From positions 1-37,013 of the forward strand of contig CAYHCR010000001.1 of assembly GCA_964354895.1 (NCBI GenBank): a stretch of DNA of 37,013 nt, given 5' to 3'. How positions within the stretch are numbered: the stretch's first letter is position 1; each line of letters opens with the position of its first letter. The notes under the pieces were generated by a model, which saw only the letters and a list, made by a program, of their open reading frames with translations, was not told the origin of the DNA and ran no database searches. Source of the stretch: an uncultured Myxococcales bacterium. GTDB lineage: Bacteria > Myxococcota > Myxococcia > Myxococcales > Vulgatibacteraceae. The position numbers and the translations under genes were made by a program. Shown piece after piece: positions 1 to 37,013 of this stretch.

Positions 1-669
1 AAGGTCCCGGCCGGCTACGAGCTCATCGCCGTGCACGCGGGCAAGACGCAGCCGGTCCACGACAAGATCGTCGCGAAGACCTACGAGCAGTACGCGGTGA
101 AGGTGCAGGGCCAGAGCGACATCCTCATCCACGGCATCCCGTTCATCACGCCCTACAACGTCAACAGCAAGCACCTCAACCCGCTGCTCGTGCAGGTGAT
201 GGGGCTGGGGTATCTGTTCAACCTGTATCGGGGCCGGCCGCTCGTGAAGAAGGGCGGCGTGCTGATCCTGACGCACCCGCTGACGGACGCGTGGGACATG
301 GATCACCACCCGAGTTATCCCGAATTCTTCCACCGGTGCCTCACCGAGACGACCGACTCGCTCGTGCTCGAGAAGAAGTACGAGGAGGAATTCGCGCACA
401 ACCCGGCCTACATCGAGATGTATCGGCGCGGGAACGCCTTCCACGGCGTCCACCCGTTCTACATGTGGTACTGGGGCGAGAACGGTCGCCAGCACGTCGG
501 CAAGGTCATCGTCGTCGGCTCCGACAACGCGCACGTGCCCAAGGTGATGGGCTGGGAGCGCGCGAGCACGCTGGCGGAGGCGATCGCCATGGCCCGCTCC
601 GAGATGGGGCGCACCGCCTCGATCACGATGGTCCACAACGCGCCGGTCGTCCTCGCGGACGTGGAGTGA
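1..669 (+). CDS. LarA-like (lactate racemase / DUF2088 family) protein, C-terminal part; 5' end lies outside the window
   Basis: The frame is open from base 1 ([17 protein letters not shown]...) with G/C-rich third positions. The pattern [10 protein letters not shown]...[21 protein letters not shown] resembles the C-terminal half of LarA-family proteins. TGA stop at 667-669. The family call rests on remembered pattern only. Confidence 0.5.
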
Positions 670-674
670 CACCC

Positions 675-5341
<4,667 letters not shown>

Positions 5342-5345
<4 letters not shown>

Positions 5346-6487
5346 AGAAGGTCCTCGTCACCGGCGGGACGGGCTTCCTCGGCCGCCACCTCGTCGAGCT
5401 GCTGCTCAAGCGCGGCGAGCAGGTCCGCGTGCTGACGCGCGCGGCGGCGGCGCCCGAGCTCGAGGGGCTCGACGTCGAGTCGATCGAGGGCAGCGTCCTC
5501 TCCCGGGCCGTGGTCGATCGGGCCGTAAAGGATTGCGACGTCGTCTACCATTGCGCCGGGCTCGTCTCCCGCGATCCCGACGCGCTGACGCGGATGATGC
5601 GGCTGCACGTCGAGGGCACGCGCAACGTCCTGCAGGCCGCGGAGGGAGCGAAGGTCCGGCGCGTGGTCGTGGTGAGCACGAGCGGCACGATCGCGGTCAG
5701 CCGGGATCCCGAGGAGCTCTCGACCGAGGCGAGCCCCTACCGCTACGAGCTCGTGCGCGGCTGGCCGTATTACCTCTCGAAGATCTACGAGGAGAAGCAG
5801 GCGCTGTTCGAGGCGGCGTCGATGAAGACCGACGTCGTGATCGTCAACCCGTCGCTGCTGCTCGGGCCCGGTGACTCGCGGCTCTCGTCGACCGGCGACG
5901 TGCTCAAGTTCCTCAAACGCGAGATCCCCGCCACCCCGTCGGGCGGCCTGAACTTCGTGGATGCGCGCGACGCCGCGGCCGGATGCATCCTCGCGGCCGA
6001 GAAGGGCAGACGCGGCGAGCGCTATCTTCTGGGCGGGCCGAACTGGGACTTCGCCGAGTTCTTCTCTCGCCTGGCACGTGTCTCGGACGTGCGTGCGCCG
6101 ACCGCGGCCGTGCCCGATCGGGCGGCGCGCTTCTCCGCGCGGCTCGTGGAGCTGCTGCACAAGGCGCGAAAGGCGGACGGCCTGCCGCCGGTCGATCCGG
6201 TCGGCGTGGAGATGAGCCAGCACGTCTGGTACCTCGATGCGTCCAAGGCGCGCGCGGAGCTCGGCTGGGAGCCGCGCGACCCCATGGAGACGCTCGACGA
6301 CACCGTCGCGTGGCTGCGGGAGAAGCACCTCGGCGGCGACCCGCCGACGCCCAAGGCGCCCTCGTTCCTCGAGACGCTCGTGACCACGCTCGGCGAGCCG
6401 GAGAGGCCCGCGAAGGCCACGCCCCGGCCGCTCTCGAAGGCCAAAAAGAAGCCGGCACCGGTCCGCAAGGGCGCCGCACGACGCTGA
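5342..6487 (+). CDS. NAD-dependent epimerase/dehydratase-family SDR (381 aa) with a Lys/Pro-rich C-terminal tail
   Basis: GTG start overlaps the elbD-like stop (GTGA) and AAGGAG lies 6 nt upstream. N-terminal VLVTGGTGFLGRHLV Rossmann motif and a YYLSK (YxxxK) catalytic motif. Confidence 0.8.
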
Positions 6488-6502
6488 CACGCCGAGGCGG
6501 GG

Positions 6503-7435
6503 TTATCGAGCCGCGGTCCTCTTCACGCGCGCGGCGAAGGCGCGCTGCAGCTCTTCGCCGATCGCCTGGAGCGCGGGCTCGCGCGCCGAGCTGCGTCGCC
6601 AGCAGAGCGCGATCGTCCGCGACGGGGCGGGCGCCGTGAAGGGGCGCACCACGAGCGATTGCCGGCGGTTCTCGACCTCCAGCGCCAGGGTCGGCAACAG
6701 CGTCGCGCCGGCGCCGCCTGCGACCATCTGCACGAGCGTCGGCAGGCTCGTCGCGCGGTAGCCGAGCTCGTGGGCGCCGCGGCGACTGCAGACCTCGAGC
6801 GCGTGATCGCGCAGACAGTGGCCGTCGTCGAGGAGCAGCACGTCCTGGCCGTCGAGCTCGTCGAGCCGCAGGGGCCGACGGGAGCCCGCGAGCGGGTGGC
6901 CCTCCGCCGCCGCAAACACGAACGCGTCCTCGCCGAGCGAGACCCCCGGGAGCTCCGCGAGCTCCGTGGTGCGGGCGAGGATCGCGCCGTCGAGCGCGCC
7001 CGCCGCCATCCGCTCGAGCAGCGTCGCGGTCTTCTCCTCCTGCCAGTGGAACGTCAGCTTCGGGAAGCACTGCCGCAGGCGCGGCGCGAGCTCCGGCAGC
7101 AGGTAGGGGCCGATCGTCGGGATCACGCCGAGCCGCAGCACGCCCGCGAGCGGATCGCCGAGCGTGCCGGCCTGGTCGATCAGCGCGTCGGCCTGCACGA
7201 GCAGCGCGCGCGCCATCGAGACGAAGCGCTCGCCCGCCGCCGTGCACCGCACGCCGCGCGGATCGCGCTCGAAGAGCCGCGCGCCGATCACCTCCTCCAC
7301 CTGCGCGAGCTGCGCGGAGAGCGAGGGCTGCGAGACGCGGCAGGCCTCGGCCGCCTTTCGGAAGCTCTGCCGGTCCGCCACGGCGACCACGTACTGCAGC
7401 TGGCGGAGCGTCACCGGGTGGGGCGAGAGGCGCAT
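6503..7435 (-). CDS. oxyR: LysR-family redox-sensing transcriptional regulator OxyR
   Basis: N-terminal HTH (FRKAAEACRVSQPSLSAQL). The stretch DDGHCLRDHALEVC...YRATSLPTLVQMVAGGAGATLLP aligns with the E. coli OxyR region carrying the redox pair C199/C208. An alternative GTG start at 7414 is possible. Confidence 0.85.
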   Translation of the reverse strand: MRLSPHPVTLRQLQYVVAVADRQSFRKAAEACRVSQPSLSAQLAQVEEVIGARLFERDPRGVRCTAAGERFVSMARALLVQADALIDQAGTLGDPLAGVLRLGVIPTIGPYLLPELAPRLRQCFPKLTFHWQEEKTATLLERMAAGALDGAILARTTELAELPGVSLGEDAFVFAAAEGHPLAGSRRPLRLDELDGQDVLLLDDGHCLRDHALEVCSRRGAHELGYRATSLPTLVQMVAGGAGATLLPTLALEVENRRQSLVVRPFTAPAPSRTIALCWRRSSAREPALQAIGEELQRAFAARVKRTAAR

Positions 7436-7436
7436 G

Positions 7437-7451
7437 ATAGGCGCGTCCTAT
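7437..7451. promoter_or_regulatory. ATAG-N7-CTAT inverted repeat (LysR/OxyR-type T-N11-A box) abutting the oxyR start codon
   Basis: The sequence gATAGGCGCGTCCTATc has perfect GATAGG/CCTATC arms. It matches the OxyR half-site pattern ATAG-N7-CTAT and lies 1 nt from the ATG at 7435. Confidence 0.35.
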
Positions 7452-7470
7452 CACCCTCGCGGTCGCCCGG

Positions 7471-7513
7471 AAAAGACGACGGCCCCGCCCGGCCGAAGCC
7501 AGACGGGGCCGCC
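7471..7513 (-). terminator. Rho-independent terminator downstream of the octahaem cytochrome gene
   Basis: On the minus strand there is a 16-bp stem (including 3 G-U pairs that exist only in the minus-strand RNA) closed by a UUCG tetraloop. It is followed by GUCUUUUCC and sits 22 nt after the stop at 7535. Confidence 0.6.
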
Positions 7514-7534
7514 GTGTGCGCGAGCTTCGTTGCG

Positions 7535-9499
7535 TCAGTGGAACGTCACGCCCGTGTAGGCGGTGGCGTTGCCGTCGCCGTCGGAGTCGACGCTCATGCC
7601 GACGCCGGCCGGGTAGAGATCGAACTCCTCGTTCATGCTCCCCGGCGTCCAGTAGACGCCCTGGTACGGCACGTCCGGGACGGTCGCGAGGTTGTTCTCG
7701 ATCGCGTACTCGAGCGCCGCGTCCTGGCGCAGCTGGTACGCCTCCGCCGCGATGTCCGCGAAGCCCAGGTTCGACTCCGCCCAGCCGTACCAGTGCGCGT
7801 AGTCCGGGTTCATGTGGTACGCGCCGTGCCACGTCTTCACGAAGTCATACTTGTAGAGCTTGAAGTAGAGCCGCTCCGCCTCCGAGAGGTTGCGGTAGAT
7901 CATCGGGCCGCCGAGCACGAGCGTGCCGGGCGCGGCGTCGGGGTTGTTCGGGCGACCCATCGCCGAGCCCGGCGTCGGCGGCCGCAGCAGGCCGTCGAAG
8001 TAGAGCGCCTTGAGGATGTCTGCGGCCTCGTCGACGACCACGTGGACGTTCTCGTGCATGCCGTCGGCGATCTCCAGCCGCTCCGCCGCGTTGTTGCGGG
8101 CGTGGCAGCCGGTGCAGACATCGAGCATCTCCTCGCGCCGCGCCGTGAGCACGTTTGCGGGATCCACCACCTGCACGATCGTGCCGTCGCGATCGTCGGG
8201 GAAGGCGGAGTCGGCGAGGCCGTCGGCGCCGGCCATGTCGAAGGGTGCGGCGGGATCCCAGGCGGGGTTCTCCTCGATCGCCGTGCCATTCATCACGTAG
8301 GGCAGCTCGCCGCCGCGGCGGAAGCTGCGGTGGGAGGGCATGCCGCCCACCGGTCCATACGCGATGCCGTACGAGAGATCGTGGTCGGTGTAGGGCCGGC
8401 CGTTCACGTCGACGCCCTTCTTCGGCATGTGGCAGTCGCTGCAGGTGGGCGCGCGGCCGCGGCCTTCCGTCTCGTAGACCACGCCGTGCTTGCTGGTCGT
8501 GTAGATCTCGTACTGCGAGTGATCCGGGCCCATGTGGCAGGTGCCGCAGGCGAGCGGCTCCTGCGCCTGCTTTGCGTCGAAGAGGTGGCGGCTGTGGCAG
8601 GAGTCGCACTTGTCCTCGACGTTGTGACAGTTCGAGCAGGTCGCGACGCCGCCCGAATAGATGTCTCCGTTCGCCGTACAGGGCGGCAGGTCGTCGAACC
8701 GGCCGGCCTCGAACATCCGCTGCCAGCCGATGGAGTGGCGGTTCGCCTGGTGGCCGCGGTACTGCGCCGGGTGGCACGTCGCGCAGGTCGCAGGCGACGG
8801 CATCGGGTTGTGGTTCGGCGCGCCGGCGACGTCCGTGCCGTGGCACTCCTGGCACGAGACCTCCTCCGCCATCTTGCTCGCCTTGTAGTCGGCGACGACG
8901 CCGTCGGTCATGAGCGCGTGGCAACCGATGCAGAGATCGGACTCGGCCTTCCACGAGCCGAGCGCGAGCGCGACGTCGACCACGCCGTTGGCGACGACCG
9001 AGACGTGCAGGGTGGCAGGCGCATACATTCCGTTTCCGGCGTTCACCTCGTACGTGCCGATCGGGAGCGTGAAGGAGAACGAGCCGTCGATCGCCGTGAC
9101 CACTTCCGCGGCCTCGGCCGGGAGGATCGAGACCGTCGCGCCGCCGACCGTCGTGCCGCCGGCCGTCTCGGTGACGACGCCGCGCAGGGTGCCGTGCCAG
9201 AGGCCGTCCGCGCCGGGCCCGCCGTCCTGGCCGTCGAGGCCGGGCGCGCCGTCAGCGCCGGGGGCGCCATCGACGCCGGGGGCGCCGTCAACGCCGGGGA
9301 CGCCGTCCTCCCCGTCGACACCATCCACACCATCGACACCATCCGCACCGTTCGCGCCATCCGCGCCGGGGAGACCGACGCCGCCCGCGGGGCCCTGCGA
9401 CCCGTCCGCGCCCGCCGCACCGTCTTCGCCTCCGCACGCGACCAGTACGATCGCCAAGCATCCGCTCAAGATTCCGCCGAGGACTCTGCTCCGCGCCAT
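7535..9499 (-). CDS. Lipoprotein: collagen-like G-X-Y stalk + CarboxypepD_reg-like beta-sandwich + octahaem c-type cytochrome of the hydroxylamine oxidoreductase (HAO)-like type (654 aa)
   Basis: AGGAGG lies 5 nt upstream of the ATG at 9499. Signal peptide with lipobox LVAC (Cys22). 25 uninterrupted G-X-Y triplets. Eight CxxCH motifs (CIGCH, CQECH, CATCH, CSNCH, CDSCH, CGTCH, CSDCH, CTGCH) followed by a long helical C-terminal region. Confidence 0.85.
   Translation of the reverse strand: MARSRVLGGILSGCLAIVLVACGGEDGAAGADGSQGPAGGVGLPGADGANGADGVDGVDGVDGEDGVPGVDGAPGVDGAPGADGAPGLDGQDGGPGADGLWHGTLRGVVTETAGGTTVGGATVSILPAEAAEVVTAIDGSFSFTLPIGTYEVNAGNGMYAPATLHVSVVANGVVDVALALGSWKAESDLCIGCHALMTDGVVADYKASKMAEEVSCQECHGTDVAGAPNHNPMPSPATCATCHPAQYRGHQANRHSIGWQRMFEAGRFDDLPPCTANGDIYSGGVATCSNCHNVEDKCDSCHSRHLFDAKQAQEPLACGTCHMGPDHSQYEIYTTSKHGVVYETEGRGRAPTCSDCHMPKKGVDVNGRPYTDHDLSYGIAYGPVGGMPSHRSFRRGGELPYVMNGTAIEENPAWDPAAPFDMAGADGLADSAFPDDRDGTIVQVVDPANVLTARREEMLDVCTGCHARNNAAERLEIADGMHENVHVVVDEAADILKALYFDGLLRPPTPGSAMGRPNNPDAAPGTLVLGGPMIYRNLSEAERLYFKLYKYDFVKTWHGAYHMNPDYAHWYGWAESNLGFADIAAEAYQLRQDAALEYAIENNLATVPDVPYQGVYWTPGSMNEEFDLYPAGVGMSVDSDGDGNATAYTGVTFH
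9206..9430 (-). repeat. Collagen-like triple-helix repeat coding tract (25 x G-X-Y, Asp-rich)
   Basis: The translation reads GED GAA GAD GSQ GPA GGV GLP GAD GAN GAD GVD GVD GVD GED GVP GVD GAP GVD GAP GAD GAP GLD GQD GGP GAD. The underlying DNA contains 9-nt periodic repeats. Confidence 0.8.
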
Positions 9500-9724
9500 G
9501 GGGCCTCCTGCACGAGGCGATCGACGCCTCCTGCTCCGTTCTGGCGTCGGCGTACGCCTCCGGCGGAGGGGCGCACATGACAGCCGTCAGGTCCGCTGAT
9601 CGGTGTCGGTGGGTCTCCGAAGGGGCGAATTGCCTCAGATCCTCGCGCGATTGCGGACGAGGCAAGCCGCCCTCCCGCGCGCGCGGGGGCTTGGTCGCTT
9701 GACGTCGCCCGCGGGTGCAGCGCC

Positions 9725-10117
9725 GTGGACGGGGCGCGATGCGTGCGCGATGCTGGCGCCGTGCGACGCCTTGCCCTGCCCCTCCTGCTGCTCTCCGCCG
9801 GCTGCTTCCCCGAGCGGCCGCCGATCTCGCTGTTCGGCGAGCTCTGCGGCAACGGCCTCGACGATGACGCCGACGACCTCGTCGACTGCGCAGATCCGGA
9901 CTGCGCCGCAGCGTGTGACGGCGTGACCGGGGCGATCGAGAGCGACTGCAGCGACGGCGCGGACGACGACGACGACGGCCTCGAGGACTGCGAGGACCCC
10001 GACTGCGCCTCGCAGTGCGACGACGTCGAACGCGACTGCGAGGACGGCGTCGACGACGACGGCGATGGCGCGGTCGACTGTGCCGACGACGACTGCAGCG
10101 GCGAGACGGGTTGCTGA
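9725..10117 (+). CDS. Small secreted lipoprotein made of three Asp-rich four-Cys repeats (putative Ca2+-binding module)
   Basis: Lipoprotein signal RRLALPLLLLSAGC. In-frame GTG starts at 9725, 9743 and 9761, with the later ones giving a more typical signal peptide length. Three repeats follow the pattern C-x-[DN]-G-x-D-D-D-x-D-x-x-x-D-C-x-D-x-D-C-x3-C. Confidence 0.6.
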   Translation: MDGARCVRDAGAVRRLALPLLLLSAGCFPERPPISLFGELCGNGLDDDADDLVDCADPDCAAACDGVTGAIESDCSDGADDDDDGLEDCEDPDCASQCDDVERDCEDGVDDDGDGAVDCADDDCSGETGC

Positions 10118-10134
10118 GCGCGCGGCCCGCCCGG

Positions 10135-11469
10135 CTACGAGCGCGGCCCTCGGTGTGGCGGACGGGGCGTGCCGGGTGGTCGCGGTGGCGACGCGGGCCG
10201 TGGCACGGAGCGGACCTCGACGGCCGGCCGGGACGTCGGCGCCCGCGAGGCATTGGGCGGTGGCGCGGACGGACGAGGCTCCCGTGGCGGACGACCGCCG
10301 CCGTTCTGCCGGCCTGCTCCGTGCCCTGCCGGACGCTGGCCTCCACCACCCTGCGGACGTGCGCCCCGGCGCTCGGCCGGCGGAGCACTCGGCGGACGTG
10401 CGCCCCGACCCCCGGCCGGCGCACCGCCCTGCGGCCGCGCGGCCCGGCTCTCCACCGGCGCACCGCCCTGCGGCCGCGCGCCCGGCTGCGGTCGCCGATC
10501 TCCCTCGTGCGATCGCGGCCCACCCGCGTGCGACCTCGCGCCCGGAGCGGCCGGCGCTGCCCCGGCTCCTGGCCGGTGACCCGCGCCTCCGTGAGGCCTG
10601 TGACCGGAAGGCGCTCGCCCCTCCGCGGCTGGCTGGGACCTGCCTCCCCCGGGATGGGGCCGGCCCCCGCCCGGCGAGGCTCTCGGCGCGGCCTGCGGCG
10701 CCCGCGGCGGCGGTGCGATCGGCGCCGGCCGGCCGCTGGGCACGAAGTCCGCCGTCAGCTCACGCCGAACGTAGGCGCGCCAGATCTCCCCGGTGTCTCC
10801 CGTCCGCGCCTTCACGGCCGGATCGAAGCCACCGAAGAACCCACGCAGGTTCTCCAGATCGCGCTCGAAGTACTGCTCGGACTGGCTGTTCTTGGCCGCC
10901 GCGATCGTCTGCGGGAAGTCGATGATCACCGGCCCCGTCGGCCCGATCAGCACGTTGTACGGCGAGAGATCTCCGTGGATCAGATCCGCCATGAGCATCT
11001 TCACGGCCTCGCCACGCAGAAACTCATACAGCGGCCCGGCGTTCTCCGCCGTGATCTCCGCGTCGATCAGCCGGGGCGCCGGGTGGCCGTCTTCGGCCAG
11101 CACGAGCTCCATCAGGAGCACGCCCTCGAAGAAGAGCACGGGCTTCGGGACACAGACGCCAGCGGCGTGCAGCGTGAAGAGCGCGTCGGCCTCGGCGCTC
11201 TTCCACGCCTCCTCGGCGGAGGCCCGGCCGAACTTGCTGCCCTTGTCCATCGCGCGCTGCGTGCGCGAATTGCGGACCGTACGCCCCTCCTTGTAGCCGG
11301 CGTCGTTCTTGAAGCTGCGGAACTCCCGCTGCTTGTAGATCTTGGCCGCGACGAGCACGCCGCCATGGCGGACGAGCCAGACGTCGGCCTCCTTGCCGCT
11401 CTTGAGCCGGCCTACCACCTCGTCGACGACGCCCTCCTCCTGCAGCATCGCGAGCGGATCGTGCTTCAT
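10135..11469 (-). CDS. RIO-type serine protein kinase with ~200-aa Pro/Gly/Arg-rich C-terminal tail (444 aa)
   Basis: ATG at 11469 with GGGGAG upstream. RIO motifs: SGKEADVW (nucleotide loop), AAKIYK Lys, IHGDLSPYNVL catalytic loop, IIDFPQ metal loop. The tail (about 10135-10745) is low complexity with internal repeats (ARPQGGAP). Confidence 0.75.
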   Translation of the reverse strand: MKHDPLAMLQEEGVVDEVVGRLKSGKEADVWLVRHGGVLVAAKIYKQREFRSFKNDAGYKEGRTVRNSRTQRAMDKGSKFGRASAEEAWKSAEADALFTLHAAGVCVPKPVLFFEGVLLMELVLAEDGHPAPRLIDAEITAENAGPLYEFLRGEAVKMLMADLIHGDLSPYNVLIGPTGPVIIDFPQTIAAAKNSQSEQYFERDLENLRGFFGGFDPAVKARTGDTGEIWRAYVRRELTADFVPSGRPAPIAPPPRAPQAAPRASPGGGRPHPGGGRSQPAAEGRAPSGHRPHGGAGHRPGAGAAPAAPGARSHAGGPRSHEGDRRPQPGARPQGGAPVESRAARPQGGAPAGGRGARPPSAPPAERRGARPQGGGGQRPAGHGAGRQNGGGRPPREPRPSAPPPNASRAPTSRPAVEVRSVPRPASPPRPPGTPRPPHRGPRS

Positions 11470-11491
11470 GTTCTCCCCGCCGGGCAGCGGC

Positions 11492-12334
11492 TCACGCCCC
11501 GCCGGTCGCGACCGCGCGCGACGCATCGCGCGACCAGTCGGAGAAACTTCCCTCATACAGCTTTGCGTCGGTTCGCCCCAGCCGCGCGAGCGCGAGCAGC
11601 GTGTGACACGCCGTCACGCCCGAGCCGCACGAGGCGATCGCCGCGCGGCCTTCGGACAGTCCTGCTGCTGCATAACGTTCCGCGAGCGCCGGCGCCGGCA
11701 GGAACCGCCCGTCCGCCCCGAGGTGCTCCGTCGTCGGCACGTTCACGGCGCCCGGCACGTGGCCCGCCCGCGGATCGACCGGCTCGACCTCGCCGCGGTA
11801 CCGCGCCGCCACGCGCGCGTCCGACAGGAACGCGCCCGTCGCGACCGCCGCCGCGACGCCGGCCGCGTCGATCACGGCGCCGCGATCCAGCCGGAGCGTG
11901 CGATCTGCGCGTCCCACGTCCGCTGGCACGACGCGATCGAGCGCGCCGCCGGCCGCGAGGAAGCTCTGCAGACCGCCATCGAGGACGAAGCAACGCGCGT
12001 GGCCGGCGCGCGTCAGCAGCCACCACAGCCGGGCCGCGATCGCTCCACCCGCGTCGTCATATGCGACGACGTCGCTCTCGATTCCGATCCCGAGCCGCGC
12101 CGCGAGCGCCTGCAGCTGCGCGTCCGTGGGCAGCGGATGGCGCCCCGGACCGCGGGCCTTGTCCCCCGAGAGCTCCGCGTCGAGATCGACGAAGAAGGCG
12201 CCCGGCACGTGGCCCGCCAGGTATTCGTCCCGGCCGATCCGACCCTGGAGGTACCAGCGCACGTCGCACACGACGAGGCCGGGCCGGCCGCGACGAGCGG
12301 CGAGCCAGGCTGAATCGACGAGCGGATCGGTCAC
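11492..12334 (-). CDS. sseA: 3-mercaptopyruvate sulfurtransferase (tandem rhodanese domains)
   Basis: GTG at 12334 with GGAGG 4 nt upstream. The N-terminus LVDSAWLA aligns with the start of E. coli SseA. Active-site loop SCGSGVTA (CG[ST]GVT type). 280 aa, typical for the family. The track's extension to 12520 was rejected. Confidence 0.85.
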   Translation of the reverse strand: MTDPLVDSAWLAARRGRPGLVVCDVRWYLQGRIGRDEYLAGHVPGAFFVDLDAELSGDKARGPGRHPLPTDAQLQALAARLGIGIESDVVAYDDAGGAIAARLWWLLTRAGHARCFVLDGGLQSFLAAGGALDRVVPADVGRADRTLRLDRGAVIDAAGVAAAVATGAFLSDARVAARYRGEVEPVDPRAGHVPGAVNVPTTEHLGADGRFLPAPALAERYAAAGLSEGRAAIASCGSGVTACHTLLALARLGRTDAKLYEGSFSDWSRDASRAVATGGA

Positions 12335-12369
12335 CGGGCCTCCGAGCGGACCAGCCGGCGGGTGCAGCA

Positions 12370-12498
12370 CTACTTGTTGCGAGTCCCGCGGCGCAGGCTC
12401 TTGTTGCGGCGAACGCGCTTGCGCTTGACCTGATCGCGGCGGACTTTGCTGCGGTTCTTCACGGAACGCTTCGTACGGTTGCTGAGCTTCGCGGCCAT
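12370..12498 (-). CDS. Untracked small ORF: 42-aa highly basic (Arg/Lys-rich) protein, ribosomal-protein-like composition
   Basis: ATG at 12498 is preceded by AGGAG with a 6-nt spacer. Translation: MAAKLSNRTKRSVKNRSKVRRDQVKRKRVRRNKSLRRGTRNK, TAG stop at 12370-12372. Codons are mostly G/C-ending (AAG, AAC, CGC). It lies 35 nt upstream of sseA, in a different frame from the spurious N-terminal extension of the 342-aa track ORF. Confidence 0.6.
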   Translation of the reverse strand: MAAKLSNRTKRSVKNRSKVRRDQVKRKRVRRNKSLRRGTRNK

Positions 12499-12638
12499 CT
12501 GCGACTCCTGAGTACGGCACTTCGGTGCCTGAATTCCGGGTCTAGGTAGCCGAGAAGCGGTACGAACGCAACGATGGGTACGATCAGAGAATCCCGATCC
12601 GGGGCGCGCGGCTCTATCCGGACAAAGGAGAAGGACCC

Positions 12639-13040
12639 ATGGACATGACGATCTCGTTCCCCGGCGGCAAGCGGGTCGATGCGGACTACGAGGGCTTCAA
12701 GGTCTCGACCGACCAGTCCAAGGCGGGCGGAGGGGAGGCGAGCGCGCCGGAGCCCTTCTCGCTGTTCCTGGCCTCGATCGGCACCTGCGCCGGCATCTAC
12801 GTGCTGTCGTTCTGCCAGAACCGCGGGATCCCGACCGACGGCATCACGATCGTGCAGTCGCATGAGAAGGATCCGGAGACCAAGAGGCTCACGAAGCTCA
12901 CGATCGACATCCGCGTGCCCGCGAGCTTCCCGGAGAAGTACCTCGGCGCCGTGCGGGCCGCGGCGGACGGCTGCAAGGTCAAGAAGACCATCGCCGCGCC
13001 GCCGGAGTTCGTGATCGAGTCGCACGTCACGGCCGGCTGA
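12639..13040 (+). CDS. OsmC-family peroxiredoxin-like protein (133 aa)
   Basis: AAGGAGAAGG upstream of the ATG. Typical OsmC/Ohr-fold size, with two conserved Cys contexts (SIGTCAGIY and ADGCKVKK). Confidence 0.8.
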   Translation: MDMTISFPGGKRVDADYEGFKVSTDQSKAGGGEASAPEPFSLFLASIGTCAGIYVLSFCQNRGIPTDGITIVQSHEKDPETKRLTKLTIDIRVPASFPEKYLGAVRAAADGCKVKKTIAAPPEFVIESHVTAG

Positions 13041-13066
13041 TCGACGCTACGCCCGAACATGCAGAC

Positions 13067-13104
13067 GGCCGGACCGGAGGCGCACGCAGCGCTCCGATCC
13101 GGCC
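13067..13104. terminator. Candidate bidirectional stem-loop between the convergent OsmC and vWA genes
   Basis: GGCCGGACCGGAG ... CTCCGATCCGGCC forms a 13-bp stem with one mismatch and a 12-nt loop. It is followed by GATTTCG on the + strand. Confidence 0.4.
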
Positions 13105-13125
13105 GATTTCGTCGGGCCCCTGCGA

Positions 13126-14292
13126 TCAGTACGAGATGCCGTACTCCTTCGCCCGGCTCTTGACGTCCTTCATGACGTTCGCGTCGAAGGAGTCGGCCTT
13201 CTCGGCGACGTTCTTGCTCTTCCACTCCTCACGCTTCTTCGCGACCTCGACCGCCTTGGCCTCGAGCTTCTTGCGCTCGCCGGCCAGCTTCTCGACGTGG
13301 GCGACGCGGGCGTCCCCGTCCATCCCGGCGAGCGCGCCGTCGAGCTGATCCGCCGCGAAGTTGCGGACCTCCGAGGGCTTCGCGAGCAGGTCCACCGCGC
13401 CGGTCGTGGGCGCCGGGGCCGCCGCCGCCGGCATGCCGCCTGCGCCGGACTTGCTGAGGAACCCGAGCCGGTCCGCCGCCGCTTCCGGCGCCATCTCGGC
13501 GAAGTCCCGCGCCTTGCGGGCCGAGGCCGCGCGGGCCTCGCCCTTGCCGGCGAAGATCGTCTTGCTGGCGATCTCGGAGTTGATCTTCGAGAGCTCGTCG
13601 TCGAAGGGCGTCGCGACCGCGACCATGCCGCCCGCCTGGCCGATGGAGACGAAGGAGCCGTCGGCGAGCTTCGCGAGGGAGGCGAACTGCGTCGCCGTGT
13701 CGGGCGCCTCACCGCAGCGCACCGTGTTCACCACGATGCCCTTCTGGATGGCCGCCTTCGCCCACGTCTTCGCCGAGTAGCCGTCGTCGTACTCCTGCGC
13801 GGGCGCGTCGCCGACCAGGAAGATCATCTTCATCGTCTTCTTGTCGGCCGACCACTGCATGCCCTGCACCGCGTCCGCGAGCCCCTTGCCGACGTGCTCC
13901 GGCCAGTCGCCGCCGCCGCCCGCGGAGAAGGTCTTCAGGTTCGCGTAGACGGTGTCGAGGTCCTCGGTCAGGTCGAACTTCTTCGTGACGTACTCGTCGC
14001 CGCGATCGCGGTAGCCGACGAGCCCGACGCGGATCTTCGGGGTGGGCTTGCCCTCCGCCATCTTGGAGGCGATCGACCAGATCTTCTGCTTGGCGCCCTC
14101 GAGCAGTCCGCCCATCGAGCCGGTCGTGTCGAGCACGAAGACGACGTCGATCTGCGGGCGATCCTGCGGGCCGCGCGCCTGCGCTCCGGCCGGTTCGGCC
14201 TCGTCACGGGCGAGGGCGGGCGCTGCGAAGAGCGCCGCGATCGTCGCGACGGCGAGGACGAGGAGCGTGCGGGACTTGGGGCTCGGGTTCAT
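13126..14292 (-). CDS. Secreted von Willebrand factor type A (vWA) domain protein (388 aa)
   Basis: ATG at 14292 with GGAGAG upstream. Signal peptide MNPSPKSRTLLVLAVATIAALFAAPALA. MIDAS-like VFVLDTTGSMGG. Lys/Glu-rich helical C-terminus. The track ORF was trimmed from 14622. Confidence 0.8.
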   Translation of the reverse strand: MNPSPKSRTLLVLAVATIAALFAAPALARDEAEPAGAQARGPQDRPQIDVVFVLDTTGSMGGLLEGAKQKIWSIASKMAEGKPTPKIRVGLVGYRDRGDEYVTKKFDLTEDLDTVYANLKTFSAGGGGDWPEHVGKGLADAVQGMQWSADKKTMKMIFLVGDAPAQEYDDGYSAKTWAKAAIQKGIVVNTVRCGEAPDTATQFASLAKLADGSFVSIGQAGGMVAVATPFDDELSKINSEIASKTIFAGKGEARAASARKARDFAEMAPEAAADRLGFLSKSGAGGMPAAAAPAPTTGAVDLLAKPSEVRNFAADQLDGALAGMDGDARVAHVEKLAGERKKLEAKAVEVAKKREEWKSKNVAEKADSFDANVMKDVKSRAKEYGISY

Positions 14293-14453
14293 CGGGGGTC
14301 TCTCCTGGCGGTGGATGGCGGCGGTGCCGCGATGGGGAGATTCCACGCGCGGCGTCACGGAACGATCTGCGCGCTCGAAAATCGGCCCGATTCCGGGGGC
14401 TTGCGGAGGTGGGCGCGCTTGCGGGCCGAAGACGGCGCCGCTACAGGAGCACG

Positions 14454-15224
14454 ATGACGCTCGCGTACACGTCGATCGGCGAGGGCGAACGCCCGACCGC
14501 GCTGCTGCACGGGTTCCTCGGCTCCGGTCGCAACCTCTCGGCGCTCGCGCGCGCATTCTCCGCCCGAGCGCCCACCCGCCGGTTCCTGCTGTTTGATCTG
14601 CCGGGCCACGGCGCCTCGGCAAAGCTGCCCGACGGGGCCACGCTCGACACGCTGGCGGCGCTGCTGCTCGACAGTCTTGACGCGCTCGCCCTGCCCTCGC
14701 CCGTCGACGTGATCGGCCACTCGCTCGGCGGCCGCGTCGCGCTCGCGGCCCGGGCGCTGGCCCCCGAGCGGCTCGGCGCGGTGACCCTGCTCGACATCGG
14801 CCCCTCCCCGATCACGCTGCCGGGCGGCAGCCACCTCGCGCTCCAGCGCCTGCTCGCGGCGCCGGATCGAGCGCCGAGCCGAGAGGCGTTCCGGGCGGCG
14901 CTCGCGGGGCCGGGGCTGTCGGCAGGACTGGTCGATTGGCTGCTGATGAACGTGGTGCGCGAGGGCGACAGCTTTGTCTGGCGGATCGACCGCGCGGCCC
15001 TCGACGCGCTGCACCCGCGCGTGAACGCCGCCGATCTCTGGGCCGCGATCCGCGCACCTGGAAACGCGCTGCGCTGTATCCGCGGCGAACACGGCGGCTA
15101 CGTGAGCGACGAGGACCTCGCCGCGATGCAGGCGCTCGGCGTGTCGGTCGCGACGCTCGAGGGCGCCGGCCACTTTCTCCACGTCGACGCGCCCGACGCG
15201 CTGCTCGAGGCGCTGCTCCAATAG
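14454..15224 (+). CDS. Alpha/beta-fold hydrolase (esterase-like, 256 aa)
   Basis: ATG at 14454 with AGGAG upstream. HGFLGSG oxyanion region, nucleophile elbow GHSLGG, and C-terminal GAGHFLHVD (catalytic His). Confidence 0.8.
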   Translation: MTLAYTSIGEGERPTALLHGFLGSGRNLSALARAFSARAPTRRFLLFDLPGHGASAKLPDGATLDTLAALLLDSLDALALPSPVDVIGHSLGGRVALAARALAPERLGAVTLLDIGPSPITLPGGSHLALQRLLAAPDRAPSREAFRAALAGPGLSAGLVDWLLMNVVREGDSFVWRIDRAALDALHPRVNAADLWAAIRAPGNALRCIRGEHGGYVSDEDLAAMQALGVSVATLEGAGHFLHVDAPDALLEALLQ

Positions 15225-15277
15225 CCCCTCGACGAGCCCTCGCGCGCCGTGTCACCCTTGGAGGTCGGAGGGTACAC

Positions 15278-17527
15278 ATGAAGAAGAGTCTGGTGCTGGC
15301 GCTCACGCTCGTGGGCGTCCTGGGGTTCTCGTCGGCTTGTGATGACGGCGACGGTGGCGATGAAGGCGGCGGCGCGGGCAACGGTGCCGGCGGCAACGCC
15401 ACGGGCGGCTCCGGCGGCAACGCCACGGGCGGCTCCGGCGGCTCCGGCGGCAACGCCACGGGCGGCTCCGGCGGCAACGCCACGGGCGGCTCCGGCGGCT
15501 CCGGCGGCAACGCCACGGGCGGCTCCGGCGGCAACGCGACCGCGGAGATCTGCGACAACACGGCGGATGATGACGGCGACGGCGACGTCGACTGCCTCGA
15601 CGGCGACTGCTTCGCGCACCCGTCGTGCCCCGGCACGGCCGAGGACTGCGGCAACGGCACGGACGACGACGCCGACGGCGCGATCGACTGTGACGACGCG
15701 GACTGCATCGCCGATCCGGGCTGCGCGGGTCCCGTGGAGATCTGCGACAACGCGGACGACGACGACGGCGACGGCGACGCCGACTGCGCCGACACCGACT
15801 GCTTTGCAGATCCGTTCTGCGGCGGCGGCGGCGAGATCTGCGACAACACGATCGACGACGACGGCGACCTCGCGATCGACTGCGACGACGGTGAGTGCGC
15901 GTTCGACCCGGCGTGCCAGATCCCTGAGATCTGCGACAACGGGATCGACGACAACGGCGACGCGAACATCGACTGCGAGGACGCCGGCTGCGCGCAGGAT
16001 CCCGCCTGCCCGCCCGCCGCCTGCCCGTTCGGCACGCTCGCGCTCGGCACGCCCGTGACGGGCACCACGTCGGGCGGCAGCGGCCTCACCGGCGACTGCG
16101 GCGGCGACGGCGCGCCGGAGAACGGCTTCGAGTTCGTCGCGCCCGCAGCGGGCGACTACGTCTTCCACACCGACGGCTCGACCTTCGACACGATCCTCTA
16201 CGTGCTCGACGGCGCCTGCGCCGGCGCGACGCTCGATTGCTCGGACGACGCGCCCGGGATCCGCCCGGCCTCCCTCGTCACGGTGACCCTGACGATGGGC
16301 CAGTCGGTCACCGTCGTGGTCGACGGCTTCGGCGCCTCCCGCGGCGACTACGTGCTGACCGCCACGCAGGCGGTGCCCGAGGTCTGCGACAACAGCCTCG
16401 ACGACGACTTCGACGGCGACCCCGACTGCTTCGACTCGGACTGCGCGGGCGATCCCTCGTGCCCCGCTCACGAGACGGGCCTCTGCGCCGACGGCCTCGA
16501 CAACGACGCCGACTTCGACGCCGATTGCTTCGACTTCGACTGCCAGGGCGACCCGGCCTGCCCGGCGGATGAGGCCGGCCTCTGCGCCGACGGCCTCGAC
16601 AACGACTCCGACTTCGCGACCGACTGCGACGACCGGGACTGCCTCGGCGATCCGGCCTGCCCGAGCGAGTTCGGCCAGTGCACGGACGGCCTCGACAACG
16701 ACGCCGACGCCGACATCGATTGCTTCGACTTCGACTGCTCGACGGATCCGGCCTGCACGGAGACCGGCGCGCAGTGCAGCGACGGCCTCGACAACGACGG
16801 CGACTTCGACGTCGATTGTGACGACTTCGACTGCTTCGGCGACGCGGCCTGCACGGAGACCGGCGCGGAGTGCGGCGATGGCCTCGACAACGACGGCGAC
16901 TTCTCCACCGACTGCGAGGACTTCGACTGCCGCAATGAGATCGCGTGCATGGAAGATCCGGCGACGCAGTGCGCCGACGGCCTCGACAACGACGGCGACT
17001 TCGCCACCGACTGCGAGGACTCGGACTGCGCGACGGCCGTGACTTGCTCGGAGTCTGCGGCGCAGTGCGGCGACGGCCTCGACAACGACAACGACGGCGC
17101 GATCGACTGCCTCGACTTCCGCGACTGCGGCGCGACGCCTGCCTGCGCGGGCTTCGTCTGCTTCGACGTGGACGCGGGCGACACGGTGCCGCAGACCCTC
17201 CTCGGCGGGACGGCCAACTCGGGCAACGACTACCGGGACCTCTCCTGCGGTTCGGGCGGCGTGGACGCGAACGATCTCTCGTACGAGTTCACCGCGCTGC
17301 TCGCCGGGGACTACACCTTCTCGACGGCGACCGCGCCCGTGGACACGATCCTCGAGGTCCGAGACGCGACCTGCGGTGGGAGCGTGCTCGGCTGCAACGA
17401 CGACGCGGTCGGCACGACCTCGAGCGTCACGCTGCCGCTCACGGCCGGCCAGACCGTCATCGTGATCGTCGACGGCTACGACGCCTCCGACGTGGGGCTC
17501 ATCCCGCTCGCGATCACCAGCCCGTAG
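15278..17527 (+). CDS. Lipoprotein: Gly/Asn/Ser linker with NAT repeats, 5 + 8 Asp-rich four-Cys repeats, two PPC (pre-peptidase C-terminal)-like beta-sandwich domains (749 aa)
   Basis: GGAGG lies 6 nt upstream of the ATG at 15278. Signal MKKSLVLALTLVGVLGFSSAC. 13 repeats follow the pattern C-x-D-[GN]-x-D-[DN]-D-x-D-x3-D-C-x-D-x-[DE]-C-x2-D-P-x-C. Two ~110-aa segments show the PPC-like pattern (...GDYVFHTDGSTFDTILYVLDG...VVVDGFG...GDYVLTA). Confidence 0.85.
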   Translation: MKKSLVLALTLVGVLGFSSACDDGDGGDEGGGAGNGAGGNATGGSGGNATGGSGGSGGNATGGSGGNATGGSGGSGGNATGGSGGNATAEICDNTADDDGDGDVDCLDGDCFAHPSCPGTAEDCGNGTDDDADGAIDCDDADCIADPGCAGPVEICDNADDDDGDGDADCADTDCFADPFCGGGGEICDNTIDDDGDLAIDCDDGECAFDPACQIPEICDNGIDDNGDANIDCEDAGCAQDPACPPAACPFGTLALGTPVTGTTSGGSGLTGDCGGDGAPENGFEFVAPAAGDYVFHTDGSTFDTILYVLDGACAGATLDCSDDAPGIRPASLVTVTLTMGQSVTVVVDGFGASRGDYVLTATQAVPEVCDNSLDDDFDGDPDCFDSDCAGDPSCPAHETGLCADGLDNDADFDADCFDFDCQGDPACPADEAGLCADGLDNDSDFATDCDDRDCLGDPACPSEFGQCTDGLDNDADADIDCFDFDCSTDPACTETGAQCSDGLDNDGDFDVDCDDFDCFGDAACTETGAECGDGLDNDGDFSTDCEDFDCRNEIACMEDPATQCADGLDNDGDFATDCEDSDCATAVTCSESAAQCGDGLDNDNDGAIDCLDFRDCGATPACAGFVCFDVDAGDTVPQTLLGGTANSGNDYRDLSCGSGGVDANDLSYEFTALLAGDYTFSTATAPVDTILEVRDATCGGSVLGCNDDAVGTTSSVTLPLTAGQTVIVIVDGYDASDVGLIPLAITSP
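15389..15541 (+). repeat. Perfect tandem DNA repeat (24-bp unit ggcggcaacgccacgggcggctcc, organised as 57-bp higher-order units) encoding (GGNATGGS)n
   Basis: Identical 24-bp units at 15389, 15413, 15446, 15470 and 15503, with a partial unit at 15527. A 9-bp ggcggctcc insert follows every second unit. Six N-A-T tripeptides result. Confidence 0.85.
15545..16009 (+). repeat. Array 1 of Asp-rich four-Cys repeats (5 copies, ~31 aa each)
   Basis: EICDNTADDDGDGDVDCLDGDCFAHPSC / EDCGNGTDDDADGAIDCDDADCIADPGC / EICDNADDDDGDGDADCADTDCFADPFC / EICDNTIDDDGDLAIDCDDGECAFDPAC / EICDNGIDDNGDANIDCEDAGCAQDPAC. Confidence 0.85.
16379..17146 (+). repeat. Array 2 of Asp-rich four-Cys repeats (8 copies, ~32-33 aa each)
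   Basis: Repeats have the form [LQE]C-x-DGLDND-x-DF-x-x-DC-x-D-x-DC-x-x-D-x-AC. Long stretches are near-identical at the DNA level (for example tgcgccgacggcctcgacaacgac at about 16486, 16573 and 16971). Confidence 0.85.
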
Positions 17528-17555
17528 TTCGGACCGGCCAGCGCATCGGCCTCTC

Positions 17556-17590
17556 GACGGCCCGTCTCCGCACCGCGGGGGCGGGCCGTC
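17556..17590 (+). terminator. Candidate stem-loop terminator after the repeat lipoprotein gene
   Basis: GACGGCCCG ... CGGGCCGTC forms a perfect 9-bp stem with an inner CCGC/GCGG pairing. It sits 29 nt after the stop. There is no clear U-tract, which is common in high-GC genomes. Confidence 0.35.
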
Positions 17591-17709
17591 GTCGTTGGAG
17601 CGACCGCGGCCTTCGTCGGCCCGCCGACCGATCCCTTCCTCGTCACAACGGCCGATGATCGTTGACGTTTCACGGCCCCGCTGCTACTGCCGCGCCCGTG
17701 CAGCCGGGC

Positions 17710-20700
17710 ATGAAGATCGTCCACAGGGCGCAGCCGACCTGGGGCGTCGGCGAGGTCCTCGGACTCCGCGAGCAGGGACGGTTCCTCGAGGTCCGCTTCA
17801 GCGGTCGAGGTCGAGATCCGATCCTCGTCTCCGCCAAGGACCCCGCGCTCGCGCGCCACCGCTTCCAGCCCGGCGACGAGGTCTCCCTCGCGCTCGGTGG
17901 CTCAGGGGTCGTCCGCGAGGCGCTCCCCACGACGGGCCCCGCGCTCTTCCAGTACCAGGTCGAGCTGCAGGGCCAGGTGCAGGCAGAGCTGCGGACCTGC
18001 TCGGAGCTGGAGCTCGTCCCGAAGCCGCCGAAGGCCGGCGCGCTCGAGCTGCTCTCCCGCGGCCGCGGCGGGGAGCCCTCCGCGTTCGCGCTGCGCCAGC
18101 AGGCCGTGCGGCTCGATCTGGAGCGACGCGCCGACGCGCTCGGCGCCCTCTTCGGCAGCCGCGTGATGCCCAAGCCCCACCAGCTCTCGGTCGTGCACCG
18201 CGTGCTGGCCGCGCGGCAGCCGCGCTTCGTGCTCGCCGATGAGGTCGGCCTCGGCAAGACGATCGAGGCCGGCATGGTCTACGCCGCGCTCCGGCAGGCG
18301 GGCCTCGCGCGCCGCGTGCTCGTCGTCGCGCCGAGCCACCTGACCGTGCAGTGGCTCGGGGAGCTCTTCCACAAGTTCCACTCGCTCTTCACGCTCGTGG
18401 ACGAGGAGCGCGTCCGCAAAGAGGAGGACGGCGACGATCCGCGGCCGATCTGGTGGCGGCACGATCGCATCGTGACGTCGCTCGAGCTGCTCGCCGGGAG
18501 CGAAGAGCACCAGGAGGCGATCGCCGCAGAGGAGGCCGAGTGGGATCTGGTGATCTTCGACGAGGCGCACCACCTGGCCCACGACGACAGCTATGCAGCT
18601 GCAGAGGCGCTCGCCGACAACACCCACGGCCTGCTGCTCCTGACCGCGACGCCGCTGCAGCTCGATCCGGTGGAGCACTTCAAGCTTCAGCTGCTGGTGG
18701 ATCCCGCGGCGCCGGAGAGCTTCGAGGCCTTCGAGCAGCGGCTCGAGCGGCAGGGCGAGATCTCCGACGCCACGCGCCGCCTGCTCTCCGCGACCTCCGG
18801 CGAGACGGCCGCCGCGGCCGCCGCCGACATCCTCGCGTTGCTCCCGCGGGACCCGAAGCTCGTCGACGCGGCCGCCCGCATCGCGGCGCCGGGGGACGAC
18901 GGCCGACGTGCGCGCGAGGCCTTCGTCGGCCACCTCGCCGAGACCTACTCGATCTCCTCGCGCCTCATCCGCAACCGGCGCGCGATCGTCGGCGGCCTCT
19001 CCGCGCGCAAGCTCGTCCGCCACGACGTGACCCCCGCGCCCGAGGAGCTCGCGCTCGTCCAGCGCGTCCGCGAGGCGGTCGTCGAGGGCACGCTCAAGGC
19101 GACGCCCTTCGCGCTCGTGCAGCTCTACCGCCGCCTCGGCTCTTCGCCCCGCGCCGCCGCGGCCGCGCTCGTGAGCGCAAAGCTGCCCGAGCTCGCCGCG
19201 GTCGCGCGCCAGCTCGAGAGCGCGCCGCTGGATCGCAAGACCGCCGCGCTGCTGGAGCTGGTGGCGAAGGTCCGCGCCGCGGAGCCTGGCGCAAAGCTGC
19301 TCGTGTTCTCCGAGACCAGGGAGAGCCTCGAGTACCTGCGCGAGCGGCTCGGGCGCGCGGGCGTCGCGGCGGGCCTGTACCACGGCGATCTCACGCAGCT
19401 GGATCGCGACCGCGCGGTGGCGCGCTTTCGAGATCCCGACGGGCCGGAGGTGCTGCTCTCCACCGAGGTCGGCGGCGAGGGGCGCAACTTCCAGTTCTGC
19501 CACCACCTCGTGCACTACGATCTTGCCTGGAGCCCCGCGGCGATCGAGCAGCGCATCGGCCGCATCGATCGCATCGGCCAGCGCCACGAGGTGATGGTCC
19601 ATGCCTTCCGCGTCGCCGGCACGATGGGCGCGCACGTCTACGACCTCTTCGCCGACGCGGTGCGCGTCTTCGAGGAGACGGTCGGCGGGCTCGATCCGGT
19701 GCTGGAGATCGTGGAGAACGATCTGGGGCGGCTGGCGCTGCAGGGAGATCCGGCGGCGTTCGCGCGCTACGGCAACCTGCTCGCCACGCGCGTCGCGGAG
19801 GCGCGGGAGGAGATCAAGCGCGCGTACGATCCGCTGCTGGATCTGCGCTCCTTCGACGGCCCGGCGGTGGCAAAGCTGCTCGATCGGGCGTGCGCGCGGC
19901 TCGAGCTCGAGACCAGCGAGGACGACTCGCTCGAGGTGCGCCTCGACGGCATCGCCCGCGAGCTCGACGAGCGGCTCGAGGAGACGGTGATCGCGCTCGC
20001 GCGCCGCGTCGGGATCCAGGTCGACACCGACGAGCAGGTCGACGCGTTCCAGTGCCTCTTCAAGGTCGGCGGCGAGACCGAGGCGGACGCGCTGCCGGGC
20101 CTCGCGCTCGACGACGGCGAGCGCCAGTGGCTCGGATCTTTCTGGCGCGACACGGCGGTCGTGCAGGAGGAGCACGACTACTTCGCGACCGGACACCCGC
20201 TCGTAGAGGCGCTCTTCGGCCACTGCCGCGACGGCGAGCTCGGCCGTGCCACGTGGATCGAGACCGAGCTGCTCAAGAGCGCGTCGCTCGGCTTCGCCTT
20301 CCACTTCCTGGTGGGGATGCCGGAGGCGGAGGACCTCGCCGCCGGCGCGAAGATCCCCTCGCGACAGGCCGCGCGCCAGCTGGCGTTTCATCGGATCGAC
20401 GTCGGCGTCGAGTGGACGCGCGGCTCGGTGCGACCGCACGTGCGCGATGAATTGCTGCAGGCGCTCCAGGACGAGCAGCCCGAGCCGGCGCGCGCGCCGG
20501 GCGCTGGATCTGCAGAGCTGGCAGCGGCGGTCGAGGCGGCGTGGGGGCTCGCGAGGGCCGAGGCGCATCGCCGCCTCGCGCGGGAGCTCGCCGCGGCCGA
20601 TCAGCGCATGATCGCGGAGCGCGACACCGCCGTAGAGCGGCTGGCGCTCGCCTCCGAGCGCGCCGAGCCCGACGAGCGACGGCTGCTCGCGCTCGAGGCG

Positions 20701-20793
20701 CAGAAGCTCGAGGAGTGGCACTCCGTCTGCGTCGGGGCGCTCCGGCAGGCGACGCTGGAGCTCGATCAGGCCGCCGGGCTCGTCCCCGCCTGA
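17710..20793 (+). CDS. rapA: SNF2-family ATPase, RNA polymerase-associated RapA (HepA)-like (1027 aa)
   Basis: The N-terminal Tudor-like region (WGVGEVL...RFQPGDEV) parallels the E. coli RapA N-terminus. Helicase motifs LADEVGLGKTIEAG, FDEAHHL, LLLTATPLQ, and the C-terminal helicase lobe (LVFSETRESL..., QRIGRIDRIGQ). ATG at 17710 is preferred over the TTG at 17662. Confidence 0.8.
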   Translation: MKIVHRAQPTWGVGEVLGLREQGRFLEVRFSGRGRDPILVSAKDPALARHRFQPGDEVSLALGGSGVVREALPTTGPALFQYQVELQGQVQAELRTCSELELVPKPPKAGALELLSRGRGGEPSAFALRQQAVRLDLERRADALGALFGSRVMPKPHQLSVVHRVLAARQPRFVLADEVGLGKTIEAGMVYAALRQAGLARRVLVVAPSHLTVQWLGELFHKFHSLFTLVDEERVRKEEDGDDPRPIWWRHDRIVTSLELLAGSEEHQEAIAAEEAEWDLVIFDEAHHLAHDDSYAAAEALADNTHGLLLLTATPLQLDPVEHFKLQLLVDPAAPESFEAFEQRLERQGEISDATRRLLSATSGETAAAAAADILALLPRDPKLVDAAARIAAPGDDGRRAREAFVGHLAETYSISSRLIRNRRAIVGGLSARKLVRHDVTPAPEELALVQRVREAVVEGTLKATPFALVQLYRRLGSSPRAAAAALVSAKLPELAAVARQLESAPLDRKTAALLELVAKVRAAEPGAKLLVFSETRESLEYLRERLGRAGVAAGLYHGDLTQLDRDRAVARFRDPDGPEVLLSTEVGGEGRNFQFCHHLVHYDLAWSPAAIEQRIGRIDRIGQRHEVMVHAFRVAGTMGAHVYDLFADAVRVFEETVGGLDPVLEIVENDLGRLALQGDPAAFARYGNLLATRVAEAREEIKRAYDPLLDLRSFDGPAVAKLLDRACARLELETSEDDSLEVRLDGIARELDERLEETVIALARRVGIQVDTDEQVDAFQCLFKVGGETEADALPGLALDDGERQWLGSFWRDTAVVQEEHDYFATGHPLVEALFGHCRDGELGRATWIETELLKSASLGFAFHFLVGMPEAEDLAAGAKIPSRQAARQLAFHRIDVGVEWTRGSVRPHVRDELLQALQDEQPEPARAPGAGSAELAAAVEAAWGLARAEAHRRLARELAAADQRMIAERDTAVERLALASERAEPDERRLLALEAQKLEEWHSVCVGALRQATLELDQAAGLVPA

Positions 20794-20871
20794 TCGGGTG
20801 CCCCGGCCGAGATCCTGCGGGATTGCGCCATCGAAGGTACGATCTCCCGTCCGATTGGAGAGATCGCCGGA

Positions 20872-23151
20872 TTGTCCAGCCGCCTCCCCACCTCACCGAC
20901 CCTGCCCCTCGGCGTCTGCGTCCTCCACTTCGACGCCGACGCCCGGATCTCGTGGGCGAACGCCGAGGCGTGCCGGGCGTTCGGGCTGCCGCTGGCAGAG
21001 CTGCTCGGCCTGACGTGCGGTGACCGGCGCCTCGGGCTCCACGACGAGCGGGGTGCGCCCGTGGAGCCCGGCGCCTGCCCGGTCCGCCAGGCGATCGCCG
21101 GGCGAGGCGCGACCGTTCCGCGTCGGATCGATCTGCACGGCGCCGGGGGGCAGACGCCCTTCCTGCTCGCGACCGAGGCGCGGCGCTCGCCCGAGGGCGC
21201 GCTCGTCGAGGTCGTCGCGCTGCTCACGCCGATGTCGGCGCCGGCCTTCGGCGGTCGCCACGCGCTGCACGAGGCGGCGCGCGCCCACGCCGACGCCCAG
21301 CGCCTGTATCGATCGGCGTTCCTCGCGATGGGCGACGGCATCATCGTCTTCGATCGCAACGGCGCGATCGTGGACGCGAACGCCGCAGCCCTGCGCATCC
21401 TGGGCCTGCCGTTCGAGCGCGCGCTGGGGCTTGGGCCCGCCGATCCTTTCTGGCACCTGCTGCGTGAAGACGGCTCGCGGATGCCGCCCGACGAGATCCC
21501 GTTCGAGGTGACGCGCCGGCTCGCCCAGCCCCTCTCCGAGATCCGGGTCGGCCTCGACCGCGCGCCCGGCGAGCTCGTCTGGCTGTCGTTCACGACGGCG
21601 CTGCTGCCCGACCTCGGCGGCGGCGCCTCGGTCGTCGCGACGTTCTCCGAGGTCACCGCGCTCGTCGACGCGGCGCTGGCGCTCGGCGAGTCCCGCGCGC
21701 ACCTCACACGGATCACGGAGGCGGTGCCCGGCCTGCTGTTCGAGCTCGTGCGCGAGCCGATCGGCGCGGGGTACTTCACCTTCGTCAATTCGCACGCGCC
21801 GGCGCTGCTCGGCGTCTCCGAGGCCGAGCTCCGCGCCAACGGCCTCCACGCGCTGCGCTACGTGCCTTCGTTGGACAGCGCCCGGATCTTCGCCGAATTC
21901 GAGCGCGCGCTCGCAGCAGACCTGCCCGTCACCGTCGAGTTCGAGGTCGCTCCTCCGACCGGCCGGCGTTGGGTCCGGCTCCACGCCTCGTGCGAGCGAC
22001 GGGGCGCGCAGCTCTGCTACGCGGGCGTGATCATCGATGTCACGCGCGAGCACGAGCTCTCCGATCAGCTGCGGCTCGCGCAGCGCGCCGAGGCGTTCGG
22101 GGATCTCGCCGCCGGCATCGCGCACAACTTCAACAACCTGCTCGCCGCCGTCGTGCCGAACCTCGAGCTCGCCGAGGAGCAGGTCTCCGACGAGGTGCGC
22201 CCGCTGCTCACGGACGCGCGGCGCGCCTCGGAGAGCGGGGCCGAGCTGGTCCGCCAGTTGATGGCGTTCGGGCGGCGGGAGTCGGCCAGCGACGCCGAGA
22301 GCGTCGAGCTCGCGATGGTGGTCGACGAGCTCGCCGCGATCTGCCGACGGCTCATCGATCGGCGCATCCTGATCGGCTGCGGCCCGGTCGCGCGCGGCGT
22401 CCGGGTGAAGGGCCGCGCCGCGCTCCTGCAGCAGGTCCTGCTCAACCTCTGCGTCAACGCCCGCGACGCGCTGGAGGACCGGCCCGCGCCGACGATCTCG
22501 ATCGCGCTGGAGGTCCGCGGCGCGCTCGCGGTGGTGCTCGTGCGCGACAACGGCGGCGGCATGGACGAGGCGACGCTCGCGCGGCTCGGCGAGCCCTTCT
22601 TCACGACGAAGCCGCCCGGCCGCGGGACGGGCCTCGGGCTCGCGACCGCGTACGGCACCATCCGGGACCTCGGCGGGACGATCCGCTGCAGCTCGGCGCC
22701 CGGCGGCGGGACGACCTTCGCGGTCGAGCTCCCGCGGCTCGTCGACGCGCCGAGCGCCGCGCCGTCCCGGACGGACGTGCAGAGCTTCCCCTCGCTGGCG
22801 GCGCGGACGATCCTCCTCGTCGACGACGAGGCGCTCGTTCGCACCGCGCTCGCCCGGATCCTCAAGCGAGCCGGCGCGACCGTGCTGGAGACCGGCAGCG
22901 GCGCCGACGCGATCGCGCTGCTCGCGACGACGCCCGTGGACGCAGTGCTGCTCGATCTCTCGATGCCGGGCCTCTCCGGCGCGGAGACGATCGCGCGCCT
23001 GCGCCCGCGCCACCCGATCCTCCCGATCTGCATCCTGAGCGGCTTCATCGCCCAGCCGATCGAGGGCGCCGATGAGGTCCTTGAGAAGCCCGTGGACCGG
23101 AACCGCCTGGCCGCGTTCTTCGAGCGGCACCTGACACCCCTCGGGTCGTAG
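20872..23151 (+). CDS. Cytoplasmic multi-PAS hybrid sensor histidine kinase / response regulator (759 aa)
   Basis: TTG start with GGAGAG 9 nt upstream. PAS-like segments. H-box GIAHNFNNLL, N-box LLNLCVNARDAL, G-boxes DNGGGMD and GTGLGLA. C-terminal receiver (ILLVDDE ... LLDLSMPG ... LEKP). No transmembrane segment is seen. Confidence 0.8.
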   Translation: MSSRLPTSPTLPLGVCVLHFDADARISWANAEACRAFGLPLAELLGLTCGDRRLGLHDERGAPVEPGACPVRQAIAGRGATVPRRIDLHGAGGQTPFLLATEARRSPEGALVEVVALLTPMSAPAFGGRHALHEAARAHADAQRLYRSAFLAMGDGIIVFDRNGAIVDANAAALRILGLPFERALGLGPADPFWHLLREDGSRMPPDEIPFEVTRRLAQPLSEIRVGLDRAPGELVWLSFTTALLPDLGGGASVVATFSEVTALVDAALALGESRAHLTRITEAVPGLLFELVREPIGAGYFTFVNSHAPALLGVSEAELRANGLHALRYVPSLDSARIFAEFERALAADLPVTVEFEVAPPTGRRWVRLHASCERRGAQLCYAGVIIDVTREHELSDQLRLAQRAEAFGDLAAGIAHNFNNLLAAVVPNLELAEEQVSDEVRPLLTDARRASESGAELVRQLMAFGRRESASDAESVELAMVVDELAAICRRLIDRRILIGCGPVARGVRVKGRAALLQQVLLNLCVNARDALEDRPAPTISIALEVRGALAVVLVRDNGGGMDEATLARLGEPFFTTKPPGRGTGLGLATAYGTIRDLGGTIRCSSAPGGGTTFAVELPRLVDAPSAAPSRTDVQSFPSLAARTILLVDDEALVRTALARILKRAGATVLETGSGADAIALLATTPVDAVLLDLSMPGLSGAETIARLRPRHPILPICILSGFIAQPIEGADEVLEKPVDRNRLAAFFERHLTPLGS

Positions 23152-23260
23152 CTACCCTGGAGGGGTTTCGGGTACCCGGTGTCACGTGCGATCCGATCGC
23201 AATTCCAGGCGGTTGCACTCGGATCTTCCCTTGCATCTCTCCCACCCCAAGGGGTGAGGA

Positions 23261-24517
23261 ATGGCTCGCGCGACCCAGGGCCCACGGGTCATCGCCGTCG
23301 GCGGTGGGAAGGGCGGCGTCGGCAAGAGCCTGATCGCCGCGAACCTCGCCGTGGCGATGGCGCTCGCCGGCCGGGAGACGGTCGCGATCGACCTCGACCT
23401 CGGCGCCGCAAACCTGCACACGCTGCTGGGCCTCGAGCGAACCTCGGCGACGCTGCACGACGTGCTCGACGGGACGCTCGACGGCTTCGAGGCGGCCGCG
23501 GTCGCGACGCCGATCCACAGGCTTCGACTGGTCGCGGGCACCAACGGACGACCCGGCGCGGCGAACCCGAACGGCGGGCAGAAGGCGCGGCTCATCAAGC
23601 AGGCGCGCCGGCTCGACGCGGAGGTCGTCGTGCTCGACCTCGGCGCGGGCACCTCGTTCAACCCCGTCGACTTCTTCCTCGGCGCCGATCTGCGGGTGCT
23701 CGTCGTCACCCCCGAGCTCGGCTCGCTGCAGAACGCGTATGGGTTCGCGAAGGCGGCCCTCTACCGCGACGTGCAGCGGCTCGCGGCAGACGACGTCGAG
23801 ACCGCCCTCTTCGAGCGCTCCCGCGAGAGCCGCACGCGCCTGTCGGAGGTCCTCGCGGATGTCGCGAAGGAGCGGCCCGCGCTCGCGACGGCGGCGCGTC
23901 GACACGTCGCGGCGTTCGGCGGCTGCATCATCGGCAACCAGGTGCTCGAGCCACGCGACGTCACCGTGCCCAGGGCGCTCGAGCGGCTGCTCGGAGATTT
24001 CCTGGGCCTCGATGTGCCGGTGATCGCGAGCCTCAAGGCGAGCCGGCCAATCCGCGACTCGATCCAGCGGCGAAGGCCGTTCGTGCTCGACGCCGGCGCC
24101 GAAGAGAGCTCCCGCCAGCTCCACGCGGCGGCCAAATGGCTGCTCGAGTCCGACGTCGAGGCGCTGCGGTATCTCCGCGACGATCTCGACGAGTCCATCC
24201 TTCCCGCAGCGCCCGGCGCGCTCCCGGCGGCCCCACCCCCGGAGACGAGCACGCACCTGCGCCACGAGCACCGGCTCCTCGTCGACCTGCCCGGCCAGCT
24301 GCTGCTCGACGGCACTCCGCACGCTGCACGCCTCAAGGATCTCTCCGAGGGCGGCGGACTTGTGCAGGCGCAGCTCGAGCTCGCCATCGGCTGCAGGCTC
24401 GCGCTGGCGGTGCCCGCGTTATGGCGGGGCGCGCGGCCCGTCGAGATCCGCCACTCAGATCGGGGCGCGTTCGGCGTGCGGTTCCTCGACGTGCCGGCGC
24501 TCGAGCTGCCGTCATGA
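23261..24517 (+). CDS. ParA/MinD-type P-loop ATPase fused to a C-terminal PilZ (c-di-GMP-binding) domain (418 aa)
   Basis: GGTGAGGA upstream of the ATG. Deviant Walker A GGGKGGVGKS and Walker B VVVLDLGAG. PilZ signatures RHEHR (RxxxR, aa 334-338) and DLSEGG (DxSxxG, aa 360-365). Confidence 0.8.
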   Translation: MARATQGPRVIAVGGGKGGVGKSLIAANLAVAMALAGRETVAIDLDLGAANLHTLLGLERTSATLHDVLDGTLDGFEAAAVATPIHRLRLVAGTNGRPGAANPNGGQKARLIKQARRLDAEVVVLDLGAGTSFNPVDFFLGADLRVLVVTPELGSLQNAYGFAKAALYRDVQRLAADDVETALFERSRESRTRLSEVLADVAKERPALATAARRHVAAFGGCIIGNQVLEPRDVTVPRALERLLGDFLGLDVPVIASLKASRPIRDSIQRRRPFVLDAGAEESSRQLHAAAKWLLESDVEALRYLRDDLDESILPAAPGALPAAPPPETSTHLRHEHRLLVDLPGQLLLDGTPHAARLKDLSEGGGLVQAQLELAIGCRLALAVPALWRGARPVEIRHSDRGAFGVRFLDVPALELPS

Positions 24518-24727
24518 CCCCGCCTGGAACGACGGGCCTTCCCGCGCACCGTTCACACGCCCCGAGGGCTAGCGGGACCAAACGTCTCCGCAAGCTTCGC
24601 TGGATATCCGGATAAGAGTCCGGGATCACGGTGGTTTCTCCGGGGCCTCTCTCGGAATGTCAGACCGCGGCGGTAGGCTCTGAACATCGGTACAGGCACC
24701 AGCGTACCGGAGAGGACGGAGGCAGCC

Positions 24728-25402
24728 ATGCGGCTCGGGTTCTTCTACGGCGTGAACGGAGACTCCGGCGTGCTCGCCGAGGTCCGAGAGCTGCTCCACG
24801 ACTGCGAGCACCTGGTCTCGCTCGGAGATCTCGTCAGCACCGAGCGCGTCGCGGACGGCGACTGCCTCTCCCTGGCGCTCTCCTCCGGCGCGCCCGGCGC
24901 GCGCGTCACGTGCCTCGCGGGCGCGGCGGAGCGGCGACGCTCCCACGATGGCGCGCTGCCGGCCGAGTGGCGCCTGCGGCTCAAGGGGCTCCCGTCGGCC
25001 ACGGTGATCGACGGCGTCGCGGTGCTCGGCGCCGCCGGCCTCGCCTCCCGCAGCGTGCAGGAGGAGCGCGCGCTCTCGGGCCGCCCGCACCTCCACGCGC
25101 CGCTCACGATCGCCGCCTCGGCGGGCGTTACGGAGCTCTGGCGATCGAGCGCGGGCAACACCGTGCGCGCGGCCTGGCTCTCGGACGTGCTGCGCGTAGG
25201 GCGGCACGAGCGCGTCCGACTCGAGCTGTCGGCCGTGGTGGACGACGGCGTGCTGCGGGTCGCGATCCTCGACGTGAAGGCCGGCACCCTCGAGGTCCGG
25301 GAGCGGCTGCACCTCTCCGCTCCGGCGCCCGCTGCGTCCGGCCACACACGCCGGGGCGGGCCGGGGGGCCACGGCGCGGCCGCGAGGCGCCGCGCGGGCT
25401 GA
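24728..25402 (+). CDS. Hypothetical protein (224 aa), possibly a degenerate metallophosphoesterase-like fold
   Basis: GGAGAGGACGGAGG upstream of the ATG, and G/C-rich third positions. The layout MRLGFFYGVNGD...LVSLGDLV...CLAGAAE mimics the calcineurin-like motif spacing, but the metal ligands appear replaced. Confidence 0.55.
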   Translation: MRLGFFYGVNGDSGVLAEVRELLHDCEHLVSLGDLVSTERVADGDCLSLALSSGAPGARVTCLAGAAERRRSHDGALPAEWRLRLKGLPSATVIDGVAVLGAAGLASRSVQEERALSGRPHLHAPLTIAASAGVTELWRSSAGNTVRAAWLSDVLRVGRHERVRLELSAVVDDGVLRVAILDVKAGTLEVRERLHLSAPAPAASGHTRRGGPGGHGAAARRRAG

Positions 25403-25443
25403 CGGCCCACGCACGGGGGAAGCGCTGCGGGCCTGCTCGGCGA

Positions 25444-26694
25444 TCAGTCGTCGTCGAGGCGGAAGACGCCGGAGACGCGGGAGACGCTCGTCGCGTCGAT
25501 CACCGAGCGCGATCGGCGGCGCGCGGCCTCTTCGTCGAGCCGTCCGGCGATCACCTCGCGGGCGTCGGCGAGGCGCGCCTTGTGGCCGAGCAGCTCCGCG
25601 ACCGCCACGAGGCCGTCCTGCTCGAGGAGCGAGAGCTTCGCCTCCGCGTCGTCGAGGTGGTTGCTCGCGCCGGCCCGATCTCCGCGGGCGAGCCGCTCCC
25701 AGACGGTCGTCTCCGCGCGCGCGAGCGCGAGCAGCCCGTCTTCCCTGCGGATCTCGACGAAGAGCGCCTCGGGCGGCTTGTCGTAGAGCGGCACCGGAAG
25801 GACTGCGCCTCCGAGCGCCTCGCCGCCGACGGGCGACCACGAGACGCGCAGGCGCGCGAGCTCGACGGCGTCACCGGCCGCGCGCACGTCGAACAGCAGG
25901 CGCCGCGGGCCGAGCCGGCCCACCGTACCGACCTCGACGACCAGGCCGTCCGCCTCCGCGCGGGTCGGATAGCGATGCAGCAGCTCGATCGCCTGCACGC
26001 TGGCGCTCGGCTGCACCTTCACGATCGCGCTCGTCGCGTCGATCTCCTGCGACGCGCGCAGCTCCTCGGCGAGCACGCCCGCGAGGTCGGCCGGATCTGC
26101 GACGAAGTGGTAGCCGCCGTCGCCCGCGCGCGCGACGCAGCGCAGGAGCTCCTCGTCGTAGCCGGTCCCGAAGCCGATCGTCGAGGTCGTGATGCCGCGG
26201 CCGGCGAGATCCCGCGCCGTCGCCTCGAAGCGCGGCGCCTCGAGCTGGCCGACGCTCGGGTAGCCGTCGGTGAGCAACAGCACGCGCGGCTTCGCGCCCG
26301 GGACGAACGCGCTGGAGAGCTGCTCGGCCGCGGCCTTGTAGCCCGCCGCGAGGTTCGTGCCGAGGCCGGGGCGCACCGCCGCGAGCCGCGCGAAGAGCTT
26401 CTCGCGGGCCTCGTCCGTCATCGACTGCGCGCGGAAGACGACCGACGCCTCGCGCTCGAAGACGACGACCGCGAGCCGATCCTGCGGGCCGAGGCGCTCG
26501 GAGAGACGACGAACGGCGTCGAGCGCCGCCGCTAGCGGCGGGCCGCCCATCGAGGAGGAGGCGTCGAGCGCCAGCGCGAGGTGCGCCGGCGGCCGCGTCG
26601 CCCCGGCGCTCGCGGGATCACCCGCGAGTCGCACGAAGAGGACGATGCGTCCCTTGCCCGCGCCGAGTCGTACGCCTGCCGCTTCGATCTGCAT
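25444..26694 (-). CDS. Cytoplasmic vWA domain protein (416 aa)
   Basis: Canonical MIDAS LALDASSSMGG. LLLTDGYPS and TIGFGTGYDEELL are typical vWA strands. No signal peptide. C-terminal beta/helical extension. Confidence 0.8.
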   Translation of the reverse strand: MQIEAAGVRLGAGKGRIVLFVRLAGDPASAGATRPPAHLALALDASSSMGGPPLAAALDAVRRLSERLGPQDRLAVVVFEREASVVFRAQSMTDEAREKLFARLAAVRPGLGTNLAAGYKAAAEQLSSAFVPGAKPRVLLLTDGYPSVGQLEAPRFEATARDLAGRGITTSTIGFGTGYDEELLRCVARAGDGGYHFVADPADLAGVLAEELRASQEIDATSAIVKVQPSASVQAIELLHRYPTRAEADGLVVEVGTVGRLGPRRLLFDVRAAGDAVELARLRVSWSPVGGEALGGAVLPVPLYDKPPEALFVEIRREDGLLALARAETTVWERLARGDRAGASNHLDDAEAKLSLLEQDGLVAVAELLGHKARLADAREVIAGRLDEEAARRRSRSVIDATSVSRVSGVFRLDDD

Positions 26695-26747
26695 GGGGCC
26701 TCGTTGCGCCGCACTCTACCAGCGGCGCACGCTCCGGAGCAGCCCCG

Positions 26748-29700
26748 TCAAGCGCTCGCGCGGCGGCGCCGCGAAACGGTTGCGAGGCCAAAGAGCAGCA
26801 GCGCCGCGAGCTCGAACGAGCTGCCCGTCCGGCCCGCCCCACAGCCGCAGCCCGATTCCTCCTCCACCAGCAGCGCGTCCGCGCCGCCACCGCCATCGAG
26901 GAGGCCGCCGGCTCCGCCCGCGCCGGGGTCGCAGATCGCCGCGCCGAGGCAGTCCGCATCGTCGCAGTCGGTCTGCCCGTCCCGATCGTCGTCGCGCCCG
27001 TCGTCGCACGCGAGCTCGCGCGCAGCGGCCGCGCCCCCGGCACCGCCGGCCCCGCCCGCCCCGCCGCCGCCGCCTGCACCGCCGCCGCCCGCGCACGCCG
27101 GATCGCCCGCGCAGTCGGCATCGTCACAGTCCGTCCCGCCATCGCCGTCGCCATCGACGCCGTCCGTACACGAGCCCTCCACCGGCAGCCCGCCGGCCGG
27201 CCCCGGGTCGGTCCCCGCGGCGCACTCCTGCGCGAGCGTCGCGCCGTCCTGATCGACGTCGCTGCTGCCGTCTGCCGCGTCGCGCCCGTCGTAGCCGTAC
27301 TGCGCCTCGCAGGCGTCGCTCGCCCCGTCGAGATCGAGATCTCCGCCTGAGACGCCGGGCAACAGCGAGCGCAGCGCCGCGTCGAAGACGCGCAGCCGAT
27401 CAGCCGCCGGCACGATCGCCTCGATCGGCGCGCCGAAGAAGACGACGTTCGACTTCGCGATGACCGCCGCGCCGCCCGTGCCGTAGCGCATCGCGATCCG
27501 ACCACCGGACGCGCCCTCGTCGAGCACGTCGGGATAGACGACCTCGTAGACACCGCCGGTCCCGTCGTCGATCCGCACGCTGGCGATCGCCTCGAAGGGC
27601 CCGCCCGCGACGCCCGTGAGCTCGTACGAGTCGGCGTCGTCGGAGAGGTAGGTGACGCCCAGCGTCTCGGTGAGGAAGACGCCGTCGCGCACGTCGTCGC
27701 TCGTCTCGACGAGCGCGTAGCCGATCTCCTCGCCCGAGATCAGCAGCTTGCCGCCGCCCGCGAGATAGACGCCCATCAGCCCCTGCATCGCGGACGAGAT
27801 CGGCTCATCTGCGGAGGAGTCCTTGCCCGCCGCGTAGTCGACCGCCGCGTAGCCCGCGAGCGGCACCGTCCCGTCGAGCACCGCCTCGTCGAGCGCCCCG
27901 TCGAAGAAGAGCGCCCCGCCGAGCGAGCCGGCGATCGCGCCGCCGTGCTCCACGGCGTACTGCAGGTCGTTGTCGCGATCCTGCACCCACGCGTCCCGGC
28001 GGTCGTAGGCCTGGACGAAGAGCACTTGCGCAGCTGCCGCGCCTGCGGGCAGCACGGCGCCGCGCACGCGCGCGGAGACGGCCTGCGACGCCATGCCCTC
28101 GCCGTTCGCGGAGAGGGCAGCGACGCGCAGCGCGAGCGTCGTGCCTGACGCGATCGAAGGGAACGTGTGCTCGGTGCCGCGCACCAGCTCGCCGGCGTCC
28201 CAGCCGCGGCCGCCGGTCGCCCGATAGAGCCGGTAGGCCTCGGCGCCCGGGGTCGCGGCCCAGCGCACGCGCAGCGAGCCGTCGGACAAGTTCTGCGCCA
28301 CGAGCCCGTCGGGGCGCGGCGGCGGCGCGCCGGCGCCCGGATTCAGGAACTGCGCGAGCCCCTCCGCGACGCCGTACGCGAACGCCTCGCGCCAGCGCGG
28401 GTCATGCAGCGCGCGGTTGTCGGCGTAGCGCGGCGGCGGCGAGCCCGACGGCGACGCGACGTTGTCGAAGAAGCCGGTCTCGATCAGCACGCCCGGCATG
28501 TCGTCGAGCGTGCGCAATTCGCCGAAATTCGCGACGCGCTTGCCGCGATCGCCGAAGTTCGGATCGAAGTCGCCGCGCAGCCGCGAGAGCACGGCCCCGT
28601 GCACCAGTTCAATCAGCTGCGTCGAGCCCGGCGGATCATCGCAGCCGGTCGCGGCCGCGGAGGTGCTGTGATCTCCGTAGGTCGAGCACGAGTAGCGGTA
28701 GGTCGACAGGCCGTTCGCCCCTGAACCGCCGTCGACGCCGGACGCGTTGGCGTGGATCGAGACGTACGCCTCCGCGTCGACGTACTCGGCATAGGCGGGC
28801 CGGATGCTGACGTCGCCGTACTGCGTGACGTTCGCATCGGCGCCGGCCCACGGCACGAACGAAGCGGCGCCCATCTCCCACCACGGCTTGCCCGAGCCGG
28901 TCCACGTCCCGCCGCCAAGCTTCACGGCGTCCGCGATCAGGTAGCCATCGGCGCTGCCGTTGCGCAGCGTCACCGACGCCGCGCCGGGCGCGAAGAGCCA
29001 GCGCCCCAGGTCGAGCCAGGTGTCGGTCGGCACCCGCTGATCGAGATCGACGAGCGTCGTCCCGCCGACGTGCACGATCTCCACGAGCGCCGCGGGCGTC
29101 CGATTTCCCCCGGCGACGAAGCGCATCGAGAGGTGCTGCTCCCCGACGTCGTTGACCGGCAGCTCGTAACGCACGGACCCCGCGGCGCCCGGCTCGAGCA
29201 CGCGGTAGTCGTCGCCGTAGCCACCGGGGTTGTTGCCCGCGCTCCACGCGCCGGTCTCGACGACGCCCGCGTCGCCGTCGTCGAGGATCGAACCATCGCC
29301 GCCGTGGTCCGGCTCCCGCACGAGCACGACCTCGGCGCCCATGCCCTGCAGCAGCGGCAGCAGCTGGTTGGTGACGACCTCGGCCGTGAAGAAATCTTCC
29401 AGGATCCCGCGGCAATTTCCGCAGCCCGTGAAGTTCCAGCGGCTGCGCTGCGTGCGCCAGCCGCCCGCGCCGTCGTCGAGCCAGCCGTGGCCCGCGACGA
29501 GCGCGATCCTCCGGCCGAGCAGCGCGCCGCCGAGCGGCAGGCGGGGCGTCGCGATCGGACGCACCATCGCCTCGCGGGGGACCGGGCGAAGCAGCGGCGC
29601 CGGCAACTCCCGCGGCTCGACGCCGTAGGGCAGCAGACGGCCGCCGCGCCGCACGAGGAGGTGCACGCCGTCCTCGACGCCGAACGCTGCGAGCGCGCCG

Positions 29701-29987
29701 ACGAGCGCCTCGCGCCGCAGCTCTTCGATCACCTCGGCCTGCGCGCCGGTCGGGGTCGCGAACGAGCCCTCGACCACGACGCGCTCCCCCGCGAGCTCCA
29801 CGACGGCGAGATCGGCCGGAAACAGCGGCGCGCCGTCAGGCCCCGGCGCCCCCGTCCGCGCGAGCGCCTCGAGCGCCGCCCGGACACGTGGGCCGTCGGC
29901 GCTCGCCGCAGCGGCGGGTCGCGCGGCAAGAGAGAGAGCGATCGAGGCGACGAGCAGCGGCACCGAAGGGACGAGAGATCGACGCAT
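26748..29987 (-). CDS. Secreted N-acetylmuramoyl-L-alanine amidase (Amidase_3-like, with inserted carbohydrate-binding-like domain) - FN3 - unknown domain - Asp/Cys repeats - MYXO-CTERM protein (1079 aa)
   Basis: ATG at 29987 gives the signal peptide MRRSLVPSVPLLVASIALSLAARPAAAA. Amidase_3-like motifs (IALVAGHG ... YVSIHANAS ... GVLIETGF) are interrupted by a ~170-aa insert ending LIADAVKL. FN3-like segment (LRVRWAATPGAEAYRLYR). Two Asp/Cys repeats. C-terminal sorting tail. Confidence 0.8.
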   Translation of the reverse strand: MRRSLVPSVPLLVASIALSLAARPAAAASADGPRVRAALEALARTGAPGPDGAPLFPADLAVVELAGERVVVEGSFATPTGAQAEVIEELRREALVGALAAFGVEDGVHLLVRRGGRLLPYGVEPRELPAPLLRPVPREAMVRPIATPRLPLGGALLGRRIALVAGHGWLDDGAGGWRTQRSRWNFTGCGNCRGILEDFFTAEVVTNQLLPLLQGMGAEVVLVREPDHGGDGSILDDGDAGVVETGAWSAGNNPGGYGDDYRVLEPGAAGSVRYELPVNDVGEQHLSMRFVAGGNRTPAALVEIVHVGGTTLVDLDQRVPTDTWLDLGRWLFAPGAASVTLRNGSADGYLIADAVKLGGGTWTGSGKPWWEMGAASFVPWAGADANVTQYGDVSIRPAYAEYVDAEAYVSIHANASGVDGGSGANGLSTYRYSCSTYGDHSTSAAATGCDDPPGSTQLIELVHGAVLSRLRGDFDPNFGDRGKRVANFGELRTLDDMPGVLIETGFFDNVASPSGSPPPRYADNRALHDPRWREAFAYGVAEGLAQFLNPGAGAPPPRPDGLVAQNLSDGSLRVRWAATPGAEAYRLYRATGGRGWDAGELVRGTEHTFPSIASGTTLALRVAALSANGEGMASQAVSARVRGAVLPAGAAAAQVLFVQAYDRRDAWVQDRDNDLQYAVEHGGAIAGSLGGALFFDGALDEAVLDGTVPLAGYAAVDYAAGKDSSADEPISSAMQGLMGVYLAGGGKLLISGEEIGYALVETSDDVRDGVFLTETLGVTYLSDDADSYELTGVAGGPFEAIASVRIDDGTGGVYEVVYPDVLDEGASGGRIAMRYGTGGAAVIAKSNVVFFGAPIEAIVPAADRLRVFDAALRSLLPGVSGGDLDLDGASDACEAQYGYDGRDAADGSSDVDQDGATLAQECAAGTDPGPAGGLPVEGSCTDGVDGDGDGGTDCDDADCAGDPACAGGGGAGGGGGAGGAGGAGGAAAARELACDDGRDDDRDGQTDCDDADCLGAAICDPGAGGAGGLLDGGGGADALLVEEESGCGCGAGRTGSSFELAALLLFGLATVSRRRRASA
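26751..26858 (-). other. MYXO-CTERM-type C-terminal sorting signal
   Basis: The last 36 aa are ESGCGCGAGRTGSSFELAALLLFGLATVSRRRRASA. This is a Cys-containing GC motif, a hydrophobic helix and an Arg cluster, as in the Myxococcales-specific MYXO-CTERM domain. Confidence 0.65.
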
Positions 29988-30239
29988 GTCCCGGAGAGAC
30001 AACGATCCGGCGGGTCGGGTCAACCCCCGACCGGTGCGCCGCGCCCCCAGAGGTGTGACGGCCGATCGGCCTGCCTCCCGCGACCGCGCGCTCGACGCGT
30101 ACGGGCTCGCGGGGAGACATCGTCGGGTTCCTCGCTCCGATCGGGCCGCCACCGCCGACAGAGGCCCACGTCGGCGCCTTGTCGCCCGATGGGCGACCCG
30201 CTAGGACCCTCGCTCGTACCTCTCGACCCAAGAGGTCTC

Positions 30240-30881
30240 ATGCGCGCCTCGGATCGCCCGGCCGGACGCACCCGCCGACGCACGACGCTCCCCCCGCGGA
30301 TCGTCTCGCCGAGGCGCGTCGGCCCGGCAGAGCTGTACGGTCAGGTCGCGCCGCTGCTCGCCGGGGGCGCCGCCGGAGAGGAGGCGCTCGCGCGGCTCGC
30401 GACGCTCCTGCAGGAAGATCCCGCGCTGCTGGACCTGCGGTTCGAGCCCGACGCGTCGCGCACGCTCGCCGCCGAGCTCGCCGTGCTCGATGACGCCGCG
30501 CGGGAGCGCCACACCCAGCACGCCCTCCCTTCGCTCGTCCCGCCGCACCTCGGCCGCGAGGCGGAGCGGCTCTTCGTGCGCGTCGAGGGTCGCAGCGCCG
30601 AGCCCGTCGCCCGGCGCGCCCTCGCGCTCGGTCGCTACTTCGCGCTGCTGGATGATCTGGAGGGCGCCAGCGGGGCGGGCCAGAACCCGCTCTGGCACCT
30701 CCTCTTCGAGCTGACGCTGGCAGAGCTGCCCGAGAACGTCCCGCTCGCCGACGCGCTCGCGTTCGAGGGCGGCCCGGCCACGAAGCCCGCGGTCCGCGCC
30801 GCGCCGAGCCTCTCGACCGCGCTGCGCCTCGCCGTCGACGCGGTCCTCGACGAAGAGGGCGTCGCGGCCCGCACGGCGTAG
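30240..30881 (+). CDS. Hypothetical protein (213 aa)
   Basis: This is the 3' part of track ORF 28752..30881; the rest is antisense to the amidase gene. ATG at 30240 with AGAGG upstream (alternative ATG at 30189). Balanced composition and G/C-rich third positions. No recognisable motif. Confidence 0.55.
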   Translation: MRASDRPAGRTRRRTTLPPRIVSPRRVGPAELYGQVAPLLAGGAAGEEALARLATLLQEDPALLDLRFEPDASRTLAAELAVLDDAARERHTQHALPSLVPPHLGREAERLFVRVEGRSAEPVARRALALGRYFALLDDLEGASGAGQNPLWHLLFELTLAELPENVPLADALAFEGGPATKPAVRAAPSLSTALRLAVDAVLDEEGVAARTA

Positions 30882-30953
30882 CCTCTCTGGCCCGCGGCTG
30901 CGGGCGCGCAGCCCGACGCGGCGCGACCTCCACGCGGCGCCTGGTGCGCTCCG

Positions 30954-31595
30954 TCAGCGACCGGGCCAGCCCCGCGGCGGTCCTCCCACGCTGAAGCACT
31001 CCACGAGGCACGGCGCGCCGCCGCACGCCCCGATCGTCGCCTGCAGCGCGTCGCCGGCCCGCGCCGCGAGCTTCACCCGTCGCGACACAGCCAGCTCCAC
31101 CCGCGTCCCCGGCGCCCGCAGCACCAGCGCGTTCGGCAAGACCTCCTCCACCACGTAGCGCGCCTCGATCGGCGCCTCCACGCGCGGCCGCGCCTGCTCC
31201 CACGCCCACATCGCCGCCGCGTACGCCTCCGGGTCCCTGCGCCACAGCGCGGCCGCCGGCCGACCGTCGAGCGCTGCGTCGTTGAGCGCCTTGCAGAGCT
31301 TCTCGAGCCGCGGGAGCACCGCCGCCGCCTCGCGCACCGCCGCCGCCGCCTCGCCCTCGAGCGCGCCCGCGATGGACCGCAGCGCCGCCTGCAGCTCGCG
31401 CCCCGGCCGCGTGACGCGCACCGCGACGTGGCCCGCGATCAGATCGTGCCACTCCGCGGGCGTCGGCGGGCCCGGTGGCCGCGCGGTCCGCTCCCGCTCG
31501 AACCAGCGCTCCGCCTCGAGGCGCAGGGTCTCGCGCAGCTCCGGCTCGACGCCGGCGAGCCCGCGCGTCAGGGCCTCGTCAAGCTCTGCGTCCAC
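30954..31595 (-). CDS. Hypothetical protein (213 aa)
   Basis: GTG start with GAGG upstream. Balanced helical-looking sequence with strong third-position G/C bias. It lies 57 nt downstream of fadJ on the same strand. No recognisable motif. Confidence 0.6.
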   Translation of the reverse strand: MDAELDEALTRGLAGVEPELRETLRLEAERWFERERTARPPGPPTPAEWHDLIAGHVAVRVTRPGRELQAALRSIAGALEGEAAAAVREAAAVLPRLEKLCKALNDAALDGRPAAALWRRDPEAYAAAMWAWEQARPRVEAPIEARYVVEEVLPNALVLRAPGTRVELAVSRRVKLAARAGDALQATIGACGGAPCLVECFSVGGPPRGWPGR

Positions 31596-31652
31596 GTCGC
31601 CTCGTGGCGTGGCCGGCGCGAGAGGTCGATCGCGCGCGCCGGCCCACGCGGG

Positions 31653-33845
31653 TCAGTCCGGGTAGAAGCGCCCGCCTCTGGCGGCCTGATCGATGAGCAG
31701 CTGTGCCGGCCGGAAGCGCCGGCCGAACCGCTCCTCGTACGAGCGCAACCGCCGCACGATCTCCCCGACGCCGACCGCGTCGACGTACCGGAACGGCCCG
31801 CCCCGGAACGGCGGGAACCCCAGGCCGAAGATCGCCCCGACGTCCCCGTCGCGCGGGCTGCGGAGGATCCCCTCCTGCAGGCAGAGCGCCGCCTCGTTCA
31901 CCATCTGCAGCGCGAGCCGCTGCTGGATCTCGTCCACGCCGAGCAACCGGCGCTTCTTCCCGCCCGGCATGAGCTCGTACACGGTCTCGTCGACGCGCTT
32001 CTTCCTGTCGTCGTACGTGTAGAAGCCCCGCTTGTTCTTGCGGCCGAGGCGCCCGTCCTCGATCACCTTCTGCAATCCTTCCGGCGGCACCATGCGGTCG
32101 CCGAAGGCCTCGAGCATCGTCTTGCCGGCCTTCTGCGCGACGTCGATCCCGACCTCGTCGAGCAGCGTGATCGGGCCGACCGGATAGCCGAAGTCCTGCA
32201 TCGCCTCGTCGATCTGCCGGATGTCGCCGCCCTCGGCGAGCAGCCACGCCGCCTCGTTGAGGTACGGCGCCAGGATGCGCGAGGTGTAGAAGCCGGGCCC
32301 GTCGTTCACGACGATGACCGTCTTGCCCTGCGCCTTGCCGAGCGCGACCGCCGTCGCGATCGCGACCTTGCCGGTCTGCTTGCCGACGATGATCTCCAGC
32401 AGCGGCATCTTGTGGACCGGCGAGAAATAATGCATCCCGATCACGTTCTCGGGCCGCTTGGACGCCTCCGCGAGCTTGCTGATCGGCAGGGTCGAGGTGT
32501 TTGACGCAAAGATACAGCGCTCGTTGGTCGCCGCCTCGGTCTCCTGGAGCACGCGGTGCTTGAGCGCCAGGTCCTCGAAGACCGCCTCGATCACGACGTC
32601 GACGCCCCGCAACCCCTGGTAGTCGGTGCCGGCCGTGACGCGGCCGAGCACCTCGTCGCGCTCGAGCCGCGTGATCGACCGGCGCTTCACGCGCTCGTCG
32701 AGGATCTCCCGCACGTACTTGAGCCCGCGACCGATCCCGTCGTCGTCGCGATCCTTGAGCCGCACGGGCAGCTTTGCCAGCGCCGAGGTCACGTAGGTGA
32801 TCCCGCCGCCCATCAGCCCGCCGCCGATCATCGCGACCGAGCCGATCTTCGCCGCCTTCACCGCCGGGTCGTCGACGCCCGTGTCCTTCTTGAGCGCCGT
32901 CTGCGCAAAGAAGATCCCCACGAGCTGCTTGCTCACGTCCGAGACGAGCAGCTCGCCGAAGAGCTCCGCCTCGCGCCGCAGACCTTCCTGCAGCTCGTGC
33001 TCGAGCCCGTAGCGGATCGCCTCGATCGCCTTGGAGATCGCCGGGTAATTGCCCCGCGACTTCTTCATGGCGAGCTTCTCCGCCTGCCGGAAGAGCAGCG
33101 CGCGGCCGACCGGGTTCTCCTCGAGCGCCAGCGCCATCAGCGCCTTCTGATCGGCCTTGCCCTTGCGCAGCCGCGCGAGCAGCGCGTCGCGCCCCCGCCG
33201 CGGCATCGGGACGCTGTGCTCCGCGAGCCCGAGCGCCCGCTGCCGCGCGACCTGCAGCAGGATCGCCTGCGGCACGACCTCGTCGACGAGCCCGAGCTTC
33301 AGCGCCTTCTGCGCCTTGAGCTGCTTGCCGGTCAGGATGAGATCGAGCGCCGCCTGCGCGCCGACGAGCTTCGGCAGCCGCTGCGTCCCGCCCGCGCCGG
33401 GCAGCAGCCCCAGCATCACCTCGGGCAGACCGAGCGCCGTCTTCCGATCGTCCGAGGCGATCCGGTAGTGACACGCCATCGCGAGCTCGCAGCCGCCGCC
33501 GAGCGCCTGGCCGTGGATGGCCGCGACGATCGGCTTCTCGCTGCGCGCGAGCTCCTCGAACTGCTGCTGCGCGCCGCGGGCGCTCTCCGTCGCTTCGGTC
33601 GCCGTCTTGAGCGTCGTGAGCAGCTTGATGTCGGCGCCGACGAGGAAGTCCTTCTTCCCGCTCGTCAGCACGACGGCCTTCACGGTCGGGTCGGCGCGCA
33701 ACGCCGGCCACGCCTCCTTCATCGCCGCCGCGAGCGCCTCGCCGAGCACGTTCACCGGCTCGCCGGGCAGGTCGATGGTGAGGATCGCGACGCCGTCGGC
33801 GTGGAGCTCCACCTTCACAGCAGAGCCTCTGGTCTCAGTCGTCAT
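31653..33845 (-). CDS. fadJ: Fatty acid oxidation complex alpha subunit (enoyl-CoA hydratase / 3-hydroxyacyl-CoA dehydrogenase)
   Basis: 730 aa. N-terminal crotonase fold (VAILTIDLPGEPVNVL ... FLVGADI). Central NAD Rossmann motif (VAMIGGGLMGGGI). Positioned 3 nt after the thiolase gene, as in fadIJ operons. Confidence 0.9.
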   Translation of the reverse strand: MTTETRGSAVKVELHADGVAILTIDLPGEPVNVLGEALAAAMKEAWPALRADPTVKAVVLTSGKKDFLVGADIKLLTTLKTATEATESARGAQQQFEELARSEKPIVAAIHGQALGGGCELAMACHYRIASDDRKTALGLPEVMLGLLPGAGGTQRLPKLVGAQAALDLILTGKQLKAQKALKLGLVDEVVPQAILLQVARQRALGLAEHSVPMPRRGRDALLARLRKGKADQKALMALALEENPVGRALLFRQAEKLAMKKSRGNYPAISKAIEAIRYGLEHELQEGLRREAELFGELLVSDVSKQLVGIFFAQTALKKDTGVDDPAVKAAKIGSVAMIGGGLMGGGITYVTSALAKLPVRLKDRDDDGIGRGLKYVREILDERVKRRSITRLERDEVLGRVTAGTDYQGLRGVDVVIEAVFEDLALKHRVLQETEAATNERCIFASNTSTLPISKLAEASKRPENVIGMHYFSPVHKMPLLEIIVGKQTGKVAIATAVALGKAQGKTVIVVNDGPGFYTSRILAPYLNEAAWLLAEGGDIRQIDEAMQDFGYPVGPITLLDEVGIDVAQKAGKTMLEAFGDRMVPPEGLQKVIEDGRLGRKNKRGFYTYDDRKKRVDETVYELMPGGKKRRLLGVDEIQQRLALQMVNEAALCLQEGILRSPRDGDVGAIFGLGFPPFRGGPFRYVDAVGVGEIVRRLRSYEERFGRRFRPAQLLIDQAARGGRFYPD

Positions 33846-33848
33846 GGC

Positions 33849-35159
33849 TCAGGCCCTCTCCAGCACGACGGCCGCCGCGAGGCCGCCCGCTGCGCAAAGC
33901 GTGACCAGCCCGAGCTCGGCGTCGCGACGCTTCAGCTCGTGCAGGGTGCTCAGGATCATCCGCGCGCCGGTCGCCGCAAAAGGATGGCCGAGCGCGATCG
34001 AGCCGCCGTTCGGGTTGAGCGTCTCGTCCGGCACCTCGCCGACCGCGCTCGTCCGGCCGAGGTGCTGCGCGCACCACGCCTTGCTGCCCAGCGCCTGGAG
34101 GTTCGCGAGCACGACCGCCGCGAAGGCCTCGTGGACGTCGACGACCGCCATGTCGGACAGCTCTGCGCCGGCGCGCTCGAGCGCCTTGGGCGTCGCGAAC
34201 GCGGGGCCCATCAGCATCTGCCACTTCGGATCGATCGCGGCGTACGCATAGCTGCGCAAGTACCCGAGCGGCGTATGACCGAGCGCCTTCGCCTTCTCCT
34301 CGCTCATCAGGAGGAGCGCCGACGCGCCGTCCGTGAGGCCCGAGGAATTCGCCGCGGTGATCGTGCCGTACTTGCGATCGAACGCCGGCTTGAGCTCCGC
34401 CATCTTCGTCAGCGTCGTGTCGTCGCGGACGAAGTCGTCCCGATCTGCGACGCGCGCGTAGGTCGGCGGCACGAGGACGTGCATCACCTCGGCGTCGTAC
34501 TTCCCGTCCCGCCAGGCGGCCGCCGCGCGGTCGTGGCTGCGCTTGGCGAAGGCGTCCTGCGCCTCGCGGCCGATGCCGTTCTCCTTCGCCATCTTCTCGG
34601 CGCTCTCGCCCATCGTGAGCCCGGTCGAGGGCTCCTTGAGCGCGGGCGGGACCGGCAACAGGTCCGTCGCGGAGAGGTGCGCGAAGCTGCGGAACTTTCC
34701 CGGGAGATCCTTCGCCTTGCTCGCCTTGACGAGCGCGTCGGCGAGCGGCCGGCTCACGGAGATCGGCACGTCGGAGAGGCACTCGGCGCCGCCGCTGATC
34801 GCGACGTCGACGTTCCCGAGCGCGATCTGATCGGCGGCGTTGGTGGTCGCCTGCACGCTCGTCGCGCACGCGCGGCTCACGGAGTAGGCGTCGACCGTCT
34901 GCGGCAGCCCCACCCCGAGCACGATCTCGCGCGCGATGTTCGGCCACTTCACGCTCGGCACGACCTGCCCGTAGACGAGCAGCTCGAGCTCTTCTCGTTT
35001 GAGGTCACTGCGGGCGATCAGCTCAGCGACGAGCGTCCGTCCCAGCTCGAGCGCGCTCAGTCGCCCGAAGACGCCCATCGATTTTACGAAGGGGGTCCGA
35101 AGACCCGCCACGATCGCGACGCGCCTTCCGACGCGCGTCGCCTTCCCGTTCTTCGCCAT
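33849..35159 (-). CDS. fadI: 3-ketoacyl-CoA thiolase (acetyl-CoA C-acyltransferase)
   Basis: ATG at 35159 with GGAGG upstream. 436 aa. The N-terminus RVAIVAGLRTPF matches the FadI pattern. Active-site contexts VSRACATS and CAAGG near the C-terminus. The track ORF was trimmed from 35354. Confidence 0.9.
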   Translation of the reverse strand: MAKNGKATRVGRRVAIVAGLRTPFVKSMGVFGRLSALELGRTLVAELIARSDLKREELELLVYGQVVPSVKWPNIAREIVLGVGLPQTVDAYSVSRACATSVQATTNAADQIALGNVDVAISGGAECLSDVPISVSRPLADALVKASKAKDLPGKFRSFAHLSATDLLPVPPALKEPSTGLTMGESAEKMAKENGIGREAQDAFAKRSHDRAAAAWRDGKYDAEVMHVLVPPTYARVADRDDFVRDDTTLTKMAELKPAFDRKYGTITAANSSGLTDGASALLLMSEEKAKALGHTPLGYLRSYAYAAIDPKWQMLMGPAFATPKALERAGAELSDMAVVDVHEAFAAVVLANLQALGSKAWCAQHLGRTSAVGEVPDETLNPNGGSIALGHPFAATGARMILSTLHELKRRDAELGLVTLCAAGGLAAAVVLERA

Positions 35160-35198
35160 GCCGCCTCCGGTGCGGGGCCGTGGCCAGGGGCGCCTTCG

Positions 35199-35256
35199 GT
35201 TGACCCGCGAGTCAACGGACGCCGTCTGACTAGACCCCTTGACGCTGCGCGTCAAG
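35199..35256. promoter_or_regulatory. Two perfect TTGAC...GTCAA palindromes in the fadIJ upstream region (candidate operator pair / promoter)
   Basis: GTTGAC-CCGCGA-GTCAAC at 35199-35216 and CTTGACGC-TGC-GCGTCAAG at 35238-35256. They lie 40-97 nt upstream of the fadI ATG. On the minus strand the distal one supplies a TTGACG -35-like hexamer. Confidence 0.35.
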
Positions 35257-35274
35257 CCGGGGCGAAACAGCCTT

Positions 35275-36558
35275 TCAGTCCGTGAGGTTGAGCTGCACGG
35301 TGATCCCGCGACCGTCCACGAAGAGACCAGACGGAGCGAGCCCCGACGGCTCATCGGCCGAGGTGCCGAGGCCGACGTCGGCCCAGTTCACCGTGAGCTC
35401 GAGGTTGTCGGTCAACGCGCCCAGGAAATCGCCCGCGAGCCACGAGGCCTCCGCCAGGATCTCGCCCGCGCCCTGTCCGCCGACGACCTCGAAGTTCTGC
35501 GCCTCGAGCGTGATGCCCTGCGCCGTCACCGCGAGGCCCAGATCCGAGATGACGTCGAGGACGCCGCACGCGTTGCCGCCGGTGCGCCAGACCTGCAGGC
35601 CGGTCTTGAGCAGGCCGCTCTCCGTGGTCTGCATGGACGTGAGCAGCACGTGGTCATCGCCCATCGGATCGGCGTTGCCGTCGCCGTCGTAGCTCTGCGG
35701 GATCGAGTCCTCGAAGACGAGCCGGTTGGCGAGCAGGTGCAGCAGCTCCGGGTGGAGCTGCAGGGCGACGTCGATGCCGGCGGGCAGCTCTGCCTGCGCC
35801 TCGATCGACGCGCTCTGGCTGGTGGCGAGGTTGCTGTGCATGCCGAGCACGATCGTCCTGGACGCGGTCGAGATCGTCGGGCCGCGCGCGGCGAGCAGCA
35901 CACCTTCCCCGACGCGGAACGAGTCGAGCTTCGTGAGCGTGCGGTCGCCGACCTCGCCCTCGAGGAAGGTCTCCGCGAGCTCGCCGAGCAGACCGTCGAG
36001 GCCGGGGAGCTCCGAGGTGTCGTAGCCCTCGACGGCGATCGAGACGCCGGCGATCTGCACGTTCGAGAGGCCGGCGATGAGCCCCGTCCTGCGATCGCTG
36101 ATCGAGGTGAGCGAGACGGGCACGCCCGCCTTCACGGCGACGCTGCCGTCGAACTGGCCGACGCCGTCGACGTCGAGCCAGAGGTCGAAGGCGGTGTCGG
36201 CGAGGATGCAGGTCGGGCAGTCGGCGATCGCCTCGATCGAGAGCGCGGGCAGCGACGGCGTGATGCGAAGGCGACCCCAGTCGGCCGACTCGTGGCGGAT
36301 CGGAGCGAGGTTGATCGCGCCGGTCTTCGCGAGCAGCGAGTTGAGCGCGGGCTGGGAGATCACGACGGCCATCGCCATCGCGCCTTCCGTCGCCACGTTC
36401 TCCCGCAGCTGGCCGGCGCTCGTCACCGCGCTCTCGTAGCCGACGCGCTGCTCCGAACAGCTCCCGCCGAGGTTCGCCAGCAGATCATCGCAGCCGACCA
36501 TCGGCACGATCGCCGCCGTCACGCCCACCGCGATGCCGCCCAACGCGCTCTTTCGCAT
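35275..36558 (-). CDS. Lipoprotein of unknown function (427 aa)
   Basis: AGGAGG lies 7 nt upstream of the ATG. Signal peptide with lipobox PMVGC. Soluble beta-rich looking sequence. No recognisable catalytic motif. Confidence 0.7.
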   Translation of the reverse strand: MRKSALGGIAVGVTAAIVPMVGCDDLLANLGGSCSEQRVGYESAVTSAGQLRENVATEGAMAMAVVISQPALNSLLAKTGAINLAPIRHESADWGRLRITPSLPALSIEAIADCPTCILADTAFDLWLDVDGVGQFDGSVAVKAGVPVSLTSISDRRTGLIAGLSNVQIAGVSIAVEGYDTSELPGLDGLLGELAETFLEGEVGDRTLTKLDSFRVGEGVLLAARGPTISTASRTIVLGMHSNLATSQSASIEAQAELPAGIDVALQLHPELLHLLANRLVFEDSIPQSYDGDGNADPMGDDHVLLTSMQTTESGLLKTGLQVWRTGGNACGVLDVISDLGLAVTAQGITLEAQNFEVVGGQGAGEILAEASWLAGDFLGALTDNLELTVNWADVGLGTSADEPSGLAPSGLFVDGRGITVQLNLTD

Positions 36559-36663
36559 CTCACGCCTCCTGCTGAACCCGGTATCCCTGCCGAACCATGC
36601 GCGCGCGTGCCTGCCGCCGCGTCGGCGCGATCGTCATCCGCCGCGCGGCCCGCTGCGACCTCA

Positions 36664-37013
36664 TCAAGGCAGCAGCAGCGGCAACGCGGTGATCGCGCTC
36701 ACGAAGACGCCTGCGAAGAGCAGCGTCGCGGCCGCGAAGAAGCCGGCGAGTCCCAGCAGCCCCGCGAAGCGACGAAACCCCGCCTCGCGCGACACGAAGG
36801 AGGCGATCGTCGCGCCGGCGGCCAGCGCGCCGAGCCAACCGAAGCGCGGCTCGGAGACGATCGTCCCGATCACGACGCCGGAGAGTCCGAGCAGCGCGCT
36901 GAAGATGAGGCTGCGCGCGGCGCGACCGGGCCTCGTCGCGGCCTGGGTGAGAAAATCCGGCATCTCCTCGGGGTGCGCGACCTCGAGGTGGACCGGGCAG
37001 AGCAGCTCGCCGG
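36664..37013 (-). CDS. Small multi-pass membrane protein; probably 5'-truncated by the window edge (first in-window ATG at 36963)
   Basis: Three hydrophobic segments. The frame stays open from 36963 to the window end (GELLCPVHLEVAHPEE-MPDF...) and all 16 upstream codons end in G/C. GAGGAG abuts the ATG at 36963 with no spacer, which argues against that start. Confidence 0.5.
   Translation of the reverse strand, partial: GELLCPVHLEVAHPEEMPDFLTQAATRPGRAARSLIFSALLGLSGVVIGTIVSEPRFGWLGALAAGATIASFVSREAGFRRFAGLLGLAGFFAAATLLFAGVFVSAITALPLLLP

Follow-up and report, generated by a model that had tools for sequence, protein, structure and literature searches.

A collagen-like stalk with a predicted lipid anchor on an HAO-family octahaem protein of Myxococcota

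The window analysed here is a stretch of 37,013 nucleotides from an uncultured Myxococcales bacterium, and the gene of interest occupies 7535..9499 on its reverse strand, exactly the extent given in a first-pass annotation made from the sequence alone. The reading frame opens with ATG and encodes 654 amino acids; the gene is intact, with a strong Shine-Dalgarno sequence (Table 1) and a high GC3 (0.91). Promoter scans upstream of it returned only chance-level matches for sigma-54, with none in 9500-9724, and no site for sigma-70. No identical entry exists for the protein among recorded sequences; the nearest orthologue, from a groundwater Myxococcales MAG, is 66% identical. From N- to C-terminus, the protein is composed of a lipobox signal peptide, a G-X-Y tract, a beta-sandwich, an octahaem domain and a C-terminal extension. 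The overall observation of the first-pass annotation, a lipid anchor and collagen-like stalk fused to an octahaem protein resembling hydroxylamine oxidoreductase (HAO), was confirmed.

Table 1. Features of the haem-protein gene and its surroundings (positions in the window).
Feature	Position (nt)	Strand	Basis
Shine-Dalgarno AGGAGG, 4 nt ahead of the ATG at 9499	9504..9509	-	read from sequence
Signal peptide MARSRVLGGILSGCLAIVLVAC, lipobox L-V-A-C, aa 1-22	9434..9499	-	motif inspection of sequence
Collagen-like tract, 26 unbroken G-X-Y triplets, aa 24-101	9197..9430	-	sequence; Pfam PF01391
CarboxypepD_reg / transthyretin-like beta-sandwich, aa 102-181	8957..9196	-	AF2 + Foldseek; weak Pfam
HAO-family octahaem domain, aa 186-601	7697..8944	-	PF13447, PDB profile search, Foldseek
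CxxCH haems 1-4, aa 190, 216, 239, 288	8918-8932, 8840-8854, 8771-8785, 8624-8638	-	
CxxCH haems 5-8, aa 298, 318, 353, 462	8594-8608, 8534-8548, 8429-8443, 8102-8116	-	
Asp326-His327, column of the N. europaea Asp267/His268 distal catalytic pair	8519..8524	-	HMMER alignments
NPDYAHWYGW, aa 564-573; His569 at the column of the N. europaea cross-linking Tyr467	7781..7810	-	HMMER alignments to 4fas/1fgj
C-terminal extension specific to the family, aa 602-654, rich in beta structure, last residue His654 (7538-7540)	7538..7696	-	AF2 pLDDT 80-93
Stop codon of the haem-protein gene	7535-7537	-	
Terminator-like GC-rich hairpin with T-run, candidate boundary of the unit on the oxyR side	7480..7501	-	consensus scan

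The N-terminus reads MARSR, then a hydrophobic core, then LVA-C22, which on motif inspection fits a Sec-type signal peptide closing in the lipobox pattern [LVI][ASTVI][GAS]C. As the first-pass annotation had proposed, the mature protein would begin at Cys22, the predicted site of lipidation. A second lipobox-like motif (LSGC14) is also present, and Cys22 is the one kept across orthologues. In every orthologue with an intact 5' end or N-terminus, an equivalent lipobox Cys stands right ahead of the G-X-Y tract, at a constant spacing of Cys, one residue and first Gly.

The tract that follows matches Pfam Collagen (41.4 bits; cut-off 27.2) and, in part, the NCBIfam models SclB, SclA and Lcl. It had previously been counted as 25 uninterrupted triplets; the run is indeed uninterrupted, but it numbers 26 when begun at Gly24 (a count of 25 results from Gly27). 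With a glycine frequency of 0.103 outside the tract, the chance of 26 in-phase glycines is ~1e-26. The Asp-richness remarked on earlier was also borne out: 14 of the 26 Y positions are Asp and 6 are Pro, and the tract contains no Lys or Arg and carries a net charge of -16. In the host-guest data of Persikov 2000, Asp in the Y position reportedly destabilises the triple helix, and given 14 such residues and no basic ones, a triple helix here may be marginal or cation-dependent. If formed, it would be expected to measure about 22 nm.

Comparison across the family showed that the module of lipobox Cys, one residue and G-X-Y repeats is kept at all 11 orthologous Myxococcota loci. At 10 of these the repeats run in frame and unbroken over 15-40 triplets, and at the remaining one (L010) the run is interrupted after 10 triplets. 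Loss or frame disruption of the tract in orthologues, which the first-pass annotation had named as speaking against its proposal, was therefore not seen. Two loci, L007 and L009, gave tblastn matches only from query residues 89 and 103, and lipobox and collagen are encoded upstream of these; the database proteins P0014 and P0015 begin within the tract. Six proteins (P0012, P0016 and P0018-P0021) were considered as collagen-less orthologues and dismissed, because they also lack a signal peptide and look like N-terminal truncations. In the family as a whole the tract ranges from 5 to 40 triplets, and the predicted stalk length in orthologues is 12-34 nm as a triple helix. In three distant members (P0031, P0034 and P0035), a non-periodic linker rich in Gly, Asn, Asp and Pro occupies the place of the stalk; together with the range in length, this indicates that neither tract length nor the helix is essential.

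These linkers raise the question of whether the tract forms a triple helix at all, or is a flexible low-complexity tether behind a head that trimerises (or not) alone. The window tract is all-acidic and Pro-poor, the AF2 monomer model gives it a pLDDT <50, and its DNA has a degenerate 9/18/27-bp periodicity, a repetitiveness that lets length drift; all of this would suit a tether. We nevertheless consider a tether improbable, since disorder would not require the strict period-3 glycine that is maintained at 10 of the 11 loci and in 21 family members, whose longest runs sum to 444 uninterrupted triplets while the X and Y residues vary freely. The Pfam Collagen match above cut-off and a partner domain from an obligately threefold family likewise argue against it.

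Four independent tests assign the partner domain to the HAO octahaem family. It matched PF13447 (E 1.3e-26; 93.9 bits, cut-off 21.9) and, partially, the NCBIfam hydrazine dehydrogenase model NF052343. A profile search of the PDB returned 6h5l (4e-51), N. europaea HAO (4fas; 2.5e-42) and Kustc1061 (4n4j; 3e-41), followed by weaker matches to HDH (6hif; 4.5e-34) and IhOCC (4qo5; 1e-30). In Foldseek, the best 11 matches were all HAO family (probability 1.00, E 1e-14 to 5e-10), with TMt values of only 0.48-0.57, which we attribute to a haem-free AF2 model of middling quality in its core (overall pLDDT 71); a model of the haem domain alone, from an 8-sequence alignment, reached a pLDDT of 45 and was set aside. 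The eight CxxCH motifs, the number reported previously, stand in HAO-family order, with significant similarity to known members, and haem 4 (nt 8624-8638) is the putative catalytic haem by homology. All solved relatives matched by the domain belong to the trimeric HAO family, with no sign of the grouping with a non-trimeric multihaem family that would have counted against the original proposal. HAO-like enzymes are cone-shaped trimers (PMC6469936, PMC8042395).

The active-site columns refine this assignment. The Asp-His pair, in the motif GPD326-H327 after the haem-6 motif, does not vary within the family and recurs in 15 of 16 outgroup HAO-like proteins, consistent with the published description of a conserved His/Asp pair (PMC6469936). 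The cross-linking Tyr, for which the first-pass annotation had proposed an alignment check, is absent. In its column stands His569, which is invariant in the family and shared by 13 of the 16 outgroup proteins; the outgroup column as a whole holds H/W/Y/R, with Tyr in a Brocadia paralogue. Many putatively reductive HAO-like proteins that lack the cross-link likewise carry His there. Two tyrosines, Tyr567 and Tyr571, lie either side of His569, out of register with Tyr467, and the surrounding motif AYHxNPDYxHWYGW is common to many phyla. Replacement of Tyr467 by His points to reductive chemistry, and cross-link-free HAOs reduce in vitro (PMC8042395; bioRxiv 10.64898/2026.07.28.741245). The HAO-family assignment of the first-pass annotation therefore stands, with the correction that the enzyme is, by this column, not of the oxidative Nitrosomonas type. 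Family membership and the conserved Asp-His pair are what a true oxidative hydroxylamine/hydrazine oxidoreductase of the Nitrosomonas or anammox kind, with its P460-type cofactor, would also display; against the His column, the out-of-register tyrosines and a neighbourhood in which no amo, hzs or cytochrome c554 genes were found nearby, we regard such an enzyme as very unlikely indeed.

Outside these columns, three histidines are invariant and family-specific: H250, H482 and the terminal H654. They could alter the active site. The last of them closes a '...[TV]FH' terminus that some 30 complete family members share and other HAO-like proteins lack. AF2 places helices at 468-501, 540-561 and 565-601, followed by a beta-rich stretch to His654, so that the "long helical C-terminus" described earlier is correct as to the helices and misses the 53-residue beta-rich extension.

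Between stalk and haem domain, AF2 predicted six strands, with pLDDT mostly >90. Foldseek matched this segment to the transthyretin-like domains of carboxypeptidase D (1qmu_A, rmsd 1.2 A; 5aq0, TMt 0.69). The earlier CarboxypepD_reg-like label is thus upheld at the level of fold, although the Pfam match in the window protein (CarbopepD_reg_2, PF13715) is weak, at 19 bits against a cut-off of 32.2; orthologues carry a precomputed PF13620 annotation. The segment also superposes on the HDH assembly factor Kustc1130 (6HIF chain Y; 25% identity, TMt 0.77, rmsd 1.3 A), itself a small beta-sandwich, which binds to trimers of the HAO family (PMC6469936). Kustc1130 is a separate anammox protein, whereas here the beta-sandwich is a fused domain. 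Homology between the two was considered but retained as no more than a likeness of fold, because there is no sequence-level match and the carboxypeptidase D domains fit equally; the resemblance may be one of fold only.

The genomic neighbourhood was examined next to the claim, made in the first-pass annotation, that the adjacent oxyR hints at a stress role. The downstream gene does encode a genuine OxyR-type LysR regulator, with a GHCLRD...C motif and both redox Cys, at an NCBIfam OxyR score (251.7 bits) that lies under the cut-off of 329. A haem enzyme within an OxyR-controlled oxidative or nitrosative stress response would also agree with the OsmC and rhodanese genes <5 kb away in the window and with NnrU and a CCP/MauG-like peroxidase at one orthologous locus, and an enzyme that detoxifies NO or hydroxylamine would sit well with the explanation that we favour below. 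Yet tblastn with the window's OxyR found no homologue in 12 related loci, nor were the other window neighbours found beside the haem gene there; other orthologues adjoin sigma-54 activators instead. When the ORFs flanking 11 orthologues were compared all against all, no neighbour was shared save among three near-identical genomes. In addition, a terminator-like hairpin separates the haem gene from oxyR, a signal weak by itself (1 site against 0.7 expected in the consensus scan). On the grounds of the 12 loci and the hairpin, we rejected linkage or co-transcription with oxyR, and the stress-response proposal as a whole appears unlikely.

Comparison with characterized systems places the window protein close to, and apart from, several known designs. 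Its best sequence and fold match is Kustc0458 (HAOr, Kuenenia stuttgartiensis, 6H5L), which likewise combines eight haems and the Asp-His pair with the lack of a Tyr cross-link. Kustc0458 is nitrite-reducing, with a trimeric alpha3 core, and acts as a reductase in vitro (PMC8042395). However, the two proteins are no more than about 26% identical; Kustc0458 is a soluble protein with the dihaem Kustc0457 as its partner, carries Trp, not His, around the Tyr column, and is devoid of the lipid anchor, collagen tract, beta-sandwich and C-terminal TFH extension. N. europaea HAO (1FGJ/4FAS) and Kustc1061/HDH, the trimeric paradigm of the HAO family, agree with the window protein in haem-motif order, fold and Asp/His pair, but are oxidative and carry the Tyr-haem 4 cross-link (P460) where the window protein has His569. 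A precedent for an N-terminal obligate-trimer module on a non-cross-linked HAO head is BpMHAO of Ca. Brocadia pituitae, in which a small-laccase domain is joined to an HAO that shows hydroxylamine reductase activity, and AlphaFold3 sets the laccase module on the threefold axis, where the cone is widest (bioRxiv 10.64898/2026.07.28.741245). The same July 2026 preprint termed a trimeric domain fused on an HAO "unprecedented" (bioRxiv 10.64898/2026.07.28.741245). The BpMHAO module is a copper oxidase, lacks a lipid anchor and is confined to Planctomycetota, whereas that of the window protein is a structural stalk.

On the collagen side, the likeness is to Scl1/Scl2, BclA and Lcl, which combine uninterrupted G-X-Y repeats lacking hydroxyproline with a globular trimeric domain able to nucleate the helix. 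These are adhesins or exosporium fibres with non-enzymatic heads and an LPXTG or other anchor; the window protein, unlike them, has a predicted N-terminal lipid anchor and a redox-enzyme head. An end-anchored trimeric rod that fixes how far a functional head (or the wall) stands from a membrane is a design also seen in Braun's lipoprotein Lpp, ColQ-acetylcholinesterase, MARCO/SR-A and collectins. Lpp, however, is a coiled coil and bears no enzyme, and the others are eukaryotic and unrelated to the window protein in sequence and anchor.

A search of the literature available for searching found no published collagen-multihaem or collagen-HAO fusion; the first-pass annotation, too, was not aware of one. 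The first-pass annotation had also suggested looking for other fusions of G-X-Y repeats with CxxCH motifs, and two were found: the same lipo-collagen module, Cys-x-(GXY)n, occurs on two unrelated multihaem cytochromes, one of them (P0090) OcwA-like (6i5b, E 2.7e-7) and the other (P0099) a beta-sandwich protein that also has eight CxxCH motifs. PMC6703420 describes OcwA as a terminal reductase of the cell surface. We therefore weighed a surface-displayed electron-transfer head, comparable to Shewanella MtrC/OmcA, in which the acidic rod would push a 24-haem head outward to minerals, electrodes, prey or partner cells and the HAO fold would chiefly conduct electrons, or act as terminal reductase, for acceptors outside the cell. 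In addition to P0090 and P0099, the freely varying stalk length, the lack of any conserved periplasmic partner among those sought, and Asp-rich tracts that could bind cations or mineral surfaces would fit such a head. The strictly conserved catalytic Asp-His pair, however, argues for small-molecule catalysis, and no porin-cytochrome, T2SS or surface-lipoprotein export genes were found nearby in the window or the orthologous loci; we hold surface display to be possible but unlikely.

Taken together, we favour, with a probability of roughly 55%, a lipid-anchored, stalked, trimeric N-oxide reductase from the non-cross-linked ("reductive") branch of HAO octahaem proteins. After export and lipidation of Cys22, three chains would assemble through the HAO head, as solved members of the family are all cone-shaped trimers with a 24-haem ring (PMC6469936, PMC8042395). 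By the same family behaviour, haem 4 would be five-coordinate. The three N-terminal G-X-Y tracts would then wind into a single triple helix on the threefold axis, giving a rod of ~22 nm (12-34 nm in orthologues) with three lipid anchors that would keep the beta-sandwich collar and haem head off the membrane. By default sorting rules, the membrane side would probably be the periplasmic face of the outer membrane. The sorting rule applied here is that known from E. coli and Myxococcus. The head would most likely reduce a small N-oxide (nitrite, NO or hydroxylamine) and not oxidise hydroxylamine, with electrons from some periplasmic or membrane donor. This choice of substrate is a guess from family chemistry, because no conserved adjoining redox partner, nitrate/nitrite gene or cytochrome was found in the window or the orthologous loci.

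As for the stalk, the first-pass annotation had proposed a built-in trimerisation device and spacer rod. The non-collagen linker of the three distant members and the presence of the module on non-HAO multihaem cytochromes suggest that the stalk is dispensable for trimerisation, so that, judged from these sequences, spacing is the better-supported role and trimerisation an unneeded though compatible bonus. The stalk is best read as a spacer of 12-34 nm that would match the threefold symmetry of the head.

A bolder extension, which we offer as speculation with the odds against it, is that lipo-collagen stalks of 5-40 triplets may be a general diderm device for holding varied multihaem heads 12-34 nm off the membrane on a rigid, threefold-anchored rod, and that H250, H482 and H654 may reshape the pocket of haem 4, in the same subunit or a neighbouring one, for chemistry unseen in known HAOs. 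If so, the rods would be long enough to reach across much of the periplasm or to stand out from the cell surface, and a so far unrecognised device would serve HAO-like, OcwA-like and other families of head.

HAO-family enzymes carry out key reactions of the nitrogen cycle, and their function depends on the trimer. The window protein represents a second and different fusion on an HAO, in which a structural collagen rod and a predicted lipid anchor are joined to a cross-link-free head, and the arrangement is kept across a Myxococcota lineage. It would provide a natural case of a threefold enzyme matched to a threefold fibre, and it suggests that the distance of the 24-haem head from the membrane is under selection. 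With these findings, the collagen-like proteins of bacteria come to include redox enzymes as well as adhesins, and non-cross-linked HAO-like enzymes are placed in predatory or soil Myxococcota.

The haem ORF, which lies where the first-pass annotation had placed it and begins with ATG, looks like a real gene, judging by its GC3 of 0.91 and an AGGAGG upstream of the start (see table). The N-terminus of the protein, MARSRVLGGILSGCLAIVLVAC, is a signal peptide with the lipobox L-V-A-Cys22 at its end. Its +2 residue is Gly, and the orthologues have no conserved Asp or Lys there. Under the lipoprotein sorting rules of E. coli and Myxococcus, such a +2 residue leads to the outer membrane, which suggests that location, as a guess, for the predicted lipoprotein.

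We found that a G-X-Y tract follows from Gly24 to Trp101, comprising 26 triplets. It is uninterrupted, as first described, although the earlier count of 25 is reached only from Gly27. At the Gly frequency outside the tract (0.103), the chance probability of such a run is ~1e-26, and the Pfam Collagen match exceeds its curated threshold. The tract has no Lys or Arg and a net charge of -16, with Asp at 14 and Pro at 6 of its Y positions. Across 21 members of the family (this protein and its orthologue-like relatives), the longest runs total 444 triplets, with X/Y compositions from Pro/Ala/Gln/Thr-rich to Asp-rich. Because Asp at the collagen Y position is among the destabilising residues in host-guest data, the putative helix of the window protein, all-acidic as it is, may have only marginal stability or may depend on cations.

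The eight CxxCH motifs are present (aa 190, 216, 239, 288, 298, 318, 353 and 462). The assignment of the haem domain to the hydroxylamine oxidoreductase (HAO) family was borne out by four independent lines of evidence. Pfam PF13447 matched the domain (E 1.3e-26), and the NCBIfam hydrazine dehydrogenase (HDH) model matched it partially. HMMER with a family profile against PDB sequences retrieved Kustc0458 (HAOr, 6H5L; 4e-51), N. europaea HAO (2.5e-42), Kustc1061 (3e-41), B. fulgida HAO (3e-41), HDH (4.5e-34) and IhOCC (1e-30). Furthermore, all 11 top Foldseek matches of the AF2 model were HAO-family chains (E 1e-14 to 5e-10), at TM scores that reach only 0.48-0.57, the haem-free model being of mediocre quality in its core. 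In HMMER alignments Asp326-His327, part of a GPDH motif that follows haem 6, is the catalytic Asp/His pair. What is missing is the Tyr that forms the cross-link in N. europaea HAO (Tyr467, a numbering that agrees with the BpMHAO preprint): its column holds His569, within NPDYAHWYGW. With that Tyr missing and this His invariant across the family, we place the protein, by alignment, in the non-cross-linked HAO branch. AYHxNPDYxHWYGW is shared by HAO-like proteins, so far uncharacterised, from Thermoleophilia, Methanoperedens, Planctomycetota, Acidobacteriota and others, and a Brocadia paralogue has Tyr in the His569 column. Among characterised non-cross-linked members, HAOr reduces nitrite to NO (PMC8042395) and BpMHAO, a small laccase-HAO protein of Ca. 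Brocadia pituitae, reduces hydroxylamine (BpMHAO preprint). By analogy, the enzyme most likely reduces nitrite, NO or hydroxylamine.

Between tract and haem domain, where by sequence position solved HAOs have ~75 residues before haem 1, the AF2 model contains a beta-sandwich (pLDDT mostly >90). In Foldseek two kinds of structure match it equally well: the transthyretin-like domains of carboxypeptidases D and N (rmsd 1.2 A to 1qmu) and Kustc1130 (6hif_Y; rmsd 1.3 A, TMt 0.77). Kustc1130, 86 residues long, is an assembly factor of HDH and docks on HDH trimers; its likeness to the sandwich is by superposition only, with no sequence-level match. The Pfam CarboxypepD_reg match is below threshold in the window protein, and PF13620 is recorded for orthologues. 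After the last long helix (aa 565-601) comes a 53-residue beta-rich extension (pLDDT 80-93), whose ...[TV]-F-His end is almost invariant (database proteins P0001-P0035, loci L001-L011 and L027). H250, H482 and the terminal H654 are invariant in this family only; they may supply additional ligands to a haem or a metal, or be part of the active site. Since the haem-4 pocket of HDH is lined by a terminal residue of a neighbouring monomer (PMC6469936), the C-terminal His could, by analogy, belong to the active site.

Among 5.8 billion proteins, a word-indexed search yielded ~35 orthologue-like sequences (36-62% identity), called 'hypothetical protein' where named. The family makes up only a handful of 50%-identity clusters among the 668 HAO-like proteins found by exhaustive phmmer in 1.84 billion representatives. 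Among the best ten matches in GTDB species genomes, nine (L003-L010, L027) are Myxococcota MAGs labelled Myxococcales, Polyangiales or Polyangiaceae, and the tenth, L011, is an unclassified uncultured bacterium. The lipid anchor and the period-3 Gly are conserved: all 11 translated orthologous loci encode the lipobox Cys, exactly one residue, then the tract, with 15-40 uninterrupted triplets in ten and a run broken after 10 triplets in L010. Eight CxxCH and ...[TV]FH are present in 10/10 complete orthologous genes; the L010 gene, ending at a contig end, has seven CxxCH and lacks its C-terminus.

Database entries with no apparent collagen also miss the signal peptide and look N-terminally truncated. 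Two of them, P0014 and P0015, begin within the tract, and in L007 and L009 tblastn matches begin only after it, with lipobox and collagen encoded upstream. In a distant subclade (~38% identity) the beta-sandwich is absent; after the tract comes either a stretch of exactly 22 residues leading to haem 1 or a set of acidic Cys-bracketed repeats. These repeats, C[WY]DL[DN]GNG...D...DC, stand in place of the beta-sandwich in P0024, P0026, P0027 and P0029 and resemble calcium-binding repeats. In three distant members, P0031, P0034 and P0035, a non-periodic Gly/Asn/Asp/Pro-rich linker replaces the collagen. No G-X-Y tract was found in 20 other long HAO-like representatives.

The gene downstream encodes a true OxyR-type regulator (NCBIfam 251.7 bits, under the cut-off of 329), and its proximity had been read as a hint of oxidative or nitrosative stress. 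We found this hint unsupported because a hairpin separates the two genes, the neighbours are not kept and the window's other functions are unrelated. OxyR was found in 0/12 related loci, where tblastn with it and six other neighbours gave no match, and the only neighbour that orthologues share is a sigma-54 activator, confined to three near-identical genomes. Elsewhere in the window lie genes for an NRPS-like reductase/ligase, epimerase, RIO kinase, rhodanese, OsmC, VWA proteins, SNF2 helicase, histidine kinase and beta-oxidation enzymes. No conserved neighbour in the window or in the orthologous loci offers itself as a redox partner, and no sigma-54 promoter matched upstream of the window haem gene. 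The L001 trio, which lies no more than 10 kb downstream from the orthologue, is the only nitrogen-oxide/peroxide hint in any related locus; NnrU belongs to a family tied to NO/nitrite reductase expression. The large reductase encoded at the start of the window presumably resembles a myxobacterial ether-lipid (ElbD-type) enzyme.

Features of the window and of related loci
Feature	Coordinates	Strand	Remarks
Haem gene	7535..9499	-	654 aa
AGGAGG	4 nt upstream of haem-gene ATG	-	read from sequence
Beta-sandwich	8957-9196		aa 102-181
C-terminal extension	7538-7696	-	aa 602-654; family-specific; ends Thr-Phe-His654
Terminator-like hairpin + T-run	7480-7501		between haem gene and oxyR
OxyR-type regulator gene	6503..7435	-	downstream of haem gene; GHCLRD...C present
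Putative lipoprotein gene	9725-10117	+	divergent; 130 aa; LSAGC; Cys/Asp-rich repeats C..DDD.D..DC.D.DC; no Pfam match
RIO1-domain kinase gene	10135-11556	-	~230-residue C-terminal tail rich in Pro, Gly, Arg
Large reductase gene	3-5345	+	>1780 aa; NAD_binding_4 reductase, AMP-binding, PP-binding, acyltransferase domains
Epimerase-family gene	5342-6487	+	next after large reductase gene
L001 trio	16764-20564		ECF sigma factor, NnrU, CCP/MauG-like dihaem peroxidase; orthologue P0005, Myxococcota JACRCW01
L002 sigma-54 activator	4391-5425		no receiver domain; directly upstream of orthologue
L005 sigma-54 activator	4396-5463		as L002
L006 sigma-54 activator	8827-9894		as L002
P0090 gene (L083)	6001-8187		histidine kinase and sigma-54 activator upstream
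P0099 gene (L084)	1066-3477		histidine kinase and GerE-type response regulator downstream

The same module, a lipobox Cys, one residue and 25-33 G-X-Y triplets, recurs on two unrelated multihaem proteins: P0090, an OcwA-like multihaem cytochrome (6i5b, E 2.7e-7), and P0099, in which a CarboxypepD_reg beta-sandwich is combined with eight CxxCH and for which no solved structure is a clear relative. Each of the two genes has a two-component system beside it (see table).

HAO-like enzymes are described as trimers in the shape of a cone, in which the haem relay forms a ring (PMC6469936; PMC8042395). We propose that the head trimerises as its relatives do, and that three tracts, each one residue past a lipidated Cys, would wind into a single triple helix along the threefold axis. 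With a rise of 0.286 nm per residue, this rod would measure ~22 nm in the window protein and 12-34 nm in orthologues, and would bear the beta-sandwich collar and a 24-haem cone. An HAO head that bears a trimeric module at its N-terminus has a precedent in BpMHAO, whose small laccase an AF3 model places on the axis at the cone's wide end. Collagen-less members, the module on non-HAO cytochromes and the variable length point to spacing as the stalk's primary role; its threefold symmetry would match that of the head, which probably stiffens it.

Full-text searches combining collagen with multihaem, octahaem or HAO found no paper, in keeping with the earlier supposition that the fusion is undescribed. 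Enzymes of the HAO family, collagen-like repeats of bacteria and lipoproteins are each familiar as parts; what is new is their combination, conserved within one lineage, a striking architecture that lends itself to clear experiments.

Follow-up and report, generated by a model that had tools for sequence, protein, structure and literature searches.

The frame between ATG 12498 and TAG 12370 on the reverse strand of the window (the whole stretch of 37,013 nucleotides analysed here, from an uncultured Myxococcales bacterium) is, on comparative sequence data, almost certainly a real and conserved protein-coding gene. Its 42-residue product belongs to a previously undescribed family of free-standing proteins of 37-48 residues in uncultured Myxococcota. 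Taken as a whole, the results are best explained by a real basic family protein of ribosomal type that would bind RNA and whose local gene neighbourhood is incidental, a reading to which we assign a probability of roughly 0.45.

The coding sequence (12370-12498, stop codon included) translates to MAAKLSNRTKRSVKNRSKVRRDQVKRKRVRRNKSLRRGTRNK. A Shine-Dalgarno sequence, AGGAG, was found at 12505-12509 on the same strand, with a spacer of 6 nt to the ATG, and a GGAG-type motif lies 5-8 nt before the start in relatives with the 40-44-aa form. The coordinates, the AGGAG and the 6-nt spacer given in the original prediction were confirmed, but its count of 18 Arg/Lys residues was too low: 8 Lys and 12 Arg make up 20 of the 42 residues (48% Arg/Lys), and the computed pI is 12.0. 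The ORF had also been described as hidden, which is true only of a longest-ORF view, because the stored gene calls of public assemblies already contain it. An open frame alone is no proof of coding at this locus, since the base composition keeps three other frames open as well in 30-34 of 34 homologues. Translation of the 42-codon frame was judged from comparative data, namely homologues, codon-position variability, dN/dS and GC3.

When 1.84 billion representative proteins were searched exhaustively with HMMER, 12 cluster representatives matched, and a profile search revealed at least 184 sequence clusters with lengths of 37-48 aa. The 120 clusters listed are all short, hypothetical or unnamed (one is called a 'predicted transcriptional regulator') and free of Pfam domains. 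The carriers are 33 genomes, every one an uncultured Myxococcales/Deltaproteobacteria MAG. No cultured myxobacterial host was found in scans with exact degenerate motifs, which could miss diverged copies, and a genome scan with the window-type peptide alone gave no confirmed relative. For a core component of the ribosome, it is unusual not to be found in any cultured myxobacterium. The family members have 48-60% Lys/Arg and a pI of 12, and they share the consensus M-[AP]-(0-6 residues)-R-[TS]-K-[KR]-x-[VI]-K-[NS]-R-[SA]-K-x5-6-KRKRxR[RH]xKx[LV][RK][RK]GxRx[KR], in which R8, R16, R26, R30, G38 and R40 are invariant. Such extreme basicity fits binding to DNA or another polyanion just as well as binding to RNA.

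The family carries clear marks of purifying selection. When 34 distinct coding sequences were compared in pairs of at least 80% amino-acid identity, the differences at codon positions 1, 2 and 3 were 0.10, 0.10 and 0.32, respectively, so that position 3 was 3.2-fold more variable. The dN/dS ratio, for which the original prediction had named a value below 1 as a check, has a median of 0.37. GC3 is 0.86 (range 0.76-0.98) versus about 0.5 for GC1 and GC2, and the Arg codon CGC accounts for 70% in the peptide genes versus 56% in neighbouring genes, a mild bias to the major codon. The ATG, the stop position and the Shine-Dalgarno sequence are conserved across relatives, and length variation at the N-terminus is always in-frame and in whole codons. 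The 42-codon frame might otherwise have been a chance ORF in GC-rich DNA, as several frames are open by chance at 72% GC, or the true N-terminus of a 342-aa rhodanese ORF, whose frame is open in both the window and the relative L001. However, a chance ORF is contradicted by the number of clusters in the family and by the codon-position asymmetry, and the N-terminus reading is contradicted by the structure of the rhodanese gene itself.

This gene, at 11492-12334 on the reverse strand, encodes a two-domain rhodanese of 280 aa that resembles 3-mercaptopyruvate sulfurtransferase (PF00581, 3.5e-25, in two stretches). The 342-aa ORF (11492-12520) does exist, but the rhodanese homology begins only at its residue 67-71, which fits a start at the internal GTG 12334, as had been proposed, and not at 12520. 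The GTG is preceded by GGAGG 4 nt upstream, and the start region GGAG-N-CCCGGTGACC is conserved in the relatives L001 and L158. The peptide and rhodanese genes are adjacent in L001, L158 and, loosely, L004, and only in the window's own clade. Because another ORF separates the two genes in L004, no N-terminal extension of the rhodanese is possible there; a rhodanese is missing from the vicinity of most family members, and some homologues are without any. It is thus the small frame, and not an extension of the rhodanese, that forms the conserved coding unit, in line with the original prediction. The chance-ORF and N-terminus readings can be regarded as already refuted, with a probability close to nil. 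That the gene at 11492-12334 encodes a rhodanese-family protein is certain. Its translation contains the motif CGSGVTA, which we take to be MST-like, and the SseA equivalog model NF008557 scores 145 bits on it, below the cutoff of 250; on this score it is a candidate SseA ortholog at most.

The gap from the peptide stop to the rhodanese GTG is 35 nt, and that from the rhodanese stop to the ATG of the following RIO kinase gene (11469) is 22 nt. The short gaps claimed earlier hold, and a terminator scan found no terminator-like site between the three genes. The peptide gene is probably co-transcribed with the rhodanese and RIO kinase genes in this genome.

On its other side, the peptide gene shares a 140-nt intergenic region with a divergent OsmC-like gene (12639-13040, forward strand; PF02566), an arrangement that is the same in L001 and L158 and absent in L004. 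A small stem-loop, GGCAC-CGAA-GUGCC, lies at 12516-12529 on the reverse strand, in the presumed 5' leader. The GGCAC/GUGCC stem had been recognised correctly at 12529-12516, but the loop of the mRNA is CGAA, and the UUCG reported for it is the antisense reading. The stem is retained in L001 and L158 with differing loops (CGAA, CGCA and CGA). No covariation was seen in the stem among the window, L001 and L158, and shuffled sequence folds as well as the leader does (z = -0.3). Further upstream, the element TTGCGT - 17 nt - TACCTA (12543-12571, reverse strand) is a possible promoter of the peptide gene, judged from conservation: TTGCGT is unchanged among the window, L001 and L158, and in each a hexamer beginning with TA follows 17 nt later. 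A scan for sigma-70 consensus promoters called none at the locus, this element included. A search of the whole window against Rfam at gathering thresholds gave no match, and relaxed thresholds around the locus gave one chance-level match only (E 3.6).

The roughly 60 family loci fall into at least seven unrelated gene contexts. The 37-aa form has a conserved position in the arrangement purB<-LactB<-pep<-dut (pep being the peptide gene), where it forms a monocistronic unit and has a promoter-like element to itself; several forms have such an element of their own. One subfamily has the order rpsA->pep: in L086/L121 and L088 the peptide gene directly follows rpsA, which encodes ribosomal protein S1, and in L117 and L120 some 1.7 kb lies between the two. 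Other contexts are PilZ->pep->YtxH, a SIS/CBS gene divergent from pep, pep->CLC channel, a response regulator divergent from pep and, in the window's clade, VWA-(OsmC)-pep-rhodanese. Outside the rpsA subfamily, namely in the 37-aa form, the window's clade and the remaining subfamilies, no translation gene adjoins the peptide gene. The rhodanese/RIO neighbourhood in the window is local and uninformative on function.

The same contexts bear on the idea that the small frame is a regulatory leader peptide or upstream ORF of the rhodanese operon, the product itself having no function. A same-strand position 35 nt before the rhodanese, with no terminator in between, would suit this role, as would the adjacency kept in L001, L158 and loosely L004. 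However, a leader peptide would have a constant downstream gene and a product sequence that is free to change, whereas at least seven differing neighbours and purifying selection were found here. The amino-acid sequence is conserved although what lies downstream is unrelated or convergent (dut, p450, ABC-2 permease, CLC channel, QueD-like and YtxH), the dN/dS values and the codon-position asymmetry point to selection on the protein itself, and the 37-aa form is monocistronic. Contradicted by these scattered contexts, a leader-peptide role is highly improbable.

The third gene of the window's cluster, at 10135-11469 on the reverse strand, encodes a RIO1-family kinase/ATPase of 444 aa (PF01163, 5e-33, 114.7 bits against a cutoff of 22), which is a neighbour here and lies outside the conserved unit. 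The PA4780-family model NF041645 reaches 286.7 bits where its equivalog cutoff is 350; these profile scores place the product in the RIO1 family without certifying it as a PA4780 equivalog. Its identity to proteins of Anaeromyxobacter and Vulgatibacter annotated as 'RIO1 family regulatory kinase/ATPase' is 65-72%, and its C-terminal tail of about 190 aa is repetitive and rich in Pro, Gly and Arg.

The original prediction had linked the peptide functionally to this kinase. RIO kinases function in the maturation of the small ribosomal subunit in archaea and eukaryotes, and the peptide could be a substrate, an activator or a ribosome-docking adaptor of the kinase, with the three genes forming a functional module. 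In favour of this are the close packing of the genes without a terminator, the Arg/Gly/Pro-rich tail on the kinase and, on the peptide, a conserved basophilic-kinase-like site, RRNK-S-L-RR, together with a conserved Thr in NRTK. However, the pairing was not found elsewhere. Among the approximately 60 family loci, a RIO gene lies near the peptide gene in the window alone; at 80 rhodanese loci, no RIO gene occurs within 4 kb of the rhodanese. In L004, whose rhodanese is 64% identical, the peptide and rhodanese genes are present but RIO is missing from the surrounding 4 kb, and three loci with RIO of 68-72% identity (one in Anaeromyxobacter dehalogenans, two on metagenomic contigs) lack both the peptide and the rhodanese nearby. 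RIO kinases of the window's type are widespread in Myxococcota, whereas the peptide family occurs only in certain uncultured lineages. Ser34 of the peptide is also replaced by Gly or Ala in many family members. The synteny expected with RIO and SseA is therefore not a property of the family, as the RIO linkage is not conserved and the rhodanese adjacency is confined to the window's clade. A partnership with RIO is largely refuted as a family-wide property, and the three-gene module is very unlikely. We consider it very probable that there is no conserved functional tie between the two proteins, and the place of the peptide gene beside the RIO kinase gene appears to be a local accident. A 42-aa gene that adjoins RIO in L157 was considered as a further family member and rejected, its product being unrelated and not basic.

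Pfam and NCBIfam scans of the window peptide and 52-53 family members returned a single library family, YihI, with matches far from significant (PF04220 in 4 of 53 members, best E 1.6; NF003560 in 2 of 52, E 0.86). The family profile had no matches at E up to 10 among PDB chain sequences, bS22 chains included, and a full-text literature search for the family motifs returned no papers. The family was also compared by hhalign and by HMM-versus-shuffle tests with a panel of bS22 (Msm, C. acnes, Fjo and Bbu), bL37, Thx, bL34, bL36, Sra, eL41 and the N-terminus of YihI. The Msm sequence of the panel is an exact match to PDB chains, and those of Fjo, Bbu and bL37 came from the supplement of PMC10618245. 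Against the family HMM, bS22 from three lineages, bL37, Thx, bL34, eL41 and the N-terminus of YihI scored no higher than shuffled versions of each, and the hhalign probabilities were at most 12% over the panel and 0.4-1.2% for bS22. The proposed comparison with HMMs of small ribosomal proteins thus gave no Pfam or NCBIfam match and only chance-level panel scores. Membership by sequence in the bS22/AURKAIP1-COX24 group (PF08213-type) was rejected on the same profile and hhalign results and on Msm, Fjo and Bbu scores within those of shuffles. As far as sequence comparison reaches, the family is a member of none of bS22, eL41 and bL37.

The peptide nevertheless resembles several known proteins in kind. 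Proteins of the bS22 type (in Mycobacterium, Cutibacterium, Flavobacterium, Porphyromonas and Borrelia, with the analogues mS38 and eL41) are likewise tiny and basic and are predicted or observed as essentially one helix, some are more than half Lys/Arg, and their genes lie outside ribosomal operons and often went unannotated. The bS22 of Borrelia and Flavobacterium, with 30-31 aa and up to 61% Lys/Arg, was unannotated or hypothetical and encoded outside ribosomal operons (PMC10618245 and supplement; PMC7797042). It is undetectable from the mycobacterial sequence, and the versions of different phyla are mutually undetectable (PMC10618245 supplement; PMC7797042). However, bS22 is a single bent helix of 30-33 aa, whereas the peptide family has 37-48 aa, with a conserved NR[TS]K arm at the N-terminus that is not helical and a GxRx[KR] motif at the C-terminus. 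The mycobacterial bL37, the Thermus bTHX and bL34 are also very small Arg/Lys-rich proteins, which thread into rRNA, and bL37 has a stand-alone gene amid unrelated neighbours (PMC10618245 supplement), but they differ from the peptide in length and motifs and show no similarity to it. These three are seen in ribosome structures and bS22 sits in the 16S h44/h45 - 23S H68/H70 pocket of the 70S ribosome, whereas the peptide is known from genes alone. The basic N-terminus of YihI, a Der GTPase-activating protein linked to ribosome biogenesis, has a similar S-N-(x)-R-S-K ... KRxKKRRG pattern. Kinship with YihI was rejected, as residues 1-50 of E. coli YihI were matched in score by 243 of 1000 shuffles; unlike the peptide, YihI has 169 aa, and its functional part is an acidic C-terminal half that is missing from the peptide family.

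AlphaFold2 predicts one basic helix at residues 18-37, with pLDDT above 90 there and a mean of 79, and an extended N-terminus. A Foldseek search of this model against the PDB gave no matches, the model being too small. We propose that the extended N-terminal arm with its NRTK motif and the long basic helix would bind structured RNA, and that the peptide would then serve as a lineage-specific ribosomal or ribosome-associated protein, like bS22, eL41, bL37 and Thx. Its gene would have landed before the rhodanese and RIO kinase genes in this genome. The Lys/Arg content, the size, the predicted helix, the proximity to rpsA, the promoter-like elements and the CGC bias count for a ribosomal role, and the lack of similarity to known ribosomal proteins by profile, hhalign and HMM-versus-shuffle comparison counts against it. 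The rpsA adjacency, seen in one subfamily only, may be a single ancestral arrangement. No published Myxococcus ribosome structure was found in the literature with the terms used. The peptide probably binds RNA, perhaps in the ribosome; the stronger statement that it is both RNA-binding and ribosome-associated, drawn by analogy, is tentative. The ribosome-associated basic peptide of the original prediction is thus plausible from its composition, size, predicted single helix and, in one subfamily, position beside rpsA, but unproven. A more specific version, in which an independently arisen ribosomal protein of uncultured Myxococcota, working as an analogue of bS22, eL41 or bL37, fills an rRNA pocket, has its ancestral position after rpsA and is co-expressed with a RIO-type ATPase in the window lineage, is doubtful. 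If it is true, this ATPase could act on the same subunit.

A protamine- or histone-like protein that coats or condenses DNA, or binds polyphosphate or some other polyanion, for example in stress or spore formation, would fit the 48% Arg/Lys, the pI of 12 and the single basic helix equally well without being ribosomal. The scattered contexts, non-translational in most subfamilies, and the patchy, lineage-restricted distribution also agree with such a protein. However, no link to DNA-metabolism genes was seen at the family loci, and one subfamily lies beside rpsA. The tight constraint at individual positions (R8, R16, R26, R30, G38 and R40) is seen more typically with a specific binding pocket than with unspecific neutralisation of charge. 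We therefore consider a nucleoid or polyanion binder unlikely and prefer an RNA-binding protein of ribosomal type.

Very small proteins are systematically overlooked or remain 'hypothetical'. The family described here is under clear purifying selection and comprises at least 184 clusters in several subfamilies, with no Pfam, NCBIfam or PDB entry, and it was not found in the searchable literature. Because the pairing of the basic peptide with RIO vanishes across other genomes, an operon argument from a single locus is unfit for assigning function here. If the family is ribosomal, it would be a phylum-restricted addition to bS22, bL37, bL38 and Thx, and it would again show that bacterial lineages differ in the smallest parts of their ribosomes, which bears on antibiotic binding sites and on the annotation of MAGs.

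The 42-aa peptide MAAKLSNRTKRSVKNRSKVRRDQVKRKRVRRNKSLRRGTRNK is encoded on the reverse strand of the window from ATG 12498 to TAG 12370, and a Shine-Dalgarno (SD) sequence AGGAG lies at 12509-12505 (-) with a 6-nt spacing to the start codon. The ORF was originally described as hidden. It is masked in the mechanical ORF list by a 342-aa frame (11492-12520) that overlaps it in a different frame, but it is present in the stored gene calls of public assemblies. Rhodanese similarity begins at residue 67-71 of the 342-aa frame and not earlier (PF00581, NF008557), which fits the predicted rhodanese start at GTG 12334 (-), with GGAGG in front of it; this start region, GGAG-N-CCCGGTGACC, is kept in two relatives. 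ORF and sequence inspection bore out the small ORF, its SD sequence and the gene spacings of the original prediction. Counting 8 Lys and 12 Arg, the peptide has 20 basic residues rather than 18, and the hairpin at 12529-12516 reads GGCAC-CGAA-GUGCC on the mRNA strand, UUCG being the antisense reading of its loop. The peptide stop lies 35 nt from the rhodanese start, and the rhodanese stop 22 nt from the RIO kinase ATG (11469). Because the spacing is tight and no terminator-like sites were found between the three genes, they are likely co-transcribed in this genome, as had been proposed.

Sequence comparison indicates that the peptide ORF is a real gene of an undescribed protein family. At 72% GC, an open frame alone is little evidence, and three other frames are open in 30-34 of the 34 distinct homologous coding sequences. 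Between pairs at 80% or higher protein identity, the nucleotide sequences differed by 0.10, 0.10 and 0.32 at codon positions 1, 2 and 3, and GC3 was 0.76-0.98 versus about 0.5 for GC1 and GC2. Two of the checks suggested originally gave positive results: the median pairwise dN/dS was 0.37, below 1, and the frame is conserved across relatives, all length changes among homologues being in whole codons. The alternative, that the region encodes an N-terminal extension of the rhodanese, is excluded because another ORF separates the peptide gene from the rhodanese in L004, the closest genome relative, and because a nearby rhodanese gene is lacking for most of the family. The L004 ORF (3651-4004 (+)) encodes a Pro/Ala-rich 117-aa product with no family match; the ORF begins right next to the peptide's stop codon, ends in an overlap with the start of the rhodanese gene, and is missing from the window.

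By word-index search, a single homologue came up, 84-86% identical and with one codon inserted in frame. HMMER, run exhaustively on 1.84 billion representative proteins, returned 12 cluster representatives, and a profile search returned 184 peptide-family clusters, 120 of which were listed. Among the matches listed, members are 36-48 aa long, aberrant or N-terminally over-called versions aside, none has a Pfam domain, and nearly all are named 'hypothetical' or not at all, with one 'predicted transcriptional regulator'. The family consensus is M-[AP]-(0-6 residues)-R-[TS]-K-[KR]-x-[VI]-K-[NS]-R-[SA]-K-x5-6-KRKRxR[RH]xKx[LV][RK][RK]GxRx[KR], with R8, R16, R26, R30, G38 and R40 invariant in curated alignments. 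When a single genome for each GTDB species was scanned independently of annotation, with exact motif matches required, 33 carrier genomes were recovered, all titled Myxococcales, Deltaproteobacteria, Myxococcaceae or 'Proteobacteria bacterium' MAG, with no isolate among them. Since these scans demand exact matches, absence of the family from cultured myxobacteria is only likely. Matches to the degenerate DNA pattern in other phyla were out-of-frame KRKRKR runs. A metagenome scan yielded 15 further loci, among them a diverged subfamily, MANLRSNRTKRKVKNRSKVKRTAAKRAGVRSVKRKRRAKRGPR (L167-L172, on JGI and other metagenome contigs), of 42-48 aa that keeps the N-terminal half and differs in the C-terminal half; the neighbours in L171 are genes for a PolB-like 3'-5' exonuclease, a DUF308 protein and a holin-family protein.

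The proposed pairing of the peptide with the RIO kinase failed every synteny test run, and the link is not supported. Among the family loci examined, RIO was not found near the peptide outside the window (contigs L001 and L158, from the window's clade, end inside the rhodanese); L004 has peptide and rhodanese without RIO, and no RIO gene lies within 4 kb in any of 80 loci retrieved via the rhodanese. RIO kinase homologues with 65-72% identity are abundant in Myxococcota (among them those of Anaeromyxobacter dehalogenans, A. sp. Fw109-5 and Vulgatibacter), and the three RIO loci opened had neither rhodanese nor peptide nearby. A 42-aa gene adjoining RIO in locus L157 is unrelated to the peptide. 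Peptide-rhodanese adjacency is the only conserved linkage, limited to the window's own clade, and the peptide-rhodanese-RIO order is a local arrangement.

The RIO kinase itself carries a Pro/Gly/Arg-rich C-terminal tail of about 190 aa (10135-10700 (-)) with degenerate RPQGGAP-like repeats (39-nt period, 3.6 copies, 10344-10483); the lengths of its homologues span 267-454 aa, tail length being highly variable. Convergent with its gene is a 130-aa ORF (9725-10117 (+)) with a lipoprotein-like signal (LLLLSAGC), repeated Asp/Cys-rich DCxDPDC motifs and no Pfam match. The gene at 7535-9499 (-) encodes a multi-haem cytochrome c (PF13447) with N-terminal collagen-like Gly-X-Y repeats (PF01391), an unusual combination. 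A 1684-aa multidomain protein (291-5345 (+); fatty-acyl reductase, AMP-binding, carrier-protein and acyltransferase domains) resembles ElbD, the myxobacterial ether-lipid synthase, and is followed by an epimerase/dehydratase-family gene (5342-6487).

Across the family, the peptide gene behaves as an independent unit that has moved to different places on the chromosome, and neighbourhoods vary from subfamily to subfamily. The 37-aa form occupies a constant position, purB<-metallo-beta-lactamase-fold gene<-, pep->, <-(p450 or methyltransferase)<-dut, then acs. The 42-aa form lies immediately 3' of rpsA (six S1 domains) in L086/L121 and L088, and about 1.7 kb past rpsA, inside PilZ->pep->YtxH-like->hydrolase, in L117 and L120; L116 and L118 have no rpsA within 5 kb and share their downstream genes. 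Other forms follow a divergent response regulator or a divergent SIS/CBS gene, or lie immediately 5' of a CLC channel gene or 5' of a QueD-like gene. Within the window's clade, the order in the window, L001 and L158 is VWA-OsmC(divergent)-pep-rhodanese, and in L004 VWA-pep-ORF117-rhodanese.

In the 37-aa subfamily (L084, L096-L114), a conserved TGTGCTA(C/G)A(G/C)A element lies about 20 nt upstream, ending 7 nt short of the ATG; in L092, L094 and L108 this spacing is replaced by an inserted leader, some 20 nt long, that carries an SD sequence. The element suggests that the gene has its own, extended -10-like promoter and that the mRNA would be mostly leaderless. Blocks CGCATGTACCAG and GCTTGCAAG are conserved farther upstream. 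The OsmC-peptide intergenic region (12543-12620 (-), and its equivalents in L001 and L158) contains the blocks GGGATTC, CGTTGCGTT and CTCGG-TA, which are as strongly conserved as coding sequence and may serve both divergent genes as a promoter or operator region.

Sequence membership in bS22, bL37, Thx, bL34, eL41 or YihI was rejected on library, profile, hhalign and shuffle tests. Family libraries scanned with the peptide and other members gave no significant match, and the family profile matched no PDB chain. The comparison with bS22-type and other small ribosomal proteins, also suggested originally, was negative: hhalign probabilities against small basic protein candidates were at most 12%, and the candidates scored no higher on the peptide-family HMM than their own shuffles. 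AlphaFold2, with a 52-sequence alignment, predicted an extended N-terminus and one helix at residues 18-37 (pLDDT >90 within the helix, mean 79 overall).

The smallest ribosomal proteins are the nearest analogues: the peptide resembles them in size, charge, single helix, a gene that stands alone, strongly conserved positions, a slight bias of its Arg codons toward the major codon and, in one subfamily, rpsA adjacency. In Flavobacterium and Borrelia, bS22 (30-31 aa; 61% Lys/Arg in Borrelia) was discovered solely via cryo-EM density, being merely hypothetical in the Flavobacterium annotation and unannotated in Borrelia, where tblastn with the mycobacterial sequence missed the gene; the authors anticipated further such cases (PMC10618245, PMC7797042). 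From this likeness and precedent we favour, with a probability of roughly 0.4, a reading in which the peptide would bind rRNA and be ribosome-associated. The main rival, a nucleoid or polyanion-binding role, appears rather unlikely. By analogy, a ribosome role is a reasonable proposal, and the peptide may work like bS22 though it is not classed as bS22. The peptides form a well-supported new microprotein family from poorly studied, uncultured carriers, and analogy would place them among the tiny basic RNA-binding or ribosomal-type proteins.

Follow-up and report, generated by a model that had tools for sequence, protein, structure and literature searches.

An acidic double-disulfide repeat protein with PPC-like domains in a myxobacterium, and its homology to the teneurin C-rich domain

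The Repeat Gene and Its Window

The DNA considered here, referred to as the window, is a stretch of 37,013 nucleotides from an uncultured myxobacterium. At 15278-17527 on the forward strand lies a gene of 749 uninterrupted codons (the repeat gene), running from an ATG at 15278 to a stop codon at 17527. A GGAGG-type ribosome-binding site is found 5-11 nt 5' of the ATG. Third codon positions are 94.5% G+C (GC3), and the G+C content of the gene resembles that of its flanks. A search around the gene revealed neither a sigma-70-like promoter nor an intrinsic terminator, a result that is uninformative in a myxobacterium of 72% G+C.

The product consists of a predicted lipoprotein signal, a tether rich in Gly, Asn, Ser and Thr, five repeats, a beta-sandwich, eight repeats and a second beta-sandwich. 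This layout, with PPC-like domains after each array, had been proposed in a first-pass annotation of the window and is borne out by translation, by a pattern scan and by hidden Markov models (HMMs). The features of the gene are as follows.

15278-15340 (+): signal peptide with lipobox (MKKSLVLALTLVGVLGFSSA followed by C21), predicted lipoprotein; from the sequence
15341-15544 (+): low-complexity Gly/Asn/Ser/Thr tether with GGNATGGSGG units; from the translation
15545-16009 (+): array 1, five acidic double-disulfide repeats, first Cys at residues 92, 124, 156, 188 and 219; regular-expression scan, NF033662
16010-16375 (+): PPC-like beta-sandwich domain A, residues 245-366, four Cys; domain HMM, 2LUW profile, AlphaFold2 (AF2), Foldseek
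16376-17146 (+): array 2, eight acidic double-disulfide repeats, first Cys at residues 370, 403, 436, 468, 500, 532, 565 and 597; scan, NF033662, ligand positions, AF2 and Foldseek to 7PLP
17147-17527 (+): PPC-like beta-sandwich domain B, residues 624-749, with the stop codon, paralogous to domain A; alignment of domains A and B, HMM

The product contains 61 Cys: one in the lipobox, 52 in the 13 repeats, whose regular spacing had been correctly described, and eight in the two globular domains, four apiece. His and Met are rare (3 each among 749 residues). The mature protein has a net charge of about -163 and a pI of about 4.

Judged from sequence alone, MKKSLVLALTLVGVLGFSSAC fits the PROSITE-type lipobox rule. 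The lipobox Cys is followed by Asp at +2, and the inner membrane, the outer membrane and the surface are all possible destinations. The protein may sit at the cell surface, as was first suggested; the one localisation feature seen is the predicted lipoprotein signal. The C-terminus (...LIPLAITSP) gave no match in the NCBIfam scan to MYXO-CTERM (TIGR03901), whose hallmarks are a Cys-containing motif, a transmembrane helix and a basic tail. Within the tether, Tandem Repeats Finder (TRF) detects a perfect tandem repeat at 15387-15537, with a period of 57 nt, 2.6 copies and 100% matches.

The same module had been reported from two further genes in the window, and both reports hold.

9725-10117 (+): second gene, a 130-residue predicted lipoprotein (LLLLSAGC) with three repeats; scan, NF033662
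26748-30152 (-): third gene, with Golvesin_C, Amidase_3 and fn3 domains, two repeats and a MYXO-CTERM-like tail; Pfam, NF033662

The three copies of the second gene were located within 9845-10114 (+) by the six-frame scan, and its NF033662 match (E=5.3e-20, 3 stretches) lies above the cut-off. In the third gene, one repeat was found at 26931-27008 (-) by the regular expression and another at residues 995-1020, approximately 27093-27170, by a looser pattern and the HMM; here, too, the NF033662 match (E=5.4e-13) exceeds the cut-off. Its tail scores 18.6 bits against TIGR03901, for which the cut-off is 20, and among the three genes only this one ends in such a tail. The true start of this gene is probably an internal MRRSLV signal peptide near 29987.

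The Acidic Double-Disulfide Repeat

Scanning the six frames with a regular expression places five copies at 15551-16009 and eight at 16385-17146, 13 in all. All four Cys are kept in every copy. Their register is C-x13-C-x4-C-x5-C in 12 copies, and copy 13 has a one-residue insertion. Asp and Glu make up 34% of array 1 and 32% of array 2, in agreement with the earlier estimate of one acidic residue in three; the consensus given for array 2 was also correct.

The repeat belongs to the curated NCBIfam family NF033662, "acidic double-disulfide repeat" (acid_disulf_rpt). The protein scores 206.7 bits against a curated cut-off of 41 bits (E=1.8e-62), far beyond what chance would give, with 13 matching stretches, the best of which spans positions 1-32 of the 32-position model and shares its four Cys and acidic context. 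A profile search of public data found repeats of this type in at least 12,026 protein clusters at 50% identity. The suggestion of a lineage-specific, possibly undescribed family therefore fails, since the curated model matches over its full length and in the same Cys register, the very outcome that the first-pass annotation had named as refuting it. It fails also because publications from 2012 onwards describe the likeness to teneurin and MopE-type motifs (PMC3278476, PMC6425310). A literature search on the name and accession of NF033662 returned no papers, and neither a publication nor an experiment on the curated family. The repeat gene is genuine yet unremarkable among the members of this very large family.

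The repeat is also joined to other partners, among them S8 and trypsin-like proteases, an amidase, and LTD, SRCR and FGE-sulfatase domains, as expected of a generic extracellular spacer module.

In a Pfam scan of the whole protein, nothing rises above threshold; the nearest models are PPC (E=0.22) and a conotoxin model (E=0.036). MopE-type motifs, thrombospondin type 3 repeats, dockerin and LDL-A modules had been named as possible overlaps, and none of these models matches the protein. The scans rule them out as memberships: TSP_3 (PF02412), Ldl_recept_a (PF00057) and dockerin (PF00404) are absent, and PF11617 (Cu-binding_MopE, gathering score 27 bits) has no match even at E<=10.

Homology to the Teneurin C-Rich Domain

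The sole solved relative of the repeat is the C-rich domain of teneurin (PDB 7PLP, human teneurin-4 residues 834-871; Meijer et al. 2022, PMC9058538). Profile searches of the PDB return teneurins alone, with 7PLP at E=8.1e-8 and 6.6e-7 and chains of Ten-2, Ten-4 and Ten-m besides. An AF2 model of four repeats (pLDDT 76, pTM 0.38) leads to the same structures, and its PDB matches in Foldseek are teneurins only. It superimposes on 7PLP with an rmsd of 0.9-1.2 A over 27-30 residues at 47-52% identity (TMt 0.61-0.63, probability 0.82-0.87), and the E value of 0.19 reflects the small size of the domain. The similarity thus extends over the whole domain in both sequence and fold. Neither the PDB profile searches (E<=1) nor Foldseek returned a thrombospondin, LDL-receptor or dockerin chain.

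In the 1.5 A structure of the teneurin-4 domain, three octahedrally coordinated Ca2+ ions are accompanied by disulfides 1-3, 2-5 and 4-6 (PMC9058538). The ions are structural and fully coordinated. Ligands and disulfides were compared using the list and pattern from the same paper. Eight of the nine side-chain ligand positions hold Asp, Asn or Glu in all 13 repeats, save +18, which is Asp or Glu in 11 of 13. Since the Cys register and these ligand positions are shared, the description of the repeat as Ca2+-loaded and disulfide-stapled, first made from the sequence, is well supported through homology, and the repeats may work as the teneurin domain does, as small domains built around Ca2+ and disulfides. 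AF2 models carry no ions, and the Ca2+ stoichiometry and disulfide pairing suggested for the repeats come from the comparison with teneurin-4. In teneurin-4 the third Ca2+ site is completed by a Glu three residues before the first Cys. This Glu is out of register here: an acidic residue stands at -2 in array 1 and at -4 or -5 in array 2. Each repeat may accordingly bind two Ca2+ ions instead of three.

The teneurin consensus has six Cys, ExxCx(D/N)xxDx(D/E)xDxxxDCxxx(D/E)CCxxxxCxxxxxC (PMC3278476, PMC6425310). The repeats match its acidic positions and four of its Cys but have neither the Glu at -3 nor the second Cys of the CC doublet nor a sixth Cys. The repeat is thus a homologous module and not a six-Cys domain of teneurin type.

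The arrays have been pictured as a rigid rod, and such a form is conceivable for a chain of these domains. Between-repeat geometry is not defined by the four-repeat model because of its low pTM.

The Interleaved Beta-Sandwich Domains

The PPC-type nature ascribed to the two interleaved domains is supported by profile and by fold, at the level of the superfamily that joins PPC and collagen-binding domains. The domain matches the metalloprotease PPC structure 2LUW over 84 residues (profile E=2e-7). The AF2 model has an overall pLDDT of 85, with most 10-residue blocks of the domain at 92-97. Domain A finds 5SV5, the PPC domain of a Bacillus anthracis collagenase, in Foldseek at E=1.8e-5, together with 1NQJ, 1NQD and 3JQW, the collagen-binding domains of ColG and ColH. 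The best matches have probability 1.0, and 5SV5, 1NQJ and 3JQW have E of about 2e-5 and TMt of 0.65-0.78 (1NQJ_A: TMt 0.78, rmsd 2.9 A).

In Pfam, the gathering score of PPC (PF04151, 25.9 bits) is not reached; domain A alone gives a match, of 12.8 bits (E=0.22), and PF23759 (GBD_T9SS_assoc) has none on this protein. The counterpart domains of homologues do match PF04151 or PF23759. Against a profile of the family, domains A and B each score E of about 1e-41. The alternation of repeats and such domains recurs, with 275 domain instances in 87 of the best 120 homologues.

Repetition at the DNA Level

Identical stretches of more than 20 nt had been noted among the copies and attributed to recent duplication or gene conversion. 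The stretches are present; the explanation is unneeded. Exact identities of 20-30 nt occur only among repeats 7-13 and mostly cover the codons of the invariant C-x-DGLDND-x-D core; one stretch, of 20 nt, falls instead in the linker that joins repeat 9 to repeat 10. Whole units are 49-81% identical. Conserved residues and extreme codon bias (94.5% GC3) are enough to explain the identities, and gene conversion was set aside as their source for this reason.

Open reading frames on the opposite strand (14812-16089 and 16468-17226) encode low-complexity Ser/Pro/Ala sequence and share high-G+C third positions (GC3 0.94, GC2 0.66). Their earlier dismissal as artefacts is reasonable, since the forward frame alone is supported by HMM, homologues and structure.

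Relatives of the Locus

The syntenic comparison covered five helicase-containing loci (L001-L005), from the five nearest genomes found. An alpha/beta-hydrolase gene adjoins the helicase gene, except in L004, where an antisense histidine-kinase-like ORF lies between the two. The repeat gene is flanked by the same two genes in the window and is not at this site in any of the five. A homologue of the second gene is kept in L004, at 65% identity. The five genomes reveal no conserved neighbourhood that would hint at a particular ligand or pathway. For a LysR gene nearby, the only records are on low-coverage ENA metagenome contigs.

The repeat protein has no close orthologue, its best match having 43% identity over 50% of the query, and an exact-sequence look-up in the gene-call index did not find it. 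The two intergenic flanks have no direct or inverted repeat of at least 9 nt in common. Because the flanks are free of such scars and the composition of the gene is like theirs, insertion by a mobile element is not supported. As to the concern, raised in the first-pass annotation, that the gene might be a pseudogene or missing from close relatives, the reading frame is intact, and the absence applies to this site in the five nearest genomes.

Proposed Function

The reading that we consider probable is that of a predicted exported lipoprotein in which a Ca2+-stabilised stalk presents binding modules, and which acts as an adhesin or scaffold of the envelope or surface. In its host, an uncultured Vulgatibacter-related Myxococcota bacterium, the product would be exported as a lipoprotein, with a lipidated Cys21 followed by a flexible Gly/Asn/Ser/Thr tether of about 70 residues. 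By homology to teneurin, each repeat would fold around 2-3 Ca2+ ions, held by invariant Asp or Asn at +2, +5, +6, +7, +9, +13, +16 and +18 from the first Cys, and would contain two disulfides (C1-C3 and C2-C4), the counterparts of C838-C857 and C852-C863 in teneurin-4. The arrays would then be Ca2+-dependent, protease-resistant spacers that keep the two beta-sandwiches off the membrane. The beta-sandwiches are the likely ligand-binding parts; a matrix, polysaccharide, protein or prey-surface ligand may be envisaged. The protein as a whole would serve as an envelope or surface adhesin or scaffold. Its stiffness, its localisation and the nature of its ligand all belong to the conjectural side of this picture.

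Other readings give the same parts a different weight. PPC domains are typical of secreted peptidases. The protein, itself catalytically empty, could accordingly be a scaffold or targeting partner of secreted hydrolases, which docks or presents proteases or amidases, or else a decoy or competitor for the sites at which they bind substrates. Peptidases of the S8 and trypsin-like kinds do carry homologous repeat-plus-PPC modules (P0079, P0104, P0119), the third gene of the window joins the repeat to Amidase_3, and the structural neighbours of the PPC-like domain serve collagenases in substrate binding. The repeat gene has no peptidase gene next to it, however, and we regard this role as unlikely; it largely overlaps the adhesin or stalk reading, because both give the PPC domains a binding role. 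Somewhat less likely still is a high-capacity Ca2+ buffer or store in the envelope, resembling calsequestrin, with about 26-39 predicted sites per molecule that would take up or release Ca2+ and PPC domains that are incidental. The strong negative charge, the low pI and the conserved ligand positions of each of the 13 repeats would suit such a store. Yet the ions of the solved teneurin homologue are structural and fully coordinated (PMC9058538), the repeat serves as a spacer in enzymes and binding proteins across the family, and the two PPC-like domains are strictly conserved both here and in the 87 homologues, which favours a binding function.

The Pfam name Cu-binding_MopE raises the question whether the bound ion is copper or some other transition metal. 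Of 32 related repeat segments, 6 have a weak PF11617 match, none of them from the window (best E=1.4e-5), and in homologues PF11617 overlaps the N-terminal half of six-Cys variants; an alignment of the teneurin and MopE motifs was made by Tucker et al. (PMC3278476). A transition-metal binder is nevertheless very improbable, given the failure of PF11617 to match the repeat protein itself, the all-oxygen Asp/Asn ligands, the scarcity of His and Met, the predicted engagement of all repeat Cys in disulfides and the Ca2+ bound by the teneurin homologue (PMC9058538). Least credible of all is a non-functional reading frame, recently inserted or decaying, or an artefact of high G+C content. Its absence from the syntenic site in the five nearest genomes, the distance of its best homologue and the lack of a gene-call record would fit that idea, but the long open frame with its codon bias and ribosome-binding site, the retention of four Cys and ligand positions in every repeat, the family-profile scores of both PPC-like domains and a G+C content like that of the flanks all oppose it.

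Possible Origin of the Teneurin Module

Taken by itself, the gene is of little weight, being one more multi-repeat envelope protein in a family of more than 12,000 clusters with a curated model. The eukaryotic homologue, solved at 1.5 A, gives bacterial members a testable model of 2-3 Ca2+ ions and two disulfides per 32 residues. A full-length, same-register counterpart that is abundant in Myxococcota also bears on the origin of the teneurin C-rich domain, for which the teneurin literature has so far offered only a diatom enzyme, proposed in 2012 (PMC3278476), and the MopE motif. No other phylum is as rich as Myxococcota in the teneurin-like toxins of bacteria (PMC13018210).

A speculative proposal, which we hold to be possible but rather doubtful, is that NF033662 repeats are the prokaryotic source of the Ca2+ module of teneurins and that their tandem arrays are Ca2+-switchable stalks. 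The module would have passed from a surface lipoprotein of myxobacterial type into the choanoflagellate and metazoan lineage, together with the YD-shell, and the diatom enzyme would not be its source. The arrays would be extended and stiff when loaded with Ca2+, and collapsed or protease-sensitive on its withdrawal, in parallel with the Ca2+-dependent compaction of teneurin-4. Three long family members were considered as teneurin-like YD proteins and rejected: P0123, P0130 and P0217 carry Dicty_CTDC, FGE-sulfatase, LTD and SRCR domains instead, and this small sample contains no bacterial combination of C-rich domain and YD shell.

Comparison with Known Systems

NF033662 family. The repeat gene shares the 32-residue unit, the four Cys and the Asp-rich core, and there is no difference at the level of the repeat. 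Its 5+8 array with two PPC-like domains is without a close orthologue.

MopE-type motif. PF11617, a putative metal-binding motif, has the core C-x-[DN]-G-x-D-[DN]-D-x-D-G-x-x-D in common with the repeat, and in homologues its match runs into the N-terminal half of the six-Cys repeat variant. Its register and Cys pattern differ.

Thrombospondin type 3 and LDL-receptor class A modules. These are small extracellular units stabilised by Ca2+ and disulfides, as the repeat would be. In the teneurin C-rich domain, Ca2+ sites I and II are similar to type 3 repeats, and the likeness to LA modules lies in site III and in the disulfide pattern (PMC9058538).

PPC and collagen-binding domains. Domains A and B share a beta-sandwich of about 120 residues with PPC domains, the collagen-binding domains of clostridial collagenases and PF23759. 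Unlike those systems, they contain four Cys and are set among repeat arrays in a protein without a peptidase domain.

Teneurin C-rich domain. The register C-x13-C-x4-C-x5-C is the same, and the repeats have a counterpart at the position of every one of the teneurin-4 ligands D840, D843, N844, D845, D847, D851, D854 and D856. The teneurin domain has six Cys and three disulfides, the extra one being C858-C869, whereas the repeat has four Cys. Teneurins are eukaryotic type II membrane proteins with a single copy, placed between EGF8 and the TTR domain; the repeat gene instead has 13 tandem copies in a predicted bacterial lipoprotein.

Gene layout

G+C in the window ranges from 67 to 77%. The forward-strand frame of the repeat gene can be read from a TTG at 14936, and an ATG preceded by GGAGG-type purine runs lies inside it at 15278. 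Translation from this ATG gives a product of 749 amino acids. Its N-terminus, MKKSLVLALTLVGVLGFSSAC, is a predicted signal peptide with a lipobox-like motif at its end. The remainder is arranged as follows.

Layout of the predicted protein (gene at 15278-17527, + strand)
aa 22-89: Gly/Asn/Ser/Thr low-complexity tether
aa 90-244: five copies of a 32-residue Cys/Asp repeat
aa 245-366: globular domain A
aa 367-623: eight further repeats
aa 624-749: globular domain B, clearly paralogous to domain A

Of the 61 cysteines, 52 belong to the repeats, each globular domain has four and the last is that of the lipobox. Asp and Glu make up 32-34% of the arrays; for the mature protein the calculated pI is about 4. 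ORFs on the opposite strand, dismissed as artefacts in the first-pass annotation, are indeed ordinary high-G+C shadows: they share third positions with the + frame, show an atypical GC2 of 0.66 and translate into low-complexity Ser/Pro/Ala sequence.

The 5 + 8 copy number, the register C-x13-C-x4-C-x5-C and the second-array consensus of that annotation all recur in the translation, with a one-residue insertion in copy 13. The module was also correctly placed in two other genes.

9725-10117, + strand: predicted lipoprotein of 130 aa with three copies
26748-30152, - strand: two copies in the C-terminal part, then a MYXO-CTERM-like tail

Shared DNA stretches of more than 20 nt had been read as signs of recent duplication or gene conversion. 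The stretches exist, as exact identities of 20-30 nt confined to repeats 7-13, but the conversion reading is over-interpreted. The single exception, 20 nt long, lies in the repeat 9-10 linker; all the others fall on C-x-DGLDND-x-D codons, and whole repeat units are only 49-81% identical. Because GC3 is so high in this frame (94.5%), identical residues are almost forced into identical codons, and recent conversion need not be invoked. The sole clearly recent duplication in the gene is in the tether DNA (15387-15537), where 2.6 copies of a 57-nt unit stand in tandem at 100% identity and encode GGNATGGSGG-type units. Slippage there is likely to be able to vary tether length.

Repeat family

A Pfam scan of the protein gave no model for the repeat. 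NCBIfam, by contrast, holds NF033662, "acidic double-disulfide repeat", which matches 13 stretches of the protein (E=1.8e-62; the longest match spans model positions 1-32 of 32) and the two other module genes with E=5.3e-20 and 5.4e-13. By its own refuting condition, the earlier suggestion of a lineage-specific, possibly undescribed family therefore does not stand. The protein is a further member of a known, curated, very large and experimentally unstudied repeat family, and a search of the available library found no paper that names it.

The family is widespread. Of 8,000 candidates scored in a word-indexed search, 1,229 proteins were significant, most of them named as derived from Myxococcota metagenome-assembled genomes (MAGs). 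Exhaustive HMMER searching with a four-repeat profile gave 12,026 clusters (50% identity) at E<=1e-3, 5,505 at 1e-10 and 1,488 at 1e-30. The module occurs beside S8 and trypsin-like peptidases, amidase, LTD, SRCR, FGE-sulfatase and Dicty_CTDC domains and MopE-type motifs; this occurrence beside many unlike domains marks it as a promiscuous extracellular building block.

Overlap with Pfam models for the MopE-type motif, thrombospondin type 3, dockerin and LDL-A had also been raised, and none of them matches the protein. The last three were absent from Pfam scans of the related segments too. The MopE-type model PF11617 weakly matched only 6 of 32 related segments; in homologues its match begins where one unit ends and extends over the first half of a six-Cys repeat variant. 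It is related to, but distinct from, the repeat described here. The six-Cys variant (C-x-N-x-x-D-D-D-C-D-...-C-C; found in homologues P0022, P0037, P0048 and others) draws these PF11617 matches; it carries one extra Cys within the DDD-x-D loop and another past the last Cys.

Interleaved domains

The label "PPC-like" is right at the level of fold or superfamily. Pfam PPC reaches only 12.8 bits on domain A; a profile of the protein and its homologues (alignment A1) matches 2LUW, a metalloprotease PPC domain whose structure was determined in solution, with E=2e-7. AlphaFold2 gave a confident model of domain A with repeats 3-5 before it and repeats 6-7 after it: the mean pLDDT is 85, and most sandwich blocks reach 92-97. 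The best PDB neighbours of this model are 5SV5, a B. anthracis collagenase PPC domain, and the collagen-binding domains of ColG and ColH (E about 2e-5, probability 1.0, TMt 0.65-0.78). Next come the Tk-SP C-terminal jelly roll, the claudin-binding domain of C. perfringens enterotoxin and CBM6/35 modules.

Equivalents of the domain in homologues pass PF04151 or PF23759 (GBD_T9SS_assoc). By a family HMM, 87 of the 120 best homologues contain such domains, 275 in all, usually with repeats on either side. The alternation of repeats and PPC-like domains is a common myxobacterial design.

Locus and relatives

The gene has the following neighbours.

13126-14622, - strand: secreted-looking vWA protein
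14409-15224, + strand: alpha/beta hydrolase
17662-20793, + strand: RapA/SNF2-type helicase

With the helicase as guide, the five nearest genomes located were an uncultured Myxococcales MAG at 69% identity, a pair of Vulgatibacter assemblies at 62% and a further pair of genomes at 58%. In all five the helicase comes next after the hydrolase gene, at a spacing of just 100-900 nt, and the 2.25-kb repeat gene present between them in the window is absent from each. One of the five (L004) has an antisense kinase-like ORF in this gap and keeps a homologue of the three-repeat mini-lipoprotein about 4.8 kb upstream of the helicase. Given the absence from the same site in these relatives, the gene looks like a lineage-specific acquisition or expansion. 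Database searches found no close orthologue, the best match being 43% identical over half the length; around the gene there was neither an insertion scar nor a compositional anomaly. The source organism seems to be on record solely as low-coverage metagenome contigs.

Other genes in the window

Four other genes encode composite proteins.

291-5345, + strand: 1684-aa fusion of NAD_binding_4 reductase, AMP-binding, PP-binding and acyltransferase domains, presumably resembling the myxobacterial ether-lipid enzyme ElbD
7535-9499, - strand: 654-aa protein with multihaem cytochrome c motifs (PF13447, E=1.3e-26) and collagen triple-helix repeats (PF01391, E=1.2e-10), an unusual pairing
23261-24517, + strand: ParA/MinD-type ATPase with a fused C-terminal PilZ domain
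26748-30152, - strand: large envelope protein in which Golvesin_C, Amidase_3 and fn3 domains precede the two repeats, with a Gly/Ala linker between the repeats; its MYXO-CTERM-like tail scores 18.6 bits, just short of the cut-off of 20

A solved relative of the repeat

A PDB sequence search with the whole protein found 7PLP, a 49-residue teneurin-4 chain (E=0.0044). Profiles of A1 and of A2, an alignment of bacterial four-repeat segments, matched it with E=8.1e-8 and 6.6e-7, and over the repeat these profiles matched only teneurins (Ten-2, Ten-4 and fly Ten-m). The chain is the human teneurin-4 "C-rich domain", solved at 1.5 Å with three fully coordinated Ca2+ ions and three disulfides in the pattern 1-3, 2-5, 4-6 (PMC9058538). 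The ions are bound by E835, D840, D843, N844, D845, D847, D851, D854, D856 and backbone carbonyls (PMC9058538).

Teneurin Cys 1, 2, 3 and 5 are the counterparts of the four cysteines of the repeat. All 13 copies have Asp or Asn where teneurin has D840, D843, N844, D845, D847, D851 and D854, and 11 have Asp or Glu in place of D856. The insertion in copy 13 puts an Asp immediately ahead of the third Cys and may thereby restore the D856 position. The teneurin Glu at C1-3 is out of register here (acidic residues at -2 or -4/-5), whereas most repeats of the two other module genes have it in register.

An AlphaFold2 model of repeats 7-10 (pLDDT 76, pTM 0.38), searched with Foldseek against the whole PDB, gave five matches, all teneurins, with 7PLP first (rmsd 0.9-1.2 Å over 27-30 residues, 47-52% identity). 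The mapping of ligands and cysteines, together with teneurin-only matches in the PDB, identifies the repeat as a four-Cys bacterial homologue of the teneurin C-rich domain. By homology, two to three Ca2+ and two disulfides, C1-C3 and C2-C4, are expected in each repeat, so that both arrays would together carry roughly 26-39 Ca2+ and 26 disulfides. The structural part of the first-pass interpretation is thus largely supported, resting on the solved homologue; the arrays may or may not form a rigid rod, because the repeat-to-repeat geometry of the model is not confident (pTM 0.38).

Two weaker resemblances were seen. PF25024 (EGF_TEN, the teneurin EGF domain) weakly matches 5 of the 32 segments of A2 (best E=0.0029). 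A conotoxin model matches the C-terminal half of one repeat, echoing a conotoxin remark in the teneurin-4 structure paper (PMC9058538).

Proposed role

The protein is predicted to be exported and lipidated at Cys21, and would fold oxidatively in the periplasm; it may reside in the inner membrane, in the outer membrane or at the surface. Each repeat would condense around Ca2+ like the teneurin domain, as the strong homology suggests. Beyond the flexible tether, the two arrays could then serve as Ca2+-stabilised, protease-resistant spacers, and, if collagen-binding domains and the CBM-like relatives are a guide, the two PPC-type sandwiches as the parts that bind.

The data favour none of the rival readings. 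The protein might instead act as a Ca2+ buffer, as a scaffold for secreted hydrolases or as a copper binder. A non-functional ORF is not favoured either: an intact reading frame and the intactness of all the repeats speak against a pseudogene.

Relation to known systems

In teneurin-4, Ca2+ sites I and II are like thrombospondin type 3 repeats and site III is like LDL-receptor A modules; the authors found no other domain of equal overall fold (PMC9058538). Tucker et al. defined the teneurin Cys-rich consensus and noted its likeness to diatom glucanase, algal gametolysins and the Pfam MopE motif PF11617 (PMC3278476), so the connection of teneurins with a bacterial motif is not new. A 2026 paper reports that bacterial teneurin-like proteins are enriched in Myxococcota and does not discuss the module (PMC13018210). 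The literature yielded no explicit recognition of a full-length, same-register four-Cys bacterial family as the counterpart of the C-rich domain. What interest the gene retains lies in this teneurin connection and in an easily testable Ca2+ and disulfide model.
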